From a virus (Duplodnaviria; Heunggongvirae; Uroviricota; Caudoviricetes): a DNA stretch of 64,000 bases. A model generated the notes under the pieces. That model was not told where the DNA came from, made no database searches, and saw only the letters and a list, made by a program, of their open reading frames with translations. The stretch lies in IMG/VR virus record IMGVR_UViG_3300050821_008494. The stretch is one strand, 5' to 3'. Numbering within the stretch: position 1 is the stretch's first letter; the number at the start of each line of letters is the position of its first letter. Below are positions 1 to 64,000 of the stretch, piece after piece. Position numbers and translations under genes: made by a program.

Positions 1-3000
1 GGAGCCAATTCGATAAAGGCCATCTTCCTTACTCCACTACACTTCTACCAGTATGGAACCCAAGCACTTACAAGCGGAACTGCTTCACTCGACGGACAGG
101 TCTTTGTGTCAGCGAAGACACTGTCAATTGGTGGATTCGCCACTCCTGCCTCGTCAACAACAGTTCACGCCGGAACAGGATACACTCTTCTCCAATCAAG
201 TCTTCCGGGATATGGAGCAGAGTATCTGACTTCCCCTGAGCCTGTGCCTGATATCACTCCTGTGAATTACAATGCTACGCAAACAGTAGGAGGGCCTTGG
301 GTCGAGGTAGGATTTACAGGGCAACCACACGGCGGGGCAGCAGACTCATTTACCCAAAAGACATCAGGCTCTTGCACAAGTTGTAGTTCCCTTGCAGTCT
401 CATATGTTTCTGGAGTCACAAGTGGTCACAGGTCTATGGTAGTCATATCTTGGCAAGACAGCGCCCCTGCTTCTGCTCCTACTACAATCTCAAGCATAGT
501 AGACACGCTTACCTTTTCCTATTCTCCTCTAGTTACAAACAGTGGTCCTTCTGCAGGACCCGGAGCGGGTGGAGTCACAACACAAGAATACATTTCTTCT
601 TCGATATGGTCCGCTCCTATCACTAGCAGCGGCTCCGATACAGTAACGGTCACCATGTCAGCAACGGAGGCAGATTTAGCAGTAGAAATTTTGGAGTGCA
701 ACGGTTGCGTAATCGGTGCAAGTCAAGAGACTTCTCAGGGATATGGAGGGAATGGGCTCATACTTTCAACATCTGCAATAAAGGAAACTGCCACATCTCC
801 AATCACCGCTACATACAATCAACTTTCACAGAGTCTCACAATTGCCTGTCCAACATGCGCAGTAACATCCTCCGTCGTATCAGCACTCACTCAGGGTTCC
901 CATACTTTTACAGGGAGTATTGGTCTGACGAACTCGACAAACGTCGGATGGGATTTCAACACAGGCTCAAACTCAATCGAGGCCATTTTGAGCGGCGTGG
1001 TAACCTCTGTTGGTGCATCTTCACCAATCGTCTCAAGTGGAGGAACAACCCCTTCGATTTCGTGCCCGACCTGCATCACTACCAGTAACATAGGCTCAAA
1101 CGCCGTGACTTCTATTCAGCAAGGCTCTCACACATTCATCGGAAACGTCGCTCTTGTGAACTCGACGAGTGTCCTCTGGGACTTCAATACTGGCGCAAAC
1201 TCAATCAAGGCCCTTGTGACAGGGGTCGTGACGTCAGTCGGTGGTTCAGGTCCCATAAGTTCTAGCGGAGGAACCACTCCAACAATATCCTGCTCGACTT
1301 GCATAACGACAGGCAACATAGCATCGAACGCAGTCACGGCAATTACACAGGGCTCCCATACTTTCGTTGGCAGTGTGGCTCTAGTCAACTCTACTTCCGT
1401 GCTGTGGGACTTTAACACTGGTGCCAACTCAATCAAGGGTATTGTTACAGGCTTCGTGACAACCGTCAACGGAGCATCCGGTGCGATAACTCTCGCTGCG
1501 ACTTCCCCTATAACCGTTGGGACAGTAGGCAGCACGATAACTTACGCTTGCGGCACTTGCCTCACGTCTGCAGTCACGGCGTTGACTCAAGGCTCTCACA
1601 CCTTCACAGGCAGCGTCGGTCTTCTCAATTCGACTGCCATAGGCTTCGACTTCAACACAGGGGCAAACACAGTCAAGGCAATAATCCTAAGTCAAGCGTG
1701 TCCTCAAGGTGCAGCCGTCTCTACGCAGGCACAGACTCCATTGTGCTCCTACTTCTACCAGTATGGCTCTCAAGCATTGACGAGCGGCTCAGCAGGCCTT
1801 ACAGGAGATGTCTTCTTCCCGGCGAATTCGCTTCTGTTCGCTGCATACTCTTCATTCTCCGCAGCTACAGCAGGAACAGGTTACACAAACCTCCAAGGCT
1901 CGTTCTCCAACTACGGAGGCGAATATCAGCAAATTGCTTCAGCAGGTGCTACGAACTTCCCTCTCACGCAAACTACCAGCGGCCCCTATGTTGAAGTCGG
2001 CGTAGCCTCTAATCCAACCGGCGGCAACACGGCAACATACGAGGAAAGCGCAGCAGCTTCCTGCACCTCTTGTTCAAGTAAGGCAGTTGCCTTCGGAACC
2101 AACGTTGTAAGTGGAGACCAAGTCTTTGTGGCAGTCTCTTGGGCTACAGGAGCAGCAACACCCATCGCAATATCAACTGTCACCGACACACGCTCTGCAA
2201 GTTACTCCGGTCTAGTCACTCAGAACGGAATAGTATCAACCCAATCATCGCAATCTGCTTCTATGTGGGCAGCAACGCTCGGCTCTAGCGGAGCAGACAC
2301 AGTCACAGTAACTATGGCCTCTTCTGTCAATACCATTTCCGTCTCAATACTCGAATGTCTCAACTGCCAGATTTCCGGAGCAGGGAACTACGAGACAAGT
2401 CAGGGCTATCAAGCTCAAGGTAACATCATGGGAACCACGGCAGTAGACATAGCAGCGACTTCTCCGATAACTGCAACATACAATCAGGGCCTCGACCTCC
2501 TGACACTAGCCTGCGGCACCTGCGAGACTTCGGCTTCTACCTTCGTCAACTCAATCGCCGTAGGAGCCAACACGTTGACCGGTGCCATAACAGATGCCGC
2601 AACTTCTCCAATAACAGTAGCCAACGTAGGCAACACCATAACCTACGCCTGCGGGACTTGCGTCACGACGGCTACGAACATAGTCAATTCTTTGGCTCAA
2701 GGAAGTGACACGGCACTTCACGGAGTCCTCACTTTCACTAATTCCACTTCAATAGGTATAGACCAAGCAGCATCTTCATTCTCCTTCAAACTTCTCAACC
2801 TCTCTTGTCCGACACATCAGTGGTTCTCCTCCGTTACCAGTAACGCCCTAACTTGCACTCAGCCTGCCGTAGGAGACATCAGCGGCAACATAGTCAATGC
2901 AATCACTCAGGGCTCTCACACGTTTGTCGGAAGTGTCGGCCTTACGAACTCAACTAACATCGGATGGGACTTCAATACTGGAACGAATTCAATCAAGGGA

Positions 3001-4938
3001 ATCATCTCAGGAGTAGTCACATCAGTGACAGGGACGTCGCCAATCGTCTCCTCCGGAGGAACAACACCGGTAATCAGCTGCCCTGATTGCGCCACTCTTC
3101 CTTCCGCTTCTCCTGTCCTAGCTCAAAGCACTAGCACGAATACCTGTAGCATATCCTCATCCTCAGCGAGCGCAGGTTTCACTACAGCCCTCACCTACAC
3201 AACCAGCTCAACCACATCAGGTAATCTCTACGTTGCTCAGGCATTCAACGTAGCATCACCGGCTACATCGGCACTTACAAGCACATGGCAGTTCATCTGG
3301 GGCTCAGGCTCCGCTCCGGCTTGCGCTGCCACTTCGGGTCTCGGGACAGCGGTGGGCCAGCCATACATCATACAGACTCAAGTCGGAGCAGCAGGCAGCT
3401 GGGGCCAATCAGAGGGAGTCGTAATCACGGGCCTAGCAGCAAGCACAACATACTGGTTCGACGTTCAAGTCACGGACTCTTCATCGGCTACATGGGTCTA
3501 CTCCAATCAGGCCATAAGCGTAGACGAGCCGCAGGCTTCATTCAACACAGTCCCGACCGTCTCCCAGAATACAAACACGAATACTTGCACTCACACGGGA
3601 GCCGCTACTGACCTGATGGGAGGGCTGGCGGCAACCTACACCACCCAGACTGCTGCCAACTTCGGCTCCGGTAACATACGCGCCACTCTCACCTTCATGA
3701 CCAAGTCACCGGCAACTTCCGGCGACACCTACAAGTGGATTGTTGCCTACGGAACCGGAAGCGCACCTGCCTGTAATGCGGCAACTTCAGGGACGACTGT
3801 TGGGAAGCAGTTCACAGTAGAGAGTCAAGCGGCAGCAGTCACAAGCCTAGCCCAGACCGAAACAGTTGTCATTGACGGCCTTCTTCACGGGACAGCCTAC
3901 TGGTTTGACGTTCAGGCAACTGACGCATCGGTTAATCAATGGATAACTTCTGCTCCTACTCTAGCTGTCAAGGAGGCTCCGAGCGAGCAGCAGAACAACG
4001 TCCCATCTAACGTCGTGTATCCTCTCTCCGCTCAGACTGCCGGATGCGTCACAACTACAGCAACAACGACCATGGCTGGCTTGAGAGAAGTCTACACATT
4101 GACCTCTAGCAGTTCCGGAACAATATGGGGCTCACTCACATTCAACGTCCTCGCCTCCGGAACAATAGCAGCAGGTTCAACTTCTGCTTGGACTGTGGCA
4201 TACGGTGACATAACCGCCAACACTATGCCTGCCTGTGCTGCTGCCTCTGTAGGGACTTCTGTTGGAGGAACCTACACCCTCAAAACGCTCAACACGGTAG
4301 CCTTCTCCGAAGGTCAGCACGAGTCATTCGTAATCACAGGACTGACAGCAGGCCACACCTACTGGTTCGACCTGAAGGTTACGAATACAGGCTCAACATT
4401 CACTTCAACATACAGCGTCCCAACTCTCACAATAACCGACGTTCCGCTTCAGGGAGACGTTCAGGGAGGCTCTATCGTCCACAGCAATCAGATACAGCTG
4501 ACAGGAAACGCTCCGGCGTGCACAGTAGCAACAGCCAGTGTCATAATGGGAGGTATGTCGGTAATACCGACGACTGCCAATCCTCCTATGGAATACCAGA
4601 CGACGAGCTACGGAACAGGTGTAGTCACTGTTACCATGGCAGTCCAAGTTACTACTGCGGCGACTCTAAGCGCAACCTACGGATGGCAGTTCTCATACGG
4701 AACAGTTACAGACGGAACAGCGAACCCTGCTTGTAACTCTGCCGCAGCAGGAACAAAGATTGGGAACCTCTACACCATTACCGACCCTGCAGCGGTCGCA
4801 GACAAGTTTCAACAGACCATAACGGTTACTTTGAATCTGAGCCACGCTACCATGTATTGGTTCGACTTTCAGGACACCAACTCAGTAACGACAGCAGTCA
4901 ACACGATTCCTCAGATAACCGTCACCGAGGCCGGTTAA
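1..4938 (+). CDS. Giant Ser/Thr/Gly-rich virion adhesin / tail-fibre-like protein, 5'-truncated by the window edge
   Basis: Frame is open from base 1 (GANSIKAIFLTPLHFYQYGTQALTSG matches internal GANTVKAIIL...FYQYGSQALTSG). About 6 QGSHTF..LxNST...WDFNTG repeats, about 11 CxxC motifs and four C-terminal repeats ending in an FN3-like VITGL..T.YWFD strand. Confidence 0.8.
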   Translation, partial: GANSIKAIFLTPLHFYQYGTQALTSGTASLDGQVFVSAKTLSIGGFATPASSTTVHAGTGYTLLQSSLPGYGAEYLTSPEPVPDITPVNYNATQTVGGPWVEVGFTGQPHGGAADSFTQKTSGSCTSCSSLAVSYVSGVTSGHRSMVVISWQDSAPASAPTTISSIVDTLTFSYSPLVTNSGPSAGPGAGGVTTQEYISSSIWSAPITSSGSDTVTVTMSATEADLAVEILECNGCVIGASQETSQGYGGNGLILSTSAIKETATSPITATYNQLSQSLTIACPTCAVTSSVVSALTQGSHTFTGSIGLTNSTNVGWDFNTGSNSIEAILSGVVTSVGASSPIVSSGGTTPSISCPTCITTSNIGSNAVTSIQQGSHTFIGNVALVNSTSVLWDFNTGANSIKALVTGVVTSVGGSGPISSSGGTTPTISCSTCITTGNIASNAVTAITQGSHTFVGSVALVNSTSVLWDFNTGANSIKGIVTGFVTTVNGASGAITLAATSPITVGTVGSTITYACGTCLTSAVTALTQGSHTFTGSVGLLNSTAIGFDFNTGANTVKAIILSQACPQGAAVSTQAQTPLCSYFYQYGSQALTSGSAGLTGDVFFPANSLLFAAYSSFSAATAGTGYTNLQGSFSNYGGEYQQIASAGATNFPLTQTTSGPYVEVGVASNPTGGNTATYEESAAASCTSCSSKAVAFGTNVVSGDQVFVAVSWATGAATPIAISTVTDTRSASYSGLVTQNGIVSTQSSQSASMWAATLGSSGADTVTVTMASSVNTISVSILECLNCQISGAGNYETSQGYQAQGNIMGTTAVDIAATSPITATYNQGLDLLTLACGTCETSASTFVNSIAVGANTLTGAITDAATSPITVANVGNTITYACGTCVTTATNIVNSLAQGSDTALHGVLTFTNSTSIGIDQAASSFSFKLLNLSCPTHQWFSSVTSNALTCTQPAVGDISGNIVNAITQGSHTFVGSVGLTNSTNIGWDFNTGTNSIKGIISGVVTSVTGTSPIVSSGGTTPVISCPDCATLPSASPVLAQSTSTNTCSISSSSASAGFTTALTYTTSSTTSGNLYVAQAFNVASPATSALTSTWQFIWGSGSAPACAATSGLGTAVGQPYIIQTQVGAAGSWGQSEGVVITGLAASTTYWFDVQVTDSSSATWVYSNQAISVDEPQASFNTVPTVSQNTNTNTCTHTGAATDLMGGLAATYTTQTAANFGSGNIRATLTFMTKSPATSGDTYKWIVAYGTGSAPACNAATSGTTVGKQFTVESQAAAVTSLAQTETVVIDGLLHGTAYWFDVQATDASVNQWITSAPTLAVKEAPSEQQNNVPSNVVYPLSAQTAGCVTTTATTTMAGLREVYTLTSSSSGTIWGSLTFNVLASGTIAAGSTSAWTVAYGDITANTMPACAAASVGTSVGGTYTLKTLNTVAFSEGQHESFVITGLTAGHTYWFDLKVTNTGSTFTSTYSVPTLTITDVPLQGDVQGGSIVHSNQIQLTGNAPACTVATASVIMGGMSVIPTTANPPMEYQTTSYGTGVVTVTMAVQVTTAATLSATYGWQFSYGTVTDGTANPACNSAAAGTKIGNLYTITDPAAVADKFQQTITVTLNLSHATMYWFDFQDTNSVTTAVNTIPQITVTEAG

Positions 4939-4998
4939 GTCCTTACAGAACTCGTTCAACAAGACTCGCTTATTAGCTCTGCAAAGTCAACAACCGCT

Positions 4999-5250
4999 AT
5001 GGGACTTAGTGACGTCAAACTCAGCGACCTCTTAGGGGCACGAACCATAGTCGTTGCCATTCTTTTCGTTCTGTTCATCCTCGACCCAATCAGTTACCTC
5101 GTGTGGGCAATGATTGTGTCGTATCTCCTTCTGGCAATCTTCTTCCGGCTCGGCTCCGTCGCGAAGTCTAACAAAGAACTCGCAGCCGCAAACAGGGACC
5201 TCGCCCTCGCGATAAAGCAGCACCCCGAACTCGGAGGCAAGTCAGGCTGA
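4999..5250 (+). CDS. Small two-TM membrane protein (83 aa)
   Basis: Long hydrophobic segment followed by an amphipathic tail; directly follows the adhesin. Confidence 0.75.
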   Translation: MGLSDVKLSDLLGARTIVVAILFVLFILDPISYLVWAMIVSYLLLAIFFRLGSVAKSNKELAAANRDLALAIKQHPELGGKSG

Positions 5251-6659
5251 CATCTCTACTCCGGTCTATCGGCATCGCTGCTATCTTTGCCGCGATTCTG
5301 GGAGCCTCATTCATTCCTCTAACCTCTGCTCAGACCCCTTCCTGCACCAACAGCATAGGGAGTAACGTGACCTGCGCAATAACTAGCCATATGTCGAGCT
5401 TCACGTGTCAGAGCAATGACACAGTATACGTCGATGCCAAAGTAAACAATGCCAACTGCCAGACCAACGACGACTTCACAATTCAAGCCGGAGGCTCCAT
5501 AGGCGTTCTCAGCTGCGTCTCCGGTTGCCTAGAGGGAGGAGCCACTTCTACTACTTTCACAAGCACAATCATCATGAGCACGTCTACGACGGCTACAGTA
5601 ACCGACACCAGCACTAGCACAGTCACCAAGACTACGACTTCTACGGTTACTCAGAATGTCACTTCGACTAACACAGCAACAGCGACAACTACAAGCACCG
5701 CCACAGCTACAGCCACAACCACAGTAACAGCAACGGCTACGGCGACGGCTACAACAACAAGCACATCAACAGCGACTATTACGAGCACCTCGACAAATAC
5801 CGCTACGGTCACTTCGACTGATACTCAAACCTCTACCGAGACCTCTACGCAGACATTGAACTCAACTACAACTCAGACAGTATCAGTTACGCAGACCGTC
5901 ACGGTAACTCAAACTCAGACATCGACTTCTACTTCCACCTCTACCTCCACTTCGACAGTCACAGTCACTACCACGACAACGTCAACTACTACAAAGGAGG
6001 TTTCCTGCGGAACCTGTCTCTACATTACGTTCCAAGTTTACCCGGTAAGTCAAGTCTCTGGGACTCAGAGGTGGGACGGCAATTACTTCCTCGACCTAGC
6101 AGAACTCAACAGCCAAAACCAAGCCGTGAAGACTGTCTGTTCTACTTCCTACGCTCCGAAAGGTAGCACTGCCCCGCTCACCTGCTCCGGATGGCTGGAC
6201 GCAGGTGACGGAATCAGTCCTTACGAAACGTATGGTGGGGTGGACAGCTCTGGAGTCTGGACAGGAGGAACGGGCTGCATTCATGATAGCATCTGGAATG
6301 GAATCCCAACACAGAATGACTCGTTCTATTCTTGCAACTTCCATCTCACCTACATCAACAGCTTCGTCTTCTCCGCGCAGAGCCCCACGTCATGGGACAT
6401 CAATTCCCAAGTCATACTATGGGGAACAGTTGCTGGTGTCCCTCACTCATATCCCTGCGGAGCCTCTATCGTTGTAGGAGCTACCAACGTGCCATGCTCT
6501 CCGAGTGTAGGATATTATTCACAAGGCTTCATGCAGGTAGACAACGGGACAACCATAGCAATCCCTACATCCATAGGTAGCTGGATTCTAAACGGCTCCT
6601 CTATCTACACAATCACCTCAGGTGCTAACATCTACAATCTCGAATACGACGAAGGCTGA
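5247..6659 (+). CDS. Secreted/virion surface protein with Sec signal peptide and ~150-aa Thr-rich stalk; probable CTG start
   Basis: Frame is open upstream of the track start (5367). CTG at 5247 overlaps the previous TGA, has GGAGG 9 nt upstream and yields the signal peptide MTSLLRSIGIAAIFAAILGASFIPLTSA|Q. Confidence 0.8.
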   Translation: MTSLLRSIGIAAIFAAILGASFIPLTSAQTPSCTNSIGSNVTCAITSHMSSFTCQSNDTVYVDAKVNNANCQTNDDFTIQAGGSIGVLSCVSGCLEGGATSTTFTSTIIMSTSTTATVTDTSTSTVTKTTTSTVTQNVTSTNTATATTTSTATATATTTVTATATATATTTSTSTATITSTSTNTATVTSTDTQTSTETSTQTLNSTTTQTVSVTQTVTVTQTQTSTSTSTSTSTSTVTVTTTTTSTTTKEVSCGTCLYITFQVYPVSQVSGTQRWDGNYFLDLAELNSQNQAVKTVCSTSYAPKGSTAPLTCSGWLDAGDGISPYETYGGVDSSGVWTGGTGCIHDSIWNGIPTQNDSFYSCNFHLTYINSFVFSAQSPTSWDINSQVILWGTVAGVPHSYPCGASIVVGATNVPCSPSVGYYSQGFMQVDNGTTIAIPTSIGSWILNGSSIYTITSGANIYNLEYDEG

Positions 6660-6698
6660 CTTGGTAGAAATAAATAGCACACGAGGCCCCAATCCATA

Positions 6699-7070
6699 AT
6701 GCTAAGTCCTCTCGTCGGAGCAGGAATCCTCCACAGCGACTGGCTGATACTTCTCTTCCTTCTGGCAATCCCTTTCACTGCCATGGGAATCGTTCGCTTC
6801 TTCGTCTCATGGAAGGCCTCGGACCAATACGACATCATACTCTGCGCGGTCGGCTTCCTCATGATGGCAATCTGTGCAGTCACAGCACAGCAGCAGGACT
6901 TCGAGACCGCAACAGGAGCAATCCAGACCTACCAAGGAGAGTATTGGTGGACATACATCCTCTACCCTTTCGCTCTCATCGACCTCGTCTTGACAATACT
7001 CTCGACTGTCATAACCCTCGGCACAGTCTTCAAACGCCGCAAGCAGAAGTTCGTCCCAGACTACTACTAA
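6699..7070 (+). CDS. Multi-pass membrane protein (123 aa)
   Basis: Three hydrophobic segments and a basic C-terminal tail (KRRKQK). Confidence 0.75.
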   Translation: MLSPLVGAGILHSDWLILLFLLAIPFTAMGIVRFFVSWKASDQYDIILCAVGFLMMAICAVTAQQQDFETATGAIQTYQGEYWWTYILYPFALIDLVLTILSTVITLGTVFKRRKQKFVPDYY

Positions 7071-7100
7071 TCCCAAACCCAACACGACACCAAAATGCAA

Positions 7101-7149
7101 ACAGGAAATCTGCGATGACAATATATGACCTTAAGATAAGGTCAATCCC
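7101..7149 (+). promoter_or_regulatory. Composite promoter: ACAGGAAA, TATA-like ATATAT, palindromic operator GACCTTA-AGA-TAAGGTC (7127-7143)
   Basis: TATA at -29..-24 from ATG 7150; perfect 7-bp inverted repeat; near-copy at 11800-11850. Confidence 0.7.
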
Positions 7150-7608
7150 ATGTGTGCAAACTGGACGACTGGAAAAATGGCGAGCGGCCTAGACGAAGTC
7201 TTTGGTAGTTTTGTAGCCGAAGCTCGAAGGCTGAACTCGCTCCCTGAAATCGACGCAATCGAGTTCGACTACTCTGCCCGTCACCTAGCCTCCGAAATCA
7301 AAATCTCCGGAGTCAAGGTGATGATGGTTCAAGGCCACGTCTACGTCGGAGAGAAGGCGTGCCTTGGGAGCTTCGACTCCAAGGGAGAGTTCGGCTTCAA
7401 GAACCTCATCAAGATAAGCAACACCCAAGACAAGGTCGAGAATATCGACACCTTCCTCCACGAGATGTTCCACAAGTGGCAGCATAGCGACATCTCAGCC
7501 TTCCAGCGTGCTATCGCCGCAGGCAGCTTCGAGAAGGAGACCGTTGCCTTCACCAAGAAGGTTATGGCAGAGGCCGGAATCAAGTCCAAGTCCAAGGAGG
7601 AGGAATAG
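7150..7608 (+). CDS. HExxH zincin-like putative metallopeptidase
   Basis: IDTFLHEMFHKWQH motif; start may be ATG 7177. Confidence 0.6.
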   Translation: MCANWTTGKMASGLDEVFGSFVAEARRLNSLPEIDAIEFDYSARHLASEIKISGVKVMMVQGHVYVGEKACLGSFDSKGEFGFKNLIKISNTQDKVENIDTFLHEMFHKWQHSDISAFQRAIAAGSFEKETVAFTKKVMAEAGIKSKSKEEE

Positions 7609-7611
7609 ACC

Positions 7612-10524
7612 TTGCCAACCTCCTTCGTAGTCTCAAAGGAAGTCTGGGACAGTATCCAGAAGAGCACATACCAATACGACAGGGTCAACACAGACGGCTT
7701 CGAGGTCACAGCGAAGGGAGACATCGTCACCATAACGACGACCCCCAAGCTGCTCTTCGAGAACGGCATCATCGCAGTAGAGGACATCTCCAAGAAGGTC
7801 TTCAAGCTTGGCGGAGTCCTCCTTGCGAAGGAAGCAATCAGCGACATCGAGATTCACCAAGGCGACATCGCAGACCTAGCAGCAGAGGTCAAGAAGCTCG
7901 ACATCCTTGCCCGCACAATCAAGGTCCGCTCCGACCTCAGCATCTCCTGTAACCACCCGGAGTTCAACCGCATCACCTACGAGTTCCTCGGGTGGGGGCA
8001 GTATGAGGAGGCAGGAACACGAGTCCACAAGCTCGTTCATCCGTTCAACTGGAGGCGCGACTTAGCGCTTTTCGAGCGCCACAACTTCACCATGCCCCTC
8101 ACGAAGGAGCAGAAGGAGAAGATTGAGGAGCTAGAGGCCAAGGAGGGAGAGATGGCTCGCAAGGCCTACTTCTTCAAGTCCCAGAACGGCTACCGTGTCC
8201 TCATCTACGAGCTGCACAGCGACATCATCAAGATGCTGACGAACAAGTGCCGCTTCAACTACAACAAGGTAGTCAAGGGCAAGATGGAGACTATCGAACT
8301 CGTCTTCGTGAAGGCAGAGATGCTCTCAGAAATCGAGAAGGAGACCGGCAACGAAGACATCGACCGCATCAGCCAGCTAGTGAAGACCGGCTACCGCAGC
8401 TTCACCTGCTATATGTTCACGCTCCCAAGCGTGAAGCTGACCTTCCGGAAGAACGGCATCAAGTTCGAGGGAGACGACAAATTGGTGGCTCACTTCCCCA
8501 AGTTCTCCTTCAAGATGCCCAAGCCCAAGCTCTGGGACATCCAAGAGCTTGCCATCCAGAAGTGGAAGGAAAACGAATACCTCGGGACAGTAGCCCTCCC
8601 AACGGGCTCCGGCAAGACCTACATCGGAGCGGCAGCAATCCAAGAGATTGGCCTCAACAGGACAGTCATCGTGACTCCTACCGTCTCCCTCGTCTTCCAA
8701 TGGAAGCGCAAACTCATAGAGCTAGGAGTCCCAGAGGACAAAATCGGCGTCTACTACGGTGGCGAGAAGGAACTCGAAGGCAAGGAGGTCGTCATCATAA
8801 CCTTCCAGTCAGGTCACCGCAAAATCTCCGAGGAGGTCGATGACTTAGACACAAGCCAATCGCTCGACGAAGAGGAGAGCGAGCTTGTGGACAAAATCGT
8901 CAGCCTCTCCGAGACCGCAGCCCTCCTCGTCCTCGACGAGGGTCACCATGCTCCTGCGCCGGTCTTCCAGCGCATCATGGTCGGAGTGAAGTCTCCCTAC
9001 CGCATCAGCCTCACAGCAACCCCATACCGCGAAGACAAGAACGACGTTCTGGCCTTCATGGCGATGGGCGACGTCATCTACACCGAGACCTACGACGTTC
9101 TCGCAGCGAAGGGCTACGTCGCACCAATCGACGAGAAGCGCATCATGTGCCAGCTAGACTCCGCAGAGGAGGACGTCATCGCCCTAACCGCAGAGATGCG
9201 AGTCATGAGGTCGGAGCAATACTACAGCGGCTCTACCGCCATGACGGAGAAGAAGCAAGAGCTGGCCTCGCTCTCTTCATCTCTGAAGGTGAACGAGCTG
9301 GCTCAAGAGCTTCTCGGAGACTACATGACAGGTCAAGAGGAAGGCTCGGAGGAGGAGGGAGAGAAGGTCAAGCTCCCAAGTCCCTCGGTCGTTATGAACT
9401 TCTCCGCAGCGAAGTTCGACAACCTCCTTGACATCGTAAAGGCCGGAGGCAAGACCATAGTCTTCCAGCAGCGTGTCCTCGGAGCAGAACTCATCTTCGA
9501 GTTCCTGAAGAAGCACGGCTACACCCAAGTCGTCCTTGTCACAGGTCAGACGAGCGAGTCCGAGACCAAGATTGCCCTCGACATCTTCGCAAAGGCCTCT
9601 CACGGAATCCTCGTGACGACAACCAAGCTCGACGAGGGCATCGACGTCCCCGACTGCAACAAGGTCGTCATCTTCAACGGCTCGAAGTCGAAGCTCCAGA
9701 TGATTCAGCGCGTTGGCCGTGGATGCCGCGCAAGGCCCGGCAAGGTGGAGGAAGTCTACGAACTCGTTAGCACCCCGAGCGCCCAAGTCATCAAGGCGAG
9801 TGGATATCACGCTCGCCAGATGAACGTCGAAGGGAAGACCCTCGACCAAGTCATCATAGAGAAGTCGTTCGCCGAACTCAAGAAGGCCCCATGGAGCAGG
9901 GAGGTCAACATCGGAGATGCCGCTCTCATGACCATGTTCCAAGTAGACGACAAGGCCCTCGCAATCCGCGAAGCTCTCCTCGGGGAGCGCATCAAGTCGG
10001 CCTACAGAAACATCGACGACACAATCAACCCAGAGGCTATGAAGACACTCCTCTCGAAGTTCAAGAGGACAGAAGTCCCGGTCCTTGAGCACAAGGAGAA
10101 TTGGGACGAGGTCCTTGCGAAGCTCGGAGCAAAGTCGAGGGCACAGCGCCTCTCCCGGAGCGCCGAGCCTTCCAAGGAGGGCATCGCATCGCTGACGTGG
10201 AACTACGCCATCAAGATTCCGAAGGCGATGATAACGAACCTCCCATTCGGCTACCGCACCAAGGAGGACAAGGACAAGGTCCTCGTCGAAGTCACTGCGG
10301 ACCCCAGCATCATAACTATGTCCAAGACTACCCTCACCAAGCTCTCGGCGAAGCAGAGGAAGACAATGGCAATCGGCTCAATCAGCTGGAACGGCGAAGT
10401 CATAGTCCCAAGGACCCTCCGCGAAGTAATGACCATCAAATACAAGGACGAGGTCAACGTCAAAATCGACGGGGAGAAAGTCGTGATAACACGTCTCTCT
10501 CCTCCGGCTAGCAGAGGTGCCTAG
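7612..10524 (+). CDS. XPB/Rad25-like SF2 helicase with two C-terminal AbrB-like swapped-hairpin domains
   Basis: ALPTGSGKT (Walker A), VLDEGHH (II), SLTATP (III), QRVGRGCR (VI). C-terminal ISWNGEVIVPRTLREVMTIKYKDEVNVKIDGEKVVITR fits the AbrB/SpoVT pattern. Confidence 0.85.
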   Translation: MPTSFVVSKEVWDSIQKSTYQYDRVNTDGFEVTAKGDIVTITTTPKLLFENGIIAVEDISKKVFKLGGVLLAKEAISDIEIHQGDIADLAAEVKKLDILARTIKVRSDLSISCNHPEFNRITYEFLGWGQYEEAGTRVHKLVHPFNWRRDLALFERHNFTMPLTKEQKEKIEELEAKEGEMARKAYFFKSQNGYRVLIYELHSDIIKMLTNKCRFNYNKVVKGKMETIELVFVKAEMLSEIEKETGNEDIDRISQLVKTGYRSFTCYMFTLPSVKLTFRKNGIKFEGDDKLVAHFPKFSFKMPKPKLWDIQELAIQKWKENEYLGTVALPTGSGKTYIGAAAIQEIGLNRTVIVTPTVSLVFQWKRKLIELGVPEDKIGVYYGGEKELEGKEVVIITFQSGHRKISEEVDDLDTSQSLDEEESELVDKIVSLSETAALLVLDEGHHAPAPVFQRIMVGVKSPYRISLTATPYREDKNDVLAFMAMGDVIYTETYDVLAAKGYVAPIDEKRIMCQLDSAEEDVIALTAEMRVMRSEQYYSGSTAMTEKKQELASLSSSLKVNELAQELLGDYMTGQEEGSEEEGEKVKLPSPSVVMNFSAAKFDNLLDIVKAGGKTIVFQQRVLGAELIFEFLKKHGYTQVVLVTGQTSESETKIALDIFAKASHGILVTTTKLDEGIDVPDCNKVVIFNGSKSKLQMIQRVGRGCRARPGKVEEVYELVSTPSAQVIKASGYHARQMNVEGKTLDQVIIEKSFAELKKAPWSREVNIGDAALMTMFQVDDKALAIREALLGERIKSAYRNIDDTINPEAMKTLLSKFKRTEVPVLEHKENWDEVLAKLGAKSRAQRLSRSAEPSKEGIASLTWNYAIKIPKAMITNLPFGYRTKEDKDKVLVEVTADPSIITMSKTTLTKLSAKQRKTMAIGSISWNGEVIVPRTLREVMTIKYKDEVNVKIDGEKVVITRLSPPASRGA

Positions 10525-10526
10525 AC

Positions 10527-10949
10527 ATGACGCTCGTCTGGACTCAATCGACGGGCTGGCTCCAAGACGGAGTCCCCGTCACTAATTCACCGGAGCCTCA
10601 ACGACCTCCAACTCTCGTGAAGCGCTTCGTCGTCGAGGAGCACGAAGGCTACACAGGCAAGGTAGTTGGGCGCGACTACTTCCTCTCCATGGACGACGCC
10701 CTCCTGTATCAGACCAAGAGGAAGAACATGAACAAGGTCGCAGGCATCGGAGGCAAGTGGACACACTACTGGTCATACCCTCGCGAAGTAGAAGTCCCTT
10801 CAGACCTACGCATCAGAGCGGAATACGAGGAGTGCGGCTCCATCTGCCCGACGGGGCAGCATACCTGTAACGACGGAGTGCGAGTCGAGAAGCCCCACAA
10901 GACGCATTTCTTCTACTGCGACTGCACCGAAATCGGGGAGGGCTCCTGA
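10527..10949 (+). CDS. Hypothetical protein with C-terminal Cys/His cluster
   Basis: 140-aa ORF with typical codon usage, coupled to neighbours. Confidence 0.7.
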   Translation: MTLVWTQSTGWLQDGVPVTNSPEPQRPPTLVKRFVVEEHEGYTGKVVGRDYFLSMDDALLYQTKRKNMNKVAGIGGKWTHYWSYPREVEVPSDLRIRAEYEECGSICPTGQHTCNDGVRVEKPHKTHFFYCDCTEIGEGS

Positions 10950-11083
10950 TGTCAGGAGAAGACGACGACAGCATCTCCTGTAAGTGCTGCGGTCACAGGG
11001 ACACCTACGAATGCACGCGGGAGAGATGCACCTGCTGTGGTGAGATGCGTTACCTTCACGGAAGGGAGCGATACACGATATGA
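10949..11083 (+). CDS. Cys-rich microprotein (44 aa, MSGEDDDSISCKCCGHRDTYECTRERCTCC...)
   Basis: Manually translated; TGATG and ATGA overlaps with both neighbours. Confidence 0.65.
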   Translation: MSGEDDDSISCKCCGHRDTYECTRERCTCCGEMRYLHGRERYTI

Positions 11084-11304
11084 ACTTCCTCCTGAACCTC
11101 AAGCTCGTCTTCGGATGGGCAGCCCTCATCGGAATCATCGCCGCAACCTACACTGGCCTTGGTCTGGTAGCTTGGTTCCTCGGGACTCATGGAGAACTCT
11201 ACGGAGCCCTCATAGTCCTCGTTGTTACCAGCTTCGAGTCTCCCAAACTTCTAAGTCCTGCCTACCGTCTCGTCCACAAGCCCAAGGAGGATTGGGACTA
11301 CTGA
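11080..11304 (+). CDS. Small two-TM membrane protein
   Basis: Two hydrophobic helices. Confidence 0.7.
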   Translation: MNFLLNLKLVFGWAALIGIIAATYTGLGLVAWFLGTHGELYGALIVLVVTSFESPKLLSPAYRLVHKPKEDWDY

Positions 11305-11573
11305 ATATTGAGATGCTCGACGGTCGCATCATAGACGTCAAGGCCCTAGCCGAAGGTCACACCAAGGGAGGAGTCAGGTGGCTCCTCGCGTGGGACGGCT
11401 ACCGCTACACAATCCTTTACGAGGACACAAGCACATCACGTCCATTCTGGAACGTTGAAGGCAAGTCAGTAGCAACTCCCAAGAACCGCGATACTCTCTA
11501 CTACCGCATGAGGCAGCTCTGTAAGGACTTCAAGCGTGTCGAGGAGCCCGAGGAGGAGAAGTCATCAGAATGA
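11301..11573 (+). CDS. Hypothetical protein (probable CTG start; alternative ATG 11313)
   Basis: CTGA overlap with the upstream stop and GGAGG 10 nt upstream; the upstream part of track ORF 11037 overlaps two real genes. Confidence 0.6.
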   Translation: MNIEMLDGRIIDVKALAEGHTKGGVRWLLAWDGYRYTILYEDTSTSRPFWNVEGKSVATPKNRDTLYYRMRQLCKDFKRVEEPEEEKSSE

Positions 11574-11791
11574 TTCTATGGCTCTTCGGTATTCTACTGG
11601 CGGTTGTCCTAGTAAACGTCTCTTCAATCATCAATCTAGCCATAAGGAAAGAAGATGACAAATTCGTAGACGTTGCCATGTTCCTGCTCTCTTTCCCTTC
11701 CATGCTATTCGTCATAGCAATCATAGCATTCGACGACTGGAGGCAGGACAGGCACTTCGACGCCGAGATGAAGCGGAGGAACCTCTCTTGA
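11570..11791 (+). CDS. Small two-TM membrane protein
   Basis: Two hydrophobic segments; ATGA coupling. Confidence 0.7.
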   Translation: MILWLFGILLAVVLVNVSSIINLAIRKEDDKFVDVAMFLLSFPSMLFVIAIIAFDDWRQDRHFDAEMKRRNLS

Positions 11792-11799
11792 TGTCTCAA

Positions 11800-11850
11800 A
11801 CAGGAAACTCTGACAACACCATATATGACCTTAAGGTAAGGTCAGTCGCA
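11800..11850 (+). promoter_or_regulatory. Composite promoter copy 2 with operator GACCTTA-AGG-TAAGGTC (11827-11843)
   Basis: Same ACAGGAAA / ATATAT / palindrome order and near-identical spacing to ATG 11851 as at 7101. Confidence 0.7.
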
Positions 11851-12024
11851 ATGATGTGTGCAAAAACGGCAAACCGGAAGCCTACGCGAAGCGTTAAGGC
11901 TTCACAGCAGCGCATCGACATCTGCGGTCGCTGCGGTTCGCGGAAGACCAAGATTGAAGGCGTCTATTATTGCCTCAGTTGCGGCGCTGACGCGCACCAC
12001 ATACCTATGAGGGTGACCTACTAG
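11851..12024 (+). CDS. Zn-ribbon microprotein (CGRC...CLSC)
   Basis: Two CxxC; start placed just downstream of the promoter/operator rather than at 11788. Confidence 0.65.
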   Translation: MMCAKTANRKPTRSVKASQQRIDICGRCGSRKTKIEGVYYCLSCGADAHHIPMRVTY

Positions 12025-12025
12025 A

Positions 12026-12193
12026 ATGCCGAACCTCAAAACTACGCATGAGGTTCGGGAGGCAGCCAAGAAGCTCCGCATTTTCATAGCGGACGCTCAG
12101 AGAGGATTCTCTGAGGACTCCTTCGAATACAAGCAGCTCAATGACTACTACGAGTCAGTATCAGCATTCGAGTCAGAGGAGGTCGAGCTGTGA
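12026..12193 (+). CDS. Hypothetical protein (55 aa)
   Basis: Manually translated MPNLKTTHEVREAAKK...; fills the gap with a coupled stop. Confidence 0.6.
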   Translation: MPNLKTTHEVREAAKKLRIFIADAQRGFSEDSFEYKQLNDYYESVSAFESEEVEL

Positions 12194-12501
12194 TGGCTGT
12201 CTTCCACGACAGCGCAGGAGGAGTGACTTCGGAGTCTCTCAAGTTTTGGAGAGCAACGAAGCCAAAGCTCGGAACAATCCTCTCCATAGCCTGCGGCTCT
12301 CACAGCGACGTAGAATACAACACTATGGTGACTGGCACCGATGGAGTAGCCCTTCTCTCGGGCTTCGGCTGCGGCTACTCCGGGACAGGGCCTATGGGCT
12401 TGGTCGAGCTTCTTTTCGACCTCGGCTTCAAGGACGTTGCGAGGAACGTCATCGTGAACAAGTGCGTCTTCTACGTCACCCCGGAGGCACGAGCCCGATG
12501 A
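12193..12501 (+). CDS. Conserved viral hypothetical protein with a GCGYSGTGP motif
   Basis: GYxGxGP motif seen in small phage proteins; family not confirmed. Confidence 0.6.
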   Translation: MAVFHDSAGGVTSESLKFWRATKPKLGTILSIACGSHSDVEYNTMVTGTDGVALLSGFGCGYSGTGPMGLVELLFDLGFKDVARNVIVNKCVFYVTPEARAR

Positions 12502-12653
12502 CATACTACGTCTGCGGGAAGACTGGTGACGGGTGGTATTCCATGAAGACTGACGACTTCGCGAAGGCCCAGAGGGAAGCCGACGTTATGATGAAGACTG
12601 ACGTAATAGTCATCTTCTCTACCGTCCCAATAGCTCCGGAGAGGTTGGCCTAG
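12498..12653 (+). CDS. Hypothetical protein (51 aa)
   Basis: ATGA-coupled start MTYYVCGKTGDGWY. Confidence 0.55.
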   Translation: MTYYVCGKTGDGWYSMKTDDFAKAQREADVMMKTDVIVIFSTVPIAPERLA

Positions 12654-13865
12654 ATGTCTCAAGCAACTCACGGCCAGCTGCACTTCTCCGTCGAGGGAGC
12701 CCTCATCATGGACCTCGCTCGCGACGGCTACTGGTTTGAGGGCCGCAAGGAATGGGCACTCGACCTCCTATCATGCCTCGAAGGAATCACGACCGAGCAG
12801 AGCATGAAGATTCTACGGGGAGAGGCAATCCTCAAGGGCATCAGCTCAACCGACACTACAGTTGGCTACTACGACATGCCAGACAAGGAGTTCCAGAAGC
12901 GCCTCTCTGACTACGACAAGTGGATAGCAGAGCAGGTTGAGAAGAAGCGCAAGGAAGCGGAGGAGGAGATGAACTTCCACGAAGCACAATGGGACGAGAT
13001 ATCCAAGATGGGGCAGAGAGCAGACCTAATGCGGAAGGCAAGTCTGCTCCGAGACGAACTCATGGAGGGCCGGCCAGAGAAGCCCAAGGAGATTGTGCCT
13101 CCGAAGAATCCTGTCAAGCTCGGCAAGTTCGTCGTCGAGAAGGAACTCCTCGACAACTACCTCAAGGTCGCCTCAGACCACGACCTCATGGACCCATGGA
13201 GTGCAGGGACAGCTCTCCTCCTCTCCGGTCGCATGATGCGAATCCACTTGATGCTCCGCGAGTCCGTAGGTCTCCACGGCTTCTGGGGAAGGAGCGACAA
13301 GAGACCCGGAGAGCCGGACGCCTTCGACAAGGCCCTCCAAGCAGCCGTCCATTCAAACAACCGCAAGGACGACCGCTACATAGAACTCCAGAAGCGCCGG
13401 AGGCAAGGCTCAGGTTCAGAGTTCGCAGCAATGGAGTTGGCCGAGGCTTCTCTTCCTCAAGTGGAGAAATCTCCAACTACTCCAGATGAGGTCTACAAGC
13501 GGCTTCATCCGAAGGGCGAGGACGGCAAACTCATCAAGCCTCTAGTGACAGGCATACCAGCATCCAGAGGCAGAGCCTCGGGACCCGTCAAGCTAGTCCT
13601 CGACGAGAAGGACTTCGCCAGCGTCAAGAAGGGCGACGTCCTAGTCACGACAATGATAGTCCCCGACACCATCTTCGCAATCGACAAGATTGCAGCTCTC
13701 GTGACAGACGTCGGAGGGCTCACAAGCCATGCAGCCATAGTCAGCCGCGAGTTCCACGTCCCATGTATCGTCGGAGCCATCAAGGCTACCAAGTCACTCA
13801 AGGACGGCCAGAGAGTTACCGTCGATGGAACTACAGGCAAGGTCTTCCCGGAGGGTGATGTCTGA
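12654..13865 (+). CDS. Protein with C-terminal PEP-utilising enzyme mobile (phospho-His) domain
   Basis: GIPASRGRASGPVK...GDVLVT...ALVTDVGGLTSHAAIVSREFHVPCIVG with the catalytic His retained; the N-terminal ~290 aa is unrecognised. Confidence 0.85.
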   Translation: MSQATHGQLHFSVEGALIMDLARDGYWFEGRKEWALDLLSCLEGITTEQSMKILRGEAILKGISSTDTTVGYYDMPDKEFQKRLSDYDKWIAEQVEKKRKEAEEEMNFHEAQWDEISKMGQRADLMRKASLLRDELMEGRPEKPKEIVPPKNPVKLGKFVVEKELLDNYLKVASDHDLMDPWSAGTALLLSGRMMRIHLMLRESVGLHGFWGRSDKRPGEPDAFDKALQAAVHSNNRKDDRYIELQKRRRQGSGSEFAAMELAEASLPQVEKSPTTPDEVYKRLHPKGEDGKLIKPLVTGIPASRGRASGPVKLVLDEKDFASVKKGDVLVTTMIVPDTIFAIDKIAALVTDVGGLTSHAAIVSREFHVPCIVGAIKATKSLKDGQRVTVDGTTGKVFPEGDV

Positions 13866-14114
13866 ATGCCAGAGTGTCACGGCTGCGGCAAGATTATCCC
13901 TCCCAACAGGACCGGATATTGCACGACTTGCACTATGAACGGCAACGCTGCACGCAAGTCTATGGCAGGTCACAACGACATGTGGGAAGAACTCAAGGTC
14001 ATGGGAATGGTCAACGAGAAGACCGGCCTCGTTGACTTCGGAGCTTCAAAGAAGAAGGCTCCAACGGACGCCCAAATCGACAGAGCTGAAAGGAATTGGA
14101 AGGGATGCGACTGA
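13866..14114 (+). CDS. Zn-finger protein (CHGC...CTTC)
   Basis: Two CxxC motifs. Confidence 0.65.
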   Translation: MPECHGCGKIIPPNRTGYCTTCTMNGNAARKSMAGHNDMWEELKVMGMVNEKTGLVDFGASKKKAPTDAQIDRAERNWKGCD

Positions 14115-14142
14115 TGCCTCACAAAACTTCGGAGGTCAAGGC

Positions 14143-14370
14143 ATGATGGCTCTCAAGAAGCTCATACCAATCCCAGAGGAATACCGCGATGAGCTGGACA
14201 AACTTCTAGGCCTCATAGGCAAGGAGTCCAAGCAGCTCAAGTCATCCCTGCGCACGGTAGCCATCACTCCGGGATTCTACGAGAGCGAAATCAAAGCCAG
14301 CATGGCAAAGATAACGGCGTGGACTAACAGGGTCAGAGAGATTGAGCTTCTCTCGGAGGCGAGCGCCTGA
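14143..14370 (+). CDS. Hypothetical helical protein
   Basis: ATG 14143 with upstream GGAGG; coupled to the next gene. Confidence 0.6.
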   Translation: MMALKKLIPIPEEYRDELDKLLGLIGKESKQLKSSLRTVAITPGFYESEIKASMAKITAWTNRVREIELLSEASA

Positions 14371-14621
14371 TGACGGTTCTCAAAGTAGTTCCTTTCGAAG
14401 TCCCATTCGACGGGACTCTGCCAGACGGAGTTAGAGTCGGCTCCATAACTCTGCGAGTAAAGTTCGAAGGAAAGTTCATGGACGACGTCAGCATACTAGC
14501 AAGCTCTTCTGGAAAGCTGACAGTCATAATTCCCGGAGCCCGATTGAGGAAATTTAAGAGTGGTAGCATCGGCCTTCGTTCCGACAACGACACAAGAAAA
14601 GAAAGGAGGAGAAGACTTTGA
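14370..14621 (+). CDS. Hypothetical protein
   Basis: Coupled 83-aa ORF. Confidence 0.55.
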   Translation: MTVLKVVPFEVPFDGTLPDGVRVGSITLRVKFEGKFMDDVSILASSSGKLTVIIPGARLRKFKSGSIGLRSDNDTRKERRRRL

Positions 14622-14878
14622 GCCAACGTCTCCTCGAAGACTGGGAGCAATCTGGAATTCCCATCCAAGAGAAGTCCTGCAAGTTCTGCGGAGGCGACGT
14701 AGCCGCAACCCCATGGCGAGGATGGACAGCCCACTGTCTTCTTTGCGGTCGCTCTCTTCCTCTTCGTGACTTCTACGCTACAACTCGCAGAGTCATTCTA
14801 GGATTCGACCAAGGCTGGCTCAAGGGAGAGCCCTTCACTTCTCTTGGGAGCGAGAACCACGGAGGTCATGACAGATGA
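14618..14878 (+). CDS. Zn-ribbon protein (CKFC...CLLC)
   Basis: Two CxxC; TTGA overlap. Confidence 0.6.
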   Translation: MSQRLLEDWEQSGIPIQEKSCKFCGGDVAATPWRGWTAHCLLCGRSLPLRDFYATTRRVILGFDQGWLKGEPFTSLGSENHGGHDR

Positions 14879-15156
14879 ACACTAAGTCAGAACTCTCAAG
14901 GCTCAGGAGAGCAATCGTAGCCGAACGCCTCCGGAAGAGAAGACAGCTCGGAAATCTCCGCAGCAGGTTCAGGTTCCAGACTAACAAGGCAATCTACGGA
15001 GACCGCTTTTCCCTCGACCTCGACTACACAGACGCTCGTTTCCTCATGGAGAGAGCAGACGCCATAGAGAAGCTCCTAAAGCTCGACAAGCACGACTACA
15101 ATTGGAATGTCAAAGCAGAGTCTATCATAAACAAACTTCGGGAGGCGCAGTCCTAG
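14875..15156 (+). CDS. Hypothetical basic protein
   Basis: ATGA overlap, GGAGG SD. Confidence 0.6.
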   Translation: MNTKSELSRLRRAIVAERLRKRRQLGNLRSRFRFQTNKAIYGDRFSLDLDYTDARFLMERADAIEKLLKLDKHDYNWNVKAESIINKLREAQS

Positions 15157-15157
15157 C

Positions 15158-15346
15158 TTGGAGACCCAGAAGGAGTTTGTCGTCTCCCTCATAACAAGTG
15201 CTTTGGCAGTCTCAGCAGCATACACCCTCCTTGGCATATTGGTGCCTCTTTTAACACACATCCCGTCAATCATGTCTACCCAAGGTTGGGTCGGCATCTG
15301 GCTCGGCTTCGCTGTCGTCAGGGCAATCAAGAGGATGAAGTCCTGA
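15158..15346 (+). CDS. Small membrane protein
   Basis: Two hydrophobic segments. Confidence 0.6.
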   Translation: METQKEFVVSLITSALAVSAAYTLLGILVPLLTHIPSIMSTQGWVGIWLGFAVVRAIKRMKS

Positions 15347-15486
15347 TGGATTCTAAATTCGTCGTGGAGGTCTGGGACTCTTTCTACAAGCAAGTCAAAG
15401 AAGAAAACTGGCCAGAAGAGAAGACCGAAAAAGTGAGGCAGGAAATCATGAATGGCATCATAGCCGAGATGGAGGGCAAATCATGA
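15346..15486 (+). CDS. Hypothetical protein (46 aa)
   Basis: TGATG coupling. Confidence 0.5.
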   Translation: MDSKFVVEVWDSFYKQVKEENWPEEKTEKVRQEIMNGIIAEMEGKS

Positions 15487-15728
15487 CCTCCCGAGTAGAG
15501 CGTGGCTTCAAGAACAGCCCAGACAACTCTCCAATAGAAGACGAGTGCGGATGCCATCACTCCGACTTCGTGTTCGACTACTTCACGTCAAAGAAGGTAA
15601 AGCTCTCCAACACAATACTCCAAGGCGTCTGCACAATCTCTCATTGTGGCTGCAAGTTCGACGTCCTGACTCCCAAGAGCGAGAGGAAAGCTCCAAGTCG
15701 GAAGACGGAGGAGATACGTCCGATTTGA
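15483..15728 (+). CDS. Cys/His-rich small protein
   Basis: CGCHH...C...HCGC pattern. Confidence 0.6.
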   Translation: MTSRVERGFKNSPDNSPIEDECGCHHSDFVFDYFTSKKVKLSNTILQGVCTISHCGCKFDVLTPKSERKAPSRKTEEIRPI

Positions 15729-16003
15729 CCCTCAAGCCCGGAGCATACTGTGCGGTCATCTGCGGATTCTGTAGCACCATATACAACCTCTGTGGAGTCA
15801 AGACCCTAGTCCGCTACGAGGACTGCACAGAGTTCGAGACTCCCTGCTGCCACAGGAAGACAGACACAAGGCTCGACCTAACCCACGCATACGTCGAAGT
15901 CGGATTCTTCGCAAACGAGAAGGATTACGAAAACTTCAGGAGGGATGCACGGCGCTTCGGAGTCCCAATAGGAAACACCGGCACAGTGAGGCTTGTAAGA
16001 TGA
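15725..16003 (+). CDS. Zn-binding protein (CGFC...CC)
   Basis: TTGA-coupled start within track ORF 15545. Confidence 0.6.
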   Translation: MTLKPGAYCAVICGFCSTIYNLCGVKTLVRYEDCTEFETPCCHRKTDTRLDLTHAYVEVGFFANEKDYENFRRDARRFGVPIGNTGTVRLVR

Positions 16004-16263
16004 AAGTCAACCGCAACAGCTGGCACTACCGCTACCTGTCTTGGTTGATGATTCAAGACGACCTAGAGAAAGTCTATCATCATTCGTGGCAGTCCGGGGG
16101 TTATGATAAGACAGACAGGTCTTCAATCAATTACCTGTTCTGGCTCACAGTAGCATGCATCATCTCTCCCGTGTTAGGCTTCTGCTACGTTCTATACTGG
16201 GCAGCTATGAAAATCAAGAAGGCCTACACATCGCGAGCGGGTAAGCTGGAGGTAGTCGATTGA
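16000..16263 (+). CDS. Membrane-anchored hypothetical protein
   Basis: NSWHYR N-terminus; one TM segment. Confidence 0.6.
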   Translation: MKVNRNSWHYRYLSWLMIQDDLEKVYHHSWQSGGYDKTDRSSINYLFWLTVACIISPVLGFCYVLYWAAMKIKKAYTSRAGKLEVVD

Positions 16264-16475
16264 CCTCCAGCCTCTCCCAAGTCCAGCGCGACTTAGACGT
16301 CATAAAGGAACTCAGCCCATCAATCTACTATGAGTTCCTGCGATACTGGGACTCCATGAGCCCGGAGGATATTTCGAAATACCGGAAACACCTCCAAGAA
16401 ATCGAGGCAAGCGAAGTCACAACTCAAAGCTCCGGCTTCAAACCAATATCCCTCGGAGAGGAGCTTACAAAATGA
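16260..16475 (+). CDS. Hypothetical protein
   Basis: Coupled ORF. Confidence 0.55.
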   Translation: MTSSLSQVQRDLDVIKELSPSIYYEFLRYWDSMSPEDISKYRKHLQEIEASEVTTQSSGFKPISLGEELTK

Positions 16476-16720
16476 TTCGCAAGATATTCGAAGCCATGGG
16501 GCTCGTCGAAGAGAAGCACGTCTCCGCTTTCAGAAAGAGGTTCGAGGAAGAGCTGGCGGCATATCTCATAATCTCAGAGCTTCAGAGCCTCGTGAAAGTG
16601 CAGGGAGTCGAACTCCATATCGCCTCCCGTCAAGCCAAGCTCAGGATTCTTGGGACGGAGCACGTCAGAATCTTCAAGACCAAGTCAGGAGACTACTGCG
16701 CGAGGATTGTCAAGCCATGA
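16472..16720 (+). CDS. Hypothetical protein
   Basis: Coupled ORF. Confidence 0.55.
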   Translation: MIRKIFEAMGLVEEKHVSAFRKRFEEELAAYLIISELQSLVKVQGVELHIASRQAKLRILGTEHVRIFKTKSGDYCARIVKP

Positions 16721-16914
16721 ATCGAATCTTCCCCTTCATAGCTACTATGGTAATGTGTTGTGGTATCGTAGTGTTCTGTGCAGCCTTATTCTTCGCTGTT
16801 CTGTATGGCCAGTCAATTACAGTCTTCGAAGTTTTTGACGCAGGGCTAATCTTATTCAGCTCTGGTATTGTCGCATGGATATGCTTTCTGGGTTCGGGAG
16901 CAGTCAAGTCATGA
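16717..16914 (+). CDS. Small two-TM membrane protein
   Basis: Two hydrophobic helices. Confidence 0.6.
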   Translation: MNRIFPFIATMVMCCGIVVFCAALFFAVLYGQSITVFEVFDAGLILFSSGIVAWICFLGSGAVKS

Positions 16915-17150
16915 CAGACCTAGACGAGCCTTCTCTTTCGCAGGCCCTCCGAAGGCACGGCATGACACTAGAGAACCACAACGACATACTCATAGTCCGC
17001 GACCCCAAGACCCGCGAAGTCATGTTCATCGGCTCCCTCTCCAAAGTCAACGTATTCCTGACAACCCTTTCCAAGACCAATACCCCTACCCCTCCGAATC
17101 CAAAACCGCAATCCTCCTCCAGCATATTCGATGAGGTGTGGGCACAATGA
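16911..17150 (+). CDS. Hypothetical protein
   Basis: ATGA-coupled start. Confidence 0.55.
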   Translation: MTDLDEPSLSQALRRHGMTLENHNDILIVRDPKTREVMFIGSLSKVNVFLTTLSKTNTPTPPNPKPQSSSSIFDEVWAQ

Positions 17151-17362
17151 CTACCATAGTCAGCAAACGATGGTTCTACGAGTCTCACTACGGTCCTACT
17201 GTTTCCGCTAATTGCGGTCACAGTATCAAGAGGGCTCAGAAATGGCTTGACGACGCGAGAGCCTCTCACATGAGCTTCCCCAAAGCGAAGCCTATGGAAG
17301 AACGTCTTGTCAAAGTAACAATCATCGAAGTCTACACGGAGGAAGACCTACGTCAAAGCTAA
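17147..17362 (+). CDS. Hypothetical protein
   Basis: ATGA-coupled start. Confidence 0.55.
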   Translation: MTTIVSKRWFYESHYGPTVSANCGHSIKRAQKWLDDARASHMSFPKAKPMEERLVKVTIIEVYTEEDLRQS

Positions 17363-17634
17363 TCGAGGTCTGCTGTGCGGAATGTGGGGACGGCCTTGGC
17401 CTCTGGTATCCAGACCCATACCCTCGCAACGTCTACTGCGAAGACTGCTACGAAGCTCAAGACAGCAGCCCTTGCGAGCAAGAGAAGGAGGACCTAGAGC
17501 AGCAGGTAGAAGAACTCGAATCCGAGAAGCAGAACCTTGAGACCGAGTTGGAAAGAGCCGAAGCAGAGTTGCAAGAGGCCGAGATAAGAGAGGCTGACTT
17601 GGAACAACAGTTGGAGGACCCGGTCGAGGCATGA
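17350..17634 (+). CDS. Zn-finger plus acidic coiled-coil protein (94 aa), probable ACG start; absent from the ORF track
   Basis: SKLIEVCCAECGDG...YCEDCYE then an E/Q-rich heptad. No ATG/GTG/TTG in frame between the stop at 17248 and the Zn finger; GGAGG 7 nt before ACG. Confidence 0.7.
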   Translation, partial: TSKLIEVCCAECGDGLGLWYPDPYPRNVYCEDCYEAQDSSPCEQEKEDLEQQVEELESEKQNLETELERAEAELQEAEIREADLEQQLEDPVEA

Positions 17635-17682
17635 CTCCTGTAAACATACTCTCCGGAGAGAACAGTGAGGCTTATGTAGACA

Positions 17683-17702
17683 GGCATAAGATAAGGGCAG
17701 GT
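17683..17702 (+). promoter_or_regulatory. Operator copy GGCATA-AGA-TAAGGGCAGGT immediately before ATG 17703
   Basis: Exact 20-bp reverse complement of 46532-46551; CTTATGTA TATA-like box at -32..-25. Confidence 0.65.
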
Positions 17703-18122
17703 ATGTCGGCAACGACTCCTGTCCAACTCTCGGAGCGCCAAGCGTTAGCTGAGAGCAAATACCTCGGCCTCCGAGCAGGCTTCTGCCCGAAGTGCGAGTG
17801 CCCATACTGCTTCCACACAATCGTTGACTTAGACGGAAACTCGTTCATCCTAGAGCAGTGCTTCGGACCCGGCTGTGTAAGGTTCGGCACATTCAGCGAC
17901 TACAGAAACACTCTACCCGGAACCTGCGACACGAAGGTCATCTTCAACGTCACATCAATCGAATACTACCCCAAGGAGAAAGTCGGAGCAGGAGGTCCTA
18001 CCGCTCGGCGTTCGAGGAGCGGCCCCATTAAGACGTCAGGCCCGATGCCGGGCAAGTCGTCTAGACAGGGACAACCCCTCTCCAGCCCGACCTCCAAACT
18101 TCAAGGGAGAGCACCTGTATGA
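17703..18122 (+). CDS. Cys-rich Zn-binding protein
   Basis: CPKCECPYC...C....C; start reassigned to the ATG after the operator. Confidence 0.6.
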   Translation: MSATTPVQLSERQALAESKYLGLRAGFCPKCECPYCFHTIVDLDGNSFILEQCFGPGCVRFGTFSDYRNTLPGTCDTKVIFNVTSIEYYPKEKVGAGGPTARRSRSGPIKTSGPMPGKSSRQGQPLSSPTSKLQGRAPV

Positions 18123-18271
18123 ATTCCCGCGAATGCAAGAGATGCGGTAAGAGCTTTCCCCTTCGACACCCTCAGAGGCACAGCCACGACATAAAGCAGG
18201 ACTGCAGTCTAGTTGACGTCTTTCTAGGAGGAAAGCCCGTAATGATATGCGTGACTTCGGTGAAACCATAA
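18119..18271 (+). CDS. Zn-finger microprotein (MNSRECKRCGKSF..., 50 aa)
   Basis: Manually translated; ATGA overlap. Confidence 0.5.
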   Translation: MNSRECKRCGKSFPLRHPQRHSHDIKQDCSLVDVFLGGKPVMICVTSVKP

Positions 18272-18401
18272 TGATGAACAAAGGGAGTCCAGCGGCCAAC
18301 CCTTCAAAGGAGCGGGCAGAATTACCCTGTAGAGCTGGTGCGCACATACGCCAATACTCTCCGTTGGCTCCCGTTCATTCATCTCAGGAGCAGAACTAGC
18401 A

Positions 18402-18545
18402 ATGCCAAGTCTCAAGATACGTTTCAGGGAGAAGTCAACCCAACCCGGCATAGTGAATCCTTGGATGAGAGCTAGGAGCCAGAAAGAAGTCGAAGCATAC
18501 TCAAAGGCCCACAAGCTCGTTGTTCTGGAGGTCGAGGAAGATTGA
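18402..18545 (+). CDS. Hypothetical protein (47 aa, MPSLKIRFREK...)
   Basis: Manually translated; TTGA overlap with the next gene. Confidence 0.5.
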   Translation: MPSLKIRFREKSTQPGIVNPWMRARSQKEVEAYSKAHKLVVLEVEED

Positions 18546-18868
18546 CCGACATCCTAGCCGTCGCAGCGGCATTCGAGTTCGTATTGTTGCTATTGATACT
18601 CTTCGGGCTAGTAATCTATTATGCCCTAATCCCTCATCTGAGGAGAGTTACTTGGACATTCCAAGACCTCTGGTTTCTCAGCGCCATAATCGAGTTCTGG
18701 GTATTCATTGCCATTTCGTTTTCAATCTACGGCAACGGAGGAGCGTGGGGCAGTTTCTTCGCGTTCTACCTCTTCACCGCAATACTGCTGAATATTGGAG
18801 TCGCCTACTACGGCCACAAGTCTGGAAAATGGGAGCTTGTGGAAGACACTAGGAGCGTGACGGATTGA
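18542..18868 (+). CDS. Three-TM membrane protein
   Basis: Three hydrophobic segments. Confidence 0.7.
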   Translation: MTDILAVAAAFEFVLLLLILFGLVIYYALIPHLRRVTWTFQDLWFLSAIIEFWVFIAISFSIYGNGGAWGSFFAFYLFTAILLNIGVAYYGHKSGKWELVEDTRSVTD

Positions 18869-19677
18869 TGGCTCAGGCCATATTCCCGATGAAGCGCGTA
18901 GACTCCTGCGAGCGCTTCAAGAAGCCTCACGTCCACATCATTACCGACTTAGGCAAGGAGACCTGCGACACCCCTCTCTTCGTCCTCAAGAGAGAAGCAG
19001 CCCTCCTAAGTCCCGGTGTCTCGAAGAAGGCACCAGTTACGCTGATGGCAAAGAAATCGACGAAGGCGTCATCAGACCACGGAACGAAGAAAAAGCAAAC
19101 TCCTGCCAAGGCAACCAAACCTCGCAGCGCACCTGCGAAACCCACACCAGCACCAAAGGCTCCGAAGGCACCAACCTTCTACCCTAGCGAACCCAACAAG
19201 GAGATTCGGAAGAAGGCCAGCGAACTGCACGGAGGCGAAGGGCAGTTCAGGGCCAACTCCTTCCTCACTTGGAACCACGCCGTCATCTTCTCGGCACGCT
19301 TGAGGGAAAACCTCCCCTTCAAGTATGTCGGAAAGAACAATCGCGTATCCATCCAAGTGGACGTATTCGAGGACCGCATCGTCCTCTCCAGATACGTCCC
19401 TCCATCCGCAGCCCAGAGGTTCAACACCAAGAACAAGGATGATGCGGAAGCACTCAAGCTCAGTGGCATCGCGTCACTGACTTGGAACTACGCAATTATC
19501 ATCCCAAGTCACTTGACCAAGAGCACGGGTGTCAAGTCCTACCATCTAGAAGGCTTCGAGGCCTTCCACTACACGAGCAAGACCAGCAAGGCTCACGTCC
19601 AGCAGGAAGTTATCGGAGACACTGTGGTGTTGTCTGTCTACACACCACCTACGGAATCCAAAGCCCGTCAGAAGTAG
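18865..19677 (+). CDS. Protein with K/P/A-rich linker and two AbrB-like domains; putative transcription regulator
   Basis: NSFLTWNHAVIFSARLRENL... and GIASLTWNYAIIIP; the 11-aa GIASLTWNYAI is identical in the helicase C-terminus. Confidence 0.6.
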   Translation: MMAQAIFPMKRVDSCERFKKPHVHIITDLGKETCDTPLFVLKREAALLSPGVSKKAPVTLMAKKSTKASSDHGTKKKQTPAKATKPRSAPAKPTPAPKAPKAPTFYPSEPNKEIRKKASELHGGEGQFRANSFLTWNHAVIFSARLRENLPFKYVGKNNRVSIQVDVFEDRIVLSRYVPPSAAQRFNTKNKDDAEALKLSGIASLTWNYAIIIPSHLTKSTGVKSYHLEGFEAFHYTSKTSKAHVQQEVIGDTVVLSVYTPPTESKARQK

Positions 19678-19690
19678 TGTCTCCGACGCT

Positions 19691-19700
19691 CCCCTTTTTT
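19691..19700 (+). terminator. Oligo-T archaeal-type terminator
   Basis: CCCCTTTTTT shortly after a stop, in a rare intergenic gap. Confidence 0.4.
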
Positions 19701-19736
19701 ATCGCGTGTCTGCAAAATAACCGTCTACAATTTCGC

Positions 19737-19744
19737 CTATATAC
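19737..19744 (+). promoter_or_regulatory. TATA box of the replication operon
   Basis: CTATATAC about 30 nt upstream of ATG 19771. Confidence 0.45.
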
Positions 19745-19770
19745 TCGGGAAGACGAGCGCGGACTTCCCA

Positions 19771-20685
19771 ATGAGTTCATCGGAACAAACGCAGCTTGTC
19801 TACCCTCCGCTCGTGTTAGACAGGATTGGCGAAATCAGTCAGAAGACGAGCATCCCCGTAGACACTCTCAAGGTTGACTACGAGGCAATCTTTCTGGACC
19901 CATTCATCCAGAAGGACCCGCAGTTTCAGAACGACGACGAACGTCACAAGTTCGCGGTCGCAACACTGTGGACGAGGTTTGTCGGTCGGGCTCCTCTGTT
20001 CGATGTCAGCGTCATCCCGGTCGGCGTAACACCGAAGCGCCTTTCGAAGGCAGGCAAGCTTTACGCCAGCCTCTTCGTCCTAGTCAAGGACAAGTCAGGG
20101 GTCCTCCAGCTCAAGAGGGTCTCCTTCAACGGAGACAACACATCTCAGCTCTCCGAGATAACCAACTTCAACGGCTACGTTGCGAAGCTCGGAAAGTTCA
20201 AGGGCACAGAGGACTACATCGCAGACTCCCGGACGAAGTGGGAGAACCCACATCCTCTTCCTGCAGAACGAAAGCCAGCAGACCTTCTGAAGAACCTCCA
20301 AGCAATCAAGCGCATCCCTCTCGACAAGGTCTCCTCCTACCCGAGCGCACGAGACGCCCAAGGCTACGCGAACACCCTCGACTGGAGAGTTGTCCGCGCA
20401 ATGGTCTGGCGCAAGCAGAGCGGAGTCGCCAAGAACGGGACAGAGTGGGCTCAATACGTGATAGGTGATGACACGACCGGACGAGAGGACAAGGTCGGCA
20501 AGGACGGCAAAGTCATACCCGCAGGCCTCACGGTCTGGTGTGACAAATCAGTCAACACCTACAACGTAGAGGACGAGTGTGACTTCTACGGCACCATCGA
20601 CATCAGCAAGAAGGACAGCAGCATCTCCATGAACGCCTACCTAGTCCTCCCGGTCCACGCGAGACCGGCAGAAGCAGGCGCATAG
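19771..20685 (+). CDS. Putative RPA-like ssDNA-binding protein (two OB-fold-like domains)
   Basis: Beta-rich repeats (KRLSKAGKLYASLFV; SGVAKNGTEWAQYVIGDDT...LTVW) at the head of the replication module. Confidence 0.55.
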   Translation: MSSSEQTQLVYPPLVLDRIGEISQKTSIPVDTLKVDYEAIFLDPFIQKDPQFQNDDERHKFAVATLWTRFVGRAPLFDVSVIPVGVTPKRLSKAGKLYASLFVLVKDKSGVLQLKRVSFNGDNTSQLSEITNFNGYVAKLGKFKGTEDYIADSRTKWENPHPLPAERKPADLLKNLQAIKRIPLDKVSSYPSARDAQGYANTLDWRVVRAMVWRKQSGVAKNGTEWAQYVIGDDTTGREDKVGKDGKVIPAGLTVWCDKSVNTYNVEDECDFYGTIDISKKDSSISMNAYLVLPVHARPAEAGA

Positions 20686-20695
20686 GTGAACCGGC

Positions 20696-21604
20696 GTGGC
20701 AGACGACTTCGACTCCTTCTTCGGGAGCAATCAGGCTACAGAGCCTGCTCCCGCAGAAGAGAGGCCCGCCGACACACCTACATCTTCAGAGATGGCAGAA
20801 CCTCAGCAAGGCCCTCCTCCAGAGGCTTCAGGGCACGGTAGAGCCAAGTCAGTAGAGATGCTGGCAAAGCCGAAGCCCGACGACCTCCCAGAACCTGCTC
20901 CAGAAGACACGGCAAAGGAGGTCTACCTGTTCTTCGGCGAGAAGAACGACGGCAAGACCTACGCTGCCCTGTCGATGCCCGGAAACATCCTAGCTCTCTC
21001 CTTCGACGGCAAGACATCCATAGTCAAGAAGCGCAGCTACAACAACGACCCTCGCATCCAAGTCTTCGACGCACTCATACGCGAGGACTACTCCTCTCCG
21101 GAGGCCGAGCTTGTGTCCAGCAAGGTAGCCATGGCATACATCAACGAAATCCTCGACAAGGCGAAGGCCAACCCTCCGGACTGGGTCCTCATCGACGGCT
21201 CTGAAATCTTCCAGAAGCTCGCCGAGTCTCTGATGCGCCACAACCAGAGCATCTCCCCATTCGGAGGAGTTCAATGGACTTCGTGGAAGGAAAGACGCTT
21301 CCACATCCGCTCTCTCCACGAGAAGGCCATACGCCTTGCCAAGCGCGGAGTCATCTACACGACCTACGTTGACAAGGACGAGATTGTAGTTGATGGCCAA
21401 ATCAAGGCACGCACCGACGTTCCCAAGTGGCTCGATGCCGTCCTCTACTCCGTAGACGAAGTCATCAGGGTCAAGGCAGCTACAGTTGGCACAGAGCGCC
21501 GCTACATAGCTCGCATCGAGGGGAGCAAGCTGCGTCCGAAGAACTCCGGTAAGGAGTTCGACATTACAGGCAAGGGCGTCAAGGAACTCATCCCGAGTTC
21601 CTGA
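20696..21604 (+). CDS. AAA_24/Sak4-like P-loop ATPase (ssDNA annealing/recombination)
   Basis: FFGEKNDGKT Walker A, WVLIDG Walker B, acidic disordered N-terminus, next to the SSB. Confidence 0.7.
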   Translation: MADDFDSFFGSNQATEPAPAEERPADTPTSSEMAEPQQGPPPEASGHGRAKSVEMLAKPKPDDLPEPAPEDTAKEVYLFFGEKNDGKTYAALSMPGNILALSFDGKTSIVKKRSYNNDPRIQVFDALIREDYSSPEAELVSSKVAMAYINEILDKAKANPPDWVLIDGSEIFQKLAESLMRHNQSISPFGGVQWTSWKERRFHIRSLHEKAIRLAKRGVIYTTYVDKDEIVVDGQIKARTDVPKWLDAVLYSVDEVIRVKAATVGTERRYIARIEGSKLRPKNSGKEFDITGKGVKELIPSS

Positions 21605-21632
21605 CCTCCTTCTTTTTCTCCAAGTGACTTAG

Positions 21633-22409
21633 ATGAACCTGACGACCGACTCCGGAAGGCTTCAATCTCTTCTTGCTCATGCCTTGATGGGAACAAAGCC
21701 TCTCCAGACCTCGGCAACAGTCATGTGGAGCGAGGAGAGCGTTCATTTGGGCTCCATGTTCCTCTCAGTCGTCTCCTGCTATGGCAACTTCAAGAAGGCC
21801 TACTTTGCAAACGGTAACGCCGGTATGTCTCGCTACTCAGCTCAAGGCAAGGAATACATGGTGCTGACAAACTCTCTTCTGAAACGTCTCGGCACTTCGT
21901 TCGGTCAGAGGACCGTCAACTTCTCTACTGACAAGGAGAAGATGTATGTCTTGGCAGAAGGCAAGCCCAAGACCGACTACGAGGAACATCTCAAGAAGCC
22001 CGAGGAAGTCGTGACTCCAGAGAAGTTCCCAATCCCTATGGCAACTACAGAATGGGGCTTCCTCCCGAAGACCATCAAGGACCTTTCAATGAAGTTCTTC
22101 GTCAAGTCCTCCGACCTTCGCTTTCCTTCAGCTGATGAGATAACCTTCGAGTATTCTGGCAAGGCTCTCAGATACAAAATAGAGGACGTTGGAAAACTCG
22201 GCCAAGAGATAGAACTCATAGCCCAGTCTGAGGAGTCAAAGGCTGCCGGTGCGGCAGCATTCACGAAGGTATCAGGAACCTACCTCCAGCCTGTCTTGAG
22301 CGCCCTCGAAGGCAACGTGTGGCTCATACTCTTCAAGGAAGCCCTCATCATCAGCGAGACCGACGACAACCACAGCATTACCTACTTGATGGGAGCGAAG
22401 AAGTCTTGA
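21633..22409 (+). CDS. Putative PCNA-like sliding clamp
   Basis: 258 aa; C-terminal YLQPVLSALEGNVWLILFKEALIISE...ITYLMGA resembles the clamp pattern; RFC S and L are present in the genome. Confidence 0.55.
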   Translation: MNLTTDSGRLQSLLAHALMGTKPLQTSATVMWSEESVHLGSMFLSVVSCYGNFKKAYFANGNAGMSRYSAQGKEYMVLTNSLLKRLGTSFGQRTVNFSTDKEKMYVLAEGKPKTDYEEHLKKPEEVVTPEKFPIPMATTEWGFLPKTIKDLSMKFFVKSSDLRFPSADEITFEYSGKALRYKIEDVGKLGQEIELIAQSEESKAAGAAAFTKVSGTYLQPVLSALEGNVWLILFKEALIISETDDNHSITYLMGAKKS

Positions 22410-22618
22410 GCATACCTCCTCTGAAAATCTTCAAGTGCAAACGCTACAAGGAAGCCTCTGACAACTGGCGTGGGGCTCTCATCATAGTGGCTTCGACTGA
22501 GGAAGAGGCAAGGGCCTTCTTCATGGATTATGGTTGGGGTGACCGCTCTCCTCCAGAATCAATAGAAGAGATTGGGATTGCAGGCAAAGGCGTAATCTAC
22601 GACGACCACGAGAGATGA
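22406..22618 (+). CDS. Hypothetical protein
   Basis: TTGA-coupled start. Confidence 0.55.
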   Translation: MSIPPLKIFKCKRYKEASDNWRGALIIVASTEEEARAFFMDYGWGDRSPPESIEEIGIAGKGVIYDDHER

Positions 22619-22690
22619 GGCGTGTATGCAATCCAGCCAGCTACAGGTCAGCTTAACTTCCGGGAGCCCTAACACGGGGACTTGGTGCGT

Positions 22691-23089
22691 ATGACTTCAT
22701 TCGAAGAATACCAGAGCCTTGCTCACACTACAGCGAGGTATGACACAGATTGCAAGATGAAGGTCGGCGTAGTCCGGCCAAACAACGGACCCTCCGCAGG
22801 GATTCCAAAAGTGGACTTCAAGGACGTCCCGGTCTATCCATTCCTCAAGTCAACAGCAGAGGCAGCAGAGACCCTCGACAAAGTCGTCAAGGTCCGCTTC
22901 CGTGGAGACGCTCCGGGCTACCTGATGAAGGACGACTTGGTGAAAGAGATTGGGGACGACCTCTGGTATATCGCCGAGCGCTGCACAGTCCTCGGGGTCA
23001 GCATGGAGGAGGTCGCACGCATCAACCTTGAGAAGCTCGCATCACGGAACGCACGTGGCGTAATCCACGGCTCAGGAGACAACCGCTGA
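22691..23089 (+). CDS. mazG: MazG-like nucleotide pyrophosphohydrolase
   Basis: KEIGDDLWY...NLEKLASRNARGVIHGSGDNR, the viral MazG signature. Confidence 0.9.
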   Translation: MTSFEEYQSLAHTTARYDTDCKMKVGVVRPNNGPSAGIPKVDFKDVPVYPFLKSTAEAAETLDKVVKVRFRGDAPGYLMKDDLVKEIGDDLWYIAERCTVLGVSMEEVARINLEKLASRNARGVIHGSGDNR

Positions 23090-23373
23090 TGGCTCGCCTC
23101 ACATTCTCCAAAGAGGAAGAGTTCAGGTCGTGGGTTCAAGACCACGCAACCCCAGACCGCTACGAGATGTATACAACTTCGAGAGGCGACATCCTCGTAG
23201 CTCCTACCAAGTCAACCAGGACCCTTCACCAAGCTGTGATAAGATTCGAGCAGAAGGAGCAGGTCGCCAAGTTCATGGCTTTGGCAAAGGAGAAGGGCTT
23301 CAAGGTCTACACAATAGACTCCGTCATCTGGGACATAGAGAAGAGCCCGTCGCAAGAGAGACCAGAGGATTGA
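23089..23373 (+). CDS. Hypothetical protein
   Basis: TGATG coupling. Confidence 0.6.
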   Translation: MARLTFSKEEEFRSWVQDHATPDRYEMYTTSRGDILVAPTKSTRTLHQAVIRFEQKEQVAKFMALAKEKGFKVYTIDSVIWDIEKSPSQERPED

Positions 23374-23378
23374 TTTCT

Positions 23379-23522
23379 ATGGCTCAAGCTCAGTCCTCAG
23401 AGCAGCATTGCCGGGAATGTTGCGACCTCCCATCATACAATCCTAGCAATCATTGCGGAGGTCAGTGCGACAAAGACTGTCCCTGCTTCGGAAAGCCTCC
23501 AAGACCAGAAGGAGGAAACTGA
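23379..23522 (+). CDS. Cys-rich microprotein (47 aa)
   Basis: CRECC...HCGGQCDKDCPC. Confidence 0.5.
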   Translation: MAQAQSSEQHCRECCDLPSYNPSNHCGGQCDKDCPCFGKPPRPEGGN

Positions 23523-23523
23523 G

Positions 23524-24513
23524 ATGGAAGACCGCTTCATTCATCAGTTGTTCGCGCCTTTCACCCGCGACGTTGGCAACCCTGCCCGCATCCGGATAAA
23601 CTCCTACGAGGAGTTCAAGTCATTCGTTGCCCAGAACTCCGGCAAGGCCCACTGCTTCTGCGAAGTATACCCAGCACCATACTTGAAGTTGAGTTCCATC
23701 TTCTACGATTTCGATGGCCCCGCAGCCTACTCGGAGTCCGCAGCCTTCTACAAGTATCTCATGATGGACCGCCAAATCCCTACCATCCCTCTCGACAGCG
23801 GCAAGAAGGGAGTCCATCTCCACGTCTTCACCAAGCCTCATACTTTCAAGGACATCCAAGAGGCGAAGAAATCTCTCGCAGCTACAGCGGTCATCCTTCT
23901 GACAGAGTTCTCGAAGAAGCCTCTGACATCAATCGACACCCACGTGATAGGGGATGTCCGTCGTTTCTGCCGAATCCCCGGAACTCTCCGAGACGACGGC
24001 AACAACTGGTGCACTTACCTCCCTCCAGACTTCATACACATGAGTGAGGAAGAGCTTGCCCTTCACCGCAAGGCTCCACACTACTACGATTACAACCTGC
24101 CTATTCGCCGTCTTGAGTTCTCAGTAGTAACCGACAACTTTGACTTCGTCTCTACCGTCTACTCAAACTCCACACCTACAGCGGACGGCCTCACCCAAAC
24201 TCAGATGGCGGCAGCTACCCCTCCGGAGACCAAAATCATGACATACCTCCAGCGTGTCATGAGGCCTTGTTTGTTTGCGGCCTTCACAGCTTCGAATCCG
24301 AGACATCATACTAGGGTCGCCTCGGTAGTAGACCTCAAGGGAGCAGGGTTCACCCAGAGAGAAATAGAGACCTTCATTGCGCAGCTTCACTGGGTTGACT
24401 ACGACCCGGCAGTAACCCATGTGCAAGTCAGTCACATATTCTCGAAGTCCTACCTCTCATACTCTTGCCGGACTCTTCAGCAACTAGGAATCTGCGATGG
24501 GAAGCACCTATGA
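23524..24513 (+). CDS. priS: Archaeo-eukaryotic primase PriS fused to a PriL C-terminal-like domain
   Basis: DFDG, DSGKKGVHLH and IGDVRRFCRIPGTL (AEP motifs); C-terminal RPC...SCRTLQQLGIC like the PriL-CTD. Confidence 0.85.
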   Translation: MEDRFIHQLFAPFTRDVGNPARIRINSYEEFKSFVAQNSGKAHCFCEVYPAPYLKLSSIFYDFDGPAAYSESAAFYKYLMMDRQIPTIPLDSGKKGVHLHVFTKPHTFKDIQEAKKSLAATAVILLTEFSKKPLTSIDTHVIGDVRRFCRIPGTLRDDGNNWCTYLPPDFIHMSEEELALHRKAPHYYDYNLPIRRLEFSVVTDNFDFVSTVYSNSTPTADGLTQTQMAAATPPETKIMTYLQRVMRPCLFAAFTASNPRHHTRVASVVDLKGAGFTQREIETFIAQLHWVDYDPAVTHVQVSHIFSKSYLSYSCRTLQQLGICDGKHL

Positions 24514-24917
24514 GCGAACACACCAATGCCTTCTGGGAGCGCTACGTCAAAGCCCTCGACGAAGGCCGAGGAGTCTACGAGGAGTTGAAAGTCCTCGAAC
24601 AGCTCCCTACTTGGAGCGAGAAGAAATCATTTCTCGGGAAACACCAATACAACTACTCCATGATGACACCAAGCTCCATGTCGAGCTACCTCAATGACCT
24701 AATCGACTACATGAGGACCCTTCAACTGATTGAGCTTCGTGCTCTTCGCAACGGAATGGAGCGAGACCTCAACGATGCCGAACTCTTCATGAAGAATGCG
24801 AAGTATGCAGACGTCCCGGCCTACCATGCGGCAGCTCTGAAGCGCATAGACAATCTCACTGAGGAACTCTTGGAGAAGACAGGGCAAACAGAATCGGAGG
24901 TTGTGGCACAATTATGA
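24510..24917 (+). CDS. Hypothetical helical protein
   Basis: ATGA-coupled. Confidence 0.6.
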   Translation: MSEHTNAFWERYVKALDEGRGVYEELKVLEQLPTWSEKKSFLGKHQYNYSMMTPSSMSSYLNDLIDYMRTLQLIELRALRNGMERDLNDAELFMKNAKYADVPAYHAAALKRIDNLTEELLEKTGQTESEVVAQL

Positions 24918-25108
24918 TGAGGCTCTCTTGCCCGGAGGTCCGTTGCCGGACTCTCATGTTCCCGGAGAAGGAGAAAGTCATCGTCTACAATTCAGATGAA
25001 GACAGCAAGAAAGATTTCTCTACCGGGTTCACTACAGGCGAAGTCTACGTTTGCAAGAGGACCTATCAACATACTAGCGGCAAGGACATATCGGTCATCG
25101 TAATATGA
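24914..25108 (+). CDS. Small Cys-containing protein
   Basis: Coupled ORF, CPEVRC...C. Confidence 0.55.
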   Translation: MMRLSCPEVRCRTLMFPEKEKVIVYNSDEDSKKDFSTGFTTGEVYVCKRTYQHTSGKDISVIVI

Positions 25109-25716
25109 ATCGTCTCCTCCAAGCTCTCGCATTCGTAGACATAGAGACTTCCGGCCTCAAGGTGGAACGCCATGGAATCCTAAGTCTCGGAGCCGTCAGT
25201 CTCGCCAATCCATCCAAGACCTACTATGCAGAATGTCAGCTCGAAGTCCGGAAGAAGCTCAACCCAGAAGCCCTCGTGTTCAACGGCTTCACTGAAGAGG
25301 ACATCCGGAGTCCTACAAAGATTGGCGCGATAGACCTCATCAAAGGCTTCGAGGCATGGTCAACTGACTTAGGCATCTACGTCCTCGGAGGGCACAACAC
25401 ATGGTTCGACTCAGGATTCATAGAGGAAGCCTACGACCACTATGGAATCCATTGGCGCTTCGGACATCGCATCGTAGACCTCCACTCCGTCTTCTACGCC
25501 GACCTCATGAGGCGCAACGTCCAAGTTCCTCCTGTTGGCTTCGTCCTCGATGTAATCCTCCAGTCTGTTGGCCTTCCTATACGCAAGGGACCTCACAACG
25601 CCCTCGATGACGCCAAGCTCGAAGCCGAGGCCTTCTCCAGAATCGTTCACAAGGAGAGGGTCATCGAAGAGTTCAAGTCCTTCCCAATACCGGACGAAAT
25701 AGTTGTAGCTCCATGA
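25105..25716 (+). CDS. DEDDh (DnaQ-like) 3'-5' exonuclease
   Basis: VDIETSG, GHNTWFD, HNALDDA. Confidence 0.9.
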   Translation: MNRLLQALAFVDIETSGLKVERHGILSLGAVSLANPSKTYYAECQLEVRKKLNPEALVFNGFTEEDIRSPTKIGAIDLIKGFEAWSTDLGIYVLGGHNTWFDSGFIEEAYDHYGIHWRFGHRIVDLHSVFYADLMRRNVQVPPVGFVLDVILQSVGLPIRKGPHNALDDAKLEAEAFSRIVHKERVIEEFKSFPIPDEIVVAP

Positions 25717-26414
25717 GCAACGAATACGCCAACAGAATCCGTAGAGAGCAATACGAGCGCGGCTATGAAGGAGTCCAGATGCTCGCAAAGTTCCTAGAGT
25801 CTCACACGGGTGTTCTAACCGTGAGTGTCAACGAGGCGCAATACTCCCAAGGCAATATGTTCTTCCCGGACTTAGTCTTCCTCAACTATGGAGCCGAGGT
25901 CAAGCGAGCCGAGCTACTCACCAGTAACAGGTTCTCCAAAGGACAGCAGTTCAGAGGTTCCTTGGGCTCCATTCATATCAACAACTGCGGCTGGCACAAT
26001 CTCAAGGCCTACTGTCGGAAGACCTCGAAGGAGCTAGTGCTCATAACAGTCCTGACGTTCGGAAAGCAAGACCCTCTCTTCATCGGCATAGAGCCAGAGC
26101 AGGTCGATGTCTACATATCAGAGTTCGAGAAGCGCAACCCGGATGCCAAGCCGGTAGAGTATCAGGGCAAGCTCGTCTACAAAGAGCATCTTAGAAAGGG
26201 AGGAGCCTTCGTAGGCCATCACGAGCAGGGCAGCAGGGTCCCTGTGAACGTCTTCCGTCTTCTTCGCGACGGCAAAGTCCTAAACCACAACGACAACTTC
26301 AAGAGCTTCTTCCGGAGACTTCCTCCCGAGTATCTCCACGGCCTTCCTGCAACTTCCGAAATGTCATCTACGCTTAAAGGTGACAACTACGCCGGATGCG
26401 AAACTACCCGATGA
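25713..26414 (+). CDS. PD-(D/E)xK nuclease-like protein
   Basis: FPDLVF...AEVKR. Confidence 0.55.
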   Translation: MSNEYANRIRREQYERGYEGVQMLAKFLESHTGVLTVSVNEAQYSQGNMFFPDLVFLNYGAEVKRAELLTSNRFSKGQQFRGSLGSIHINNCGWHNLKAYCRKTSKELVLITVLTFGKQDPLFIGIEPEQVDVYISEFEKRNPDAKPVEYQGKLVYKEHLRKGGAFVGHHEQGSRVPVNVFRLLRDGKVLNHNDNFKSFFRRLPPEYLHGLPATSEMSSTLKGDNYAGCETTR

Positions 26415-27367
26415 GCGACAAGAAGCCTGAGAAGCAAGACACAGTAGTCCTCGGAGGAGGTCTTGTTGGTCAATACGCCGCATACAAGCTAGGAGCGAAG
26501 CTCATAACACTCAAGCCGGAGAAGACAATCCCCTACATCTTCCTCCACGACGCTCCTATGAACCGCAAGATGCTTGACGACTTAGGCGTCACATACGGAA
26601 CAGATGTCTGGAAAGTCGGCTTCATGTTCAAAGGTCAGCTCTACGAAGTCGCATCTCAGGACATGGTAAACGAGTATCACACCAAGTGCTACGGCCATCC
26701 TCCGAACAAGCCTCAGTTCAAGAAGCCATACTACGATATGCTTACACCGAACTACTACGAAGTCCGCAAGAAGCTCGAAGACCTCAACAAGACCGTTCTC
26801 TATGCTCGCATCTATCACATTGACCTCATAGGGCACATCGTAGGATACGAGCTTCCTGACAAGACTCTCGGCCTTATCAAATACAAGCACCTCATCAACA
26901 CTCTACCACTACCAGACCTTCTGCACATGGCGGGTGTGATAGAGTCCGAATCATACGAGTCTCGTCCAATCTTCTACTACAAGTTGCCGGAATGGCCGAA
27001 GGCCTACGAAGGCCTCGGTCTTGACACTGTCCATGTCATGGACTTGAAGGATGAGAGGACCCGCTTCGTGAAGGGCACAGCAGAGCCAAACACCTTCTTC
27101 CTTGAGACCCTTGAGAAGGATTCCAAGTATGGTGAGCTTTCCCAAGTTGTCAAGTATGGGAAGATATTCAACCGGGGCTGGCACCTTGAGATGCGCAACA
27201 ATGCGATAGAGAGGCTAGAGAAGCACGGCGTCCTTTCTGTAGGTCGCTTCGCCCGTTGGCAACAGCACTATGACACTCAAGACGCCCTTGTCCATCTTTC
27301 CGTCTTCTCATCTTCTATTAGGCCAACCAAATTCAGAACAGTGATGACGGAGATGCTTCATCTCTGA
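26411..27367 (+). CDS. FAD-dependent oxidoreductase-like protein (HemY / UDP-galactopyranose mutase-like fold)
   Basis: VVLGGGLVG dinucleotide motif, LINTLPL, C-terminal VGRFARW. Confidence 0.7.
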   Translation: MSDKKPEKQDTVVLGGGLVGQYAAYKLGAKLITLKPEKTIPYIFLHDAPMNRKMLDDLGVTYGTDVWKVGFMFKGQLYEVASQDMVNEYHTKCYGHPPNKPQFKKPYYDMLTPNYYEVRKKLEDLNKTVLYARIYHIDLIGHIVGYELPDKTLGLIKYKHLINTLPLPDLLHMAGVIESESYESRPIFYYKLPEWPKAYEGLGLDTVHVMDLKDERTRFVKGTAEPNTFFLETLEKDSKYGELSQVVKYGKIFNRGWHLEMRNNAIERLEKHGVLSVGRFARWQQHYDTQDALVHLSVFSSSIRPTKFRTVMTEMLHL

Positions 27368-28413
27368 GCGAGCTTCCGTGTCGCAACTGTGGGAACATAG
27401 AGACGACTCATCCATCTTCGGTTTGTGAGGTCTACGAGCCTATGAGGCAACTTGACCTCTCTATCATCAGAGACCATCTTGCCAAGTCGAAGGCCTTCTC
27501 AAGCCTCTTCTTCGACTTCGCGACGGAAGACCTTTCCCTCAAAGAGAAGGCGACGAAGGATTTGGCTTTGGGCGTCATCACAGAAGCTATGAGCGTCCTC
27601 GACGCCGTGAACTGGAAAGTTCACCACGGCGAGAAGTTTCCGGTTAGTCGCAGCAACCTTCTCGAACAGCTCATCGACGTCTACAAGTATCTCATGAGCA
27701 TAGCCTCCCTCTGGAACTTCACTCCGCAAGAATGGCAGGAGGAGTTCGAGCGGAAGGACTTAGTCAACTGGCAGCGATACAGGCAGGACACAACTATCAA
27801 GACCCTGACTGCGGCGTCAAAAGTAGCGGCAATCGACATTGACGGAGTCCTTTGTGCCTACCCAGAGAACATCATAGCCTTCATGAACAGGCGCTTCGCG
27901 AAGGTAGTTACCCTGAAGGACATCAAATCCCTTCACGGGGTCGAGGACGCATACCTAGAGCAAGGCGTCAAGGCGTCAGACTATCGACTGGCTCGCCTCG
28001 ACTTCTTGGAGGAGGGTTGGTATTCGAAGTATTCACCTGTGATGAATGGAGCCTCAGAGTTCACACACAAGCTCAAAGACCTCGGCTACACCATAGTCCT
28101 TCTAAGCTCTCGTCCCTACGAGAAGCACCACAGGATATTCGGCGACACCGTCGAGTGGTGTCAGGCCAACAAGATTGCCTTCGACATCATCTACTGGGAC
28201 AAGGACAAGGACATGAGAATCATCAAGACCTTCCCCAACCTCCGGTTCCTTCTCGACGACGACGTTGACAACGTCCGCGAAGTCGCGAAGGCCGGTTATC
28301 TTTCGATACTTTTCGAGAGACCATACAACCGTCGCTCTCTGACTACAAACTTCTTGATAGCTTCAACCTACGACGAAGTCATAGGCCATCTGACAGAGCC
28401 ACAAGTGGCTTGA
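27364..28413 (+). CDS. All-alpha dimeric dUTPase-like domain fused to a HAD 5'(3')-deoxyribonucleotidase; probable CTG-start Zn-finger extension (ATG alternative 27442)
   Basis: EAMSVLDAVNWK...EQLIDVYKY...KDLVNWQR; HAD motifs DIDGVL, SSRP, DDD. The 26 codons upstream of the ATG are open (CRNCGNIETTHPSSVC). Confidence 0.8.
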   Translation: MSELPCRNCGNIETTHPSSVCEVYEPMRQLDLSIIRDHLAKSKAFSSLFFDFATEDLSLKEKATKDLALGVITEAMSVLDAVNWKVHHGEKFPVSRSNLLEQLIDVYKYLMSIASLWNFTPQEWQEEFERKDLVNWQRYRQDTTIKTLTAASKVAAIDIDGVLCAYPENIIAFMNRRFAKVVTLKDIKSLHGVEDAYLEQGVKASDYRLARLDFLEEGWYSKYSPVMNGASEFTHKLKDLGYTIVLLSSRPYEKHHRIFGDTVEWCQANKIAFDIIYWDKDKDMRIIKTFPNLRFLLDDDVDNVREVAKAGYLSILFERPYNRRSLTTNFLIASTYDEVIGHLTEPQVA

Positions 28414-28434
28414 ACAGAACCTCAGATATGTTAC

Positions 28435-28449
28435 GGCTTAAGATAAGCC
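28435..28449 (+). promoter_or_regulatory. Operator copy GGCTTA-AGA-TAAGCC
   Basis: Perfect 6-bp inverted repeat with the shared core; AT-rich GATATGTTA just upstream. Confidence 0.65.
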
Positions 28450-28454
28450 CAACT

Positions 28455-28616
28455 ATGGAGTCCATAGGAGTTCTAGACAGCCTACAGTGGCCGAACAAAT
28501 CTGCTCCCCAATTCAGGACGAGCGCCACGCTCGGACTGCGAGCGGTTTCAGTAGGCTTCGGCTCTACTCGCGCAAGCGTCCTGAGCCTAAGTGCGTGCAA
28601 GTCGCCCAGACTCCAC
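28455..28616 (+). ncRNA. Candidate structured ncRNA or 5' leader (~160 nt)
   Basis: TGGAGTC/GACTCCA end pairing, TCAGGACG/CGTCCTGA 8-bp stem, AGCG-CCA-CGCT hairpin, C(UUCG)G tetraloop arm; sits between an operator and the SD of the next gene. Confidence 0.5.
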
Positions 28617-28632
28617 TTCTGGTGATTATGCC

Positions 28633-28890
28633 TTGAACTCTTCCGACACCGTTCTCTACAACTGGTTCATAGCAGAAGGAGAAGGCATCTCTTCGATTAG
28701 CCCCGGTCTCGGAATCCATCTCGTCAATCTCCTCGGCCAAGTCCGCGAAGTCATCCCGAAGGTAACAGACCCATACGTCAAGAAGCAACTTGAGACCTAC
28801 AGGGACTCTCTTGAGTTCATAACGAGCTTTGCTGCCATTCATCAACGTGCTGTCATCGACAAGCTCTCATACCTCGTGGAGAAGGCATGA
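28633..28890 (+). CDS. Hypothetical protein
   Basis: TTG with GGTGA SD 7 nt upstream. Confidence 0.6.
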   Translation: MNSSDTVLYNWFIAEGEGISSISPGLGIHLVNLLGQVREVIPKVTDPYVKKQLETYRDSLEFITSFAAIHQRAVIDKLSYLVEKA

Positions 28891-29528
28891 CCCGCTCCAA
28901 AGACACTCAGCGCCTAGTTGCGGCAATCGAAGCCATAAGCCGGAAGAAGTCCCTCTCCAGCAACGAGTTCGCTTACAACCTCTTCTTCGCCCTGCGCCGA
29001 GTAATTGAGGGCAGAGAGTCTTACATCAGGGAATACGGCACACGAGAGTTCAAAGAATATCCTCCCGGCACATTTCTCTCCGAGTATGATGCGAAGATAA
29101 AAAGCAACCTCCTCGACGCCAAAACGTGGCTCTCTCGCAAATGTGGAGACCGTCAGGGCTACCATGCCCCAGACGATTGGCAAGTAGGTGCAGCCCTTCT
29201 AAGTCTACAAAACGGAGAGATTGCCGATATTCTTGAGAACACTTTGAAGCACGGCGTTGCTCTTCCCAAGGAGTCATCAGACCGTCTCAAGAAATACGGA
29301 CGCAAGCGTGGTTGGTATCTCCAAAGGTCATACAACGACTTGCCAGATGTTACATCTCACCCCGACCCTACCATGGACGACACATGGCACTACTTCTACG
29401 GAGGGCAGAGTCTCTGCGGCAAATACACCGGCATGAAATGGAATTGTGTCGGCGACATACCCGACAACACAAAGTTCTCAGTTTGTGAAGTCTGCCTCGG
29501 GAAGGCACCAGCAAAGGTCGTGCGATGA
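28887..29528 (+). CDS. Hypothetical protein with C-terminal WHYF...SLCG...CEVC Zn-binding module
   Basis: ATGA coupling; H/C motif. Confidence 0.65.
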   Translation: MTRSKDTQRLVAAIEAISRKKSLSSNEFAYNLFFALRRVIEGRESYIREYGTREFKEYPPGTFLSEYDAKIKSNLLDAKTWLSRKCGDRQGYHAPDDWQVGAALLSLQNGEIADILENTLKHGVALPKESSDRLKKYGRKRGWYLQRSYNDLPDVTSHPDPTMDDTWHYFYGGQSLCGKYTGMKWNCVGDIPDNTKFSVCEVCLGKAPAKVVR

Positions 29529-29588
29529 TGGGCAAGGTCTCGATAATGGAACTTCGGACCCCTACCTTCCCGGAGAAGAAACCCTAGC

Positions 29589-29693
29589 ATGGCACTCATA
29601 CCTCCATCGCCTCCGGGCTGCCGCAAGTGCGGTCACAAGCCACACCCCGGAGTGTTCTGCCCTGAGAGAGAATGCGAATGCGTAGGCTTCTAA
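29589..29693 (+). CDS. Cys/His microprotein (34 aa, CRKCGHKPHPGVFC...CEC)
   Basis: Manually translated; same pattern as 63257-63409. Confidence 0.55.
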   Translation: MALIPPSPPGCRKCGHKPHPGVFCPERECECVGF

Positions 29694-29730
29694 TCCGGCT
29701 ATATGCTCGGACCCAAGGAGGGCTTCGAGT

Positions 29731-30351
29731 TTGATACTCCAACTCCTCGTCGGACTTAGCCTCGTTCTCGCAGGCTACCAAGATGTCAAGGAGCGCAAGG
29801 TCAGGGACTTCTTCTGGCTACCCGGAGCTGTCGGTCTAGCAATCGCAATCCTCATCCTCCGCTCTCCATCTCTAGTCTTTGCCGTCGTCCTAGTCGGCAT
29901 CATAGCATTCTTCGTCGCCAAGGCAGGTATGTTCGGTCAAGCAGACGGCATAGCGTTCCTCTTCATCATAGCAGACCCTGCCCCATACGCTCCGGCACCA
30001 GCTCTAATCGTTCTGGCCTTCGTAGTCGTGGCGCACTCAGTATTCCTCTACAGAAAGGGCTTCATCAGGAAGCTCACCATAAGCCTCGACCGCTTCAACT
30101 CAGAAGCCCAGTGGATTCCACGGAGTCTAATCGTGAACGGAGTCAAGACCATGAACCTCATGAACGTCAACAACTCCCGCGAGCGAATCGAGAAGGCGAG
30201 CAAGGCAAGGGAGAACGACGAAGTCAAGCAGGACGTTCAAGTTGAGGTAGTCTACGGCGTGCCAACAGTAGCCTACATTGCCGTGGCTTACGTTGGCTAC
30301 GTCGTCTTCCTCGCTTTTGCCGCACCGCACTTTCTCTTCTCAGTCCCGTGA
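29731..30351 (+). CDS. Archaeal type IV prepilin/preflagellin peptidase (A24, FlaK/PibD-like)
   Basis: Both catalytic Asp contexts: GYQDVKERKVRD and GQADG; multiple TMs; C-terminal VYGVPTVAYIAV. Confidence 0.8.
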   Translation: MILQLLVGLSLVLAGYQDVKERKVRDFFWLPGAVGLAIAILILRSPSLVFAVVLVGIIAFFVAKAGMFGQADGIAFLFIIADPAPYAPAPALIVLAFVVVAHSVFLYRKGFIRKLTISLDRFNSEAQWIPRSLIVNGVKTMNLMNVNNSRERIEKASKARENDEVKQDVQVEVVYGVPTVAYIAVAYVGYVVFLAFAAPHFLFSVP

Positions 30352-30378
30352 TTGTTATGGCATCAGAAGCAGAACTCC

Positions 30379-30402
30379 TTTTAACGTCTCCCATAAGATA
30401 AG
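30379..30402 (+). promoter_or_regulatory. TTTTAA box plus operator CATA-AGA-TAAG (30392-30402)
   Basis: Operator at -21..-11 of TTG 30413. Confidence 0.55.
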
Positions 30403-30412
30403 GCCTATCAAA

Positions 30413-30628
30413 TTGACTCCCGAGAAAGAACCGCCAATCGACCTCTCCAAGCTAACCCAAGGTCAGCTTTGGGCGAGCCTACGGAAGTGCTGGAAGGCCT
30501 ACCGCATCGCCAAGGTTCAGGCCGACAAAGAAGTCATGAAGAAATACGCCTTGCGAATCGTAGCGATTCAGGACGCCCTGAAGGTCCCGCATTCCATCTT
30601 CGAAGTCTTGCAGTTGGATGCGTCCTAG
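30413..30628 (+). CDS. Hypothetical helical protein
   Basis: TTG start downstream of the operator, within track ORF 30278. Confidence 0.55.
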   Translation: MTPEKEPPIDLSKLTQGQLWASLRKCWKAYRIAKVQADKEVMKKYALRIVAIQDALKVPHSIFEVLQLDAS

Positions 30629-30629
30629 A

Positions 30630-30929
30630 ATGGCCGACCAAGAACTCCGCGACAAACAGTTTGCGAACGTCCTCAAAGTCCTACAGGCAACGTTCCATCA
30701 GAAGAACCTAGACCATGCCGACTCCTACTTGGAGAATCCGAAGACCGAGCAAGAAGCCTTCTTTCCAATCAGGCACAAGTATGAGCGCATCGTAGCGATA
30801 CTCAAGATTCCTGAGAGCCAGAGGACCGACGGTCAGAAGATGACTATGCTTGAAGACCTTCGGGACCTCTGCGTCTACTCTGTGATGTTTGACATCTGGC
30901 AACTTCAAGGAAGTCGTGGAGTCGAGTAG
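30630..30929 (+). CDS. DUF1599 / nucleotide-modification-associated domain 1-like (all-alpha NTP-PPase superfamily)
   Basis: KNLDHADS...IRHKYERI...LEDLRDLCVYSVM. Confidence 0.7.
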   Translation: MADQELRDKQFANVLKVLQATFHQKNLDHADSYLENPKTEQEAFFPIRHKYERIVAILKIPESQRTDGQKMTMLEDLRDLCVYSVMFDIWQLQGSRGVE

Positions 30930-30931
30930 AC

Positions 30932-31723
30932 CTGCCAGTATCGAACGACCAGATTAGGCATGACGCTTCCGAATGGTATCGCCCCAATCTTCACGTTGGC
31001 GAGGCTCCCTTCAACTCATTCTCCTTCCTCTCCGACGAACTAGCGATACTCATCAGCCCGAAGGAAGAGCGCTACGAGGAAATCATCAACACAATGTATC
31101 AAGTCCAACTAGCAACTTGGACAGACAAGGTGATACTGGATGTAACCTTCGAGGAGAAGGAGGCCAAGGTCAAGCAGGCTCTCACGAGGCGTGTCGGGAC
31201 TCCCCTTCTGGAAAGTCTCTGCCTCACATTCGCCCTCCAGAACGTTCCTCGGAGCCTGACACACCAAATCGTCCGTGCTCGCAAACTCGGCTTCGGTCAG
31301 CAGGCGATGAGGGTCAACGATGTTCGGCATCAGCCTGTCCGTCTACCAACCACGATAGAAGGAAGCGAGTTCGAAGAGCCCTACAAGGAACTCGTTGGAG
31401 CAATCAAGAGGTTCTACGCTCGCATGATAGACCACGGCATCCCCGTCGAGGACGCTCGCAACATCATGCCAATGGGAACCATGACCTACATCACAGTGAC
31501 TGGTCAACTCCGGTTCTGGCTCGAACTCTGGCAAGGTCGAGCACAGAAGGCCGCTCAGAATGAGTATCGTGTTCTAGTTCACAAGATGCTCGACGAGTTC
31601 AGTGTCAGGATGCCAAGACTCTTCTCTCTCCTTGTAACTTCCAACTCCATACCTACAAAGGTCTGGCTCGATGACCTTTCACAGGCCGACCGAGTCCGCA
31701 TGGGACTCGGGACACCGGAGTAG
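30932..31723 (+). CDS. thyX: Divergent flavin-dependent thymidylate synthase (ThyX-like); probable CTG start (ATG alternative 31094)
   Basis: LESLCLTFALQNVPRSLTHQIVRAR...QQAMR, GIPVEDARNIMP, RAQKAAQNEYR. Frame is open 54 codons upstream of the ATG. Confidence 0.8.
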   Translation: MPVSNDQIRHDASEWYRPNLHVGEAPFNSFSFLSDELAILISPKEERYEEIINTMYQVQLATWTDKVILDVTFEEKEAKVKQALTRRVGTPLLESLCLTFALQNVPRSLTHQIVRARKLGFGQQAMRVNDVRHQPVRLPTTIEGSEFEEPYKELVGAIKRFYARMIDHGIPVEDARNIMPMGTMTYITVTGQLRFWLELWQGRAQKAAQNEYRVLVHKMLDEFSVRMPRLFSLLVTSNSIPTKVWLDDLSQADRVRMGLGTPE

Positions 31724-31729
31724 AGTCAC

Positions 31730-31876
31730 TTGAGGAAAACCGGTAACAACACTTGGGTTACCAACAAGCAATATCGCAAGCAGAAGAAGGGAAGTGGAAG
31801 AGGGAATCATAACCACTGGCAGTTCGGCGAATGCAGACCCGGATGTCCTCGATACATAGGTCCAGAAAAGAGCTGA
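31730..31876 (+). CDS. Basic microprotein (48 aa)
   Basis: Manually translated MRKTGNNTWVTNKQYRK... Confidence 0.45.
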   Translation: MRKTGNNTWVTNKQYRKQKKGSGRGNHNHWQFGECRPGCPRYIGPEKS

Positions 31877-32109
31877 CTCTATTGATAGAAGAGTTCACTC
31901 AGGAACAGAAGGACGCAATCGTTATGATGATAGGCACCAAAGGCCTAGACAGTATCGTTGCCATGGCAAATCTAATGCCACCTGACCACAGGCTGAGGAA
32001 TCCCTACCTTCTCGCCTGTCATCTTATCCTGAATAACATAGAGAGAGTTGAATCAATAATTCGAGAGGGTCTTCAAAGCGGCTTTTCTGCCGAGGGCTTG
32101 GATTCATGA
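31831..32109 (+). CDS. Hypothetical protein (start possibly CTG 31873)
   Basis: Track ORF; CTGA overlap possible. Confidence 0.5.
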   Translation: MQTRMSSIHRSRKELTLLIEEFTQEQKDAIVMMIGTKGLDSIVAMANLMPPDHRLRNPYLLACHLILNNIERVESIIREGLQSGFSAEGLDS

Positions 32110-32549
32110 CAATAGAAAACGAAGACATCACATCAGTTCTCATGCTCTGGGCAGAAGTTCAAGAGGGCTCCCCTTCTCCGAGCTTCTGGCCTCACTGGCG
32201 CAGCCTTCGCAGGATGCTCTCTGGCGAACTCAGCAGGCACGACTATGTCCAGAACATAATCAACACGCAGACAGACAGGCTCAAGGAGACAGGCGAAGAG
32301 ATTCGTAAATTCGAAGCCAACCTCGACATCAAGTTGAAGGAATTGCGTTCCGCACAGGCTGCCAAGGCCTCGTGGAAAGGAGGCGACCCGTATGATGTCA
32401 ATTACGAGGTCGAGAAATCCGAGAGGGATGTTCGCAGTATTGAGCAGTCTATCAAGTCAAAGCACGAGCGGTTTCAAGAGCTGACTTCCTATGTCGAATA
32501 CCTCGGCAAGATTCTATCGAAGGTAACTCCTACCAACGCCGTGACTTAG
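32106..32549 (+). CDS. Coiled-coil protein
   Basis: Long E/K-rich heptads. Confidence 0.65.
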   Translation: MTIENEDITSVLMLWAEVQEGSPSPSFWPHWRSLRRMLSGELSRHDYVQNIINTQTDRLKETGEEIRKFEANLDIKLKELRSAQAAKASWKGGDPYDVNYEVEKSERDVRSIEQSIKSKHERFQELTSYVEYLGKILSKVTPTNAVT

Positions 32550-32551
32550 AC

Positions 32552-33175
32552 ATGGCACGCCAGCGTTATGTTCAACAGATACTCCCTTCGACAGTCCAAG
32601 AGAAGCGCGGCTACAAAAGCGAGACACAGCAGAAGAACCTCATGTGGCTTCTCCCTCGCCCGAAGAGAGACCACTACAAAGGAGGTATGCCGCTCTACGC
32701 CGAAGAATGGCTCCTCCAGCTCGCCAATGAAATCTTCGGCATCAACTACGACTGGGGCAAGAAGACCCTTCTCCAAGTCTTCGCCGGGATGAACAAGTAT
32801 GGGCTCCGTGTTGACCTGAACAAAGAAGTCAAACCGGACTACGTCGGCGACATCCACAGGCTCTCTAAGATTCTACCCAAGAAGATGCTCAAGAAGTTCC
32901 CAGTCATCGTAGCCGACCCCGCATACTCCGACGATGAGAATGAGAAGCTCTACGGTCTAAAGATGCATCTCAGCTACAAGCTCTGGTCTTCGGAATGCAT
33001 CAAGTTCCTCCGACCCGGAGGCCTCTTCATAGTCTACCACAAGAACCTGATGCGCAACCCTGACCCAGAGAGGTTCACCGTCGTGAAGCGCGTAGCAATC
33101 GCAAACCGTGTCGGCCACGTTGGGAGGTTTGCCGTCTTCTTTCAAATGAAGGGAGGCAGGAGGCAGCTCAATTGA
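32552..33175 (+). CDS. Putative N6-adenine/N4-cytosine DNA methyltransferase
   Basis: LQVFAG (motif I), VDLN...PDYVGD, VIVADPAY (motif IV variant), LRPGG. Confidence 0.7.
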   Translation: MARQRYVQQILPSTVQEKRGYKSETQQKNLMWLLPRPKRDHYKGGMPLYAEEWLLQLANEIFGINYDWGKKTLLQVFAGMNKYGLRVDLNKEVKPDYVGDIHRLSKILPKKMLKKFPVIVADPAYSDDENEKLYGLKMHLSYKLWSSECIKFLRPGGLFIVYHKNLMRNPDPERFTVVKRVAIANRVGHVGRFAVFFQMKGGRRQLN

Positions 33176-33378
33176 ATCTTAAAGTCCGGACAGTCACAAT
33201 CTACCGCGATGACAGCACAACCCAAGTCGTCTACGAGAACGTCAAGCACATATTCTGGACAGCAGGTAACACCGTTCTAGTTCTCGCAATCTACAAGCAC
33301 GCCGAAGAAGACGACTCTCATTTCTACGTCCATTGGCTCCGGGAGCGCATCTGCTGGTTCAAGGACGTGCCACAATGA
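33172..33378 (+). CDS. Hypothetical protein
   Basis: TTGA-coupled. Confidence 0.55.
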   Translation: MNLKVRTVTIYRDDSTTQVVYENVKHIFWTAGNTVLVLAIYKHAEEDDSHFYVHWLRERICWFKDVPQ

Positions 33379-33731
33379 TTACCGTCGAAGCTCTCCTCGC
33401 TTGGCGCAAGAAGCACATCTGGGACTTCCTCGACAACATGGCAAAGGAGAAGGGCTCCGACTACTCCGGAGAAGGCGAGGTTGACACTTTCAGGAATCTT
33501 CGCCTAGTCGAATACACCATGGAGATTCCAACAGAGGTCGGAATCCAAATCCGTCTTCACGACAAGTTCATGCGCACCAACATCCTCCTCAAGCGCGAGT
33601 GGGAATCAGGCAGAGGGCCTTCCGTCAAAGACGAGTCTCTCTCAGTTACAATCCTAGACCACATCAACTACCTCACCTACATCCAAGCTCTCCGAGCCGA
33701 ACGGTTCAACAAAGGGGTCCTCCCAGAATGA
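33375..33731 (+). CDS. Second DUF1599-like all-alpha NTP-PPase
   Basis: EKGSDYSG...FRNL...IRLHDKFMR...VKDESL..TILDHINY. Confidence 0.7.
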   Translation: MITVEALLAWRKKHIWDFLDNMAKEKGSDYSGEGEVDTFRNLRLVEYTMEIPTEVGIQIRLHDKFMRTNILLKREWESGRGPSVKDESLSVTILDHINYLTYIQALRAERFNKGVLPE

Positions 33732-34264
33732 GCACAGAGACTGTTCCTCATGAATCCAAGTTGAGAAGAATATGCTGGCTTGAGCGAGTCCCTCTTTCCG
33801 ACACGACTCCTCTTCATACCTCGTTCTATCTTATGGAGTGCGAGTCGTGCAAAGAGCTTACAGGATTCCCAGAGGGGAACTTCAAGGCAGCAATCGAGGC
33901 CGGAGTCTGGAAGCCTCCCCGCAAAATCAAAGGTCTCCGTTCTGTTATGATTCGAGTCGCAGGACCTCATGGGGAGGACGAATATCAGAAGTCTCGTCCG
34001 ACTGAAGTAGACCTCTTCTACACAATAGAGCTTCAGACAGATGGCATCATGAAAGGACGGAAGCTCTTTACTCTCTACGGAGGGACCACAGGCTATGAAG
34101 GCTTCTACCTCGACTACACGAAAGAATGCACCATAGACAAGGCAAAGCTCCTCTCCATTGCAGAGCGAGGCTGGCACGCCTGTATGGGAGACAGTCGCTA
34201 CCCAGACCTAGTCATAGAAGGCTCTGAAATGAAGAAAGCGTTCGAGGAGGCAGGTCTCCTATGA
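33728..34264 (+). CDS. Hypothetical protein with CESC motif
   Basis: ATGA-coupled start. Confidence 0.6.
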   Translation: MSTETVPHESKLRRICWLERVPLSDTTPLHTSFYLMECESCKELTGFPEGNFKAAIEAGVWKPPRKIKGLRSVMIRVAGPHGEDEYQKSRPTEVDLFYTIELQTDGIMKGRKLFTLYGGTTGYEGFYLDYTKECTIDKAKLLSIAERGWHACMGDSRYPDLVIEGSEMKKAFEEAGLL

Positions 34265-34500
34265 ATCGCCTAGTCCTCGGGCTCTTGGTGGCTTCTTTCC
34301 TTGTAGCAGGTGCAGTCGGCTTCAGCTTCTACTTCTCAGGTCCTGCACCAACATACCCATCGACAACCGTCTCCGCTCCGGGCTCTGCTCCCGGTCAAGC
34401 TACAGGCTACACTCAGACGCTCGAATGCGGTCCCGGTTTCAATCATCTCTCCCTAAACATAATCAACGCAACATACGGAGTCATGGCGTGTAACCCATGA
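34261..34500 (+). CDS. Secreted or membrane-anchored small protein
   Basis: N-terminal hydrophobic helix, P/S/T linker, two Cys, NAT sequon. Confidence 0.65.
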   Translation: MNRLVLGLLVASFLVAGAVGFSFYFSGPAPTYPSTTVSAPGSAPGQATGYTQTLECGPGFNHLSLNIINATYGVMACNP

Positions 34501-34756
34501 AAGTCCACGTCTATCGTAGGAAGTTCTTCCAAGGAGGACTTGTCTTTCTGTTGACGCGCGTTTTACGCTCAACGACTATATCTCAAAGCTCTACGGATTC
34601 TGGCCTCAATCTGAAATCGACGACTATATCAGAGAACACATCGAAGACCTCGGGGAGTTCGAGCTTCCAGATGAGTTCCTAGCCAAGCTCAAGCCGATAT
34701 CAGTCTTGTCTGAGCCCGACCTCAAAATGGGATGGGATGAGTATTACTCCGAATGA
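34497..34756 (+). pseudogene. Gene apparently split by a 1-nt frameshift near TTT 34545-34547
   Basis: MKVHVYRRKFFQGGLVF continues in the -1 frame as SVDARFTLNDYISKLYGFW...EYYSE with typical codon usage and no canonical start of its own near its 5' end. Confidence 0.45.
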
Positions 34757-34811
34757 TGCAGGCAGAAGCGGTTTTAAGAAGAACAATCTTCTAGATGGAG
34801 CTTAGTCACCT

Positions 34812-37562
34812 TTGCCTTACCTGTGCCTCGATACAAACTGTAACACCATGTTCGGTGACGCCTCCGGTTATCGTTCTGGCAAGCCTCATTGCCCCAAGTG
34901 TGGAGGCGACAAGGTCCTCGCTCCCGGTCGAAAGTCCATACGTTCCATAGACCCTTCTCTGATGCCATACCGGACCTACGACAAACCCCTCGACCCACGG
35001 ACCCTCCCCGTGTTCTACAAGCTCTCGACCTTCACCGACGAAGACACCCAAACTGATTGGATGGCAATTCACAAGCCGAAGGACAACGGCGATGGCAACG
35101 AGATACTCTTCGCACGTCCTCCCTTCAAGCCCTACTACTTCATCGACGAGCTAGGCTACAGCCAGAACCAGAGTTCAATTGACGGACTCCTCCAGCAATT
35201 CCACGGCTCCATAGACCGGAAGTTCAAAGGCTTCCAAGCCGGAGGAGACCATCGCCCTGTCATCAAGGTAGAGTTCCGCAGCGACCCGGAGCGCAAACGT
35301 TCATCCTACCAGATTGACAAATTCGTCCGCTGCTATCAATCCAACACACCTCACACGGCAAGTATCCTTCGTGACTTAGACATCCAAATCAAAGGCTACC
35401 CAACACGTATGGTCTGGGACTCGGAGGTTGACCCGCGCAACGTTCCAAACCTCCAGCGCAACGACGGTCGCATCATACTCATCTGCGGAGTCGGATACAA
35501 GGTCGGGAGCGGCACAAGTAGGCTTGCAGGCCTCAACGACAATCTGATGACAGGATACATCAACCCTAGCGGAGATGTAGTCCCGCATCCTGTCGAAGGT
35601 GGGGTCAGGCAATACGTCTTCCGTCTGACAGAAGACACAGACGTCTCAGTAGCACGCGATGTCCTTCGACCATTCCTCAAGGAAGCCTTCAACTACAGCG
35701 CACTGATGGGATTCTATTCCGCGAAGTTCGACGTCCCATACACTCAGATTTGGATAGCCCGTCTCAAGCTTGGGTTTGACTTCGACTTCATTACAGTATT
35801 CGACTTCCATAACATCTACACTGTCCTCAACACTAACAACTGGGACGACCGCAAGTTCAACCTCGACTCTATCGCAACGCGAGAATTCGGAGAGGGAGAG
35901 GGCAAAGAGAAAATCAAGGACTACCAAGTCCTCTGGGACTGGTGGGTCTCCAAGGACCCCCGTCTTGTCTCCTACTGTCTCCAAGATGCTGACCTAGTCC
36001 GCAGGCTCGATGAGAAGTGGAGTGGCATTGACAGTCGCCTTGTCGCAACGAACCTCACAAACGTCCGTCCTGACGCTTACATCTCGTATATGCCGGGCAT
36101 AGAGTCAATCACAGTCAAGAAGCTCAACAAGCGTAATCCTTCCGAAGTTCTCTACACTCCTTCTGGCAAGCGCCAGTCCAGCACATACGAGGGTGCAATG
36201 GTCTTCGACCCCGTCAAAGGAGTCCACGACAACGTAGTGTTCCTAGACGCAAAGGCCATGTATCCCCACATCATCAGAACATTCAACATAGGACTCGACA
36301 CCCTCGACCCGAACGGAGAAATCCATACACCCAAGGCCAACTTCAAGAACAAGCCCGACAGCGTCTCCAAGGAAGTGCTTGACGAGCTAGAAAAGTGGCG
36401 CGAGTTCTACAAGGCAGAGCGCGACAAATACGAAGTCGATTCCGAGAAGTGGTCAGAGTTCGAGAAGAAGCAGTGGGTCGTCAAATACTACATGGTGTCA
36501 TACTACGGAGTCCTCGGCTCAACTTGGTCGTTCATGTATGAGCCCTCCGTCGCAGAGGCCATAACTCTCCTCGGTCAGCAAATCCTCGGATGCGCTCGTC
36601 ACATCCTCCAATACATGGGCTACCCGGTCCTCTACGGAGACACGGACTCCCTCTGTCTGAAACTAACAGACGAGGAAATCTTCGGCTACCGACCGACAGA
36701 GGCACAATACAAGAAGTTCAAAGCACGCACCTGCCCGAAGGACACCTGCCGGACTCCTCTGGATTGGAATTGGAAGGGCGACCCCGTAACAGGAGGACCC
36801 GAGGGCTACTGTCCCAACTGCAAGAAAGTCATGATGACAGTCAAGCTCTTGAAGACTCTCTGCCTAAGTCGCGTCCTTGCTGACGTCGTCGAGCGAGCTG
36901 TGAACTACTTCGCGGAGACTCGCTTCCATGTTCTAGCTCCGCAGATGGAGTTCGAGGTTGACAAGGTCTACCAATGGGTCTACTTTACGAAGGTCAAGAA
37001 GCGCTACGCAGGGCCTATGCTCTGGAAGGGAGTCCCTCTTCCGGAGCCAAAGCTCAAGATTACCGGCTTCGAGTCCAAGAGAACAGATTGGCCTAAGTTC
37101 ATCCAGAGTATCCAACTGAGATGCTTCGACCTTCTCGGCTCCCATGCTCCAGAGAAGACGGTCCTCGACTACGTCGAGAGCGAACTTGACTCCCTCTACA
37201 GAGGAGAACGAGACCAAGACATCATACAGAAGAAGGTCATCCGTCGCAAGGTCGAAGACTATGGCAAGAAGATGGTAGACGGTATAGTCGTCTCAAACCG
37301 TGGCGCAATCCCTCCATACGTCCGGGCTGCCAAGATTATGCGGGACGAGCGCCACATGGACATCAGGGTAGCCCAGCAAATCCTCTACTACATGAGCATG
37401 GACAAGCAGGTCATCCCGGTCTACGAAGACGAGCCTCTTCCCAAGCTCTCAAAGGACTTCTATGACTATACACGCAAGCAGGTTTATGCTGTCCTAGAAC
37501 GAATGGAGCTTCCTGTTGGAGTAATTGGCAACCACAGTCCAGAGGAGGTCTTCGCATCTTGA
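34812..37562 (+). CDS. polB: Family B DNA polymerase with N-terminal and palm-inserted Zn ribbons
   Basis: Exo II AKFD, Exo III YCLQD, motif A DAKAMYP, motif B K..MVSYYG, motif C YGDTDS, KKRY, GFESKRTD. Confidence 0.95.
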   Translation: MPYLCLDTNCNTMFGDASGYRSGKPHCPKCGGDKVLAPGRKSIRSIDPSLMPYRTYDKPLDPRTLPVFYKLSTFTDEDTQTDWMAIHKPKDNGDGNEILFARPPFKPYYFIDELGYSQNQSSIDGLLQQFHGSIDRKFKGFQAGGDHRPVIKVEFRSDPERKRSSYQIDKFVRCYQSNTPHTASILRDLDIQIKGYPTRMVWDSEVDPRNVPNLQRNDGRIILICGVGYKVGSGTSRLAGLNDNLMTGYINPSGDVVPHPVEGGVRQYVFRLTEDTDVSVARDVLRPFLKEAFNYSALMGFYSAKFDVPYTQIWIARLKLGFDFDFITVFDFHNIYTVLNTNNWDDRKFNLDSIATREFGEGEGKEKIKDYQVLWDWWVSKDPRLVSYCLQDADLVRRLDEKWSGIDSRLVATNLTNVRPDAYISYMPGIESITVKKLNKRNPSEVLYTPSGKRQSSTYEGAMVFDPVKGVHDNVVFLDAKAMYPHIIRTFNIGLDTLDPNGEIHTPKANFKNKPDSVSKEVLDELEKWREFYKAERDKYEVDSEKWSEFEKKQWVVKYYMVSYYGVLGSTWSFMYEPSVAEAITLLGQQILGCARHILQYMGYPVLYGDTDSLCLKLTDEEIFGYRPTEAQYKKFKARTCPKDTCRTPLDWNWKGDPVTGGPEGYCPNCKKVMMTVKLLKTLCLSRVLADVVERAVNYFAETRFHVLAPQMEFEVDKVYQWVYFTKVKKRYAGPMLWKGVPLPEPKLKITGFESKRTDWPKFIQSIQLRCFDLLGSHAPEKTVLDYVESELDSLYRGERDQDIIQKKVIRRKVEDYGKKMVDGIVVSNRGAIPPYVRAAKIMRDERHMDIRVAQQILYYMSMDKQVIPVYEDEPLPKLSKDFYDYTRKQVYAVLERMELPVGVIGNHSPEEVFAS

Positions 37563-37984
37563 CACTCAACGTCTTCACAGACGGCTCCGGCAACGGGGTA
37601 TACGGCTTCCTCGTGAAGCGTGGCACAGACATCATCAAAGAAGAGAACGGTCCCATACACGCCGAAGTCGTTAGCAACAACGTCTCCGAATACTACGCCC
37701 TCATCAAGGCACTCGAATGGCTCAAGGCCTCTGGCTTCGAGAGTTTGGAAGTTTCAGTTCATTCTGACTCAATGCTAGTCGTCGAGCAGATGAGAGGCAA
37801 CTGGAGAATCAAAGACGGAGCCTATGTTGACTTCTACGCCAAAGCCAGAGAAGTAGCCAACGGGTTCAGTAGCATAACCTTCACTTGGATTCCCCGCCAG
37901 AAGAACAAAAGCGCCGACAGCCTCACTCGTGGTCGCCGAGCGAGACACGAGCTTCCAATCTACAGCAGGAGTTCCATACGATGA
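37559..37984 (+). CDS. rnhA: Ribonuclease HI
   Basis: FTDGS, NNVSEYYAL, HSDSMLVVEQM, WIPRQKNKSADSL. Confidence 0.9.
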   Translation: MTLNVFTDGSGNGVYGFLVKRGTDIIKEENGPIHAEVVSNNVSEYYALIKALEWLKASGFESLEVSVHSDSMLVVEQMRGNWRIKDGAYVDFYAKAREVANGFSSITFTWIPRQKNKSADSLTRGRRARHELPIYSRSSIR

Positions 37985-38232
37985 CAAAATGGTCAGAGAG
38001 AGCCAAGTCTCTCCAAACCCCTCGGCGTGAAGTTACACCTCCGAAGTATTCCGTTGGAGACCGAATCAGCGGATGCGTGATGTGCGTTGATTACGAGAAG
38101 AAGCACAATGGTGTCTTAGAGGTAGACCAAGTCCATAGAAAGGACGACTTCTTCTCTCTCTGTCAGAAAGCTACACATCAGGGCAGAGTTGTTGAAATAT
38201 GGATTGTCAAGAACCTTGTAACAGGAGCCTGA
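37981..38232 (+). CDS. Hypothetical protein (CxxC)
   Basis: ATGA-coupled start. Confidence 0.55.
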   Translation: MTKWSERAKSLQTPRREVTPPKYSVGDRISGCVMCVDYEKKHNGVLEVDQVHRKDDFFSLCQKATHQGRVVEIWIVKNLVTGA

Positions 38233-38553
38233 TACAGAATACCGCGAGGAGTTCCGGGATTCTTCAAAGGCAAACATCACAGTCTGAAGACTAGGCTTCA
38301 GATGTCAGCATCTCATGCAGCTCGTTGGGAGGACGAAGAATACAGAGCATCTGCGATTTCCAAAATGATGGGAAATCAAAATGCGGCAGGATACAAGTTC
38401 ACGGAAGAACAGAGAGCGAAGATTAGCGGCAAAAGAACTCTCGCTCAATTGGCTCAGTTGAATCGCCTCATTTTCACCGCTCTTCCCAAGAGTCCGAAGT
38501 TTGTTCAATACTCAGAAAATTCTACGACAATGGCCTTCTTCATTCCAATGTGA
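38233..38553 (+). CDS. NUMOD3-like motif protein (homing-endonuclease remnant-like); start uncertain
   Basis: FKGKHHSLKTRLQMS and GYKFTEEQRAKIS motifs; frame is open from the upstream stop; first ATG at 38302. Confidence 0.5.
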   Translation, partial: YRIPRGVPGFFKGKHHSLKTRLQMSASHAARWEDEEYRASAISKMMGNQNAAGYKFTEEQRAKISGKRTLAQLAQLNRLIFTALPKSPKFVQYSENSTTMAFFIPM

Positions 38554-38756
38554 AATATGGAGGCATAGAGATTGACTGGGTATTCGGAGAGAATCCAAGA
38601 GACCCATCAACTTGGATGGAAGTTATAGAGTATCATGTTCCGAAGGTATGGCTCGGAGAGACAATGAGACAATACAAATCCATTAGAACTCGGAAGCTCC
38701 ATTCCATAGGAGTGACTTGCAAGATAACATACTACAGGAGTCTTCGAGAGATTTGA
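38550..38756 (+). CDS. Hypothetical protein
   Basis: GTGA/TTGA coupled. Confidence 0.5.
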   Translation: MKYGGIEIDWVFGENPRDPSTWMEVIEYHVPKVWLGETMRQYKSIRTRKLHSIGVTCKITYYRSLREI

Positions 38757-39991
38757 TTTTTGCTGACCTCCATATTCATGGTAGGCACGCAGGTGCTACC
38801 AGTCCAAACTCGACAATCTCAGCAATCGAGAAGGCAGCAGTTACCAAAGGCCTTGACGTCATCGGAACAGGCGACATCCTTCACAAGGCATGGTTCGACG
38901 AGGTGATGACCTACGCCAAAGAGGACGAGTCCACAGGGACCCTCAAAGGGGCATTGGGGCTTCGTTTCATCTTGTCAACCGAGGTCGAGTGTTACTTCAA
39001 AGTCGCAGGCTATGATGAGATGCGTCAGGTTCACAACCTCATCTACGTCCGCTCAGTCCGTGACGCGAAGACCCTTCGCACAATGCTGTTACGCTACGGG
39101 ACCCTCGACCTCGATGGACGCCCAGTAATCCGACTTAGTTGCGAGCAGCTCGTGAACTATGTCAAGCAGGTGATACCGGACTCCAACATTATACCTGCTC
39201 ATGTCTGGACTCCTCACACCTCCGCTCTCGGAGACGGACACGGCTTCGACTCTCTGAAGGACTGCTACCAATCTTCCCTTCGCCACATCTTCGCGATAGA
39301 GACAGGGCTAAGCAGCGACCCTGCCATGTGCTCAGAGTTTCCGGACACCGCCAATCTAACCCAAGTCAGCAACTCCGACAACCACAGCGCTAACACGGCG
39401 CGAGTTGGAAGGGAGGCCACGATGCTTGCCCTCAAGGAGATAACCTACGACCAAATCTTCGGAGCCATAAAGACAAGAGACAGCCGGTTTGTCGGAACTC
39501 TCGAAGTCCCTCCAGCATACGGCAAGTATCATCTTAGCGGTCATCGCAACTGTAACGATACTAGCCTCGACCTCAAGCAGTATGCCGACATGAAGGGTTA
39601 CTGCCCAGAGTGCGGAAAGAAGGCAACGGTCGGAGTCCTCCAAAGAATCCACGACCTCTCAAGAGGCTACAGGAAGGCCACAATCCAAAAGTTCTGGACT
39701 GTCATACCACTATCAGAGCTTCTCGACAAGATGTATTCTCGGGAGGTCGGCTACAACTACTCCCAGAGGCTCTACAAATCATTTGGCTCAGAATACAACA
39801 TCCTTCTCAACGTTGGAGAGTTTGACCTGACTCAGGCCTCAAATGAGCGCATAGCGAAAGTAATCCTCCAGAACCGCAATGGAGAAATCAAGCTCATCCC
39901 CGGATTCGATAATCAATACGGAAAGATTGTCCTCGAAAGCCAGCAGGAGGAACTTAAATCCCGAACACTCGCGGAGATATTCAACGAGTAG
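38753..39991 (+). CDS. endoQ: Endonuclease Q family protein (PHP + Zn finger + HhH)
   Basis: ADLHIHGR..GATS, GTGDILH, IPAHVWTP, IETGLSSD, SNSDNHS, GKYH..GHRNC...CPECG...GV, GFDNQYG. Confidence 0.85.
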   Translation: MIFADLHIHGRHAGATSPNSTISAIEKAAVTKGLDVIGTGDILHKAWFDEVMTYAKEDESTGTLKGALGLRFILSTEVECYFKVAGYDEMRQVHNLIYVRSVRDAKTLRTMLLRYGTLDLDGRPVIRLSCEQLVNYVKQVIPDSNIIPAHVWTPHTSALGDGHGFDSLKDCYQSSLRHIFAIETGLSSDPAMCSEFPDTANLTQVSNSDNHSANTARVGREATMLALKEITYDQIFGAIKTRDSRFVGTLEVPPAYGKYHLSGHRNCNDTSLDLKQYADMKGYCPECGKKATVGVLQRIHDLSRGYRKATIQKFWTVIPLSELLDKMYSREVGYNYSQRLYKSFGSEYNILLNVGEFDLTQASNERIAKVILQNRNGEIKLIPGFDNQYGKIVLESQQEELKSRTLAEIFNE

Positions 39992-39997
39992 GTCCCA

Positions 39998-40153
39998 ATG
40001 ATGCAACCAATACCTCTCCCTCCTACGTTCGGCTGGCGCTGTATGAAGTCAGGCTGCAAATTCCGAAATCCACTAGAAGGCGCAGCAGTCAATCATTCCA
40101 ATACGACTGGGCATCCCGTTACTGACGCTCCGGAGTTCGAAGAGAATGATTGA
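39998..40153 (+). CDS. C2H2-like Zn-finger microprotein (51 aa)
   Basis: WRCMKSGCKF...NHSNTTGH; manually translated. Confidence 0.5.
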   Translation: MMQPIPLPPTFGWRCMKSGCKFRNPLEGAAVNHSNTTGHPVTDAPEFEEND

Positions 40154-40450
40154 GCACGAGGCAGTTAGCATGATAGTGAAGCCCGACACTATTGACGTCA
40201 TAGTTCTCTGCCGGTGCGGCTACGTTGCCATCGACAAGGACATGCCGGAACACATCGCTCGAAAGAACAAGTGACCTATCATGAGCGAAGAATCTATCTC
40301 AGTAGAGCCTCTCACTCCGGACGAGATGGCCCTGTTGGTAAAGGGCGAGCGTCCCAAATACGTTCCCACGGAGAAAGTCTCCAAGCCCTCCGAGAAGTCT
40401 GAGTCTTCTATGCCAGAGGACCTGCTCAGTATCTTCGGGAGCTAGAGACC

Positions 40451-41122
40451 GTGACTGTGGTCTGCGACACAAGGGAGATTCCATCAGGCATTCCGGATAT
40501 GCTGAAGCGCTTCAACATACCAGTAACAATGGGTCAGTTGACTCACGGCGACTACTGGATTGGGGATATGCCAATCTCCCGCAAGGCCGACGACTATGTC
40601 TCAAGCCTCATATCGAATCACCTCAACAACGAACTCTACGAGCTAAGTCACTTCTACGAAGTCTCCACGCTAATCGTCGAAGGCAGCGTCAACGCAGCCC
40701 TCATGGCAGGAGGCTTCACCAGAGACTCCTACCTCGCCTCTCTCGCCAGCGACTTCGTCAAGAGAGCACCGGACGGCAAGCAAGGTGTCATCAACCTAAT
40801 CTGCGTTGATACGAAGTGGGACACAGCCCTCCTTCTCAAGCACATTCACACTCAGGTGATGTCTGGCGAGCCTCGTCTTCCTCGCGTTGAGAAGCACGCA
40901 TACGCTGCCAACATAGACCCTCTCGTCTACGTTATAGCCGGAGCACCGGGCATCGGAGAGAAGCGTGCTCTAGATTTGCTCAACAAGTTCGGAGGCCTCG
41001 ACGCAATTCAATTTGCTTCAGTTGAAGAACTCGCCGAAGTCCTCGGGCCTAAGACAGCGGAGAACTACTACAAGAAGACACTTCACAGGAAAGTAATCCC
41101 TATGCCGGAGGCGTCTCAATGA
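40451..41122 (+). CDS. xpf: XPF/ERCC4 nuclease with HhH (short form lacking a helicase)
   Basis: VCDTRE, GDYWI...SRK, LIVEG, APGIGEKRA. Confidence 0.85.
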   Translation: MTVVCDTREIPSGIPDMLKRFNIPVTMGQLTHGDYWIGDMPISRKADDYVSSLISNHLNNELYELSHFYEVSTLIVEGSVNAALMAGGFTRDSYLASLASDFVKRAPDGKQGVINLICVDTKWDTALLLKHIHTQVMSGEPRLPRVEKHAYAANIDPLVYVIAGAPGIGEKRALDLLNKFGGLDAIQFASVEELAEVLGPKTAENYYKKTLHRKVIPMPEASQ

Positions 41123-41376
41123 AGAATCTTCTCTGTTTAGTCATTTGGAAGAACATCAACAACATCAGAGACCCTCACAAGTGCAGCAGAGACGAGGGTC
41201 ATGCCGGAAAATGCACTTGCAAGTGCGGGGCCGTCAGAGGAATGAAAGAACGTCTTCAGGAGGAGCCCGGACTTGGAATCCTCGAAAGGAGAGATTCTCG
41301 CAAAGGCCTTCCAAAGAGAGACGGCTCTTGGAGCGACAAATATCTAGTTCCCGCTAGGGTGATACGTTCACAATGA
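41119..41376 (+). CDS. Small Cys/His-rich protein
   Basis: HKC...GHAGKCTCKCG. Confidence 0.55.
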   Translation: MKNLLCLVIWKNINNIRDPHKCSRDEGHAGKCTCKCGAVRGMKERLQEEPGLGILERRDSRKGLPKRDGSWSDKYLVPARVIRSQ

Positions 41377-42374
41377 CTACAGTAACAACTCAGGAACTAA
41401 AACTTGCTGACAAGTATCGTCCTCAATCCCTCGACGAAATCAAAGGACAGGACGAAGTCGTAACCCGTCTCAAGAGCATTGTGAAGCGCAAGACAGTCCC
41501 TCATCTTCTCTTCGTAGGCCCTCCCGGAGGAGGGAAGACTACCGCAGCAGAATGCGTTGCCAAGGCAATATTCGGAGACACTTGGCGTAGCTACTTCACA
41601 GTCATAGACGCGAGCAACGACCGAGGCATAGACACAATCCGTAATCGTGTCAAGACCCTCTCAGAGCTAGTCGGACGACGCATAATCTTCCTCGATGAGT
41701 GCGACCAACTCAGTTCAGACGCTCAATGGGCACTTCGAGGAATAATGTATCCTCAAGTCCCAACAGACGCCATCTTCATCCTAGCCGCCAATCGCGAGTC
41801 CAAAATCTTCGATGCGATAAAGTCCCGCTGTGCAATCTTCCGGTTCCAGAAGCTCCCAATCGAAGTCGTAAGGAATGCACTTGCCTCCATACTCAAGTCA
41901 GAGGGAATCCAACTCGACGTAGCCAACGAAGTAGAGCGGAAGCAAATCATAGCCGGGTTCAACTTCCTCGCCGAGTCCTGCGATGGGGACCTTCGAAGCG
42001 CAATCAATACGATAGAGAGCCTCATCACATCTAACAAGAAGCTCACAGTCAAGGACATAGCCTTCCTCCAGAAGTCCAAGGTAGCCACAGAGGCCATGAG
42101 GACCGCTCTCAAAGGTGACTTCTCTACCGCCAAGGAACTCTTCGAGACCTCATTTGCTAATAGCGGAGACGCAGCAGCAGTCTGCGAGGAACTATACGAC
42201 AGCATCCTCCTGCTTCCGAAGGAAATCAAAGACCACGTCAAGGTCCGTCTCTACGCCAAACTCGCCGAGCATGAGGCCAGAGTCCGTGCTGGCTCCGACC
42301 CGAAGATTCAACTTGTGGGCTTCTTCGCGTTTTGTTATCTCGCTCCTCATCTCAAGGACGGCTTCCCTCAATGA
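41373..42374 (+). CDS. rfcS: Replication factor C small subunit
   Basis: DKYRPQSLDE, GPPGGGKT, DASNDRGID, FLDECD, AQWALR, SRC. Confidence 0.95.
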   Translation: MTTVTTQELKLADKYRPQSLDEIKGQDEVVTRLKSIVKRKTVPHLLFVGPPGGGKTTAAECVAKAIFGDTWRSYFTVIDASNDRGIDTIRNRVKTLSELVGRRIIFLDECDQLSSDAQWALRGIMYPQVPTDAIFILAANRESKIFDAIKSRCAIFRFQKLPIEVVRNALASILKSEGIQLDVANEVERKQIIAGFNFLAESCDGDLRSAINTIESLITSNKKLTVKDIAFLQKSKVATEAMRTALKGDFSTAKELFETSFANSGDAAAVCEELYDSILLLPKEIKDHVKVRLYAKLAEHEARVRAGSDPKIQLVGFFAFCYLAPHLKDGFPQ

Positions 42375-43123
42375 GCCAAGTAGCGCTACAGGATTATCCG
42401 AAGGTCGAAGCCAAGAAGTCTGTCTCTCCTTCTGCAATGAACCGATACTTCGGTTGTGGGGCACAATGGCGCTACGACCGGCTCTTCGACAAGAACCTCA
42501 TACCTCAAGTCTTCATGGAGATGAAGGAAGCTCATCTCGGGACAAACTTCCACAACGCGATAATCCCTTCCTACTTCGAAGGCGTCACAGAGAAGCCGAC
42601 ACCAAAGGAGATAGAGGACACTGCCAGAGCGAGCTTTGACGACAACTTTGACAAGAGCCTCTGGTCTCAGGAGAAGACCGCTCGCCAAATCTTAGAGAAC
42701 TTCATAGCCTTCGAGAAGGCACGAGCCAAATCTCAGTCCAAGTATCTTCCGGAGTTCGTTGAGAGGAAGTTTGAGTTTGAAGACTTCAGCGGCATCATTG
42801 ACTTCTACTCCGACGGCACTATCATAGACTGGAAAACCGGGGCATCCGTAGAGATGACTCAGGACCTCATGAGACAAGGCCGGGTCTACCAACTCTTCGC
42901 GGAACGAGAGAAGCTCCCTCTCAAGAAGGTCATATTCCCTGCTCTCCAAATCGGAAAGGTCCTCGCACTTCCTTCTCTGTCAAGTGGCTGGATTGAGTCT
43001 GAGCGCAGAAGATACTTGGCAGGAGTAGAGCTAGGCAACTTCCACGTCAACAGAACCGGAAAGTGCCGCTACTGCCCATACATCCTCCGTTGCTTCAATG
43101 AGCACAGGAGCCTTTGGGAATGA
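42371..43123 (+). CDS. Cas4/RecB-like PD-(D/E)xK exonuclease
   Basis: SPSAM..Y..C, GIIDF, IIDWKTG, Q..VY, CRYCPY..RC. Confidence 0.85.
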   Translation: MSQVALQDYPKVEAKKSVSPSAMNRYFGCGAQWRYDRLFDKNLIPQVFMEMKEAHLGTNFHNAIIPSYFEGVTEKPTPKEIEDTARASFDDNFDKSLWSQEKTARQILENFIAFEKARAKSQSKYLPEFVERKFEFEDFSGIIDFYSDGTIIDWKTGASVEMTQDLMRQGRVYQLFAEREKLPLKKVIFPALQIGKVLALPSLSSGWIESERRRYLAGVELGNFHVNRTGKCRYCPYILRCFNEHRSLWE

Positions 43124-43518
43124 TGAAACCCGGAACGGTAACTCAGTCAATACCGAGGATGCTAGTAACCTGCGGAGTATGCGGGAAGCAGGACGTTTGC
43201 GACCTTCCTCATACCGAGCATCCGTGTCTCAACTGTCGCAACATGATTACTGTGGCTCGTCCTCGTCCTCGCACGGACCCTCCAAACTCTAAGTCCTGTA
43301 TGCGCTGCGGCAAACCATTTACAGGGAAGGGCCTCAAGTTTTGCGGTGACTGCAGGCCAGAAGCTCGGAATGAGTATAAGAGAAGATATCAGGAGCAGTG
43401 GGTCAGAGACAAGAGGGCTCGCCTAGCTTCTACCACACCGTCTTCAGAAACTTCGTCTGGGACCCCTACCTTCCTTGACCCCAAACTATTGGCTCGCGAA
43501 GAGGGCACACAGCAATGA
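43120..43518 (+). CDS. Double Zn-finger protein
   Basis: Four CxxC motifs. Confidence 0.65.
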   Translation: MMKPGTVTQSIPRMLVTCGVCGKQDVCDLPHTEHPCLNCRNMITVARPRPRTDPPNSKSCMRCGKPFTGKGLKFCGDCRPEARNEYKRRYQEQWVRDKRARLASTTPSSETSSGTPTFLDPKLLAREEGTQQ

Positions 43519-43630
43519 CCGAAGACGAGGTAACATTCTACACTCATGACTTCATATTGAACCGAAGTCCGTGGCACGAACACCTCGGAAACATTCCAGT
43601 GACAATCACACTCGACGGAGTCTTGAGATA

Positions 43631-44383
43631 CTGACTCTTCTTGACGAAGCAAAGTCTCGCATAACGGAAGACATCAAGGCAGGCAAGCACGCAATAGTCT
43701 ACGGTCCTCACGGCATCGGTAAGAACTACACAATCTCCTTCGCAGCAAAGAGCCTCGGCTTCTCCATAGTCCGCATCACAAGTGCCGACAATCTCCAAGA
43801 GATGAGGGCGACCTACCTCGCAGTATCTCAGGCCGAGTCCCTAGTCCCTACCATGATAGTCGTCCAAGACGCCGAGAACATTGACGACGTCTACTTCCTC
43901 GAAGAGCTTGCCACGAAGAGCATCCATCCGGTCTTCCTAGTCTGCTCTATGGTCTCCCGCAAAATCTCCCCGAAGCTGAAGGCGAAGTTTGATGTCATTC
44001 GTTTCCCAGAGCCTCGCCTTGCCGAGGTCGTCGCAATAATCAAGATGAAGCTCCCGCAGGACGAGCAGATTGACTTTCAGAACGTTACAACCGACATACG
44101 CCAGAGCCTCCTCAATGTCAGCACAGGCTCCTCGTCCTACAAGACAGAGAGCACCATAGAGGAACTCGAAGACCTCTTCATCCGTGGAATCCTAAGTCCG
44201 AACCTAGAGAAGCATCAGTGGCTCTGGATGCTTGTGTATGGCAACATACTCAACTTTTATTCTCCTCCGGACGTTGTAGCCTCGTTCGAGATTTTGCAGG
44301 AGGCAGAGCTTTACAACAAACCTCAGATGCTCACGCTCCTACCGCGAGGAAGAGGCAAGGCTACATTCCCAAGGGGTCGGTGA
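43631..44383 (+). CDS. rfcL: RFC large-subunit-like AAA+ protein; probable CTG start (track GTG 43571)
   Basis: IVYGPHGIGK...AKSLGFSIVRITSAD, QDAE; CTGA overlap with the 39-aa ORF 43515-43634. Confidence 0.65.
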   Translation: MTLLDEAKSRITEDIKAGKHAIVYGPHGIGKNYTISFAAKSLGFSIVRITSADNLQEMRATYLAVSQAESLVPTMIVVQDAENIDDVYFLEELATKSIHPVFLVCSMVSRKISPKLKAKFDVIRFPEPRLAEVVAIIKMKLPQDEQIDFQNVTTDIRQSLLNVSTGSSSYKTESTIEELEDLFIRGILSPNLEKHQWLWMLVYGNILNFYSPPDVVASFEILQEAELYNKPQMLTLLPRGRGKATFPRGR

Positions 44384-44535
44384 CTTAGTGTCAAGGTGCG
44401 ACATCTGCCTCAAGGAGGACTCAATCATGAAAGTCGGTTCTCTTGTTGAAACCGGCCAAGAGTGTTGGAACAAGATTTCGAAGCGCAAGGTAAAGATAAC
44501 TCCGACAACGAAGGCCGAGACTCTAAGGAGGGTCA

Positions 44536-45900
44536 TTGGCTTTGGGTGATTTCATTACAGACCTCTCAGCGCACATTCAAGCCCACTGCGAGACTAATCC
44601 TCTCTGGGCGGACACAGTCTCAATGGCTACTCTCGCTTCTGTTCTCGAAGGCCTACACTTCACGACCATAGTCGGCCCTCTGAACCTGAACATCTACGCC
44701 CTCTGTATCGGACCCAGCGGACTCGCCAACAAGACAGTTCCCATGAAGAACTTCGTGATGCCAATCCTAGAGAAGGCAGGAGAGGTCGCGAGTTCTGACT
44801 TCGTCCTCCCTTCGAGGTTCTCTCTCGAAGGTCTGATAGCACGGCTCAATGAAGGGAGCAAGAAGTCCTCCGGTCTAATCTGGACAGACGAGTTCACCCA
44901 CGTTCTCAAGGAGGCATACGGCGCAGGCTACCTCTCCGAGATTCTAGAATTCCTAAGTGAACTCTACGATGGCACAGCCCAGAAGCGCTACACCAAGAAG
45001 GCAAAGCTCGAAGAGTCCAAGAACGTCTTCGTGAACTTCCTGAGTGCGACAACTCCATACATCTACGAAGTCATGAAGCCTGAGATGTTCCTTCAAGGGA
45101 CAGCCAACAGATTCCTCTTCGTGGTCTTCAAGGACGCAGTCGAGAGGAAATACACACCAGACCAATACTTCGCCAGAGACGATGCTGTCCAAAACTCGAA
45201 GGAGACTAACGACCTTTTTGGAGCAACCCTCGGAGAGCTTCGCAGACAGCTAGACCATGGCTACAGGGTAGACATAGACCGGGAGAGCAACGCAGGCAAA
45301 ATACTCCTCGACTTCCGGGAGCGCTGTATCAAACAGACCAGAGAACAATACTCTGAGGCTCGCCCTCGGGACTTCGGCTACAGCTACCTAGTCCGCCAGC
45401 CCGAAATCTGTTTCAAGGTCGCAGCAATCAAAGCAGTTAGCGACTACTGCGGAAGCGACTATACCAAGAGTTCCTTCTTCCGCTCGAAGGTCCTGAGAGA
45501 GATTCTGATTAAGGAAGCCCACGCCAAATGGGCAGTTGACATGATGGCTCTTTATCAAGCCAACTTCCTGAGACTTCAAGAAGAGTGGGGCAGGCACACG
45601 ACGGAGAAGAAGCCCGTCCTAACTCTCGACAAGCACCAAGACCTGATACGGGGTTACATCAAGGACGCCGGTGGAGCAATTCTCCTGAAGGTTCTGAAGA
45701 ACCAGATGAGCATCAAAGGTTCCGAAGTTACCGACACCCTTGAGACCATGACATCTACCGTAGAGCTTTTCCCTAATCACGAGAACCCTGTTGACAGTCC
45801 TCGTTACAATCAGCTCTGCATCCAGTTGAAGGTCGTTAGAAGCTCTAAGGGAGGAGCACCTCCGCAGATAGTAGCCTTCAAACCAAAACAGAAGAAGTGA
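44536..45900 (+). CDS. DUF3987/YfjI-like AAA+ ATPase with C-terminal wHTH-like region; candidate replicative helicase
   Basis: IGPSGLANKT, SLEGL, TDEF, LYDG, SATTP, GTANRFL. Confidence 0.7.
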   Translation: MALGDFITDLSAHIQAHCETNPLWADTVSMATLASVLEGLHFTTIVGPLNLNIYALCIGPSGLANKTVPMKNFVMPILEKAGEVASSDFVLPSRFSLEGLIARLNEGSKKSSGLIWTDEFTHVLKEAYGAGYLSEILEFLSELYDGTAQKRYTKKAKLEESKNVFVNFLSATTPYIYEVMKPEMFLQGTANRFLFVVFKDAVERKYTPDQYFARDDAVQNSKETNDLFGATLGELRRQLDHGYRVDIDRESNAGKILLDFRERCIKQTREQYSEARPRDFGYSYLVRQPEICFKVAAIKAVSDYCGSDYTKSSFFRSKVLREILIKEAHAKWAVDMMALYQANFLRLQEEWGRHTTEKKPVLTLDKHQDLIRGYIKDAGGAILLKVLKNQMSIKGSEVTDTLETMTSTVELFPNHENPVDSPRYNQLCIQLKVVRSSKGGAPPQIVAFKPKQKK

Positions 45901-46190
45901 CAACAAAAACTCCTAAATGCGATGGGCTTTACTTAAGCCCAACAATGAAAGCATGGAAGTTCTACGCCTACCTCGGAGGCTCATTCATCTCCATAGCAGG
46001 AGTGCTTGCTCTCTACACGCTCCTCGCTCCCAACACCTACATCTTCTACGCAGCCCTAGTCTTCGTGGTGATGACAATCCACGCAAGTATCTACGCCGAG
46101 TGGAAGTATCTCAAACACCCCACCGAAGAGGCCAACCTGAAAAGTTCGAAGTCTCCACGCGAGCCGAAACCAATCTCGGGTTCAACCTGA
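45897..46190 (+). CDS. Two-TM membrane protein
   Basis: Two hydrophobic helices. Confidence 0.65.
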   Translation: MTTKTPKCDGLYLSPTMKAWKFYAYLGGSFISIAGVLALYTLLAPNTYIFYAALVFVVMTIHASIYAEWKYLKHPTEEANLKSSKSPREPKPISGST

Positions 46191-46270
46191 GTCTTGGCTC
46201 GGCTTCCTCCTTTTTGTTATCCGAAGCCCTAGCATGGAGTTTATCTGAGCACACATTCCTCCTTCGCTCT

Positions 46271-46492
46271 ATGCCACGAGGAAGATTCAGAGAGCCGCTC
46301 CCGCTTCTCTCGGAAGAGTGGAAGTGTCGAGCACCCGGATGCGGTGTCACTATGGAGGCCGGAGAAGACACAACCAATCGCCATATGCAGATTCCTATGG
46401 CCAAGGACAAGAGGCAGGCCAAGAAGGAAGGAAGGGACGCTGTTCAGACTCACGGGCTCTACGGCTTCATCGGAATGGGCGAAGTCATCTAA
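46271..46492 (+). CDS. Small Zn-binding protein (CRAPGC...H...H)
   Basis: ATG within track ORF 45917. Confidence 0.5.
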   Translation: MPRGRFREPLPLLSEEWKCRAPGCGVTMEAGEDTTNRHMQIPMAKDKRQAKKEGRDAVQTHGLYGFIGMGEVI

Positions 46493-46503
46493 GTCCCATT
46501 CAC

Positions 46504-46553
46504 ACAGGAAATCCTGCCAACAGTATAAATAACCTGCCCTTATCTTATGCCCA
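46504..46553 (+). promoter_or_regulatory. Composite promoter copy 3: ACAGGAAA, TATAAA, inverted operator (46532-46551)
   Basis: ACAGGAAA at -50 and TATAAA at -30 of ATG 46554. Confidence 0.7.
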
Positions 46554-46730
46554 ATGATGTGTGCAAAAACGGAAGGCGCGACGGCTACGCGAAGCGTTAG
46601 GTCTTCTTGGGAGGTTATTTTCCCAGTAGAAGCGCGACACGTAGACAACAGCAGGCAGAAGGACAGTAACACCCGACACGGCAGGTGGGTGCACGTCCCG
46701 AAGATTTACTCGATGGAGGTGTCTGCATGA
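46554..46730 (+). CDS. 58-aa ORF MMCAKTEGATATRSVRSS..., sharing its N-terminus with ORF 11851
   Basis: Manually translated; stop overlaps the next ATG. Confidence 0.5.
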   Translation: MMCAKTEGATATRSVRSSWEVIFPVEARHVDNSRQKDSNTRHGRWVHVPKIYSMEVSA

Positions 46731-48130
46731 TGGCGGGCACCGTAGTCTCGACGGCCTCTGACGACGAAGTCGAGGCAGTGGAGACGGTGATACAGGGGTC
46801 CCAGAAGGCGCAATATCTAGCTCGCCAGAAGGACTCATTCATGGAGCTAGGAGGAGGCCCTCAAGGATGGAGACCAGCTCCTCTGGAAGGCATCGAGCAC
46901 CGCTACTCTCCCGGCGACACGCTGCGAATGGGCAAGCCTCAAATCATCTACCACTTCGCCATTCCAGCAGACTACAACGAAGTCTACCCATACAGCGCAA
47001 TCATAGTGCGCAAGCACAACGCTGACCCGGATAACGCCGACAACCAGATGAACATCCAGCAGCTCAATCATGACGTCTACTGCCAGCTCTGCGGTTGGGC
47101 TCCTCTTGTCAACCACTGGCCAATTCTCAACGACAAGCGCAGGCTTGTAGTTCAAGTCGGCTCCGAGTGCGTCGAGAACTTCATGGGTGCAGGCTACTTG
47201 ACCAAGGAGGTCAAGAAGTTCCGAGCCACGAAGTTCCGCGAGGCCTTCGACTCTTGGATTGAGGGAGCCCAAGAGGAATGCGAAAGTCACCGAGGTCCGA
47301 GCTACAAGAACAAGTGGGGCAGCATGCAGGCAGGATGGCTCCCAGAGGAATACTTCTTCTTCGAGAAGAAGCTCGGCAAGCTCGAAGCGAAGACCCTCAC
47401 GACCCGGAAGATTGTCAACATCTTCAAGGCCGCATACGAGCTGAAGCTGACAATCCCCGGAGTCGCAGCCCAGATGATAGGACTCCCCGACGCAATCACA
47501 GTCAGGAAGGTCGTGGAAGCTCCTAAGTCACCTACCCCAGTAGAGCAGAAGCCCTCTGCTCCTCCGGCACCCGTAGTCCCTACGGGTCCGAAGCAATTCC
47601 AGAGGACTAGGTCCCACGGCAGCATCGTGGAGCTTGAGGTCGCTCAAGGATGGGTCGAGGCGAACTTCAACAAGGAGTCTCGCCTGTGGGTCCCGAAGGA
47701 AGGCGCTACTCCCAAGTCAGCGCAGCCGGTAGCTCCGGTTGCACCTGCGGCTCCTTCATCTAGGACCGACATCTCAACAATCACGACCGGAGTCTACGAG
47801 ACTCCAGACCACACCATCTACGTCGTGCGTCCTAACCGCGATGGCACGCGGCACTACGCCAAGAAGCTCAAGCAGGCTCCTAGCGAGCGCACGACAGAAT
47901 CAGGTCAGCACGTCAACTTCGACTTCGAGTATGACAAGGGAGCCATCTTCAAGCTCAAGCCGGAATACCGGATGAGCGAGGAGCGAGCGAAGGAGTTGAC
48001 CGTCCTCTATGGCCACTGTATTGTTTGTGGTCGCACTCTGAAGGAAGCGAAGTCCGTGGAGCGAGGAATCGGCCCCATATGCATCAAGCTGGTGCGTGGC
48101 AAGGCCGCATCCGAGGAGACCACGGCATGA
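46727..48130 (+). CDS. Multi-domain protein: CxxC..H..GSEC Zn domain, Pro-rich linkers, C-terminal DUF6011-like domain
   Basis: YGHCIVCGRTL...SVERGIGPIC is the DUF6011 signature. Confidence 0.75.
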   Translation: MMAGTVVSTASDDEVEAVETVIQGSQKAQYLARQKDSFMELGGGPQGWRPAPLEGIEHRYSPGDTLRMGKPQIIYHFAIPADYNEVYPYSAIIVRKHNADPDNADNQMNIQQLNHDVYCQLCGWAPLVNHWPILNDKRRLVVQVGSECVENFMGAGYLTKEVKKFRATKFREAFDSWIEGAQEECESHRGPSYKNKWGSMQAGWLPEEYFFFEKKLGKLEAKTLTTRKIVNIFKAAYELKLTIPGVAAQMIGLPDAITVRKVVEAPKSPTPVEQKPSAPPAPVVPTGPKQFQRTRSHGSIVELEVAQGWVEANFNKESRLWVPKEGATPKSAQPVAPVAPAAPSSRTDISTITTGVYETPDHTIYVVRPNRDGTRHYAKKLKQAPSERTTESGQHVNFDFEYDKGAIFKLKPEYRMSEERAKELTVLYGHCIVCGRTLKEAKSVERGIGPICIKLVRGKAASEETTA

Positions 48131-48570
48131 CGTCTCTCAAGCCGGGAGACTACATCGTCAGCGACTTCGTCTCTTTCGGCAGGAAGGAAATCCGAGTCCA
48201 CAAGCTCGCCGAGAAAGGCTGGACTGCCTACGACACCCACAAGGTCTCCGGGACTTCGTATGGCTCCTTCGAAGACCTCATGAAGAACGGGCTCAAGGCA
48301 GGCAGGCCCTACACAGAGACCAAGAAGGCCGGGATGTTCTCACCGGGACTCGACCTTCCGATGAACTGCTGGCGCATACCCGACAGCGCAGCTCAGAGGT
48401 TCTTCGACGCAATGGATACTCGCATCAAGAAGCTGGAGAGCGAGATATCAGACCTGCGGACGAAGAAGTATGAGTATGCCAAGGAGCATCGCCTCGAATG
48501 GGATATGCCAACTCTGAAGGACCTCAAGGCCTTCCTCTCAGAGAACAAGCACAGGGAGGTGACTTCGTAG
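48127..48570 (+). CDS. Hypothetical protein with coiled-coil
   Basis: ATGA-coupled. Confidence 0.6.
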   Translation: MTSLKPGDYIVSDFVSFGRKEIRVHKLAEKGWTAYDTHKVSGTSYGSFEDLMKNGLKAGRPYTETKKAGMFSPGLDLPMNCWRIPDSAAQRFFDAMDTRIKKLESEISDLRTKKYEYAKEHRLEWDMPTLKDLKAFLSENKHREVTS

Positions 48571-48942
48571 ATGGCAACCAAGCTCTTCGGAAGGTCCGTC
48601 TTCTACCAGTCTATTGGAGGAGGACTCCAGACTCTGACTAGGTTCAACGAGGAGGAAGTGAGAACAGCTTCCCTCTACGAGGAAGAGGTCCATATGTTCA
48701 CTAACATCCTCCGTGAGGGCACAATGATGTATGACCCTCACAAGTTCGCCCGGACAGACGCAATCATCCTTCGATTCGTCAATGGCGATGCGGTCTTCTT
48801 CCGCATCGACGGGACTCCATGCCTCCTCCAAATCATGGGACCTCCAAACACGGTCCCGGGTTGCACCAACTACGAACTCTGCGACACCGATAACCCAGAA
48901 GGGCTCGAAGTCAGACAGAAGGCCTCGGAGGTGCCGACTTAG
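48571..48942 (+). CDS. Hypothetical protein
   Basis: Abuts the upstream stop; GGAGGTGA SD. Confidence 0.6.
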   Translation: MATKLFGRSVFYQSIGGGLQTLTRFNEEEVRTASLYEEEVHMFTNILREGTMMYDPHKFARTDAIILRFVNGDAVFFRIDGTPCLLQIMGPPNTVPGCTNYELCDTDNPEGLEVRQKASEVPT

Positions 48943-48943
48943 A

Positions 48944-49384
48944 ATGGCAACCAAGGCCAAGGTGCAACTGGTAATACTCCCAGACGCAGAACCCAACCTC
49001 GACTCCATCTCTGACTTGCTCGGGCTTCATCAATACGAGAAGGACTCAGAGAAGATGACAGTCGCATTCAACCTCGCCAAGTCGAGCGACTTCGAATCTT
49101 TCAAGGCCATGATATTCGGTTATGCCGAGAAGCGTGGCCTTGAGCTTCTGATTCGAGGGCAATACGGAGCAGGCGTCAAGGACCCCAAGGCTCTCGACGA
49201 AGTCCTCAAGAGGTGGCACACCTTCTTCGTGAAGTGGGCTCATCTCTTCGAGGCCGACGTTCACTTCACTCGCTACATAGTAGGGCAGCACGAGGGCTAT
49301 GTTCTTCAAACGAGCTTCGAAAGATTCCAGAACTTCGGCTTCGAGGAGGCCGTAGACATCAGTCCTGTCGAGGAGGCGATTTAG
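48944..49384 (+). CDS. Hypothetical protein
   Basis: ATG 48944 with GGAGGTG SD. Confidence 0.6.
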   Translation: MATKAKVQLVILPDAEPNLDSISDLLGLHQYEKDSEKMTVAFNLAKSSDFESFKAMIFGYAEKRGLELLIRGQYGAGVKDPKALDEVLKRWHTFFVKWAHLFEADVHFTRYIVGQHEGYVLQTSFERFQNFGFEEAVDISPVEEAI

Positions 49385-49385
49385 G

Positions 49386-49880
49386 ATGGCCAACTCTCTG
49401 AGCATCCTAGAGAAGCACACAGACGACTCCGACGATGGTCATGTCTACTGGGAAGTCTGCGCGGCTTTCTTAAGACACAAGGGCTTCGTCGTAGAATGGA
49501 GCGAGCATCTCTACATCAGCGATGTGCCTTGGGACTTCGGGCACTTTGCGACGGACGAAGGAGAGGGGAACAAGGCAGGACGGCAGCAGGAGAAGTATCG
49601 CCTCGGAGCGAAGATACGGACTCTCCTTACTAGCAAGGAGTTCGAGGACTACAAGAGGACGTGGCTCGACCGACTCAAGAAGGACGTCCTCGCCATAGAT
49701 TTCGAGAAAATGAAATCACAGCACGACGACTTCCCTCCAACTCCAAAGGAAGTAGCAGAGGCAAAGGCAAAGGAGAAGCCCAAGGCAAGGTTCTGTCGCT
49801 ACTGTGGAGTCGAGTTAGGCTCCGGGAAGCCTCATGCTACTGATTGCCCTGTCTCAAAGAAAGGAGGACCGAGACCTTGA
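49386..49880 (+). CDS. Hypothetical protein with C-terminal CRYC..H..C finger
   Basis: SD GGAGG; Zn motif. Confidence 0.65.
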   Translation: MANSLSILEKHTDDSDDGHVYWEVCAAFLRHKGFVVEWSEHLYISDVPWDFGHFATDEGEGNKAGRQQEKYRLGAKIRTLLTSKEFEDYKRTWLDRLKKDVLAIDFEKMKSQHDDFPPTPKEVAEAKAKEKPKARFCRYCGVELGSGKPHATDCPVSKKGGPRP

Positions 49881-50395
49881 GCGACTACTACGACATCGAA
49901 GTCCTCAAGGAAGGCAGGAAGGTAGGGACTTCGACCTACGGAAAGTTCGTAATAGCTCCAGCAGGCACAGTGATAGTCGTGAAGCTCATTCACGGCTCCG
50001 GAGGCTCTCTTGAGAAGCAGCGCTTCACGAAGGCAGGAGGAATCAGATGGATACGCCATTCCATAAAGTATCAGGCGAGGTCAGAAGTCGTCGCCGTGTC
50101 AGAATCTCTAGTCCGGGAGTTCTTGACGTATGCCTCGTTCTGGGGATGGGAAAGACACGACAGCTACGGCAAGAGATGGCGTAGACTCTCGGAGAAGAGC
50201 AAGGTAGTGACAGCAGGCAAGGGAACACTACGTTGCGCCTTCTGCGAAGGCTCAGGAAAGGACCCCAACTCATTCATCGTCCATCGTCCCTGCCAAGTTT
50301 GTCGTGGAACAGGAGCTGTCCCCATAAGCTCCTTGGCAAAGCCGGGAGCCCAATACTCTAGGAAGACGTCTCTTTCCGGAGGTCAGAGAGCTTGA
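49877..50395 (+). CDS. Protein with DnaJ-type CxxCxGxG Zn finger
   Basis: CAFCEGSG...CQVCRGTG. Confidence 0.65.
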   Translation: MSDYYDIEVLKEGRKVGTSTYGKFVIAPAGTVIVVKLIHGSGGSLEKQRFTKAGGIRWIRHSIKYQARSEVVAVSESLVREFLTYASFWGWERHDSYGKRWRRLSEKSKVVTAGKGTLRCAFCEGSGKDPNSFIVHRPCQVCRGTGAVPISSLAKPGAQYSRKTSLSGGQRA

Positions 50396-50559
50396 GCGGT
50401 CGCAACGAACCAGAGTGCGAGAACGACGAGCTGCGCATCAGATTGGTCAAAGGGATTCTCCAAGACAACCCGTTTGTCCGACAGGAGATAACCTCGTGGC
50501 TCGTCGGAGAGAACATCAAGGAAGCTCTGGGACTCAAGGAGGAGAAGACCAAGAGATGA
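50392..50559 (+). CDS. Hypothetical protein (55 aa)
   Basis: Manually translated; coupled at both ends. Confidence 0.5.
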   Translation: MSGRNEPECENDELRIRLVKGILQDNPFVRQEITSWLVGENIKEALGLKEEKTKR

Positions 50560-50735
50560 CACTTCGACTTAGAGTAACAGCATCTCTCCTACTCATAGGT
50601 GCAGTCCTCATGGGAATCTCCTTCTTCGGAATCTACAGAGACCTCTTCCTCTCAGTTGAGACGTGGGCTCTCTTGTTTGTCGTAGGCTTCATCATAGTCT
50701 ACATAGCAGTAGAATCCCGGAGCTTTTCGAAATGA
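50556..50735 (+). CDS. Small two-TM membrane protein
   Basis: ATGA-coupled; hydrophobic. Confidence 0.6.
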   Translation: MTLRLRVTASLLLIGAVLMGISFFGIYRDLFLSVETWALLFVVGFIIVYIAVESRSFSK

Positions 50736-51022
50736 GTCCGGAGCCTCCGAAGAGATGGGCTGTCGTATCCTACTGCTTCGACACAGAAGGAGACACCTAC
50801 GTCAGGGCAGACACCTTCTTAGAAGGAGCGGCAGGTCTCGCTCGCGACTACTATCAGAGGTGCATCGGTCACCACGGCACATCTCTTCTCGCCGGGGAAA
50901 TTGTCAAGTGTCTTATTCTCCCTGACGGAGCAACAGCAACGAGAGTTATTCTAACAGAGATTAAGGCTCTCGCCGAGTTCGACGGAACTGAGCAGTATCA
51001 CTTGGAGGGTGACTACAGCTGA
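50732..51022 (+). CDS. Hypothetical protein
   Basis: ATGA-coupled. Confidence 0.6.
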   Translation: MSPEPPKRWAVVSYCFDTEGDTYVRADTFLEGAAGLARDYYQRCIGHHGTSLLAGEIVKCLILPDGATATRVILTEIKALAEFDGTEQYHLEGDYS

Positions 51023-51384
51023 GTCAGATTCACGAGGGACACAGGGAAAGCCTCAGCATCCTACTGACCTCCGAGAACAGGCGCTTGGTAGAGTTCTCTC
51101 AGCGCCTTCACTCGGCTCTAGGAGACTTAGACGTATGGGATGAGGAGTTCCATTCCGGTATTCCCTACATCCAGATGACCTCGGAGCACACGTGCCGTGT
51201 TCTTCTTCCCGTCATGGCCTTTCTCAAAGACGGGAAGGACTACGACGATATGGGGCTCTGTGTATACGTCGCATCAGACGGGACCTTCTTCGGAGAGACC
51301 AAAGTTGGAATCTACATCGACGGGAAACCGAACCCAGACATGAGACTTCACGTCAATCCAAAACATCTGGACTTGATAGCATGA
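51019..51384 (+). CDS. Hypothetical protein, probable CTG start
   Basis: CTGA overlap; GGAGGGTGA SD 6 nt upstream; frame open to track start 51085. Confidence 0.6.
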   Translation: MSQIHEGHRESLSILLTSENRRLVEFSQRLHSALGDLDVWDEEFHSGIPYIQMTSEHTCRVLLPVMAFLKDGKDYDDMGLCVYVASDGTFFGETKVGIYIDGKPNPDMRLHVNPKHLDLIA

Positions 51385-51515
51385 GTCAATGTAAGAACGG
51401 CGACCACTTCGAGTTCCCTGTATATGTAAAGGAATACTCCGTCAAGCTAGGAGAGGTATACTACAGTCAGCTCATGGTCCCTGCCTGTCCCAAGTGTGGA
51501 GTAGTTCTAGAATGA
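51381..51515 (+). CDS. Zn-ribbon microprotein
   Basis: CKNGDH...CPKC. Confidence 0.55.
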   Translation: MSQCKNGDHFEFPVYVKEYSVKLGEVYYSQLMVPACPKCGVVLE

Positions 51516-51688
51516 CCCAATACTCTACTCCTGCGGGAGTCACCTTCGAAGAAAAGTGCCCATACTGCGGAGTCCACGTTGAAGTCAGGAAGTTCTCCAA
51601 TACTCCTACCATAACTATTCAGAGGCACAAGACTCCTAGAGGGCACACCTGTCCTGCTTCCGGGCTTAACGTCAAGGAGGTCTCTTGA
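51512..51688 (+). CDS. Zn-ribbon microprotein
   Basis: CPYC...H.....C..SG. Confidence 0.6.
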   Translation: MTQYSTPAGVTFEEKCPYCGVHVEVRKFSNTPTITIQRHKTPRGHTCPASGLNVKEVS

Positions 51689-51692
51689 TGCT

Positions 51693-51712
51693 CCTTAAGA
51701 TAAGCCCTGTTG
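51693..51712 (+). promoter_or_regulatory. Operator copy CCTTA-AGA-TAAGCCCTGTTG
   Basis: 20 bp identical to 54664-54683. Confidence 0.6.
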
Positions 51713-51764
51713 TATCTGCCAGCGCAGAAGCCCTCATAAGCTACCGAAGCGAGGAGACTTCGAT

Positions 51765-52316
51765 ATGATGAAACTAGAATCAAAGCTCGACTGCGAGCAG
51801 AACAACTGCAAGATTCCCGCAATAGGCTTCATCTACTTCGCTGGAGGCGACACATTGATGCTGCTCTGCAAAGAGCATGAGAACGAACTCGCTAGAGAAT
51901 TCTCAATCTTGGAGTTGGAGGAGTTCCTTTTCGACGACCCTGATTGGGCAGCGAAACTCGTCAAGCACATGAACGAGCGAGCCAATCGGAGAGCCGCAAA
52001 ATACAGTCATCTCCTCCAAGAATACGACGAAGTCCGTGGCGCACGAGTTCCGGGAGGCAAGGACATAGAGCGGGTCTTCAGAGGTCTTGTCGCTTGGAAG
52101 AAAGTCTATCCAACAGTCAGAATAACTACCATGCTTGACGGTGCGATAGATGAGGACAATCCTTCCGGAGTCTCAGACCCAGACCTCACAGACAAGAGAC
52201 TTGCCGATGCCATAGAGAGGGTTGTTGCGACTCGTCTTCCAAAGCCGAAGTCGGAAGAATCCAGAGATGCTGACCTAGAGGAGCAGCAAGAGCGCAAGGA
52301 AGCAGGCGAGACCTAG
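51765..52316 (+). CDS. Hypothetical protein with N-terminal Cys cluster
   Basis: CEQNNC...LCKEH. Confidence 0.6.
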   Translation: MMKLESKLDCEQNNCKIPAIGFIYFAGGDTLMLLCKEHENELAREFSILELEEFLFDDPDWAAKLVKHMNERANRRAAKYSHLLQEYDEVRGARVPGGKDIERVFRGLVAWKKVYPTVRITTMLDGAIDEDNPSGVSDPDLTDKRLADAIERVVATRLPKPKSEESRDADLEEQQERKEAGET

Positions 52317-52826
52317 ATGGTGCTTCCTTTTCTGACACTCAAGGTTTCAAAGGAGCCACAGGCTCTGAGGCCTAGAGTCGTCATAAGCGAGTTTGCTCTT
52401 CCAACAGACACTCGCATAGAGTCTCGCAGGGCGAATGCCAGAAGCATACTGGCGGTCCTCGATATGATACGGTCCGCGAAGGCAGGGCAAATCGACTTAG
52501 TCATAGAGACTCAAAAGCTCAGCTCCATAGACCCTGCCATAGTGAAAGCCCTCGGAGGATTCGAAAACATGATTCCAGAGGAATGGAAGGTCTCGAAGTA
52601 TCAACTCATCCCTCTCAAGGGCACACCGGAGGAGATGATGGCAACTTGGTCTATGAACGACTGGGCGATGATATGCGGAGAACTCTCTGCATATCATAGG
52701 GGAGAAACACCAGACGTTCGGACAGACACGATAAGAGCAGGTCGCAGGCTCGAAGAAGTTCTAGGTGCATACCAGAGCAAAATCTCAAAGCTCGAAGTAA
52801 AGAAGAAGAGGAAGTCATCGCGATGA
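52317..52826 (+). CDS. Hypothetical protein
   Basis: Abutting ORF with basic tail. Confidence 0.6.
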   Translation: MVLPFLTLKVSKEPQALRPRVVISEFALPTDTRIESRRANARSILAVLDMIRSAKAGQIDLVIETQKLSSIDPAIVKALGGFENMIPEEWKVSKYQLIPLKGTPEEMMATWSMNDWAMICGELSAYHRGETPDVRTDTIRAGRRLEEVLGAYQSKISKLEVKKKRKSSR

Positions 52827-53122
52827 AATGTCAAATCGACGGCTGCGAGAACGAAGAGGAGATGCCAGAAGCCAAGGGCCACATCTACCCGAGCAAGTTC
52901 ATACAGAAGGTGAAGCTCGCCAAGAATGGCGACATCATCAGTCCTCGTTACGGGCCTCGCCTCTGCACATCCTGCTCAGAGACAATTTACCATCTCTTCT
53001 GGCTCGAAAGTCACGGATGGTTCGACGGACTCCCGGAGAAGCTCATAGAGCAGCAGGACAAGATAGACAAGGAGCGGGACAAATACAATCGGCTCGTTGC
53101 AGAGCTAGGAAGGAACGCCTAG
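52823..53122 (+). CDS. Zn-binding protein
   Basis: CQIDGC...LCTSC. Confidence 0.6.
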   Translation: MKCQIDGCENEEEMPEAKGHIYPSKFIQKVKLAKNGDIISPRYGPRLCTSCSETIYHLFWLESHGWFDGLPEKLIEQQDKIDKERDKYNRLVAELGRNA

Positions 53123-53341
53123 CGTGGCATCTCTCCTAGAGCTTGCGATAGTCTACAATGGGTTCATGGGAGCATCTCTCTTGATTGGGACATCTAGCCT
53201 CTGGTGGCCAAAGAGGAAGAGCTGATATGATGTCTTTAGACGAATGGGCGAATACACCGGAGTCAAGATGCAAAACTTGCGGAGGTCTACTTCTAGTTCC
53301 TCATCCCAAAGGTTTGCACAGCCTCAAGGTGAACATCTGAC

Positions 53342-53854
53342 TTGAACAAGTTGCAGGTCAAACCCGGTCCAAGAGTGAGTGTCTCTCTGTATTCACAAGA
53401 GCTTCAGAGTCTCCGAAAGAGGCTTCACGAACTTATAGCAGGAAGGAAATTCTTCATCATCCTAGTCACAGGAGACCGCAATTGGCCTTGGTCGGCTCGC
53501 TTCATCATAGGTAAGGCTCTCCAAGATGTCACCAGAACTCTCGCACCGGACGTCTTCATAGTTCTCATAGAAGGAGGAGCCAAGGGAGCCGACTACTGCG
53601 CCAAGACCTACGCCGAGAAATGCGGTTGGGGAGTCCTCGAAGTCGAGGCTCATTGGGACCTCTACGGCAATCGGGCAGGCCCCGTCCGTAACAGGCAGAT
53701 GTTCGAACTAGGGCAGAATGTCATCCTAGCCTTCCACGACGATTTGTCCAAGTCACGCGGGACGAAGAGCATGGTAGGAATCTGCACCGAATCTGGAAGT
53801 CAGGTAACGCTCTACGGCACAGATGGAAAGGCCTCTACTCTCGGAAGCGAGTGA
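53342..53854 (+). CDS. SLOG-family (DUF2493/YspA-like) protein
   Basis: ILVTGDRNW, IEGGAKGAD, W..YG..AGPVRNRQM, AFH...GTKSM. Confidence 0.85.
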   Translation: MNKLQVKPGPRVSVSLYSQELQSLRKRLHELIAGRKFFIILVTGDRNWPWSARFIIGKALQDVTRTLAPDVFIVLIEGGAKGADYCAKTYAEKCGWGVLEVEAHWDLYGNRAGPVRNRQMFELGQNVILAFHDDLSKSRGTKSMVGICTESGSQVTLYGTDGKASTLGSE

Positions 53855-53858
53855 TAGC

Positions 53859-54149
53859 ATGGCAGACTGCTCAATACCCGGTTGCGACGGTGGAGCAATC
53901 ACAATGGAGTATCTCTGCCCCAAACACAAGCAGGGCATAACGGGTCACGAGCTATACCTTCTCGCAATGGAGAATGCGAAGCGCTGGAACCACGGGACCC
54001 TTCCGTCGGCCCACATCTGCTATGGCTTTCTCTTCAGCGCCCTCCACTACCCAGACGAAGAGTTCAAGTTCAAAGTCCCTCCGATAACCCTAGTGGACTA
54101 CAGCGGAATGATTCGCGACGGCGAACTCATTGAGGAGAAGAAGGCATGA
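53859..54149 (+). CDS. Hypothetical Cys-containing protein
   Basis: CSIPGC...LCPKH. Confidence 0.55.
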   Translation: MADCSIPGCDGGAITMEYLCPKHKQGITGHELYLLAMENAKRWNHGTLPSAHICYGFLFSALHYPDEEFKFKVPPITLVDYSGMIRDGELIEEKKA

Positions 54150-54400
54150 TAACTCCAGAGCGCATACTGTCTAGATACTACCCTAGCATCGACGTCGTCT
54201 GCGAAGGCAACGAGAAAGAGAAGTGCGAGAGGAAGACCCCAATCCACTACGGTAAACCATTCAGAACCGGTGCTAGCATGGCAACTAACGAACTGATGTG
54301 GGAATCCCTAGCAGAGCATATGCGTCAGAGTAGCCACACCAAGTTCTCCTTCGAACTGAAGGATGACCCCGACTGGAAACCAAAGGAGATACTACCATGA
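54146..54400 (+). CDS. Hypothetical protein (C..C..H..H)
   Basis: ATGA-coupled. Confidence 0.55.
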   Translation: MITPERILSRYYPSIDVVCEGNEKEKCERKTPIHYGKPFRTGASMATNELMWESLAEHMRQSSHTKFSFELKDDPDWKPKEILP

Positions 54401-54663
54401 GACGCATAACCAAAATCCTCGCTCTCCTAATCGTAGCTTCAATCCTCCCGGACTTCCTTCTTCTTCTAGGCCTGTATCTCTACTACAACATACTCAATCC
54501 TTCTCTACTCTCCTACCCTGCCCCTCACTGGCTCCTGTCTCTTCTTCTCTGGCTTCCTGCCTCGTTGATAGTATCGGTATTCTCTAGCATAGCTCTCACG
54601 ACTCTAGCTTTCTTTCCCAACTTTGACATCAGGAGGAAGAGCCCTGTTGCCTCAAACCAATAG
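54397..54663 (+). CDS. Two-TM membrane protein
   Basis: Leu-rich hydrophobic helices. Confidence 0.65.
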   Translation: MRRITKILALLIVASILPDFLLLLGLYLYYNILNPSLLSYPAPHWLLSLLLWLPASLIVSVFSSIALTTLAFFPNFDIRRKSPVASNQ

Positions 54664-54683
54664 CCTTAAGATAAGCCCTGTTG
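54664..54683 (+). promoter_or_regulatory. Operator copy CCTTA-AGA-TAAGCCCTGTTG
   Basis: Core at -35..-25 of ATG 54700; identical to 51693-51712. Confidence 0.6.
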
Positions 54684-54699
54684 AACCCTGCGCGAGGGT

Positions 54700-55173
54700 A
54701 TGAAATTGGAAGACATTGAAGCGAAAGCTAAGGAATACGCTAGGGTCGCCCATGCAGGCAAAGTCTACGGCGACAATCAGAATTACTTCGAAGCTCATCT
54801 CACGAAGGTCGCCGACATCGTCGCCTCCGTTACAGATGACCCGGAGGTCATAGCAATGGCGTGGCTTCACGACATCCTAGAAGACACATCATTCAGAGAC
54901 CTCTACGGACTCTTCGGTCTCAGAATCTCTGATGGAGTAATCTGCCTCACTCGCTACAAGGAATACAAAAGTCGCGAGAAAAACGAGGAGGTCTACATCA
55001 AGAAGCTCTCTGTTGCTCCTCCCGAAGTGAAGCTCGTCAAGCTCGCCGACATCATCGTCAACATTAGCAACCTCTCGACAAAGAAGGGTGACAAGAAATT
55101 CTACCTCCGCGAGAAGCTCACAGAGCTTCAGTCCATTGGACTTGAATCCATCTACGAGGTCATAACATCTTGA
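54700..55173 (+). CDS. HD-domain phosphohydrolase (SpoT/MESH1-like)
   Basis: AHAG..Y...Y..H..KVA, AWLHDILEDT, VKLADIIVN. Confidence 0.85.
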   Translation: MKLEDIEAKAKEYARVAHAGKVYGDNQNYFEAHLTKVADIVASVTDDPEVIAMAWLHDILEDTSFRDLYGLFGLRISDGVICLTRYKEYKSREKNEEVYIKKLSVAPPEVKLVKLADIIVNISNLSTKKGDKKFYLREKLTELQSIGLESIYEVITS

Positions 55174-55472
55174 GCGTCAAGGTAGACTACAGGCTCACAG
55201 AACGTTACACCTCCGACTATCATGCTACGTGGAAGGCAATCGAGGCAGAAGGCCTCATTCCATTAAAATCGTTCGATGGCAAAGTAGAAGTCATGGAGAG
55301 ACGTCCTCATTGGTATGAACTAATCGGACCAACACCAATCGGGGAGCTTGACTTTTATGAATACGGTATAATCTTCGGAAGAGTCAGGGACAGAGCCACA
55401 CTTCAGAGAGTCCTAGACCTAGCTCAGACCATATCGAAGGCTACCGGCAAGCACGTTGAGGTTAGACCGTGA
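55170..55472 (+). CDS. Hypothetical protein
   Basis: Coupled ORF. Confidence 0.55.
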   Translation: MSVKVDYRLTERYTSDYHATWKAIEAEGLIPLKSFDGKVEVMERRPHWYELIGPTPIGELDFYEYGIIFGRVRDRATLQRVLDLAQTISKATGKHVEVRP

Positions 55473-56113
55473 GCCTCACAATCCCTCCCATAGTCAAAGT
55501 CATACCCAAGGGCCGCTCTGGCAAATGGTCTGTAGACCACTACACCCCGGAGGAAGACGAGGTTGCAGCAGAGAGCTACAAGTGGCATACCTACGGAGCC
55601 GGACTAGCTCGCTACACCCAGAAGGGAGGAACCTTTGCCGTCCTCAGAGACCACAGTATGTGGGGCTCCGGCGAAGTAGTCATGTCAGACACCCCAATGG
55701 AACGCGAGTCCAACCGCCAAGTCATAGAGCACGCCCACGGCAAAGTCCTCATCGCCGGTCTAGGCCTTGGGATGGTCGTTCTTCCTCTCTTCTCCAAGAA
55801 GGAAGCGACTTCAATCCTCGTAGTTGAGAAGGAGCAGGACGTCATCAATCTAGTCCTCAAACATCTCAAGAAGCTCGATAAGCGCAACAAGCTCACAGTA
55901 GTCCTCGGAGACATCAAGACCTACGAGACCACGGAGAAGTTCGACACCATATACTTCGACATCTGGGAAGGCATCTCTGCCCAAATCTGGGAAGACTACA
56001 AGGAACTCAAGGCACGCTTCGCTCGCAACCGGGCGAAGGGCTTCTGGATGAGCTGCTGGATGAGGGAAGAAACCAGAGCCATGTTCCATAGTGAGAACCG
56101 GAGCGGATGGTAA
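55469..56113 (+). CDS. Class I SAM-dependent methyltransferase (spermidine-synthase-like fold)
   Basis: VLIAGLGLG, VVEKEQDV, GDI, FDTIYFDIW. Confidence 0.85.
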   Translation: MSLTIPPIVKVIPKGRSGKWSVDHYTPEEDEVAAESYKWHTYGAGLARYTQKGGTFAVLRDHSMWGSGEVVMSDTPMERESNRQVIEHAHGKVLIAGLGLGMVVLPLFSKKEATSILVVEKEQDVINLVLKHLKKLDKRNKLTVVLGDIKTYETTEKFDTIYFDIWEGISAQIWEDYKELKARFARNRAKGFWMSCWMREETRAMFHSENRSGW

Positions 56114-56114
56114 A

Positions 56115-56690
56115 ATGGACGAGTGGAAAGAATCCATGAAGCGTCTCCCTCGCGATGAGAGGTTGGTAGTCCTTCACATCATGGAGGAAATCGAATCCGT
56201 TCGAGGTATGCGCTCCTCAATAGACCAGAAGGAAGTCGAGAGAGTCACGACCTCCGTATTCAGCAAGGCAGAGGCTCTCGTGAAAGACGCCAACGACAGG
56301 CTAGAGGGCATCGACAAGTCTTTGGCCTCGGTCTTTCATAGGTTCGCTGTCGGAGTAATAGACACTCAGTCGTATGTAGTCTCCTCCGCTCTCGTCATAG
56401 GAGCCTTGTGCAAACTAATGGGTGCCAAGATAGAGTTCAGGATAAGACCGGAGCACAAGAGCCGGTCTGGAGTCCTCTCCGAATTCGGAGACGGGTGGGT
56501 CCCCATCTCAACGGCCAATGGAGAGAAATTCCTCTTCAGAGTCGTGAAGGACGGCGTCCCTCTCCTCCCTCTACAAAGCCTTCTGGACGACGAATCTGCT
56601 CAGGCGTTTGTCACGTGGTCGAAGGGCTTAGACGGTGCCATAAAGAGGATTGGAACCATAGCAGAGGGGCCGGGAGCACAGGAGGAATGA
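56115..56690 (+). CDS. Hypothetical protein
   Basis: ATG just after the upstream TAA. Confidence 0.6.
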   Translation: MDEWKESMKRLPRDERLVVLHIMEEIESVRGMRSSIDQKEVERVTTSVFSKAEALVKDANDRLEGIDKSLASVFHRFAVGVIDTQSYVVSSALVIGALCKLMGAKIEFRIRPEHKSRSGVLSEFGDGWVPISTANGEKFLFRVVKDGVPLLPLQSLLDDESAQAFVTWSKGLDGAIKRIGTIAEGPGAQEE

Positions 56691-56905
56691 GCACCGCAAC
56701 AGATGAAGAGCACTGGCGTAGGATATACTGGCTTACAACATGTGTTCTATTCGGTCTCTTCTGTCTCGGACTCTCCGGACTATTCGTGATAGGATGGGAT
56801 TCTGAGACTCCTGCCGTTGTGAGATACTTCTTCGTGGCAGCCTTCCTAATTCTGTCCGCTATGTTCGACATAATGGGGATTGCAGGATGGAGAAGGAGAC
56901 ACTGA
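56687..56905 (+). CDS. Two-TM membrane protein
   Basis: ATGA-coupled; GGAGG SD. Confidence 0.6.
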   Translation: MSTATDEEHWRRIYWLTTCVLFGLFCLGLSGLFVIGWDSETPAVVRYFFVAAFLILSAMFDIMGIAGWRRRH

Positions 56906-57195
56906 AACAAGACTTCTTCGACGAAGAGAAGGCAAAGTATGACAGAGCCTTCCCTAGTCTCTCCAAGGTCTTCCCGAAGAACGTCTACATCGCTCTAGGC
57001 CCCATGATGGTAAAGCTCCAATGGCTCATGGAAGGTCAGTGCAGAATCTGCTCGGGTTGGAATTGCGACCGATACGTCATAGGCCACTACAAAATCCTCG
57101 GTCAGAACGTCAACGGAATCTGCACAACCTGCTTTCTGAGCCTCCTGAAGTTCAAGAAGCTCGCGAGAGTCGTGAAGCCGAGCGAGATGAAATGA
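56887..57195 (+). CDS. Zn-finger protein
   Basis: CRIC...CTTC. Confidence 0.6.
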   Translation: MEKETLKQDFFDEEKAKYDRAFPSLSKVFPKNVYIALGPMMVKLQWLMEGQCRICSGWNCDRYVIGHYKILGQNVNGICTTCFLSLLKFKKLARVVKPSEMK

Positions 57196-57196
57196 A

Positions 57197-57325
57197 ATGG
57201 GTCTCGAATGCCGGAACTGCCACACCATAGGGAAAATTAACTCCAACAGCGACGGCTCTCTCTACTGCCTAGCCTGCGATACTCGGCTCAAGCCAAGCGA
57301 AGTCATAATGACACCTCCACTCTAG
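57197..57325 (+). CDS. Zn-ribbon microprotein (42 aa)
   Basis: CRNC...CLAC; manually translated. Confidence 0.55.
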   Translation: MGLECRNCHTIGKINSNSDGSLYCLACDTRLKPSEVIMTPPL

Positions 57326-57852
57326 TGACAACAATGATTACAACTCGTCAAATTCGCTCCCTCTTCATCTCAGTAATAGGCCTGCGTTTGTCGGCTCTTT
57401 TCATTACAGTCTACGCTCTCAACTTCAGCCACTTCTACGAGAAGGACCCTGCAGTCAGCCCAATCTTCGACACAGTCGGGACGGTCGGAGGAACCTTCAT
57501 CTACACAGTCATCCTCCTCTTCGCCCTGCTACTCATCTACGACTCTCTAGCCAAGACCCATGAGCAATGGCATGGCTGGATATTCGGCACATACTACCTA
57601 GTCCTCCTCATAACATTCCTCGACGTCCTGAATGACGTCTTCATAGTCTTCCTGCCTACTCTCTACCTCTACTTCTCCGACGTCACGGCTCTCACAATCC
57701 TCTTCTTCGCGCAAGGCGCAGGAGTCCTAGTCGGACTACACATCATGTCAATGGCAAACTTCCAAGTCAAAACCCGTGCCCAGAGATTCGCCGTTGATGC
57801 TCTTATCTGGCCGGTTAAGCTCATCAAAGTCTACAGGAGAAGACCTTCATGA
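57325..57852 (+). CDS. Multi-pass membrane protein (DUF5658-like pattern)
   Basis: 4-5 TMs; YEKDP resembles the E.NP loop; family is tentative. Confidence 0.6.
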   Translation: MTTMITTRQIRSLFISVIGLRLSALFITVYALNFSHFYEKDPAVSPIFDTVGTVGGTFIYTVILLFALLLIYDSLAKTHEQWHGWIFGTYYLVLLITFLDVLNDVFIVFLPTLYLYFSDVTALTILFFAQGAGVLVGLHIMSMANFQVKTRAQRFAVDALIWPVKLIKVYRRRPS

Positions 57853-58091
57853 CTTCTGAATCAAAGAAGAAGTTCTGGACTCTGCCAAGAGTTATTCTCT
57901 ATGTGTTCTTCTTCTCCTTTTTCGTGACTCCTCAAATCGCAATAGAATTCTTCGGAGGCTACCCTCTAGGAGTTCAGAGACTCTACAACATACTTTTGTC
58001 AGCTTTCCCTTACGTCACGGTAGCAGTGGTTGCCGTTACGGCGACTCTCGCAGCACTCATCCTGCTTTTCGGAAAGGAGAAGAAAAAGTAA
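57849..58091 (+). CDS. Two-TM membrane protein
   Basis: Basic termini, two helices. Confidence 0.65.
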   Translation: MTSESKKKFWTLPRVILYVFFFSFFVTPQIAIEFFGGYPLGVQRLYNILLSAFPYVTVAVVAVTATLAALILLFGKEKKK

Positions 58092-58421
58092 ATGCCTCGC
58101 TGCGTCGTCTGTGGAACAACCGAAGGTCTCGAACTCGACAAGGGCCGCTACAAGTGCCCAGACCATCGCGGCTCCCTCGAAGAGATTGAGTCCAAGATTC
58201 CCTTCGTTGACCCTTTCCCGGAGGTCGCCATTATGATAGAGACCCTTGAAGGGAGACCTCACGTTCATAAGGACAGGAACTCAGATGTCATCAAAGCGAG
58301 CGTCACTTGGGACTACGTCCTCAAGGAGAAAGCCAAGAGAGAGGCTCGCGAGAACTCTCCAAGGAAGATTCCAAGCCAAGCCGACATATCACGCCAAGAG
58401 GTGAAGACGAGATACCACTAA
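58092..58421 (+). CDS. Zn-finger protein
   Basis: CVVC...CPDH. Confidence 0.6.
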   Translation: MPRCVVCGTTEGLELDKGRYKCPDHRGSLEEIESKIPFVDPFPEVAIMIETLEGRPHVHKDRNSDVIKASVTWDYVLKEKAKREARENSPRKIPSQADISRQEVKTRYH

Positions 58422-58651
58422 CCTCAGACTTCATCCTTGGCCTCTCTCTTGGCCTGTCTCTCGGAGTCTTCCTCTACATAGTAGTCCTCCTGCTCAACTC
58501 CTCTCGCTCATTCTGTCATCGCTGTCACAAGCCAATTTACGTGAGGCCTGTCATAATCAAGGACGAGAACGCTAACGACTTCGAAGAATGGCGCAGCTAT
58601 CATCGCAAGTGTTACATGATAGCTCACGGCAAAGAGGAGGTCACTACTTAG
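58412..58651 (+). CDS. Membrane-anchored Zn-finger protein, probable ATA start
   Basis: GAGGTGA SD 7 nt upstream; TM then CHRC...YHRKCY; paralogue of 58777. Confidence 0.55.
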   Translation: MPLTSDFILGLSLGLSLGVFLYIVVLLLNSSRSFCHRCHKPIYVRPVIIKDENANDFEEWRSYHRKCYMIAHGKEEVTT

Positions 58652-58776
58652 ATGCCGAAGGCCAAAATAAAGCGCACCAAGAAGAAGAATCCTATGACTT
58701 CCGAGTCCCTTATGAGAGAGGCAACAGAACGAATCGAGAAAATGTGGGAGCGCAATGAGAAGGAAGTCAAAGCGCT

Positions 58777-59034
58777 ATGAATCTCGATACATTCTTCCTC
58801 TTCAGTCAGGGTTTCATAACAGGCTACTTCGTAGGAATACTCTCAGTTGTAATTTTCATGGTCTATGTGACAGCCAGAGACCAATGCGAGGTCTGTAAGA
58901 AGGACATATGGTTCAGGACACTAGAGATTGTAGAGCCTCAGCTGACATACGAAAACGGCTACCGCTATCACAAGCGCCACACATACCACAGAGACTGCTA
59001 CTCTAATCGTCTCCCGAAGGGGATTCAGGTTTGA
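58777..59034 (+). CDS. Membrane-anchored Zn-finger protein
   Basis: TM then CEVC...YHRDCY. Confidence 0.6.
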   Translation: MNLDTFFLFSQGFITGYFVGILSVVIFMVYVTARDQCEVCKKDIWFRTLEIVEPQLTYENGYRYHKRHTYHRDCYSNRLPKGIQV

Positions 59035-59191
59035 GGCTAGTCCTTCCTACAGTCTCCCTTGGAGCCTGCTCGTGCTCCTACTGTATCTCCTTCTTCTCCA
59101 TCAGGGACATGAACCTCCTAGACAAGCACCAATACCAAGGCCATCTCGTAGGATGTCACGGACTTCACTTCGCAACCAAGGAAGACCTCCG

Positions 59192-59755
59192 ATGATACGC
59201 AAGCTCGAAGTCCTAACAGACGGCTCGGAGACGAACCGCTCCGGAAAGAGAATCCATGTCTACGCCTTCGTAATCAACAGCTTCGAAACCATCAGCTTCG
59301 ATGGCGGCACTGAGATGTATCGAGAGTCCGGAGCAGAAATTGAGCCACGTATGGGCTACGAGAAGCGCTACGCAGAATGGCTTGCCTTCTCCAAGGCAGT
59401 TGACTACATTGCCAAGTTCCTCGACGAAAACAGAACACCGAACCTCAAAGTAGAGTTCTACTCAGACTACACACCCCTCGTAAGATTCCTCAGAGGAACA
59501 CAGGCGATAAAGAGGGCAAGAGCCCAATATATCGCCAATATGATGCAGCGCCCTCAATCCATACTCAAGAGATTTGGCGACGTCTCCTTCTTCCATGTGG
59601 AGCGGAACCGCATCAGAGAGGCAGACCTTCTGGCTCGAAGAGAGCGCAAGTTCCAAGAGCAGATAGCAAGTAGTAACAGCAATGTTCCCTACGTGCTTCT
59701 GTATGCTCAGGAACCGGACGGAATCAAAGTCATTCGAAAGGAGTCTAGACTTTGA
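59192..59755 (+). CDS. Second RNase HI-like protein
   Basis: LTDGS, AEWLAF, FYSD, HVERNRIREADLLAR. Confidence 0.7.
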   Translation: MIRKLEVLTDGSETNRSGKRIHVYAFVINSFETISFDGGTEMYRESGAEIEPRMGYEKRYAEWLAFSKAVDYIAKFLDENRTPNLKVEFYSDYTPLVRFLRGTQAIKRARAQYIANMMQRPQSILKRFGDVSFFHVERNRIREADLLARRERKFQEQIASSNSNVPYVLLYAQEPDGIKVIRKESRL

Positions 59756-60012
59756 GCAGCCTCTACGCCTACACAGCAGGCTGGTGCACTCACTCGTGTA
59801 GCCATCACAGCGAGCTTGTCTGTAGAGCGGATAAATGCACAGCCATAGGAATAGCAAATCCTCCTCCTGTTCTACCAAGAGGACCTCATACTCACATTCA
59901 GCAGCCTTCCTACAGAAGGAGTCGTAACCGTCATCGGGGTGTTAAAGTCCCGGAGGACGACATGGACTCAAGAGCCTCTCCTCAAGAGAATCCTGTCAAC
60001 AGAGACCCGTAA
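59752..60012 (+). CDS. Hypothetical Cys/His-rich protein
   Basis: TTGA-coupled. Confidence 0.45.
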   Translation: MSSLYAYTAGWCTHSCSHHSELVCRADKCTAIGIANPPPVLPRGPHTHIQQPSYRRSRNRHRGVKVPEDDMDSRASPQENPVNRDP

Positions 60013-60089
60013 ATACTCGCGCCGCTTTCTCTCCCTCCAGAGAGCGACAGAAACGTGCGTCAGAGTCGAACCCCGCAGAGGTATGGGAC

Positions 60090-63000
60090 ATGAGTCTGAA
60101 CGCACTTTCTCCAACGTCGGTCGGAAGAAATTCTCCCGCATTCTCCCCGACTTCAGTATTCAACGCACCAACCGCTGTTGGCTATGTCCCGGCTCCCGTA
60201 AACCCTAACCCATCTCTCAAAGTTGACACCTCTCCCTCTGCTCATCTTAATCCTGCGAAAGTCTCGGCAGCTACCTCGAATGCCGCAGCTCTCAATCAGA
60301 CTCTTGCTGCCAACGCCTCTCAAAAGTTTCTGACAATCACGATGCCAGACGGCTCAACCGTCTACGCCGAATACGGAAGAGTCGTGCCCCAAGCTCGCTT
60401 CCAGAACGACATGGCAGCGGCAGGCCTCAGTGCTACTCTTCAGCAGAACAAGAGTTCCCCGTTTGCTCAGATTCAAACTCCAAACGGAATAGTCTACGCG
60501 GAGAACGGAGTTGTCGTCTCCGCAGAGCAGTTTACCAGAGACCTCGCGGCATCTGGCATAGCTCAGACCTTGAAGCAGAACGCTAGTCAATCCTTCGTCC
60601 AGATTCAGACCGACTCAGGAATCATCTACGCCGAGAAGGGAGTCCAAGTCTCTGCTGCCAAGTTCCAGCAGGACCTCCAGAATGCGCAAGCTCCCAATCC
60701 GAAGACTCTAAACTTGTTCAGCAAGCTCTCTCTCAATCAACAGGCTAACTCCCTCTCTACTCTCTCCGAGCTTATAGCAAACCTGAAGGCAGAACTGGGT
60801 TCTTCGCCTTCATCTGACCGTGTGAATGCCTACAACCAAGCCGTCAACACCTACAACCAAGAGACCTCAATCTACAACGCTGGAGCGAACAAGGCTAACG
60901 CGGCCTCCCAAGCTCAGGCAAGCGCAATCCTCTCACTCTCCGGGCAAACTCTAAGTGCCCTGACTCTTTCTCAGTATCTGAACAACGAGGGAGTCAACCA
61001 GCCTACGATAACAGTCAACGGGAAGTCTATGACTCTAAGTCAATACGCTCAGCAGAACCCTTCTCAGAAGTTTGCTGTGACTGCTACCAAGAGCGCAGAC
61101 GGCACAGTGAACTTCTCTCTCAAGAGCACAACGGCTCCAGCAGCGTCCGCTCCAAAGTCATCTCCGGTTGAGAGCGCGTCAGCTACTGCTTACAACGACA
61201 TCACTGCAGGATTCACTGACCTCTTTAGAGCCGGAGTCTCAACCGGCATAGCCACAAGACAGGCCGCAGCCAAAGTGGGAATAGGCAAGGCCCCGCCGAA
61301 GGGCACTCAGCCCTCAGACCTCAGCCTCCTCGGATTCTCCGAGGCAGAGACAGAGCAGTTTGCAGGGAGCACGGCAGGCTACCTATTCCCCGGCGCTGCG
61401 GTCTTGAAGGGCATCGGAAGCCCCGGCGAAGGAACAGGAGCCAGACTCTTCGACATAGGCGTTGGTGTCCTTCCATTCCTTCCTCTCGGAGACGTAGCAG
61501 GCGTAGCCGCAAAAGCAGGAGGTAAGGCAGCAACCGTGGCGAAGTTCGGAACATCGTTTGCCGGCAGGACCCTAATCGGTTCTGGATTCGGAGCAGTAGG
61601 AGGCCTAGCATACGGTGAAGACCCTCTCCAAATCGGAGAGAGCGCCCTTCTTGGTGGACTCTTCGGAGGACCCGGAGGCAGCATCGCAAGCCGTGTCAGT
61701 GGTAGGCTCGGAGAATCGCTGAGTGGCGCAACATCAAGCATCTCTCAGAAGCTCAAGGTTTCAGACGTCGGTGTAGCAGTAGCCAAGGCCAAAGTTGCTC
61801 TGAGCAGGCCACAGAACCCCGGTTCTAACTTCATGGCAAGCATAGACCAACTCTTTGGGAGAGAGCCCGGTCTTGCCGAGGAAGAGTCCATAGACTACTA
61901 CGCCGTAGGCAGTCGGACAAGCACCACTGCCAGAGGAGCGCCCATACGCAGTGGCCTTACTCAGGACATAGTCCGAGAGTCCTCAGACGCTATCGGTGGT
62001 TTGGCGGGTCTTTCATCTCGGCGTAGCTTCATTGAGAACTACCTCAGCGAAGGCATACCAAGCCAATACGAGGAGTCTGCCCAAGTCCAAATAGAAAGCT
62101 CTCGCTCCGTTGCCAAGGGAGGCCCCCCAACTTCAAAACTCGCAGATGAATTCCGTTTCGTCAAGGGTCTCGAAGAGGGCTCAGGAGGCCCCGAGCTGAT
62201 GCTCAGAACAAAATCAGACCGTGCACTCTATGAGGACCAGCTCAATTTTGGACGCCTAGACGACTACTTCGGTGTCAAGTCTTCGGAAGAGGGAGTTGGT
62301 GAGTCTACCGCTTCCAAGAGTCAGAAGGTTGGGGATGTAGCATCTCTTCAGAGAGGTGCCCAAGAACTTAACGACATCGACTCACTGTTTTCGCAGGAGC
62401 AGGAATCTGCCAAGGTTGCCAAGGCCGCGAGGGTAGCAAAGGCTACTGACGACACTTCTGGTCAGACTGAAGTGGCTTCCAAGAGCGGACAATCTTCAAT
62501 GCAAGTTGCTCGTGAAGAGGAGACTTCCACTCTCATGAGCATAGATGACATGGTGGCTGAATCTCGTCCTGCGACTACAGGACGCAGTAGACCGAGGATT
62601 GACTACGACTACCTCTCATACACACCTTCTCCTCCCGGTTACGAAGGACCTTCGATTGGAGAGCGTTCCTACGACCCAACCCAATCATATCTCTCCGGAC
62701 TCCGCAACGAGGTCCGCGCACCATCAGACCAAGGCACATCCTCCTTCCTGAACTCCTACCTCGGACTTGGCGGTCGTTCGTCACTAGGACTAGGTTCAGG
62801 CCTCGGTCTCGGAACAATCCAGCCTCTCGGACTTAGAGCACCGTCCGTCCTCGGGCTCGGTCTCTCAGAGACCTCAATCCTCGGCCTCGGTCAAGCTACC
62901 CAGATGCAGCAGCTCCTCGGAGTCCAGAGCGTCCAAGCTACCGTTCAAGCTACACAACAGGTTCAGACAACGGAGACTACTACTCGCACAATCCTCGAAG

Positions 63001-63257
63001 AGATTGGCGACTATACTCTGGCAGACGAGTTGACAACCAACGAGGACTTTTCATTCCTCCCTCCACTTCAAAGTGATGTCCCAGAGCAGCCGAGGCGAAG
63101 CAGGAAGCGGACCGTCTACAAGCCTACCAAAGTCAGGAACCGTATTGCCCTGAACATAGCAGGCAGCTTCGGCGACGTCGCAGAGGACCTCTTGGGCGAC
63201 ATGTCGTCCGGCCTCATGGACTTCGGCGCAGAAGGAATACTCGGAGGCCTCTTCTGA
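60090..63257 (+). CDS. 1055-aa low-complexity probable virion protein
   Basis: Three ~44-aa repeats (I.T..G.VYAE.G..V....F..D), a central Gly-rich hydrophobic segment, an S/G/L- and Q/T-rich C-terminus. Confidence 0.75.
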   Translation: MSLNALSPTSVGRNSPAFSPTSVFNAPTAVGYVPAPVNPNPSLKVDTSPSAHLNPAKVSAATSNAAALNQTLAANASQKFLTITMPDGSTVYAEYGRVVPQARFQNDMAAAGLSATLQQNKSSPFAQIQTPNGIVYAENGVVVSAEQFTRDLAASGIAQTLKQNASQSFVQIQTDSGIIYAEKGVQVSAAKFQQDLQNAQAPNPKTLNLFSKLSLNQQANSLSTLSELIANLKAELGSSPSSDRVNAYNQAVNTYNQETSIYNAGANKANAASQAQASAILSLSGQTLSALTLSQYLNNEGVNQPTITVNGKSMTLSQYAQQNPSQKFAVTATKSADGTVNFSLKSTTAPAASAPKSSPVESASATAYNDITAGFTDLFRAGVSTGIATRQAAAKVGIGKAPPKGTQPSDLSLLGFSEAETEQFAGSTAGYLFPGAAVLKGIGSPGEGTGARLFDIGVGVLPFLPLGDVAGVAAKAGGKAATVAKFGTSFAGRTLIGSGFGAVGGLAYGEDPLQIGESALLGGLFGGPGGSIASRVSGRLGESLSGATSSISQKLKVSDVGVAVAKAKVALSRPQNPGSNFMASIDQLFGREPGLAEEESIDYYAVGSRTSTTARGAPIRSGLTQDIVRESSDAIGGLAGLSSRRSFIENYLSEGIPSQYEESAQVQIESSRSVAKGGPPTSKLADEFRFVKGLEEGSGGPELMLRTKSDRALYEDQLNFGRLDDYFGVKSSEEGVGESTASKSQKVGDVASLQRGAQELNDIDSLFSQEQESAKVAKAARVAKATDDTSGQTEVASKSGQSSMQVAREEETSTLMSIDDMVAESRPATTGRSRPRIDYDYLSYTPSPPGYEGPSIGERSYDPTQSYLSGLRNEVRAPSDQGTSSFLNSYLGLGGRSSLGLGSGLGLGTIQPLGLRAPSVLGLGLSETSILGLGQATQMQQLLGVQSVQATVQATQQVQTTETTTRTILEEIGDYTLADELTTNEDFSFLPPLQSDVPEQPRRSRKRTVYKPTKVRNRIALNIAGSFGDVAEDLLGDMSSGLMDFGAEGILGGLF

Positions 63258-63409
63258 TGCAAGAACGCTGTGGCCACTGCGGTCATCCTCCTCATGCAGG
63301 TGTCTGCTTGAAGAGAGGACTTAGGTCAGGGCACGATTGTGGCTGCACGAACTACGAGTCCAACGTCCAGATGCTCGGAGAATCTTGGGTCAAGGAGGCA
63401 GGAGTCTAG
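63257..63409 (+). CDS. Cys/His microprotein (50 aa, CGHCGHPPHAGVC...CGC)
   Basis: Manually translated; TGATG coupling. Confidence 0.55.
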   Translation: MQERCGHCGHPPHAGVCLKRGLRSGHDCGCTNYESNVQMLGESWVKEAGV

Positions 63410-63571
63410 ATGCCAAAGAAGTTCAAGGTCTACTACCGGCCACCGAAGGTCAGGACTGCAATCTATCAAGGAATCTTCGAGGACGAGACAGAAGAAGGGG
63501 CACGCAGGAAGGCCATAGCGAATTATCCAGCTATGGTATTCGAATTCACGGGGGCCTTGGAAATTGGCTAA
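63410..63571 (+). CDS. Hypothetical protein (53 aa)
   Basis: Manually translated MPKKFKVYYRPPK... Confidence 0.55.
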   Translation: MPKKFKVYYRPPKVRTAIYQGIFEDETEEGARRKAIANYPAMVFEFTGALEIG

Positions 63572-63878
63572 CCAGCCAGCCTACATCTGGGCAATAGTCT
63601 TCTCATCCATCGGCCTCTTCCTCACATGGTTCGGCTACAAGCTCCTCGTCCCGGTCTTCAACATGACTGTCGGCTCCGTCGCTCCGGGCTACCCCGCGAT
63701 GGTAAACAACAACCCGACCTACGTCAATGGATTCAATACAATCGTCTCCGAGGTCAACATACTCTTCCAATACTCCTTTGCCGTGATAGGCCTCGGCATC
63801 GTCGCCGTCTTCGTAGTCATCTTCGCATACCGCACTGTCTTCGGCTCCACAGCTGCATCCTACGAGGAGGCCTACTAA
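63564..63878 (+). CDS. Hydrophobic helical-hairpin protein; candidate spindle-shaped-virus-type coat protein
   Basis: TM1, NMT sequon and polar loop, TM2 ending VVIFAYR. Confidence 0.5.
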   Translation: MANQPAYIWAIVFSSIGLFLTWFGYKLLVPVFNMTVGSVAPGYPAMVNNNPTYVNGFNTIVSEVNILFQYSFAVIGLGIVAVFVVIFAYRTVFGSTAASYEEAY

Positions 63879-64000
63879 TGAACACCCGCAAACTCCTCAA
63901 CCGATTCTTCGGCAAGAAGCGCCATGCAGTCGGAGGGTGGGTCATCGCCGTAGTCTTTCTGGGTTTGATAGTCTTCGCCTTCATAATGACTCCAATCAAC
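63878..64000 (+). CDS. 3'-truncated protein with class III (pilin-like) signal; candidate coat protein
   Basis: MNTRKLLNRFFGKKRHA|VGGWVIAVVFLGLIVFAFIMTPIN, manually translated. Confidence 0.5.
   Translation, partial: MNTRKLLNRFFGKKRHAVGGWVIAVVFLGLIVFAFIMTPIN

Follow-up and report, generated by a model that had tools for sequence, protein, structure and literature searches.

Why would a virus keep a string of nucleotide-metabolism genes next to its own DNA polymerase gene, and which nucleotide would they make? The question arises at a locus within a 64,000-nucleotide stretch of viral DNA (hereafter the window), part of an archaeal virus-like element that carries a conserved, unstudied enzyme set just 5' of its polymerase gene. 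The original prediction was that these genes form a pathway replacing or modifying a pyrimidine in the viral DNA. All genes that it named were found, all on the + strand:

22682–23089, + strand: MazG-type nucleoside triphosphate pyrophosphohydrolase (135 aa; PF03819, E 5.4e-5)
25713–26414, + strand: conserved protein with no family match (233 aa), directly 5' of the flavoprotein
26396–27367, + strand: small UDP-galactopyranose-mutase (UGM)-like flavoprotein (323 aa; alternative start 26411)
27442–28413, + strand: dUTPase_2-like all-alpha domain and NT5C-type HAD 5'(3')-deoxyribonucleotidase, two domains in one chain
30618–30929, + strand: DUF1599-like small helical protein no. 1, ThyX-adjacent helper (weak phrog_1485 match, E 0.002)
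30932–31723, + strand: non-canonical ThyX (263 aa from a CTG start)
32552–33175, + strand: SAM-dependent methyltransferase-like protein (phrog_3816 "DNA methyltransferase", E 3.7e-11)
33375–33731, + strand: DUF1599 (Nmad1)-like small helical protein no. 2 (phrog_1485, E 2.8e-6)
34812–37562, + strand: family B DNA polymerase (PolB) with deviant motifs A and B, directly downstream (PF00136, E 1.4e-25)

Gene content of the cassette

Judged by sequence, the cassette consists of a UGM-like flavoprotein, a putative all-alpha NTP-pyrophosphatase-like helper (a dUTPase_2 domain, a DUF1599-like protein, or both), an altered ThyX and a predicted dNMP phosphatase. The string is broken by unrelated genes, such as that for a prepilin-peptidase-like membrane protein (29731–30351), and between the flavoprotein/HAD pair and ThyX lie 2.5 kb with unrelated genes. 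The expected upstream MazG gene lies 3.3 kb 5' of the cluster start first proposed; its product scored 23.8 bits against the PF03819 cut-off of 22, and its tie to the cassette is loose. The protein encoded at 25713–26414 matched nothing in Pfam, PHROG or NCBIfam, and its homologue in contig L007 (61% identity) likewise lies 5' of the flavoprotein homologue there. The methyltransferase is probably a DNA amino-methyltransferase. Its tblastn matches were ORF46 of a Nitrosopumilaceae spindle-shaped virus (E 6e-6) and the DNA methyltransferase of the haloarchaeal Haloarcula virus HHTV-1 (E 8e-4), and it resembles the ordinary DNA methyltransferases of archaeal viruses. The related cassette loci revealed no homologue, and the gene belongs to the same string but stands outside the conserved cassette.

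The predicted FAD oxidoreductase proved to be a UGM-like flavoprotein with the dinucleotide motif GGGLVG and a second motif, GRFARW. Its ESM Atlas model resembled amine-oxidase/PPOX-type folds (TM 0.76–0.81), and the family profile A5 matched UGMs in the PDB (E 5e-5). An AF2 model reached pLDDT 80.6, and a Foldseek search also gave UGMs as the best matches (E 2e-11, TM 0.55–0.60 by query), so that profile and predicted fold both point to UGM (Glf; PDB 3ute, 4dsg, 3hdq, 1i8t) as the nearest solved family. The two share an N-terminal GxGxxG and a C-terminal GRF(A/G)xW. However, the window protein has only ~300 aa compared with 360–510 in UGMs, mostly lacks the helical UDP-binding domain, does not keep several UGM substrate residues, and stands in a context of nucleotide metabolism rather than polysaccharide synthesis.

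The dUTPase-like/HAD fusion is likewise present. Its C-terminal half contains DxDGV and matched NT5C (E 7.6e-9) as well as deoxyribonucleotidases in the PDB, with DxDGV aligned (E 0.0095); the HAD catalytic motifs are intact. The N-terminal domain (about residues 1–125) matched dUTPase_2 (E 0.009). In the Atlas, it resembled dUTPase_2 clusters and a cluster of viral dUTPase_2+NT5C fusions (TM 0.72–0.80). Two of the four acidic metal ligands of the dUTPase-like domain are replaced: in alignment A7 the window has E..S and Q..D, where phage copies have E..E and E..D.

A non-canonical ThyX and its small helical partner

ThyX is atypical, as foreseen, although it matched PF02511 with an E value of 5e-28. 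The ATG at 31094 was rejected as its start, the ORF 31094–31723 being a truncation; the real start is a CTG at ~30932, 2 nt after the upstream stop. Relatives align with the extended frame from residue 3 on, and the frame has no ATG, GTG or TTG between 30893 and 31094. CTG is a start codon in translation table 11. Against TIGR02170 the protein scored 77.4 bits, under the NCBI thyX equivalog cut-off of 87.9.

Four canonical residues are replaced in the window ThyX (H53S, H79A, S88A and Y91V, T. maritima numbering), while the dUMP-contacting R78, R80, R90, R147, R174 and Q75 are retained in it and across its clade. Across this clade, some 45 clusters at 50% identity, all nucleotide-binding arginines are kept, a sign that the active site is under purifying selection. 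Both His53 and Tyr91 are replaced throughout a non-canonical ThyX superclade (support 0.97). In characterized ThyX, His53 stacks on folate and on the reduced flavin, Tyr91 hydrogen-bonds to His53, and mutation of Tyr91 slows flavin oxidation during methylation ~1000-fold (PMC11940539). Compared with canonical ThyX (PF02511, TIGR02170; T. maritima TM0449, M. tuberculosis ThyX), the window copy has the same Thy1 domain and a similar context of deoxynucleotide and replication genes, but it differs in these four residues and its CTG start, and belongs to a separate superclade linked with a further flavoprotein and with a small helical partner.

Two DUF1599-like proteins had been proposed, and the second is the better supported. 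No. 1 is weakly identified, by its phrog_1485 match and by homology to the gene or domain preceding ThyX in relatives: it has 34% identity to that gene in L014 (E 1.8e-16) and is collinear with the N-terminal domain of P0031 (pairwise E 0.015), a DUF1599-ThyX fusion that matched PF07659 (E 1.3e-3). Its family HMM found the same gene beside ThyX in L001, L003, L014, L016 and L017. For no. 2 the Atlas gives fair support: the feature score is 0.94 with a cluster where PF07659 occurs in 27% of members, and the structure gives TM values of 0.69/0.76 with a cluster named "Nucleotide modification associated domain 1". Neither window gene matched Pfam DUF1599 directly, no similarity was detectable between the two, and no. 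2 is not conserved in related cassette loci.

Conserved linkage in other viruses

The co-occurrence analysis suggested with the original prediction found the core genes side by side or fused in at least ten further contigs of bacterial and archaeal viruses, a recurrence indicating that their grouping is not due to chance. In five phage contigs the flavoprotein is fused to dUTPase_2, each time followed directly by a non-canonical ThyX. The archaeal-virus-like contigs L014 and L017 have the order flavoprotein, DUF1599-like, ThyX, and L016, also archaeal-virus-like, has the flavoprotein followed by a DUF1599-ThyX fusion. L020 has a dUTPase_2-HAD fusion (27% identity to the window protein over 251 aa, E 7e-23) between the flavoprotein and ThyX, and a related 3.6-kb contig has, in this order, the flavoprotein, MazG and an NT5C-fusion homologue. 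A flavoprotein gene was within 4 kb in five of the eight loci first found via ThyX; L001 and L003, of the same ThyX clade, have none near ThyX. Further nucleotide-related genes accompany the cassette in relatives: dNK/thymidylate-kinase-like genes 3' of ThyX (L004, L013, L014), recurrent HD- or NT5C-type nucleotidases, and adjoining radical SAM and UDG-family genes (L013, L016, L017). This adjacency and these fusions, like the gene identities and active-site substitutions, were established directly. No published description of the flavoprotein-ThyX link was found in the literature.

The adjoining polymerase and the viral DNA

The polymerase matched PolB/Pol II in the PDB (E 3.6e-25) and has the altered motifs that had been noted (motif A DAKAMYPH, motif B K...VSYYG), with YGDTDS kept; the PolB of the related contig L001 has canonical DLTSLYPS and K...NSVYG. 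The avoidance of GATC and GTAC is complete, with zero occurrences in the window, and 27 of the 64 hexamer palindromes are also absent. These losses suggest that the DNA remains open to ordinary restriction, and the avoidance argues against a blanket protective modification. Hexamer palindromes containing TG/CA were less avoided than others (median observed/expected 0.58 vs 0.14, p 0.02, post hoc). In agreement with the original prediction, a scan of ~60 window ORFs revealed no dNMP kinase and no known hypermodification transferase; likewise no ThyA-type hydroxymethylase, 5-hmdU DNA kinase, aGPT-Pplase or glycosyltransferase was found.

Comparison with known systems

A dUTPase-ThyX-NMAD1 (DUF1599) block in Asgard wyrdviruses has been read as simple dTMP synthesis (Medvedeva et al., bioRxiv 10.1101/2021.07.29.453957). 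Going by its published description, it resembles the window in its archaeal spindle-type virus context and in joining ThyX with a dUTPase-type enzyme and a DUF1599-like protein; the wyrdvirus paper mentions neither a flavoprotein nor a nucleotidase, unlike the window. The base-replacement pathways of SPO1/SP8 (hmU) and T4 (hmC) and the pathways of thymidine hypermodification (PMC8989533) share the logic of the cassette: next to the polymerase, a thymidylate-synthase-like enzyme is accompanied by a dNTP pyrophosphatase, a dNMP phosphatase and a dNMP kinase, the last seen in the cassette's relatives. That of PaMx11 also has a flavoenzyme, but an MnmC1/DAO-like rather than UGM-like one (Lee et al., NAR 2021, PMC8989533). 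ThyA-family hydroxymethylases, 5-hmdU DNA kinase and aGPT-Pplase, which the known pathways employ, were not detected in the window.

The Pbunaviruses F8 and 14-1 contain hypermodified thymidine, for which no biosynthetic genes are known (PMC12191111). In Pseudomonas phage PB1, ORF65 (motifs GAGLAGL and GRFATW) matched the flavoprotein HMM (E 3.7e-8), and ThyX (ORF59) is also non-canonical (F53, RTR, A91). The module runs ORF65, ThyX ORF59, ORF57, exonuclease, polymerase; it also includes a MazG-like gene and an ORF whose annotation reads polynucleotide kinase/phosphorylase (possibly phosphatase-like). This weak HMM match suggests that the PB1 module may be a remote version of the cassette; by sequence the two are related only very distantly, and the PB1 ThyX falls in another subgroup. 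Its tie to the modified thymidine of F8 and 14-1 would be a correlation only.

Possible products of the cassette

We infer the substrate, division of labour and product as follows. Our leading but tentative reading, held at slightly short of an even chance, is that the cassette acts on the deoxyuridine nucleotide pool serving the adjoining polymerase and, through a variant route with two flavoproteins, makes dTMP. The conversion of dUTP to dUMP would fall to MazG and the dUTPase-like domain, and the altered ThyX would still bind dUMP and methylate its C5. Having lost the residues for folate/NADPH stacking and flavin gating, ThyX would rely on the partner flavoprotein, perhaps aided by the DUF1599-like subunit, to reduce or handle its flavin; the HAD nucleotidase would trim surplus or unwanted dNMPs. 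The conserved linkage speaks for this reading, and the retained dUMP contacts, the kinase-like genes after ThyX in relatives, the intact HAD motifs, the Asgard-virus block and the apparent exposure to restriction all fit dTMP as the product. Against it stand the loss of His53 and Tyr91 (here also His79 and Ser88) together with the sub-cut-off score, the missing metal ligands, and the PB1 module with the hypermodified thymidine of Pbunaviruses. Moreover, canonical ThyX needs no second flavoprotein, and a dNMP phosphatase would be counter-productive in simple dTMP supply.

A less probable but still serious candidate is the non-canonical pyrimidine nucleotide originally proposed, such as 5-hydroxymethyl-dUMP, if the exocyclic-methylene intermediate of ThyX were trapped instead of reduced, or a larger C5 adduct. 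In that case the competing canonical nucleotide would be cleared by the pyrophosphatase and nucleotidase, and the deviant PolB would incorporate the product. What stands of that proposal is a conserved cassette by the polymerase, with a ThyX that is below the equivalog cut-off and has lost several residues of the canonical mechanism but not its nucleotide-binding arginines. The tightly coupled extra flavoprotein, the recurring dNTP pyrophosphatase, dNMP phosphatase (NT5C or HD) and, in relatives, dNMP-kinase-like gene, which follow the logic of SPO1-/T4-type base replacement, the radical SAM and UDG-family neighbours, the Pbunavirus precedent, the deviant PolB motifs and the weaker TG/CA avoidance also favour it. 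The intact dUMP-binding residues, the thymidylate-kinase-like gene after ThyX in relatives, the ordinary-looking methyltransferase, the extreme palindrome avoidance, the modification enzymes missing from the window, the flavoprotein-free loci L001 and L003 and the weakness of the Pbunavirus link count against it.

We consider it improbable that the cassette is a pool-destroying or take-over device, in which dUTP or other dNTPs end up as nucleosides through the action of the pyrophosphatases and the HAD nucleotidase, and the degenerate ThyX and dUTPase-like domains are only nucleotide-binding or regulatory modules. A dNTP-to-dNMP-to-nucleoside architecture in one chain, the recurrent nucleotidases and the residues missing from both domains would suit it, but selection on the ThyX arginines, the kinase-like genes and a place directly 5' of the polymerase, which fits precursor supply, do not. 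Equally doubtful is a chance gathering of housekeeping genes (MazG, dUTPase, ThyX, methyltransferase) and an unrelated oxidoreductase in the replication region, which the intervening 2.5 kb and the non-conserved methyltransferase and second DUF1599-like genes would allow, but against which the three kinds of fusion (flavoprotein-dUTPase_2, DUF1599-ThyX, dUTPase_2-HAD) and the strict adjacency in other contigs speak.

The cassette is the archaeal-virus version of a viral unit also found in phages. Its output may be either thymidylate made by an unusual route, as in our leading reading, or a modified DNA pyrimidine.

Gene content and genomic setting

All genes in the window were on the plus strand, with a GC content of ~52%, and the window was part of a 185-kb element. 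The original prediction proposed that the region 26411–33731 encodes an undescribed nucleotide-remodelling or base-modification pathway that replaces or modifies a pyrimidine. The flavoprotein, dUTPase-like/HAD fusion, ThyX, methyltransferase, MazG, and PolB that it listed were all found in the window, with MazG upstream of the cluster. The genes discussed here are the following, of which the flavoprotein, the fusion, DUF1599-like protein no. 1, and ThyX form the core cassette.

22682–23089, plus strand, MazG
26396–27367, plus strand, flavoprotein resembling UDP-galactopyranose mutase (UGM)
27442–28413, plus strand, dUTPase_2-like/HAD fusion
30618–30929, plus strand, DUF1599-like protein no. 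1
30932–31723, plus strand, ThyX
32552–33175, plus strand, methyltransferase
33375–33731, plus strand, DUF1599-like protein no. 2
34812–37562, plus strand, PolB

The cassette lies within a replication block, with genes for an AAA_24 protein, MazG, and an RNase T-like exonuclease on its upstream side, and genes for PolB, RNase H, an ERCC4 nuclease, an RFC-like clamp loader, and a DUF3987 protein on its downstream side. As predicted, the downstream PolB had altered motifs A (DAKAMYPH) and B (K...VSYYG, with Val in place of a conserved Asn), whereas the PolB of the related viral contig L001 was canonical at both. The methyltransferase-like protein matched phrog_3816, and its best match in the isolated-phage collection was from a Nitrosopumilaceae spindle-shaped virus. 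A Megablast search of the region against phages gave no match.

Several other genes were recorded in the window. A 233-aa protein (25713–26414), encoded just after the RNase T-like exonuclease gene, had a PD...EVK stretch that recalls PD-(D/E)XK nucleases, and a 61% identical homologue was also found directly upstream of the flavoprotein in the related locus L007. The nucleotide gene cluster was split by a membrane protein (29731–30351) with a weak match to type IV prepilin peptidases (PF01478, E 1.4e-4). A 403-aa protein (12654–13865) had a C-terminal PEP-utilising-enzyme mobile domain (E 1.9e-24), which is unusual for a virus-like element. A SLOG-family (YAcAr) protein was encoded near an HD_4 domain protein at 53342–55173, and these two may be additional nucleotide-related genes outside the cassette.

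The core cassette is conserved across related viral contigs

The main new result is that the core cassette genes are conserved as a unit across related viral contigs. The co-occurrence of the cluster was borne out in five of the eight loci first retrieved through ThyX, where a flavoprotein was located within 4 kb of ThyX (none was found within this distance in L001, L003, and L005); these distribution figures are minimal because few relatives came from the word-index searches for homologues and the pattern scans of IMG/VR, and the sampling was small and partly biased by the route of locus retrieval.

The gene order was kept in several arrangements. Five phage contigs (L004, L006, L011, L012, and L013) encoded a 389–443-aa fusion of the flavoprotein and a C-terminal dUTPase_2 domain, both halves of which were homologous to the two adjacent genes in the window, and the gene directly after the fusion was ThyX-like and of the QQC[ST]GD type, with kinase-like genes and PolA next in line. 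In L020, the order was flavoprotein, dUTPase_2-HAD fusion (27% identity to that of the window over 251 aa), and a GGRD-type ThyX. Within the ThyX clade to which the window belongs, L014 and L017 had an HD 5'-nucleotidase upstream, followed by the flavoprotein, a DUF1599-like gene, and ThyX, while L016 had the flavoprotein followed by a DUF1599-ThyX fusion. A 3.6-kb relative kept the order of flavoprotein, MazG, and NT5C fusion. The methyltransferase, DUF1599-like protein no. 2, and the small ORFs between them were outside the conserved set. Our analysis adds an archaeal-virus instance of the cassette, three kinds of gene fusion, and a CTG-started gene model for ThyX.

Other genes were also seen in these loci. 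Radical SAM genes (one with SPASM) and UDG-family genes adjoined the cassette at L013:4332-5986, L016:3323-4000, and L017:4256-5146, and in L001 an HD 5'-nucleotidase gene and one resembling nucleoside 2-deoxyribosyltransferases were located between ThyX and PolB.

A flavoprotein related to UDP-galactopyranose mutase

The flavoprotein (323 aa) had a GGGLVG motif and no Pfam match. Its ESM Atlas model resembled amine-oxidase/PPOX-type flavoproteins at TM 0.76–0.81, and the nearest clusters were viral. A single-sequence phmmer search against the PDB found nothing, nor did tblastn searches of isolated phages that used three different members of the family as queries. With a profile of 10 sequences, UGMs were the only matches in the PDB (E 5e-5), and the match covered the C-terminal GRF(A/G)xW segment. 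An initial AF2 model built from a three-sequence alignment was unusable (pLDDT 46), and the 10-sequence alignment raised the pLDDT to 80.6; the top 20 Foldseek matches of the latter model were all UGMs (E 2e-11). Together, the profile and the model pointed to an FAD-binding Rossmann fold, with GxGxxG, and an overall UGM fold. Unlike UGM, the window protein is only ~300 aa and appears to be without most of the helical UDP-binding domain; the model had few helices, and its TM scores by target were only 0.38–0.50 to UGMs. In the GRF.xW segment, Gln and Thr occupy positions that we take to match Tyr453 and Asn457 of AfUGM, a mapping read from the profile-versus-UGM alignment.

The dUTPase-like/HAD fusion and the DUF1599-like proteins

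The C-terminal half of the 323-aa fusion protein was an NT5C-type HAD nucleotidase (PF06941, E 7.6e-9), with DxDGV aligned to human cytosolic deoxyribonucleotidase and SSRP and DDD seen in the sequence. The N-terminal domain matched dUTPase_2 at E 0.009, under the curated cut-off. It had the all-alpha dUTPase_2/MazG-clan fold and family similarity: its TM scores against dUTPase_2 clusters of the Atlas were 0.72–0.80, a viral cluster there had the same dUTPase_2 and NT5C fusion, and it was 37% identical to the dUTPase_2 domain of the L004 phage fusion (E 7e-20). At the positions of the four acidic metal ligands, the window protein had E..S and Q..D, compared with E..E and E..D in the phage fusion domains.

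To our knowledge, DUF1599 is a domain without known function. The prediction of two DUF1599-like proteins held in part: no. 2 was supported through the Atlas and no. 1 only indirectly, through phrog_1485 and homology, but the Pfam DUF1599 model (PF07659) matched neither small protein, even at E 10. Both matched phrog_1485, and no. 1 was homologous to the N-terminal domain of P0031, the DUF1599-ThyX fusion protein of L016, which itself matched PF07659 at E 1.3e-3. A tblastn search of no. 2 against phages found nothing. In hhalign comparisons, no similarity was seen when the DUF1599-like family was set against that of the dUTPase_2 domain, or no. 1 against no. 2 of the window, and we therefore do not claim homology for either pair.

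A non-canonical ThyX with a CTG start

ThyX is regarded as a self-sufficient enzyme and a drug target. The window protein had a clear ThyX domain (PF02511, E 5.1e-28, 98.6 bits against a cut-off of 24.8; PDB ThyX chains, E 5e-7). It was atypical, as originally described, with a TIGR02170 score of 77.4 bits, below the NCBIfam equivalog cut-off of 87.9. To compare active sites, we searched 1.8 billion representatives with a profile, tabulated alignment columns, and built a tree, with residues numbered as in the Thermotoga maritima enzyme. Canonical ThyX proteins have His53, RHR, Ser88, Arg90, and Tyr91, and His53 was found in 73 canonical representatives. The RHR-x7-S and R-Y signature was absent from the window protein, which reads RAR-x7-A-M-R-V (His79 to Ala, Ser88 to Ala, and Tyr91 to Val) and has Ser at residue 53, while the dUMP-binding arginines R78, R80, R90, R147, and R174, as well as Q75, were kept.

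In T. maritima ThyX, from which the residue roles were transferred, His53 makes stacking contacts with the folate pterin and the reduced flavin, Tyr91 forms a hydrogen bond to His53 and its mutant shows ~1000-fold slower flavin oxidation, and Ser88 forms a hydrogen bond to the flavin (PMC11940539). The kept nucleotide-binding residues and the replacement of His53, Tyr91, and Ser88 thus indicate a window ThyX whose nucleotide site is predicted to be retained and whose handling of folate and flavin is predicted to be altered.

The window protein belonged to a superclade without His53 and Tyr91 (support 0.97, 73 leaves in the sample, non-His53 in nearly all) that comprised the window's clade (~45 clusters at 50% identity), the QQC[ST]GD clade, and the GGRD clade. 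All three non-canonical subgroups were flavoprotein-linked, with the QQC[ST]GD- and GGRD-type genes both directly after the UGM-like flavoprotein. In R[TNMS]RIGATYSQQC[ST]GD, the sequence of the QQC[ST]GD type, Ser88 is replaced by Cys and Arg90 by Gly; the GGRD-type gene was at L020:11500-12756.

The ATG-started ThyX ORF (31094) was without an N-terminus, and the reading frame was open from 30893. Between 30893 and 31094 there was no in-frame ATG, GTG, or TTG, and the codon at 30932 was CTG, a start in translation table 11. Alignments with four close relatives (38–41% identity) began at residue 3 of the translation from 30932, and the CTG aligned exactly with the Met of stand-alone ThyX relatives. 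As the DUF1599-like gene and ThyX form a single ORF in P0031, a programmed -1 frameshift joining 30618–30929 to ThyX was considered, and no slippery heptamer was found in the 37-nt overlap window. Because of this, the exact alignment of CTG with Met, and a GGAG 11–14 nt upstream, initiation at CTG 30932 is the preferred gene model. This start, which follows the stop codon (TAG) of the DUF1599-like gene by 2 nt and is preceded by GGAG, would thus give a ThyX of ~263 aa that is probably translationally coupled to its upstream neighbour gene.

Possible products of the cassette

As judged from these sequences, the genes of the cassette most likely form a single unit that processes dUTP and dUMP on behalf of the polymerase next to it. 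We tentatively favour dTMP as its product, made by a variant route with two flavoproteins, at somewhat less than an even chance. The intact nucleotide-binding residues of ThyX and the thymidylate-kinase-like genes after ThyX in relatives would count for such a route. So may the reading given to the dUTPase-ThyX-NMAD1 block of Asgard wyrdviruses, published as dTMP synthesis (bioRxiv 10.1101/2021.07.29.453957).

The strong restriction-site avoidance in the window would also favour a dTMP product. The reported avoidance of GATC and GTAC was reproduced (0 against ~197 and ~175 expected, respectively), and 27 of the 64 hexamer palindromes were absent, including CTCGAG (47 expected), GAGCTC (42), and GTCGAC (27). 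Hexamer palindromes containing TG or CA were less depleted (median observed/expected 0.58 vs 0.14, Mann-Whitney p 0.02), a post hoc difference that was compared only after PMC12191111 was known and is a lead, not evidence.

A non-canonical pyrimidine as the product is a real possibility, though a doubtful one. Several features would fit this reading: ThyX has lost catalytic residues, an extra flavoprotein is constantly present, dNMP phosphatases occur, and the dUTPase-like domain of the window has a degenerate metal site. The Pbunavirus case would fit as well. In Pseudomonas phage PB1, the replication module includes ORF65, which is a distant relative of the flavoprotein (HMM E 3.7e-8), together with a variant ThyX, and phages F8 and 14-1 contain thymidine with a sugar-type hypermodification in TG context, for which no genes are known (PMC12191111). 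Unlike phage pathways for base replacement or thymidine hypermodification, the ~60 window ORFs scanned against Pfam included no ThyA-family dNMP hydroxymethylase, dNMP kinase, 5-hmdU DNA kinase, aGPT-Pplase, or glycosyltransferase, in agreement with the earlier remark that no dNMP kinase or hypermodifying transferase is seen. BLAST searches with the kinase-like genes of relatives gave only P-loop-level matches in the window.

UGM and ThyX both use flavin-N5 iminium chemistry, through a flavin-sugar adduct in UGM and a flavin-methylene adduct in ThyX, with N5 of the reduced flavin as the covalent catalyst. Because of this shared use of N5, a functional tie between the flavoprotein and ThyX is plausible. 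A specific and unlikely version is that the cassette is a new flavin-N5-iminium route to C5-substituted deoxyuridylates, in which a ThyX without His53 and Tyr91 and the UGM-like flavoprotein would modify C5 of dUMP. Either a one-carbon unit left unreduced, leading to hmU, or a sugar-derived carbon chain would be attached at C5. Such a route would fit the Pbunavirus thymidine derivatives of 362 and 390 Da (PMC12191111), whose masses, by arithmetic, are those of dU carrying a deoxypentitol-yl group and of dU carrying a hexosyl group, respectively.

Pool destruction with degenerate enzymes is improbable, and there is a similarly slim chance that the genes form no functional unit.

Implications

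The large viral ThyX superclade without folate- and flavin-gating residues, tied to a UGM-like flavoprotein and DUF1599, points to unstudied pyrimidine C5 chemistry, and since the gene fusions identify the proteins to co-express, the question is directly testable. With dTMP as the product, the cassette would be a two-flavoprotein thymidylate synthase, and DUF1599 would gain a role. Should the C5-substitution route be true, no archaeal virus-like element before this one would have had a pathway of that kind. A modified base as the product would mean that the cassette provides the genes still missing for the newly reported hypermodification of thymidine in Pbunaviruses, and that DNA chemistry of this type also occurs in archaeal viruses.

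What the first reader, a model, noticed from the sequence alone, without database searches (positions are those of the whole stretch)
63564..64000. Tandem spindle-virus-like coat genes, one with a pilin-type signal
Seen: 63564 is helix / sequon loop / helix ending AYR; 63878 begins with a basic leader KKRHA followed by a hydrophobic helix ending TPIN. Known (from memory): fusellovirus VP1/VP3 are hydrophobic hairpins with glycosylated loops. No terminase, portal or HK97 capsid is in the window. Inference: an unusually large spindle-shaped or enveloped archaeal virus whose coat is processed by its own peptidase (29731). The -2 residue is His rather than the usual Lys/Arg, which might give specificity for the viral enzyme.
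Basis: partly seen in the sequence, partly recalled or inferred. Interest (0 to 1): 0.75.

Follow-up and report, generated by a model that had tools for sequence, protein, structure and literature searches.

The report
Paired membrane-hairpin genes, archaeal virus-like element
Two adjacent genes of a roughly 114-kb virus-like element of soil ammonia-oxidiser-type archaea encode small two-helix membrane proteins shaped like spindle-virus coat proteins; one has a pilin-style leader that the element's own peptidase could remove, but neither kinship to known coat proteins nor the cleavage is shown.

Summary
Window 63564-63878 encodes a 104-aa two-helix membrane hairpin. Position 63878 starts a 103-aa protein (full length P0010) with a basic leader, a hydrophobic helix, a loop and a second helix.

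Both genes are real. They are conserved in 6-8 metagenome contigs, under purifying selection, and always lead the same module: giant Ser/Gly-rich protein, ORF1, ORF2, a ~610-aa secreted protein, a ~137-aa membrane protein, then large secreted proteins.

The family is tiny: 3 clusters among 1.84 billion representatives. It has no Pfam, PHROG or PDB match.

- **ORF1:** no similarity above chance to fusellovirus VP1/VP3 or His1 VP21.
- **ORF2:** its family profile gives a weak similarity to fusellovirus VP1 over the leader, helix 1 and loop start (12-16 bits, shuffle p 0.001-0.02).
- **Fold searches:** they cannot discriminate, because the hairpin matches thousands of chains.
- **ORF2 leader:** it ends K-R-x-[A/G], like Nitrososphaerales pilins (R-x-A|ISPF).
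- **Peptidase:** the element's A24 peptidase keeps both catalytic Asp. A distant relative carries a mini-A24, and a third related contig carries a presenilin-family gene.

Best reading: virion membrane or coat hairpin proteins, one matured by a prepilin-type peptidase. This is inferred, not shown. The scan had already noted this element, the same block on a duplicate copy, and a separate hairpin cassette.

The parts
63564..63878 (+). ORF1: a 104-aa two-helix integral membrane hairpin with no leader and an acidic-aromatic C-terminal end (..YEEAY)
63878..64000 (+). ORF2, first 41 codons. The full protein (P0010, 103 aa) has a basic leader ending K-R-H-A, hydrophobic helix 1, a loop, helix 2 and the C-terminus QKRTSGEEVI
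63410..63571 (+). 53-aa soluble small ORF whose stop overlaps the ORF1 start. It is called as a gene on the source contig and is absent at this position in L001-L004
60090..63257 (+). 1055-aa Ser/Thr/Gly/Gln-rich protein with a Gly-rich hydrophobic centre and a conserved basic C-terminal motif (..NR[IVL]A..I[AG][GS]S[FL]GD). It is the first gene of the conserved module
29731..30351 (+). A24-family (prepilin-type) aspartyl peptidase, 206 aa, with D18 and D72 (GQADG) retained. It is the candidate enzyme for processing ORF2

Best explanation
ORF1 and ORF2 are the two small hydrophobic alpha-hairpin membrane proteins of the virion surface/coat module of a roughly 114-kb virus-like element. Its host is probably a soil member of the Nitrososphaeria.

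**Proposed mechanism (inferred, not shown)**
1. Both proteins insert into the host membrane with their ends on the cytoplasmic side.
2. ORF2 is made as a precursor. Its short basic leader (..K-R-x-A/G) is clipped at the cytoplasmic face by a prepilin-type A24 peptidase, either the element's own (29731-30351) or the host's. This parallels the removal of the leader of fusellovirus VP1 just before its first helix.
3. The mature hairpins, with ORF1 as a leaderless partner in the way VP3 partners VP1, pack side by side into the hydrophobic shell or membrane layer of the particle.
4. The downstream secreted, C-terminally anchored proteins are mounted on that layer.

**What is shown:** the genes, their architecture, their conservation, the synteny, the leader motif, an intact peptidase, and the co-occurrence of such peptidases with the module.

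**What is inferred:** presence in the virion, the cleavage, and the shape of the particle.
For: **Architecture and conservation**
- Both proteins are two-helix hairpins.
- Synteny is conserved across contigs that have diverged to 35-41% identity.
- ORF1 is under purifying selection.
- The gene order (hairpin protein, small membrane proteins, then signal-plus-anchor proteins) resembles the His1 structural block.

**Link to known spindle-virus coat proteins**
- The ORF2 family profile aligns to SSV VP1 from the leader patch through helix 1 to the 'QVNxLxSG' loop start, at 12-16 bits.
- Block-shuffle p is 0.0008-0.016, and reversed sequences score below 0.
- The best of 157 hydrophobic decoys scores 5.9 bits.
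- The only Pfam-named neighbours in the language-model search are the His1_capsid and VP1_VP3 clusters, at 0.80 and 0.76, which counts as a lead only.

**Leader and peptidase**
- The leader varies in length (5-17 aa) but ends K-R-x-[A/G] in 7 of 8 members; the L004 member (K-K-R-R-G|SGY) fits only with a one-residue shift.
- Nitrososphaerales pilins encoded next to the cellular peptidase read R-x-A|ISPFIATV.
- The viral A24 keeps both catalytic Asp. Its nearest cellular relatives are Nitrososphaerales and Nitrosopumilales, at 38-43% identity.
- A distant relative of the element carries a 144-aa A24 with both Asp. A third related contig carries a presenilin-family gene.
- SSV1 VP1 is cleaved at ..KLTKG|EATNIGVLLGL by a protease that is still unknown. 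The five residues before the site are essential (PMC5748691; sequence).

**No rival capsid system in the window**
- No head-tail or other capsid family appears among the hits listed for the window; the two bulk scans show only the first 25 families each.
Against: - There is no proteomic, expression or particle evidence.
- ORF1 has no similarity above chance to any spindle-virus coat protein.
- No member hits PF06281 or PF25665. hhalign probabilities are 0.6% and 6.8%.
- The VP1 similarity is confined to helix 1 and the loop start. It depends on the family profile and is weak for the window's own protein (5.6 bits).
- The hairpin fold matches thousands of unrelated chains, so structure cannot discriminate.
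- A basic N-terminus followed by small residues is also what the positive-inside rule gives any membrane helix with its N-terminus inside.
- Two members have an uncharged residue at -2, which the published archaeal rule calls critical (PMC4371748).
- Another hairpin cassette elsewhere in the genome was read by an earlier agent as the coat protein (e1-1877615, not tested here).
- About 50 kb of the genome was not readable.
Confidence: 0.45

Rival explanations
1. The particle is enveloped or pleomorphic (pleolipovirus-like or vesicle-like), or its true coat protein is the separate five-copy hairpin cassette about 25 kb downstream. ORF1 and ORF2 would then be accessory membrane or matrix proteins that anchor or organise the downstream spike-like glycoproteins, not the major coat.
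For: - The module pairs small membrane proteins with a ~610-aa protein that has a signal peptide, an all-beta ectodomain and C-terminal membrane helices.
- ORF1 lacks any VP1/VP3 similarity.
Against: - The ~610-aa model is of low confidence (pLDDT 56), so no spike or fusion fold could be assigned.
- No pleolipovirus family was hit in PHROGs.
- The genome is about ten times larger than any known pleolipovirus genome (general knowledge).
Confidence: 0.2
2. ORF1 and ORF2 are non-structural membrane proteins, for example a holin/antiholin-like egress pair or superinfection-exclusion proteins. The neighbouring secreted proteins would be envelope-degrading or surface-modifying enzymes.
For: - Their size (about 100 aa), two membrane helices, charged C-terminal tails and tandem arrangement are typical of class II holins (general knowledge).
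Against: - No holin family hit was found. The only weak holin-labelled PHROG hit lies in the giant protein (E 0.3).
- The tails are acidic rather than basic.
- The module is conserved as a block together with very large anchored proteins, which is more typical of structural modules such as that of His1.
Confidence: 0.13
3. The element is a plasmid or integrative-conjugative element rather than a virus. ORF2 would be a pilin-like subunit, processed by the element's prepilin peptidase, of a conjugation or adhesion apparatus.
For: - Thaumarchaeal integrative-conjugative elements are known to carry a prepilin peptidase and pilins (PMC6563490).
- The element family carries tyrosine integrases.
- No capsid gene has been identified.
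Against: - No VirB4, VirD4, FlaI or PilB-type ATPase family appears among the Pfam and PHROG hits listed for the window.
- ORF2 has a second membrane helix and no globular pilin domain, and it does not hit PF07790.
- The replication and nucleotide-metabolism gene set resembles that of large viruses.
- No relative was found in 185,579 species genomes.
Confidence: 0.08

Closest known systems
Fuselloviridae VP1/VP3 major and minor capsid proteins (Pfam PF06281; SSV19 VP1, PDB 7XDI)
   Same: - They are proteins of about 75-100 aa made of two hydrophobic helices joined by a polar loop, encoded as a tandem pair.
- One (VP1) carries a variable N-terminal leader removed just before helix 1, after a conserved short basic patch ending G/A. 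The other (VP3) has no leader.
- Helix 2 ends AY[K/R].
- The ORF2 family profile aligns weakly to VP1 over the leader patch, helix 1 and the loop start.
   Different: - No PF06281 hit was found.
- ORF1 shows nothing above chance.
- ORF1 and ORF2 are not clear paralogues of each other: hhalign gives 0.7%, with only a faint hint through the L004 copies (9-12 bits).
- The loops are longer and lack conserved sequons.
- The C-terminal tails are longer and acidic.
- The genome is about 114 kb against 15-24 kb, and the host is mesophilic Nitrososphaeria rather than Sulfolobales.
His1 VP21 capsid protein (Halspiviridae, Pfam PF25665)
   Same: - It is a two-helix hydrophobic hairpin.
- In the genome it is followed by small multi-helix membrane proteins and then by signal-plus-anchor proteins.
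   Different: - No sequence similarity was detected.
- VP21 has no processed basic leader.
Archaeal type IV pilins and class III signal peptides (Pfam PF07790; FlaK/PibD substrates)
   Same: - ORF2 has a short basic leader, a small residue at -1 and then a helix of about 20 hydrophobic residues.
- Its leader end, R-x-A/G, matches that of pilins encoded next to the peptidase in Nitrososphaerales genomes.
- An A24 peptidase is encoded on the same element.
   Different: - ORF2 has a second membrane helix and a 12-aa tail in place of a globular beta-rich domain.
- No PF07790 hit was found.
- Position -2 is uncharged in 2 of 8 members.
- No assembly ATPase or platform gene was seen in the window.
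Thaumarchaeal spindle-shaped viruses (Thaspiviridae NSV1; NYMAG-47 group, PMC10866085)
   Same: - The probable host class is the same.
- Their coat proteins were also inferred from hairpin architecture and hydrophobicity rather than from sequence similarity.
   Different: - Their genomes are about 28 kb.
- No sequence link was found: the tblastn searches of the phage collection were empty. The NSV1 record could not be fetched under the accession tried, so whether it is in that collection is not known.
- An NSV1 protein appeared only as an insignificant fold match (rank 16, E 1.6).

Membership tests
Fusellovirus VP1/VP3 (PF06281) | Match to the family profile PF06281 | tested here: not met
   None of 8 ORF1/ORF2 family members hit at E <= 10, while SSV1 VP1 and VP3 scored 2.4e-19 and 1.8e-38 in the same call. 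The Pfam model starts after helix 1, so it does not cover the region where ORF2 resembles VP1.
Fusellovirus VP1/VP3 (PF06281) | Remote sequence similarity over the whole hairpin (profile against profile) | tested here: inconclusive
   hhalign probability is 0.6% for ORF1 and 6.8% for ORF2. The accepted pair VP1/VP3 against His1 VP21 reached only 2.8% with these shallow alignments, so the test has little power. The ORF2 HMM against VP1 gives 12-16 bits with shuffle p 0.0008-0.016. ORF1 is at chance.
Fusellovirus VP1/VP3 (PF06281) | Two hydrophobic helices forming an alpha-hairpin of about 70-100 residues | tested here: met
   See the AlphaFold2 model and the hydropathy table set beside VP1, VP3 and VP21. 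The feature is not specific: 997 PDB chains match at Z >= 5.
Fusellovirus VP1/VP3 (PF06281) | N-glycosylation sequons in the inter-helix loop | tested here: not met
   ORF1 has one sequon, in 2 of 6 members. The window's ORF2 has none in its loop. SSV1 VP1 and VP3 each have two.
Fusellovirus VP1/VP3 (PF06281) | Presence in virions as the major protein | not testable with these tools
   There are no particles or proteomes for this element.
His1-type capsid protein (PF25665) | Match to the family profile | tested here: not met
   No hit at E <= 10. HMM scores of 0-1.7 bits are at shuffle level.
Archaeal type IV pilin / class III signal peptide substrate | Short charged leader, G/A/S at -1, followed by a hydrophobic domain of about 20 residues | tested here: met
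   All 8 ORF2 members meet it. ORF2 is the only strong candidate among + strand ORFs of the window.
Archaeal type IV pilin / class III signal peptide substrate | Charged residue at -2 (published archaeal rule, PMC4371748) | tested here: inconclusive
   Position -2 reads H, R, R, N, V, K, R, and R or G for the L004 member depending on the alignment. One Nitrososphaerales pilin next to the peptidase has G at -2 with R at -3, so the rule may differ in this lineage.
Archaeal type IV pilin / class III signal peptide substrate | Pilin N-terminal profile (PF07790) and a globular domain after the single helix | tested here: not met
   No PF07790 hit. A second membrane helix and a 12-aa tail replace the globular domain.
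Archaeal type IV pilin / class III signal peptide substrate | Actual cleavage by an A24 peptidase | not testable with these tools
   This needs co-expression and determination of the N-terminus.
Head-tailed virus (Caudoviricetes) | HK97-fold capsid, portal and large terminase genes | tested here: inconclusive
   None appears among the Pfam or PHROG hits listed for the window; the bulk scans show only the first 25 families each. None appears in the precomputed Pfam list for about 12 kb downstream. The remaining ~38 kb of the ~114-kb unit could not be read.

The most novel reading that the evidence does not exclude
A very large (about 114 kb) non-head-tailed virus of soil Nitrososphaeria builds its shell from membrane hairpin proteins and carries its own prepilin-type (A24) peptidase to remove the leader of one of them. 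If so, the still-unidentified protease that matures fusellovirus VP1 (cut at ..K-G|E just before helix 1) would be expected to be the host prepilin peptidase PibD. Coat maturation in spindle-type viruses would then be a borrowed pilin-processing step.
Probability: 0.2. Interest if true: 0.8.

Novelty: new variant of a known kind. Interest (0 to 1): 0.55.

Why it matters
Few viruses of soil ammonia-oxidising archaea and their relatives have been described. No non-head-tailed archaeal virus of this genome size is known to me.

If these hairpins are shell proteins, they extend the spindle-type way of building a particle to a genome several times larger than any known example.

They also point to a concrete enzyme-substrate pair: a virus-borne A24 peptidase and a leader-bearing hairpin. 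That pair would make a long-open question testable. The protease that cuts the SSV1 VP1 precursor is still listed as unknown (PMC5748691), and its cut site looks like a prepilin-peptidase site.

If instead the proteins are ordinary accessory membrane proteins, the finding is a modest annotation of a new small protein family.

Tried and rejected
**Fetching the rest of the genome**
- An exact 62-nt match to the window end found nothing in viral contigs or metagenome contigs.
- No whole genome is held for this window.
- The source contig (Logan, 114,176 bp) gave gene lists but no DNA.

**Sequence searches that found nothing**
- tblastn of ORF1 and two ORF2 relatives against 50,697 phage and archaeal-virus records gave no match at E <= 1 to 10.
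- PDB sequence profile searches gave nothing for ORF1 and one chance hit for ORF2.
- PHROGs gave only chance-level hits for the module proteins.
- The ~610-aa family has no relatives in genome contigs or in IMG/VR.

**Structure searches**
- Foldseek against PDB and BFVD, VIA-align against 48,161 chains, and the ESM Atlas shape search returned only generic helical hairpins such as ATP synthase c subunits and designed bundles. SSV19 VP1 did not stand out.
- The fold of the 613-aa neighbour was too poor to search (pLDDT 56).

**Tools or records not available**
- The NSV1 accession I tried is not in the collection.

**Ideas rejected**
- I considered a programmed frameshift fusing the giant protein to ORF1 in L001/L002. 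There is no slippery site, and an ACG codon sits exactly where ATG or TTG lies in the other contigs.

Full report
**What is in the sequence**

The + strand ORF at 63564-63878 starts with TTG, inside the stop region of a 53-aa ORF. It encodes 104 residues. Position 63878 carries an ATG in a TAATG stop-start overlap and opens a frame that leaves the window after 41 codons.

The window belongs to a contig of about 114 kb from a soil metagenome. Its DNA beyond the window could not be fetched. The full ORF2 product was nevertheless recovered from the protein collection as P0010, 103 aa, which sits directly after ORF1 on the same contig.

Hydropathy gives two hydrophobic segments in each protein: ORF1 at 11-29 and 70-88, ORF2 at 22-40 and 72-90. 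AlphaFold2 models ORF1 as a helical hairpin with pLDDT 76. The one exception is the 'sequon loop', which is a single NMT found in only two of six relatives.

**Are they real genes?**

ORF1 has five relatives and ORF2 has seven in about 15 billion predicted proteins. An exhaustive HMM search of 1.84 billion cluster representatives found only three ORF1 clusters.

On every contig that could be read, the order is the same:
1. a giant Ser/Thr/Gly/Gln-rich protein;
2. ORF1;
3. ORF2;
4. a protein of about 610 aa with a signal peptide, many sequons, an all-beta body and C-terminal membrane helices ending NRARRPIT;
5. a multi-helix membrane protein of about 137 aa;
6. one or more large secreted or anchored proteins.

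The most distant copy (L004) shares only 41% (ORF1) and 35% (ORF2) identity but keeps this order. ORF1 dN/dS is 0.09-0.15 among three contigs.

**What kind of element is this?**

Nearly all genes lie on one strand. The window holds a family B DNA polymerase, two clamp-loader subunits, primases, RNase H, an XPF-type nuclease, ThyX, MazG, methyltransferases and an A24-like peptidase. No capsid, portal, terminase or conjugation ATPase family appears among the hits listed; the two bulk scans show only the first 25 families each.

The peptidase's closest cellular relatives are in Nitrososphaerales and Nitrosopumilales genome bins, at 38-43% identity over the full length. This points to a Nitrososphaeria host. 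No relative of the module was found in 185,579 species genomes or in IMG/VR.

Offsets in earlier scan notes fit a unit of about 114.28 kb that a 185-kb record repeats 1.6 times. This is my inference. It would mean that about 50 kb lies outside my window. Precomputed Pfam lists for the first ~12 kb of that stretch show nothing structural.

**Test of kinship with spindle-virus coat proteins**

- In one Pfam run, SSV1 VP1 and VP3 hit PF06281 at 2.4e-19 and 1.8e-38. None of eight ORF1/ORF2 family members hit PF06281 or PF25665, even at E <= 10.
- hhalign against a six-sequence VP1/VP3 alignment gave 0.6% for ORF1 and 6.8% for ORF2. The accepted relationship between VP1/VP3 and His1 VP21 scored only 2.8% in the same setting, so this test is weak.
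- I therefore scored HMMs directly and compared them with 12-residue block shuffles, which keep the hydrophobic pattern.
  - ORF1 is at chance against all coat proteins.
  - The ORF2 family HMM scores SSV VP1 at 12.1-16.2 bits, with shuffle p of 0.0008-0.016. Reversed sequences score below zero.
  - Among 157 hydrophobic stop-to-stop fragments from all loci, the best non-family score is 5.9 bits, apart from the L004 copy of ORF1 at 12 bits.
  - The aligned region runs from the residues before helix 1, through helix 1 (..LGL.IF..), to the loop start (QVNxLxSG).
  - The window's own ORF2 reaches only 5.6 bits against the VP1/VP3 model.
- The language-model search named His1_capsid and VP1_VP3 clusters as the only Pfam-labelled neighbours. 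The scores were 0.80 and 0.76, which the tool rates as leads only.
- Fold searches return generic hairpins and cannot decide.

Verdict: the architecture is that of spindle-virus coat proteins. Family membership is unproven, with a weak positive signal for ORF2 only.

**The pilin-type leader**

In eight ORF2 sequences the leader varies from 5 to 17 residues. It ends K-R-x-[A/G], followed by [V/N/S]-[A/G]-G-[W/Y] and a strongly hydrophobic helix. The L004 member is one residue shorter after the putative site and reads K-K-R-R-G|SGY, so it fits the motif only with a one-residue shift.

Published rules require G/A/S at -1 and, in archaea, a charged -2 (PMC4371748). Position -2 here reads H, R, R, N, V, K, R, and R or G for the L004 member.

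In three Nitrososphaerales bins, a pilin-like gene lies about 1.7 kb from the cellular peptidase gene (PF07790, E about 1e-3). Its leaders read MQRRKA|ISPF.., MTARGA|ISPF.. and ..QTRRA|ISPF... This is the same R-x-A ending, once with an uncharged -2.

ORF2 is the only strong class-III-like N-terminus among + strand ORFs of the 64-kb window. It is not a pilin, because it has a second membrane helix, no globular domain and no PF07790 hit.

**The peptidase link**

- The window's A24 protein keeps both catalytic aspartates, D18 and D72 in GQADG, which are invariant in the cellular homologues.
- The distant L004 element carries a 144-aa A24 protein about 10 kb from its ORF1-ORF2 pair, next to a tyrosine integrase. 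It hits PF01478 at E 1.5e-4 across the whole profile and keeps both Asp.
- A third related contig carries a presenilin-family gene, another intramembrane aspartyl protease type, about 8 kb upstream of the module.
- Two shorter partial contigs showed none in the parts read.

This co-occurrence is the best support for a functional link, but it is indirect.

The literature shows that SSV1 VP1 is cut at ..KLTKG|EATNIGVLLGL. The five residues before the site are essential, leader length is free, and the protease is unknown (PMC5748691; sequence). No paper in the library connects VP1 with PibD. By contrast, a prepilin peptidase on thaumarchaeal integrative-conjugative elements is already known (PMC6563490). 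That keeps a conjugative reading alive, although no conjugation ATPase was seen.

**Conclusion**

The most likely reading (about 0.45) is that ORF1 and ORF2 are virion membrane or coat hairpin proteins of a new, very large archaeal virus-like element, with ORF2 matured by a prepilin-type peptidase.

The rivals are:
- accessory membrane proteins of an enveloped particle whose main coat protein lies elsewhere (0.2);
- a holin-like or exclusion pair (0.13);
- part of a conjugative apparatus (0.08).

The protein families are new and very rare. The kind of protein is known.

The scan had already flagged this element, the downstream surface-protein block on a duplicate copy of the same sequence (e1-1877634), the peptidase (e1-5388129) and a separate hairpin cassette (e1-1877615).

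Noticed in passing
L001:9911-9919, L002:4417-4425, L006:9422-9430 (orthologues of window 63564): Three contigs have ACG exactly where the window has TTG and L003 has ATG. GAGG lies 9-12 nt upstream, and the stop of the giant gene overlaps (CGG TAA ACC). The first helix encoded downstream is conserved, which suggests ACG initiation or termination-reinitiation.
   Followed up: partly
window 63846-63875; P0010 residues 98-103: ORF1 and ORF2 both end in an acidic stretch plus a hydrophobic or aromatic last residue (..EEAY, ..DDSF, ..EEEF, ..DEVY; ..GEEVI, ..TEDYI). A common partner is possible.
   Followed up: no
L016:10001-10435: A 144-aa minimal A24-type peptidase with both catalytic Asp, lacking the cytoplasmic insert of the cellular enzymes. 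It lies beside a tyrosine integrase on the distant relative of the element.
   Followed up: yes
55.7-kb contig carrying P0022 (run SRR13378642; no DNA available): A 299-aa presenilin-family (PF01080) gene lies about 8 kb upstream of the module. In this contig the two small genes after the giant protein (121 aa and 102 aa) were not found as ORF1 or ORF2 relatives.
   Followed up: no
L007:870-1301(-), L008:866-1300(-), L009:559-1023(-): In Nitrososphaerales bins a pilin-like gene (PF07790, E about 1e-3) sits about 1.7 kb from the prepilin peptidase gene. Its leaders end R-x-A before ISPFIATV, once with Gly at -2.
   Followed up: partly
P0010 residues 91-93 and the aligned positions in A5: A sequon N-x-[S/T] directly before the basic QKR, at the C-terminal end of helix 2, is kept in 7 of 8 ORF2 members. 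With both ends in the cytoplasm it should not be glycosylated, so its conservation is unexplained.
   Followed up: no
L015:1070-1390(-): A DUF5658 (PF18902) gene lies on the relative's contig. SSV1 also encodes a DUF5658 protein. This is a small overlap in gene content with fuselloviruses and may be coincidence.
   Followed up: no
window 60090-63257 and orthologues (L001:8778-9917, L002:1946-4423, L004:5334-10001): The giant low-complexity protein varies from about 380 to about 1,400 aa (1,555 aa from the first start of the L004 frame). It keeps a Gly-rich hydrophobic centre and a C-terminal basic stretch followed by NR[IVL]A..I[AG][GS]S[FL]GD. No family matched. It could be a tape-measure-like or internal virion protein.
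   Followed up: no
whole record (inference from the positions of earlier notes): Look-alikes of ORF1/ORF2 and of the ThyX gene lie about 114.28 kb before their positions in this window. This matches the 114,176 and 114,287 bp contigs. The 185,236-bp record therefore probably wraps 1.6 times around a circular or terminally redundant genome.
   Followed up: partly
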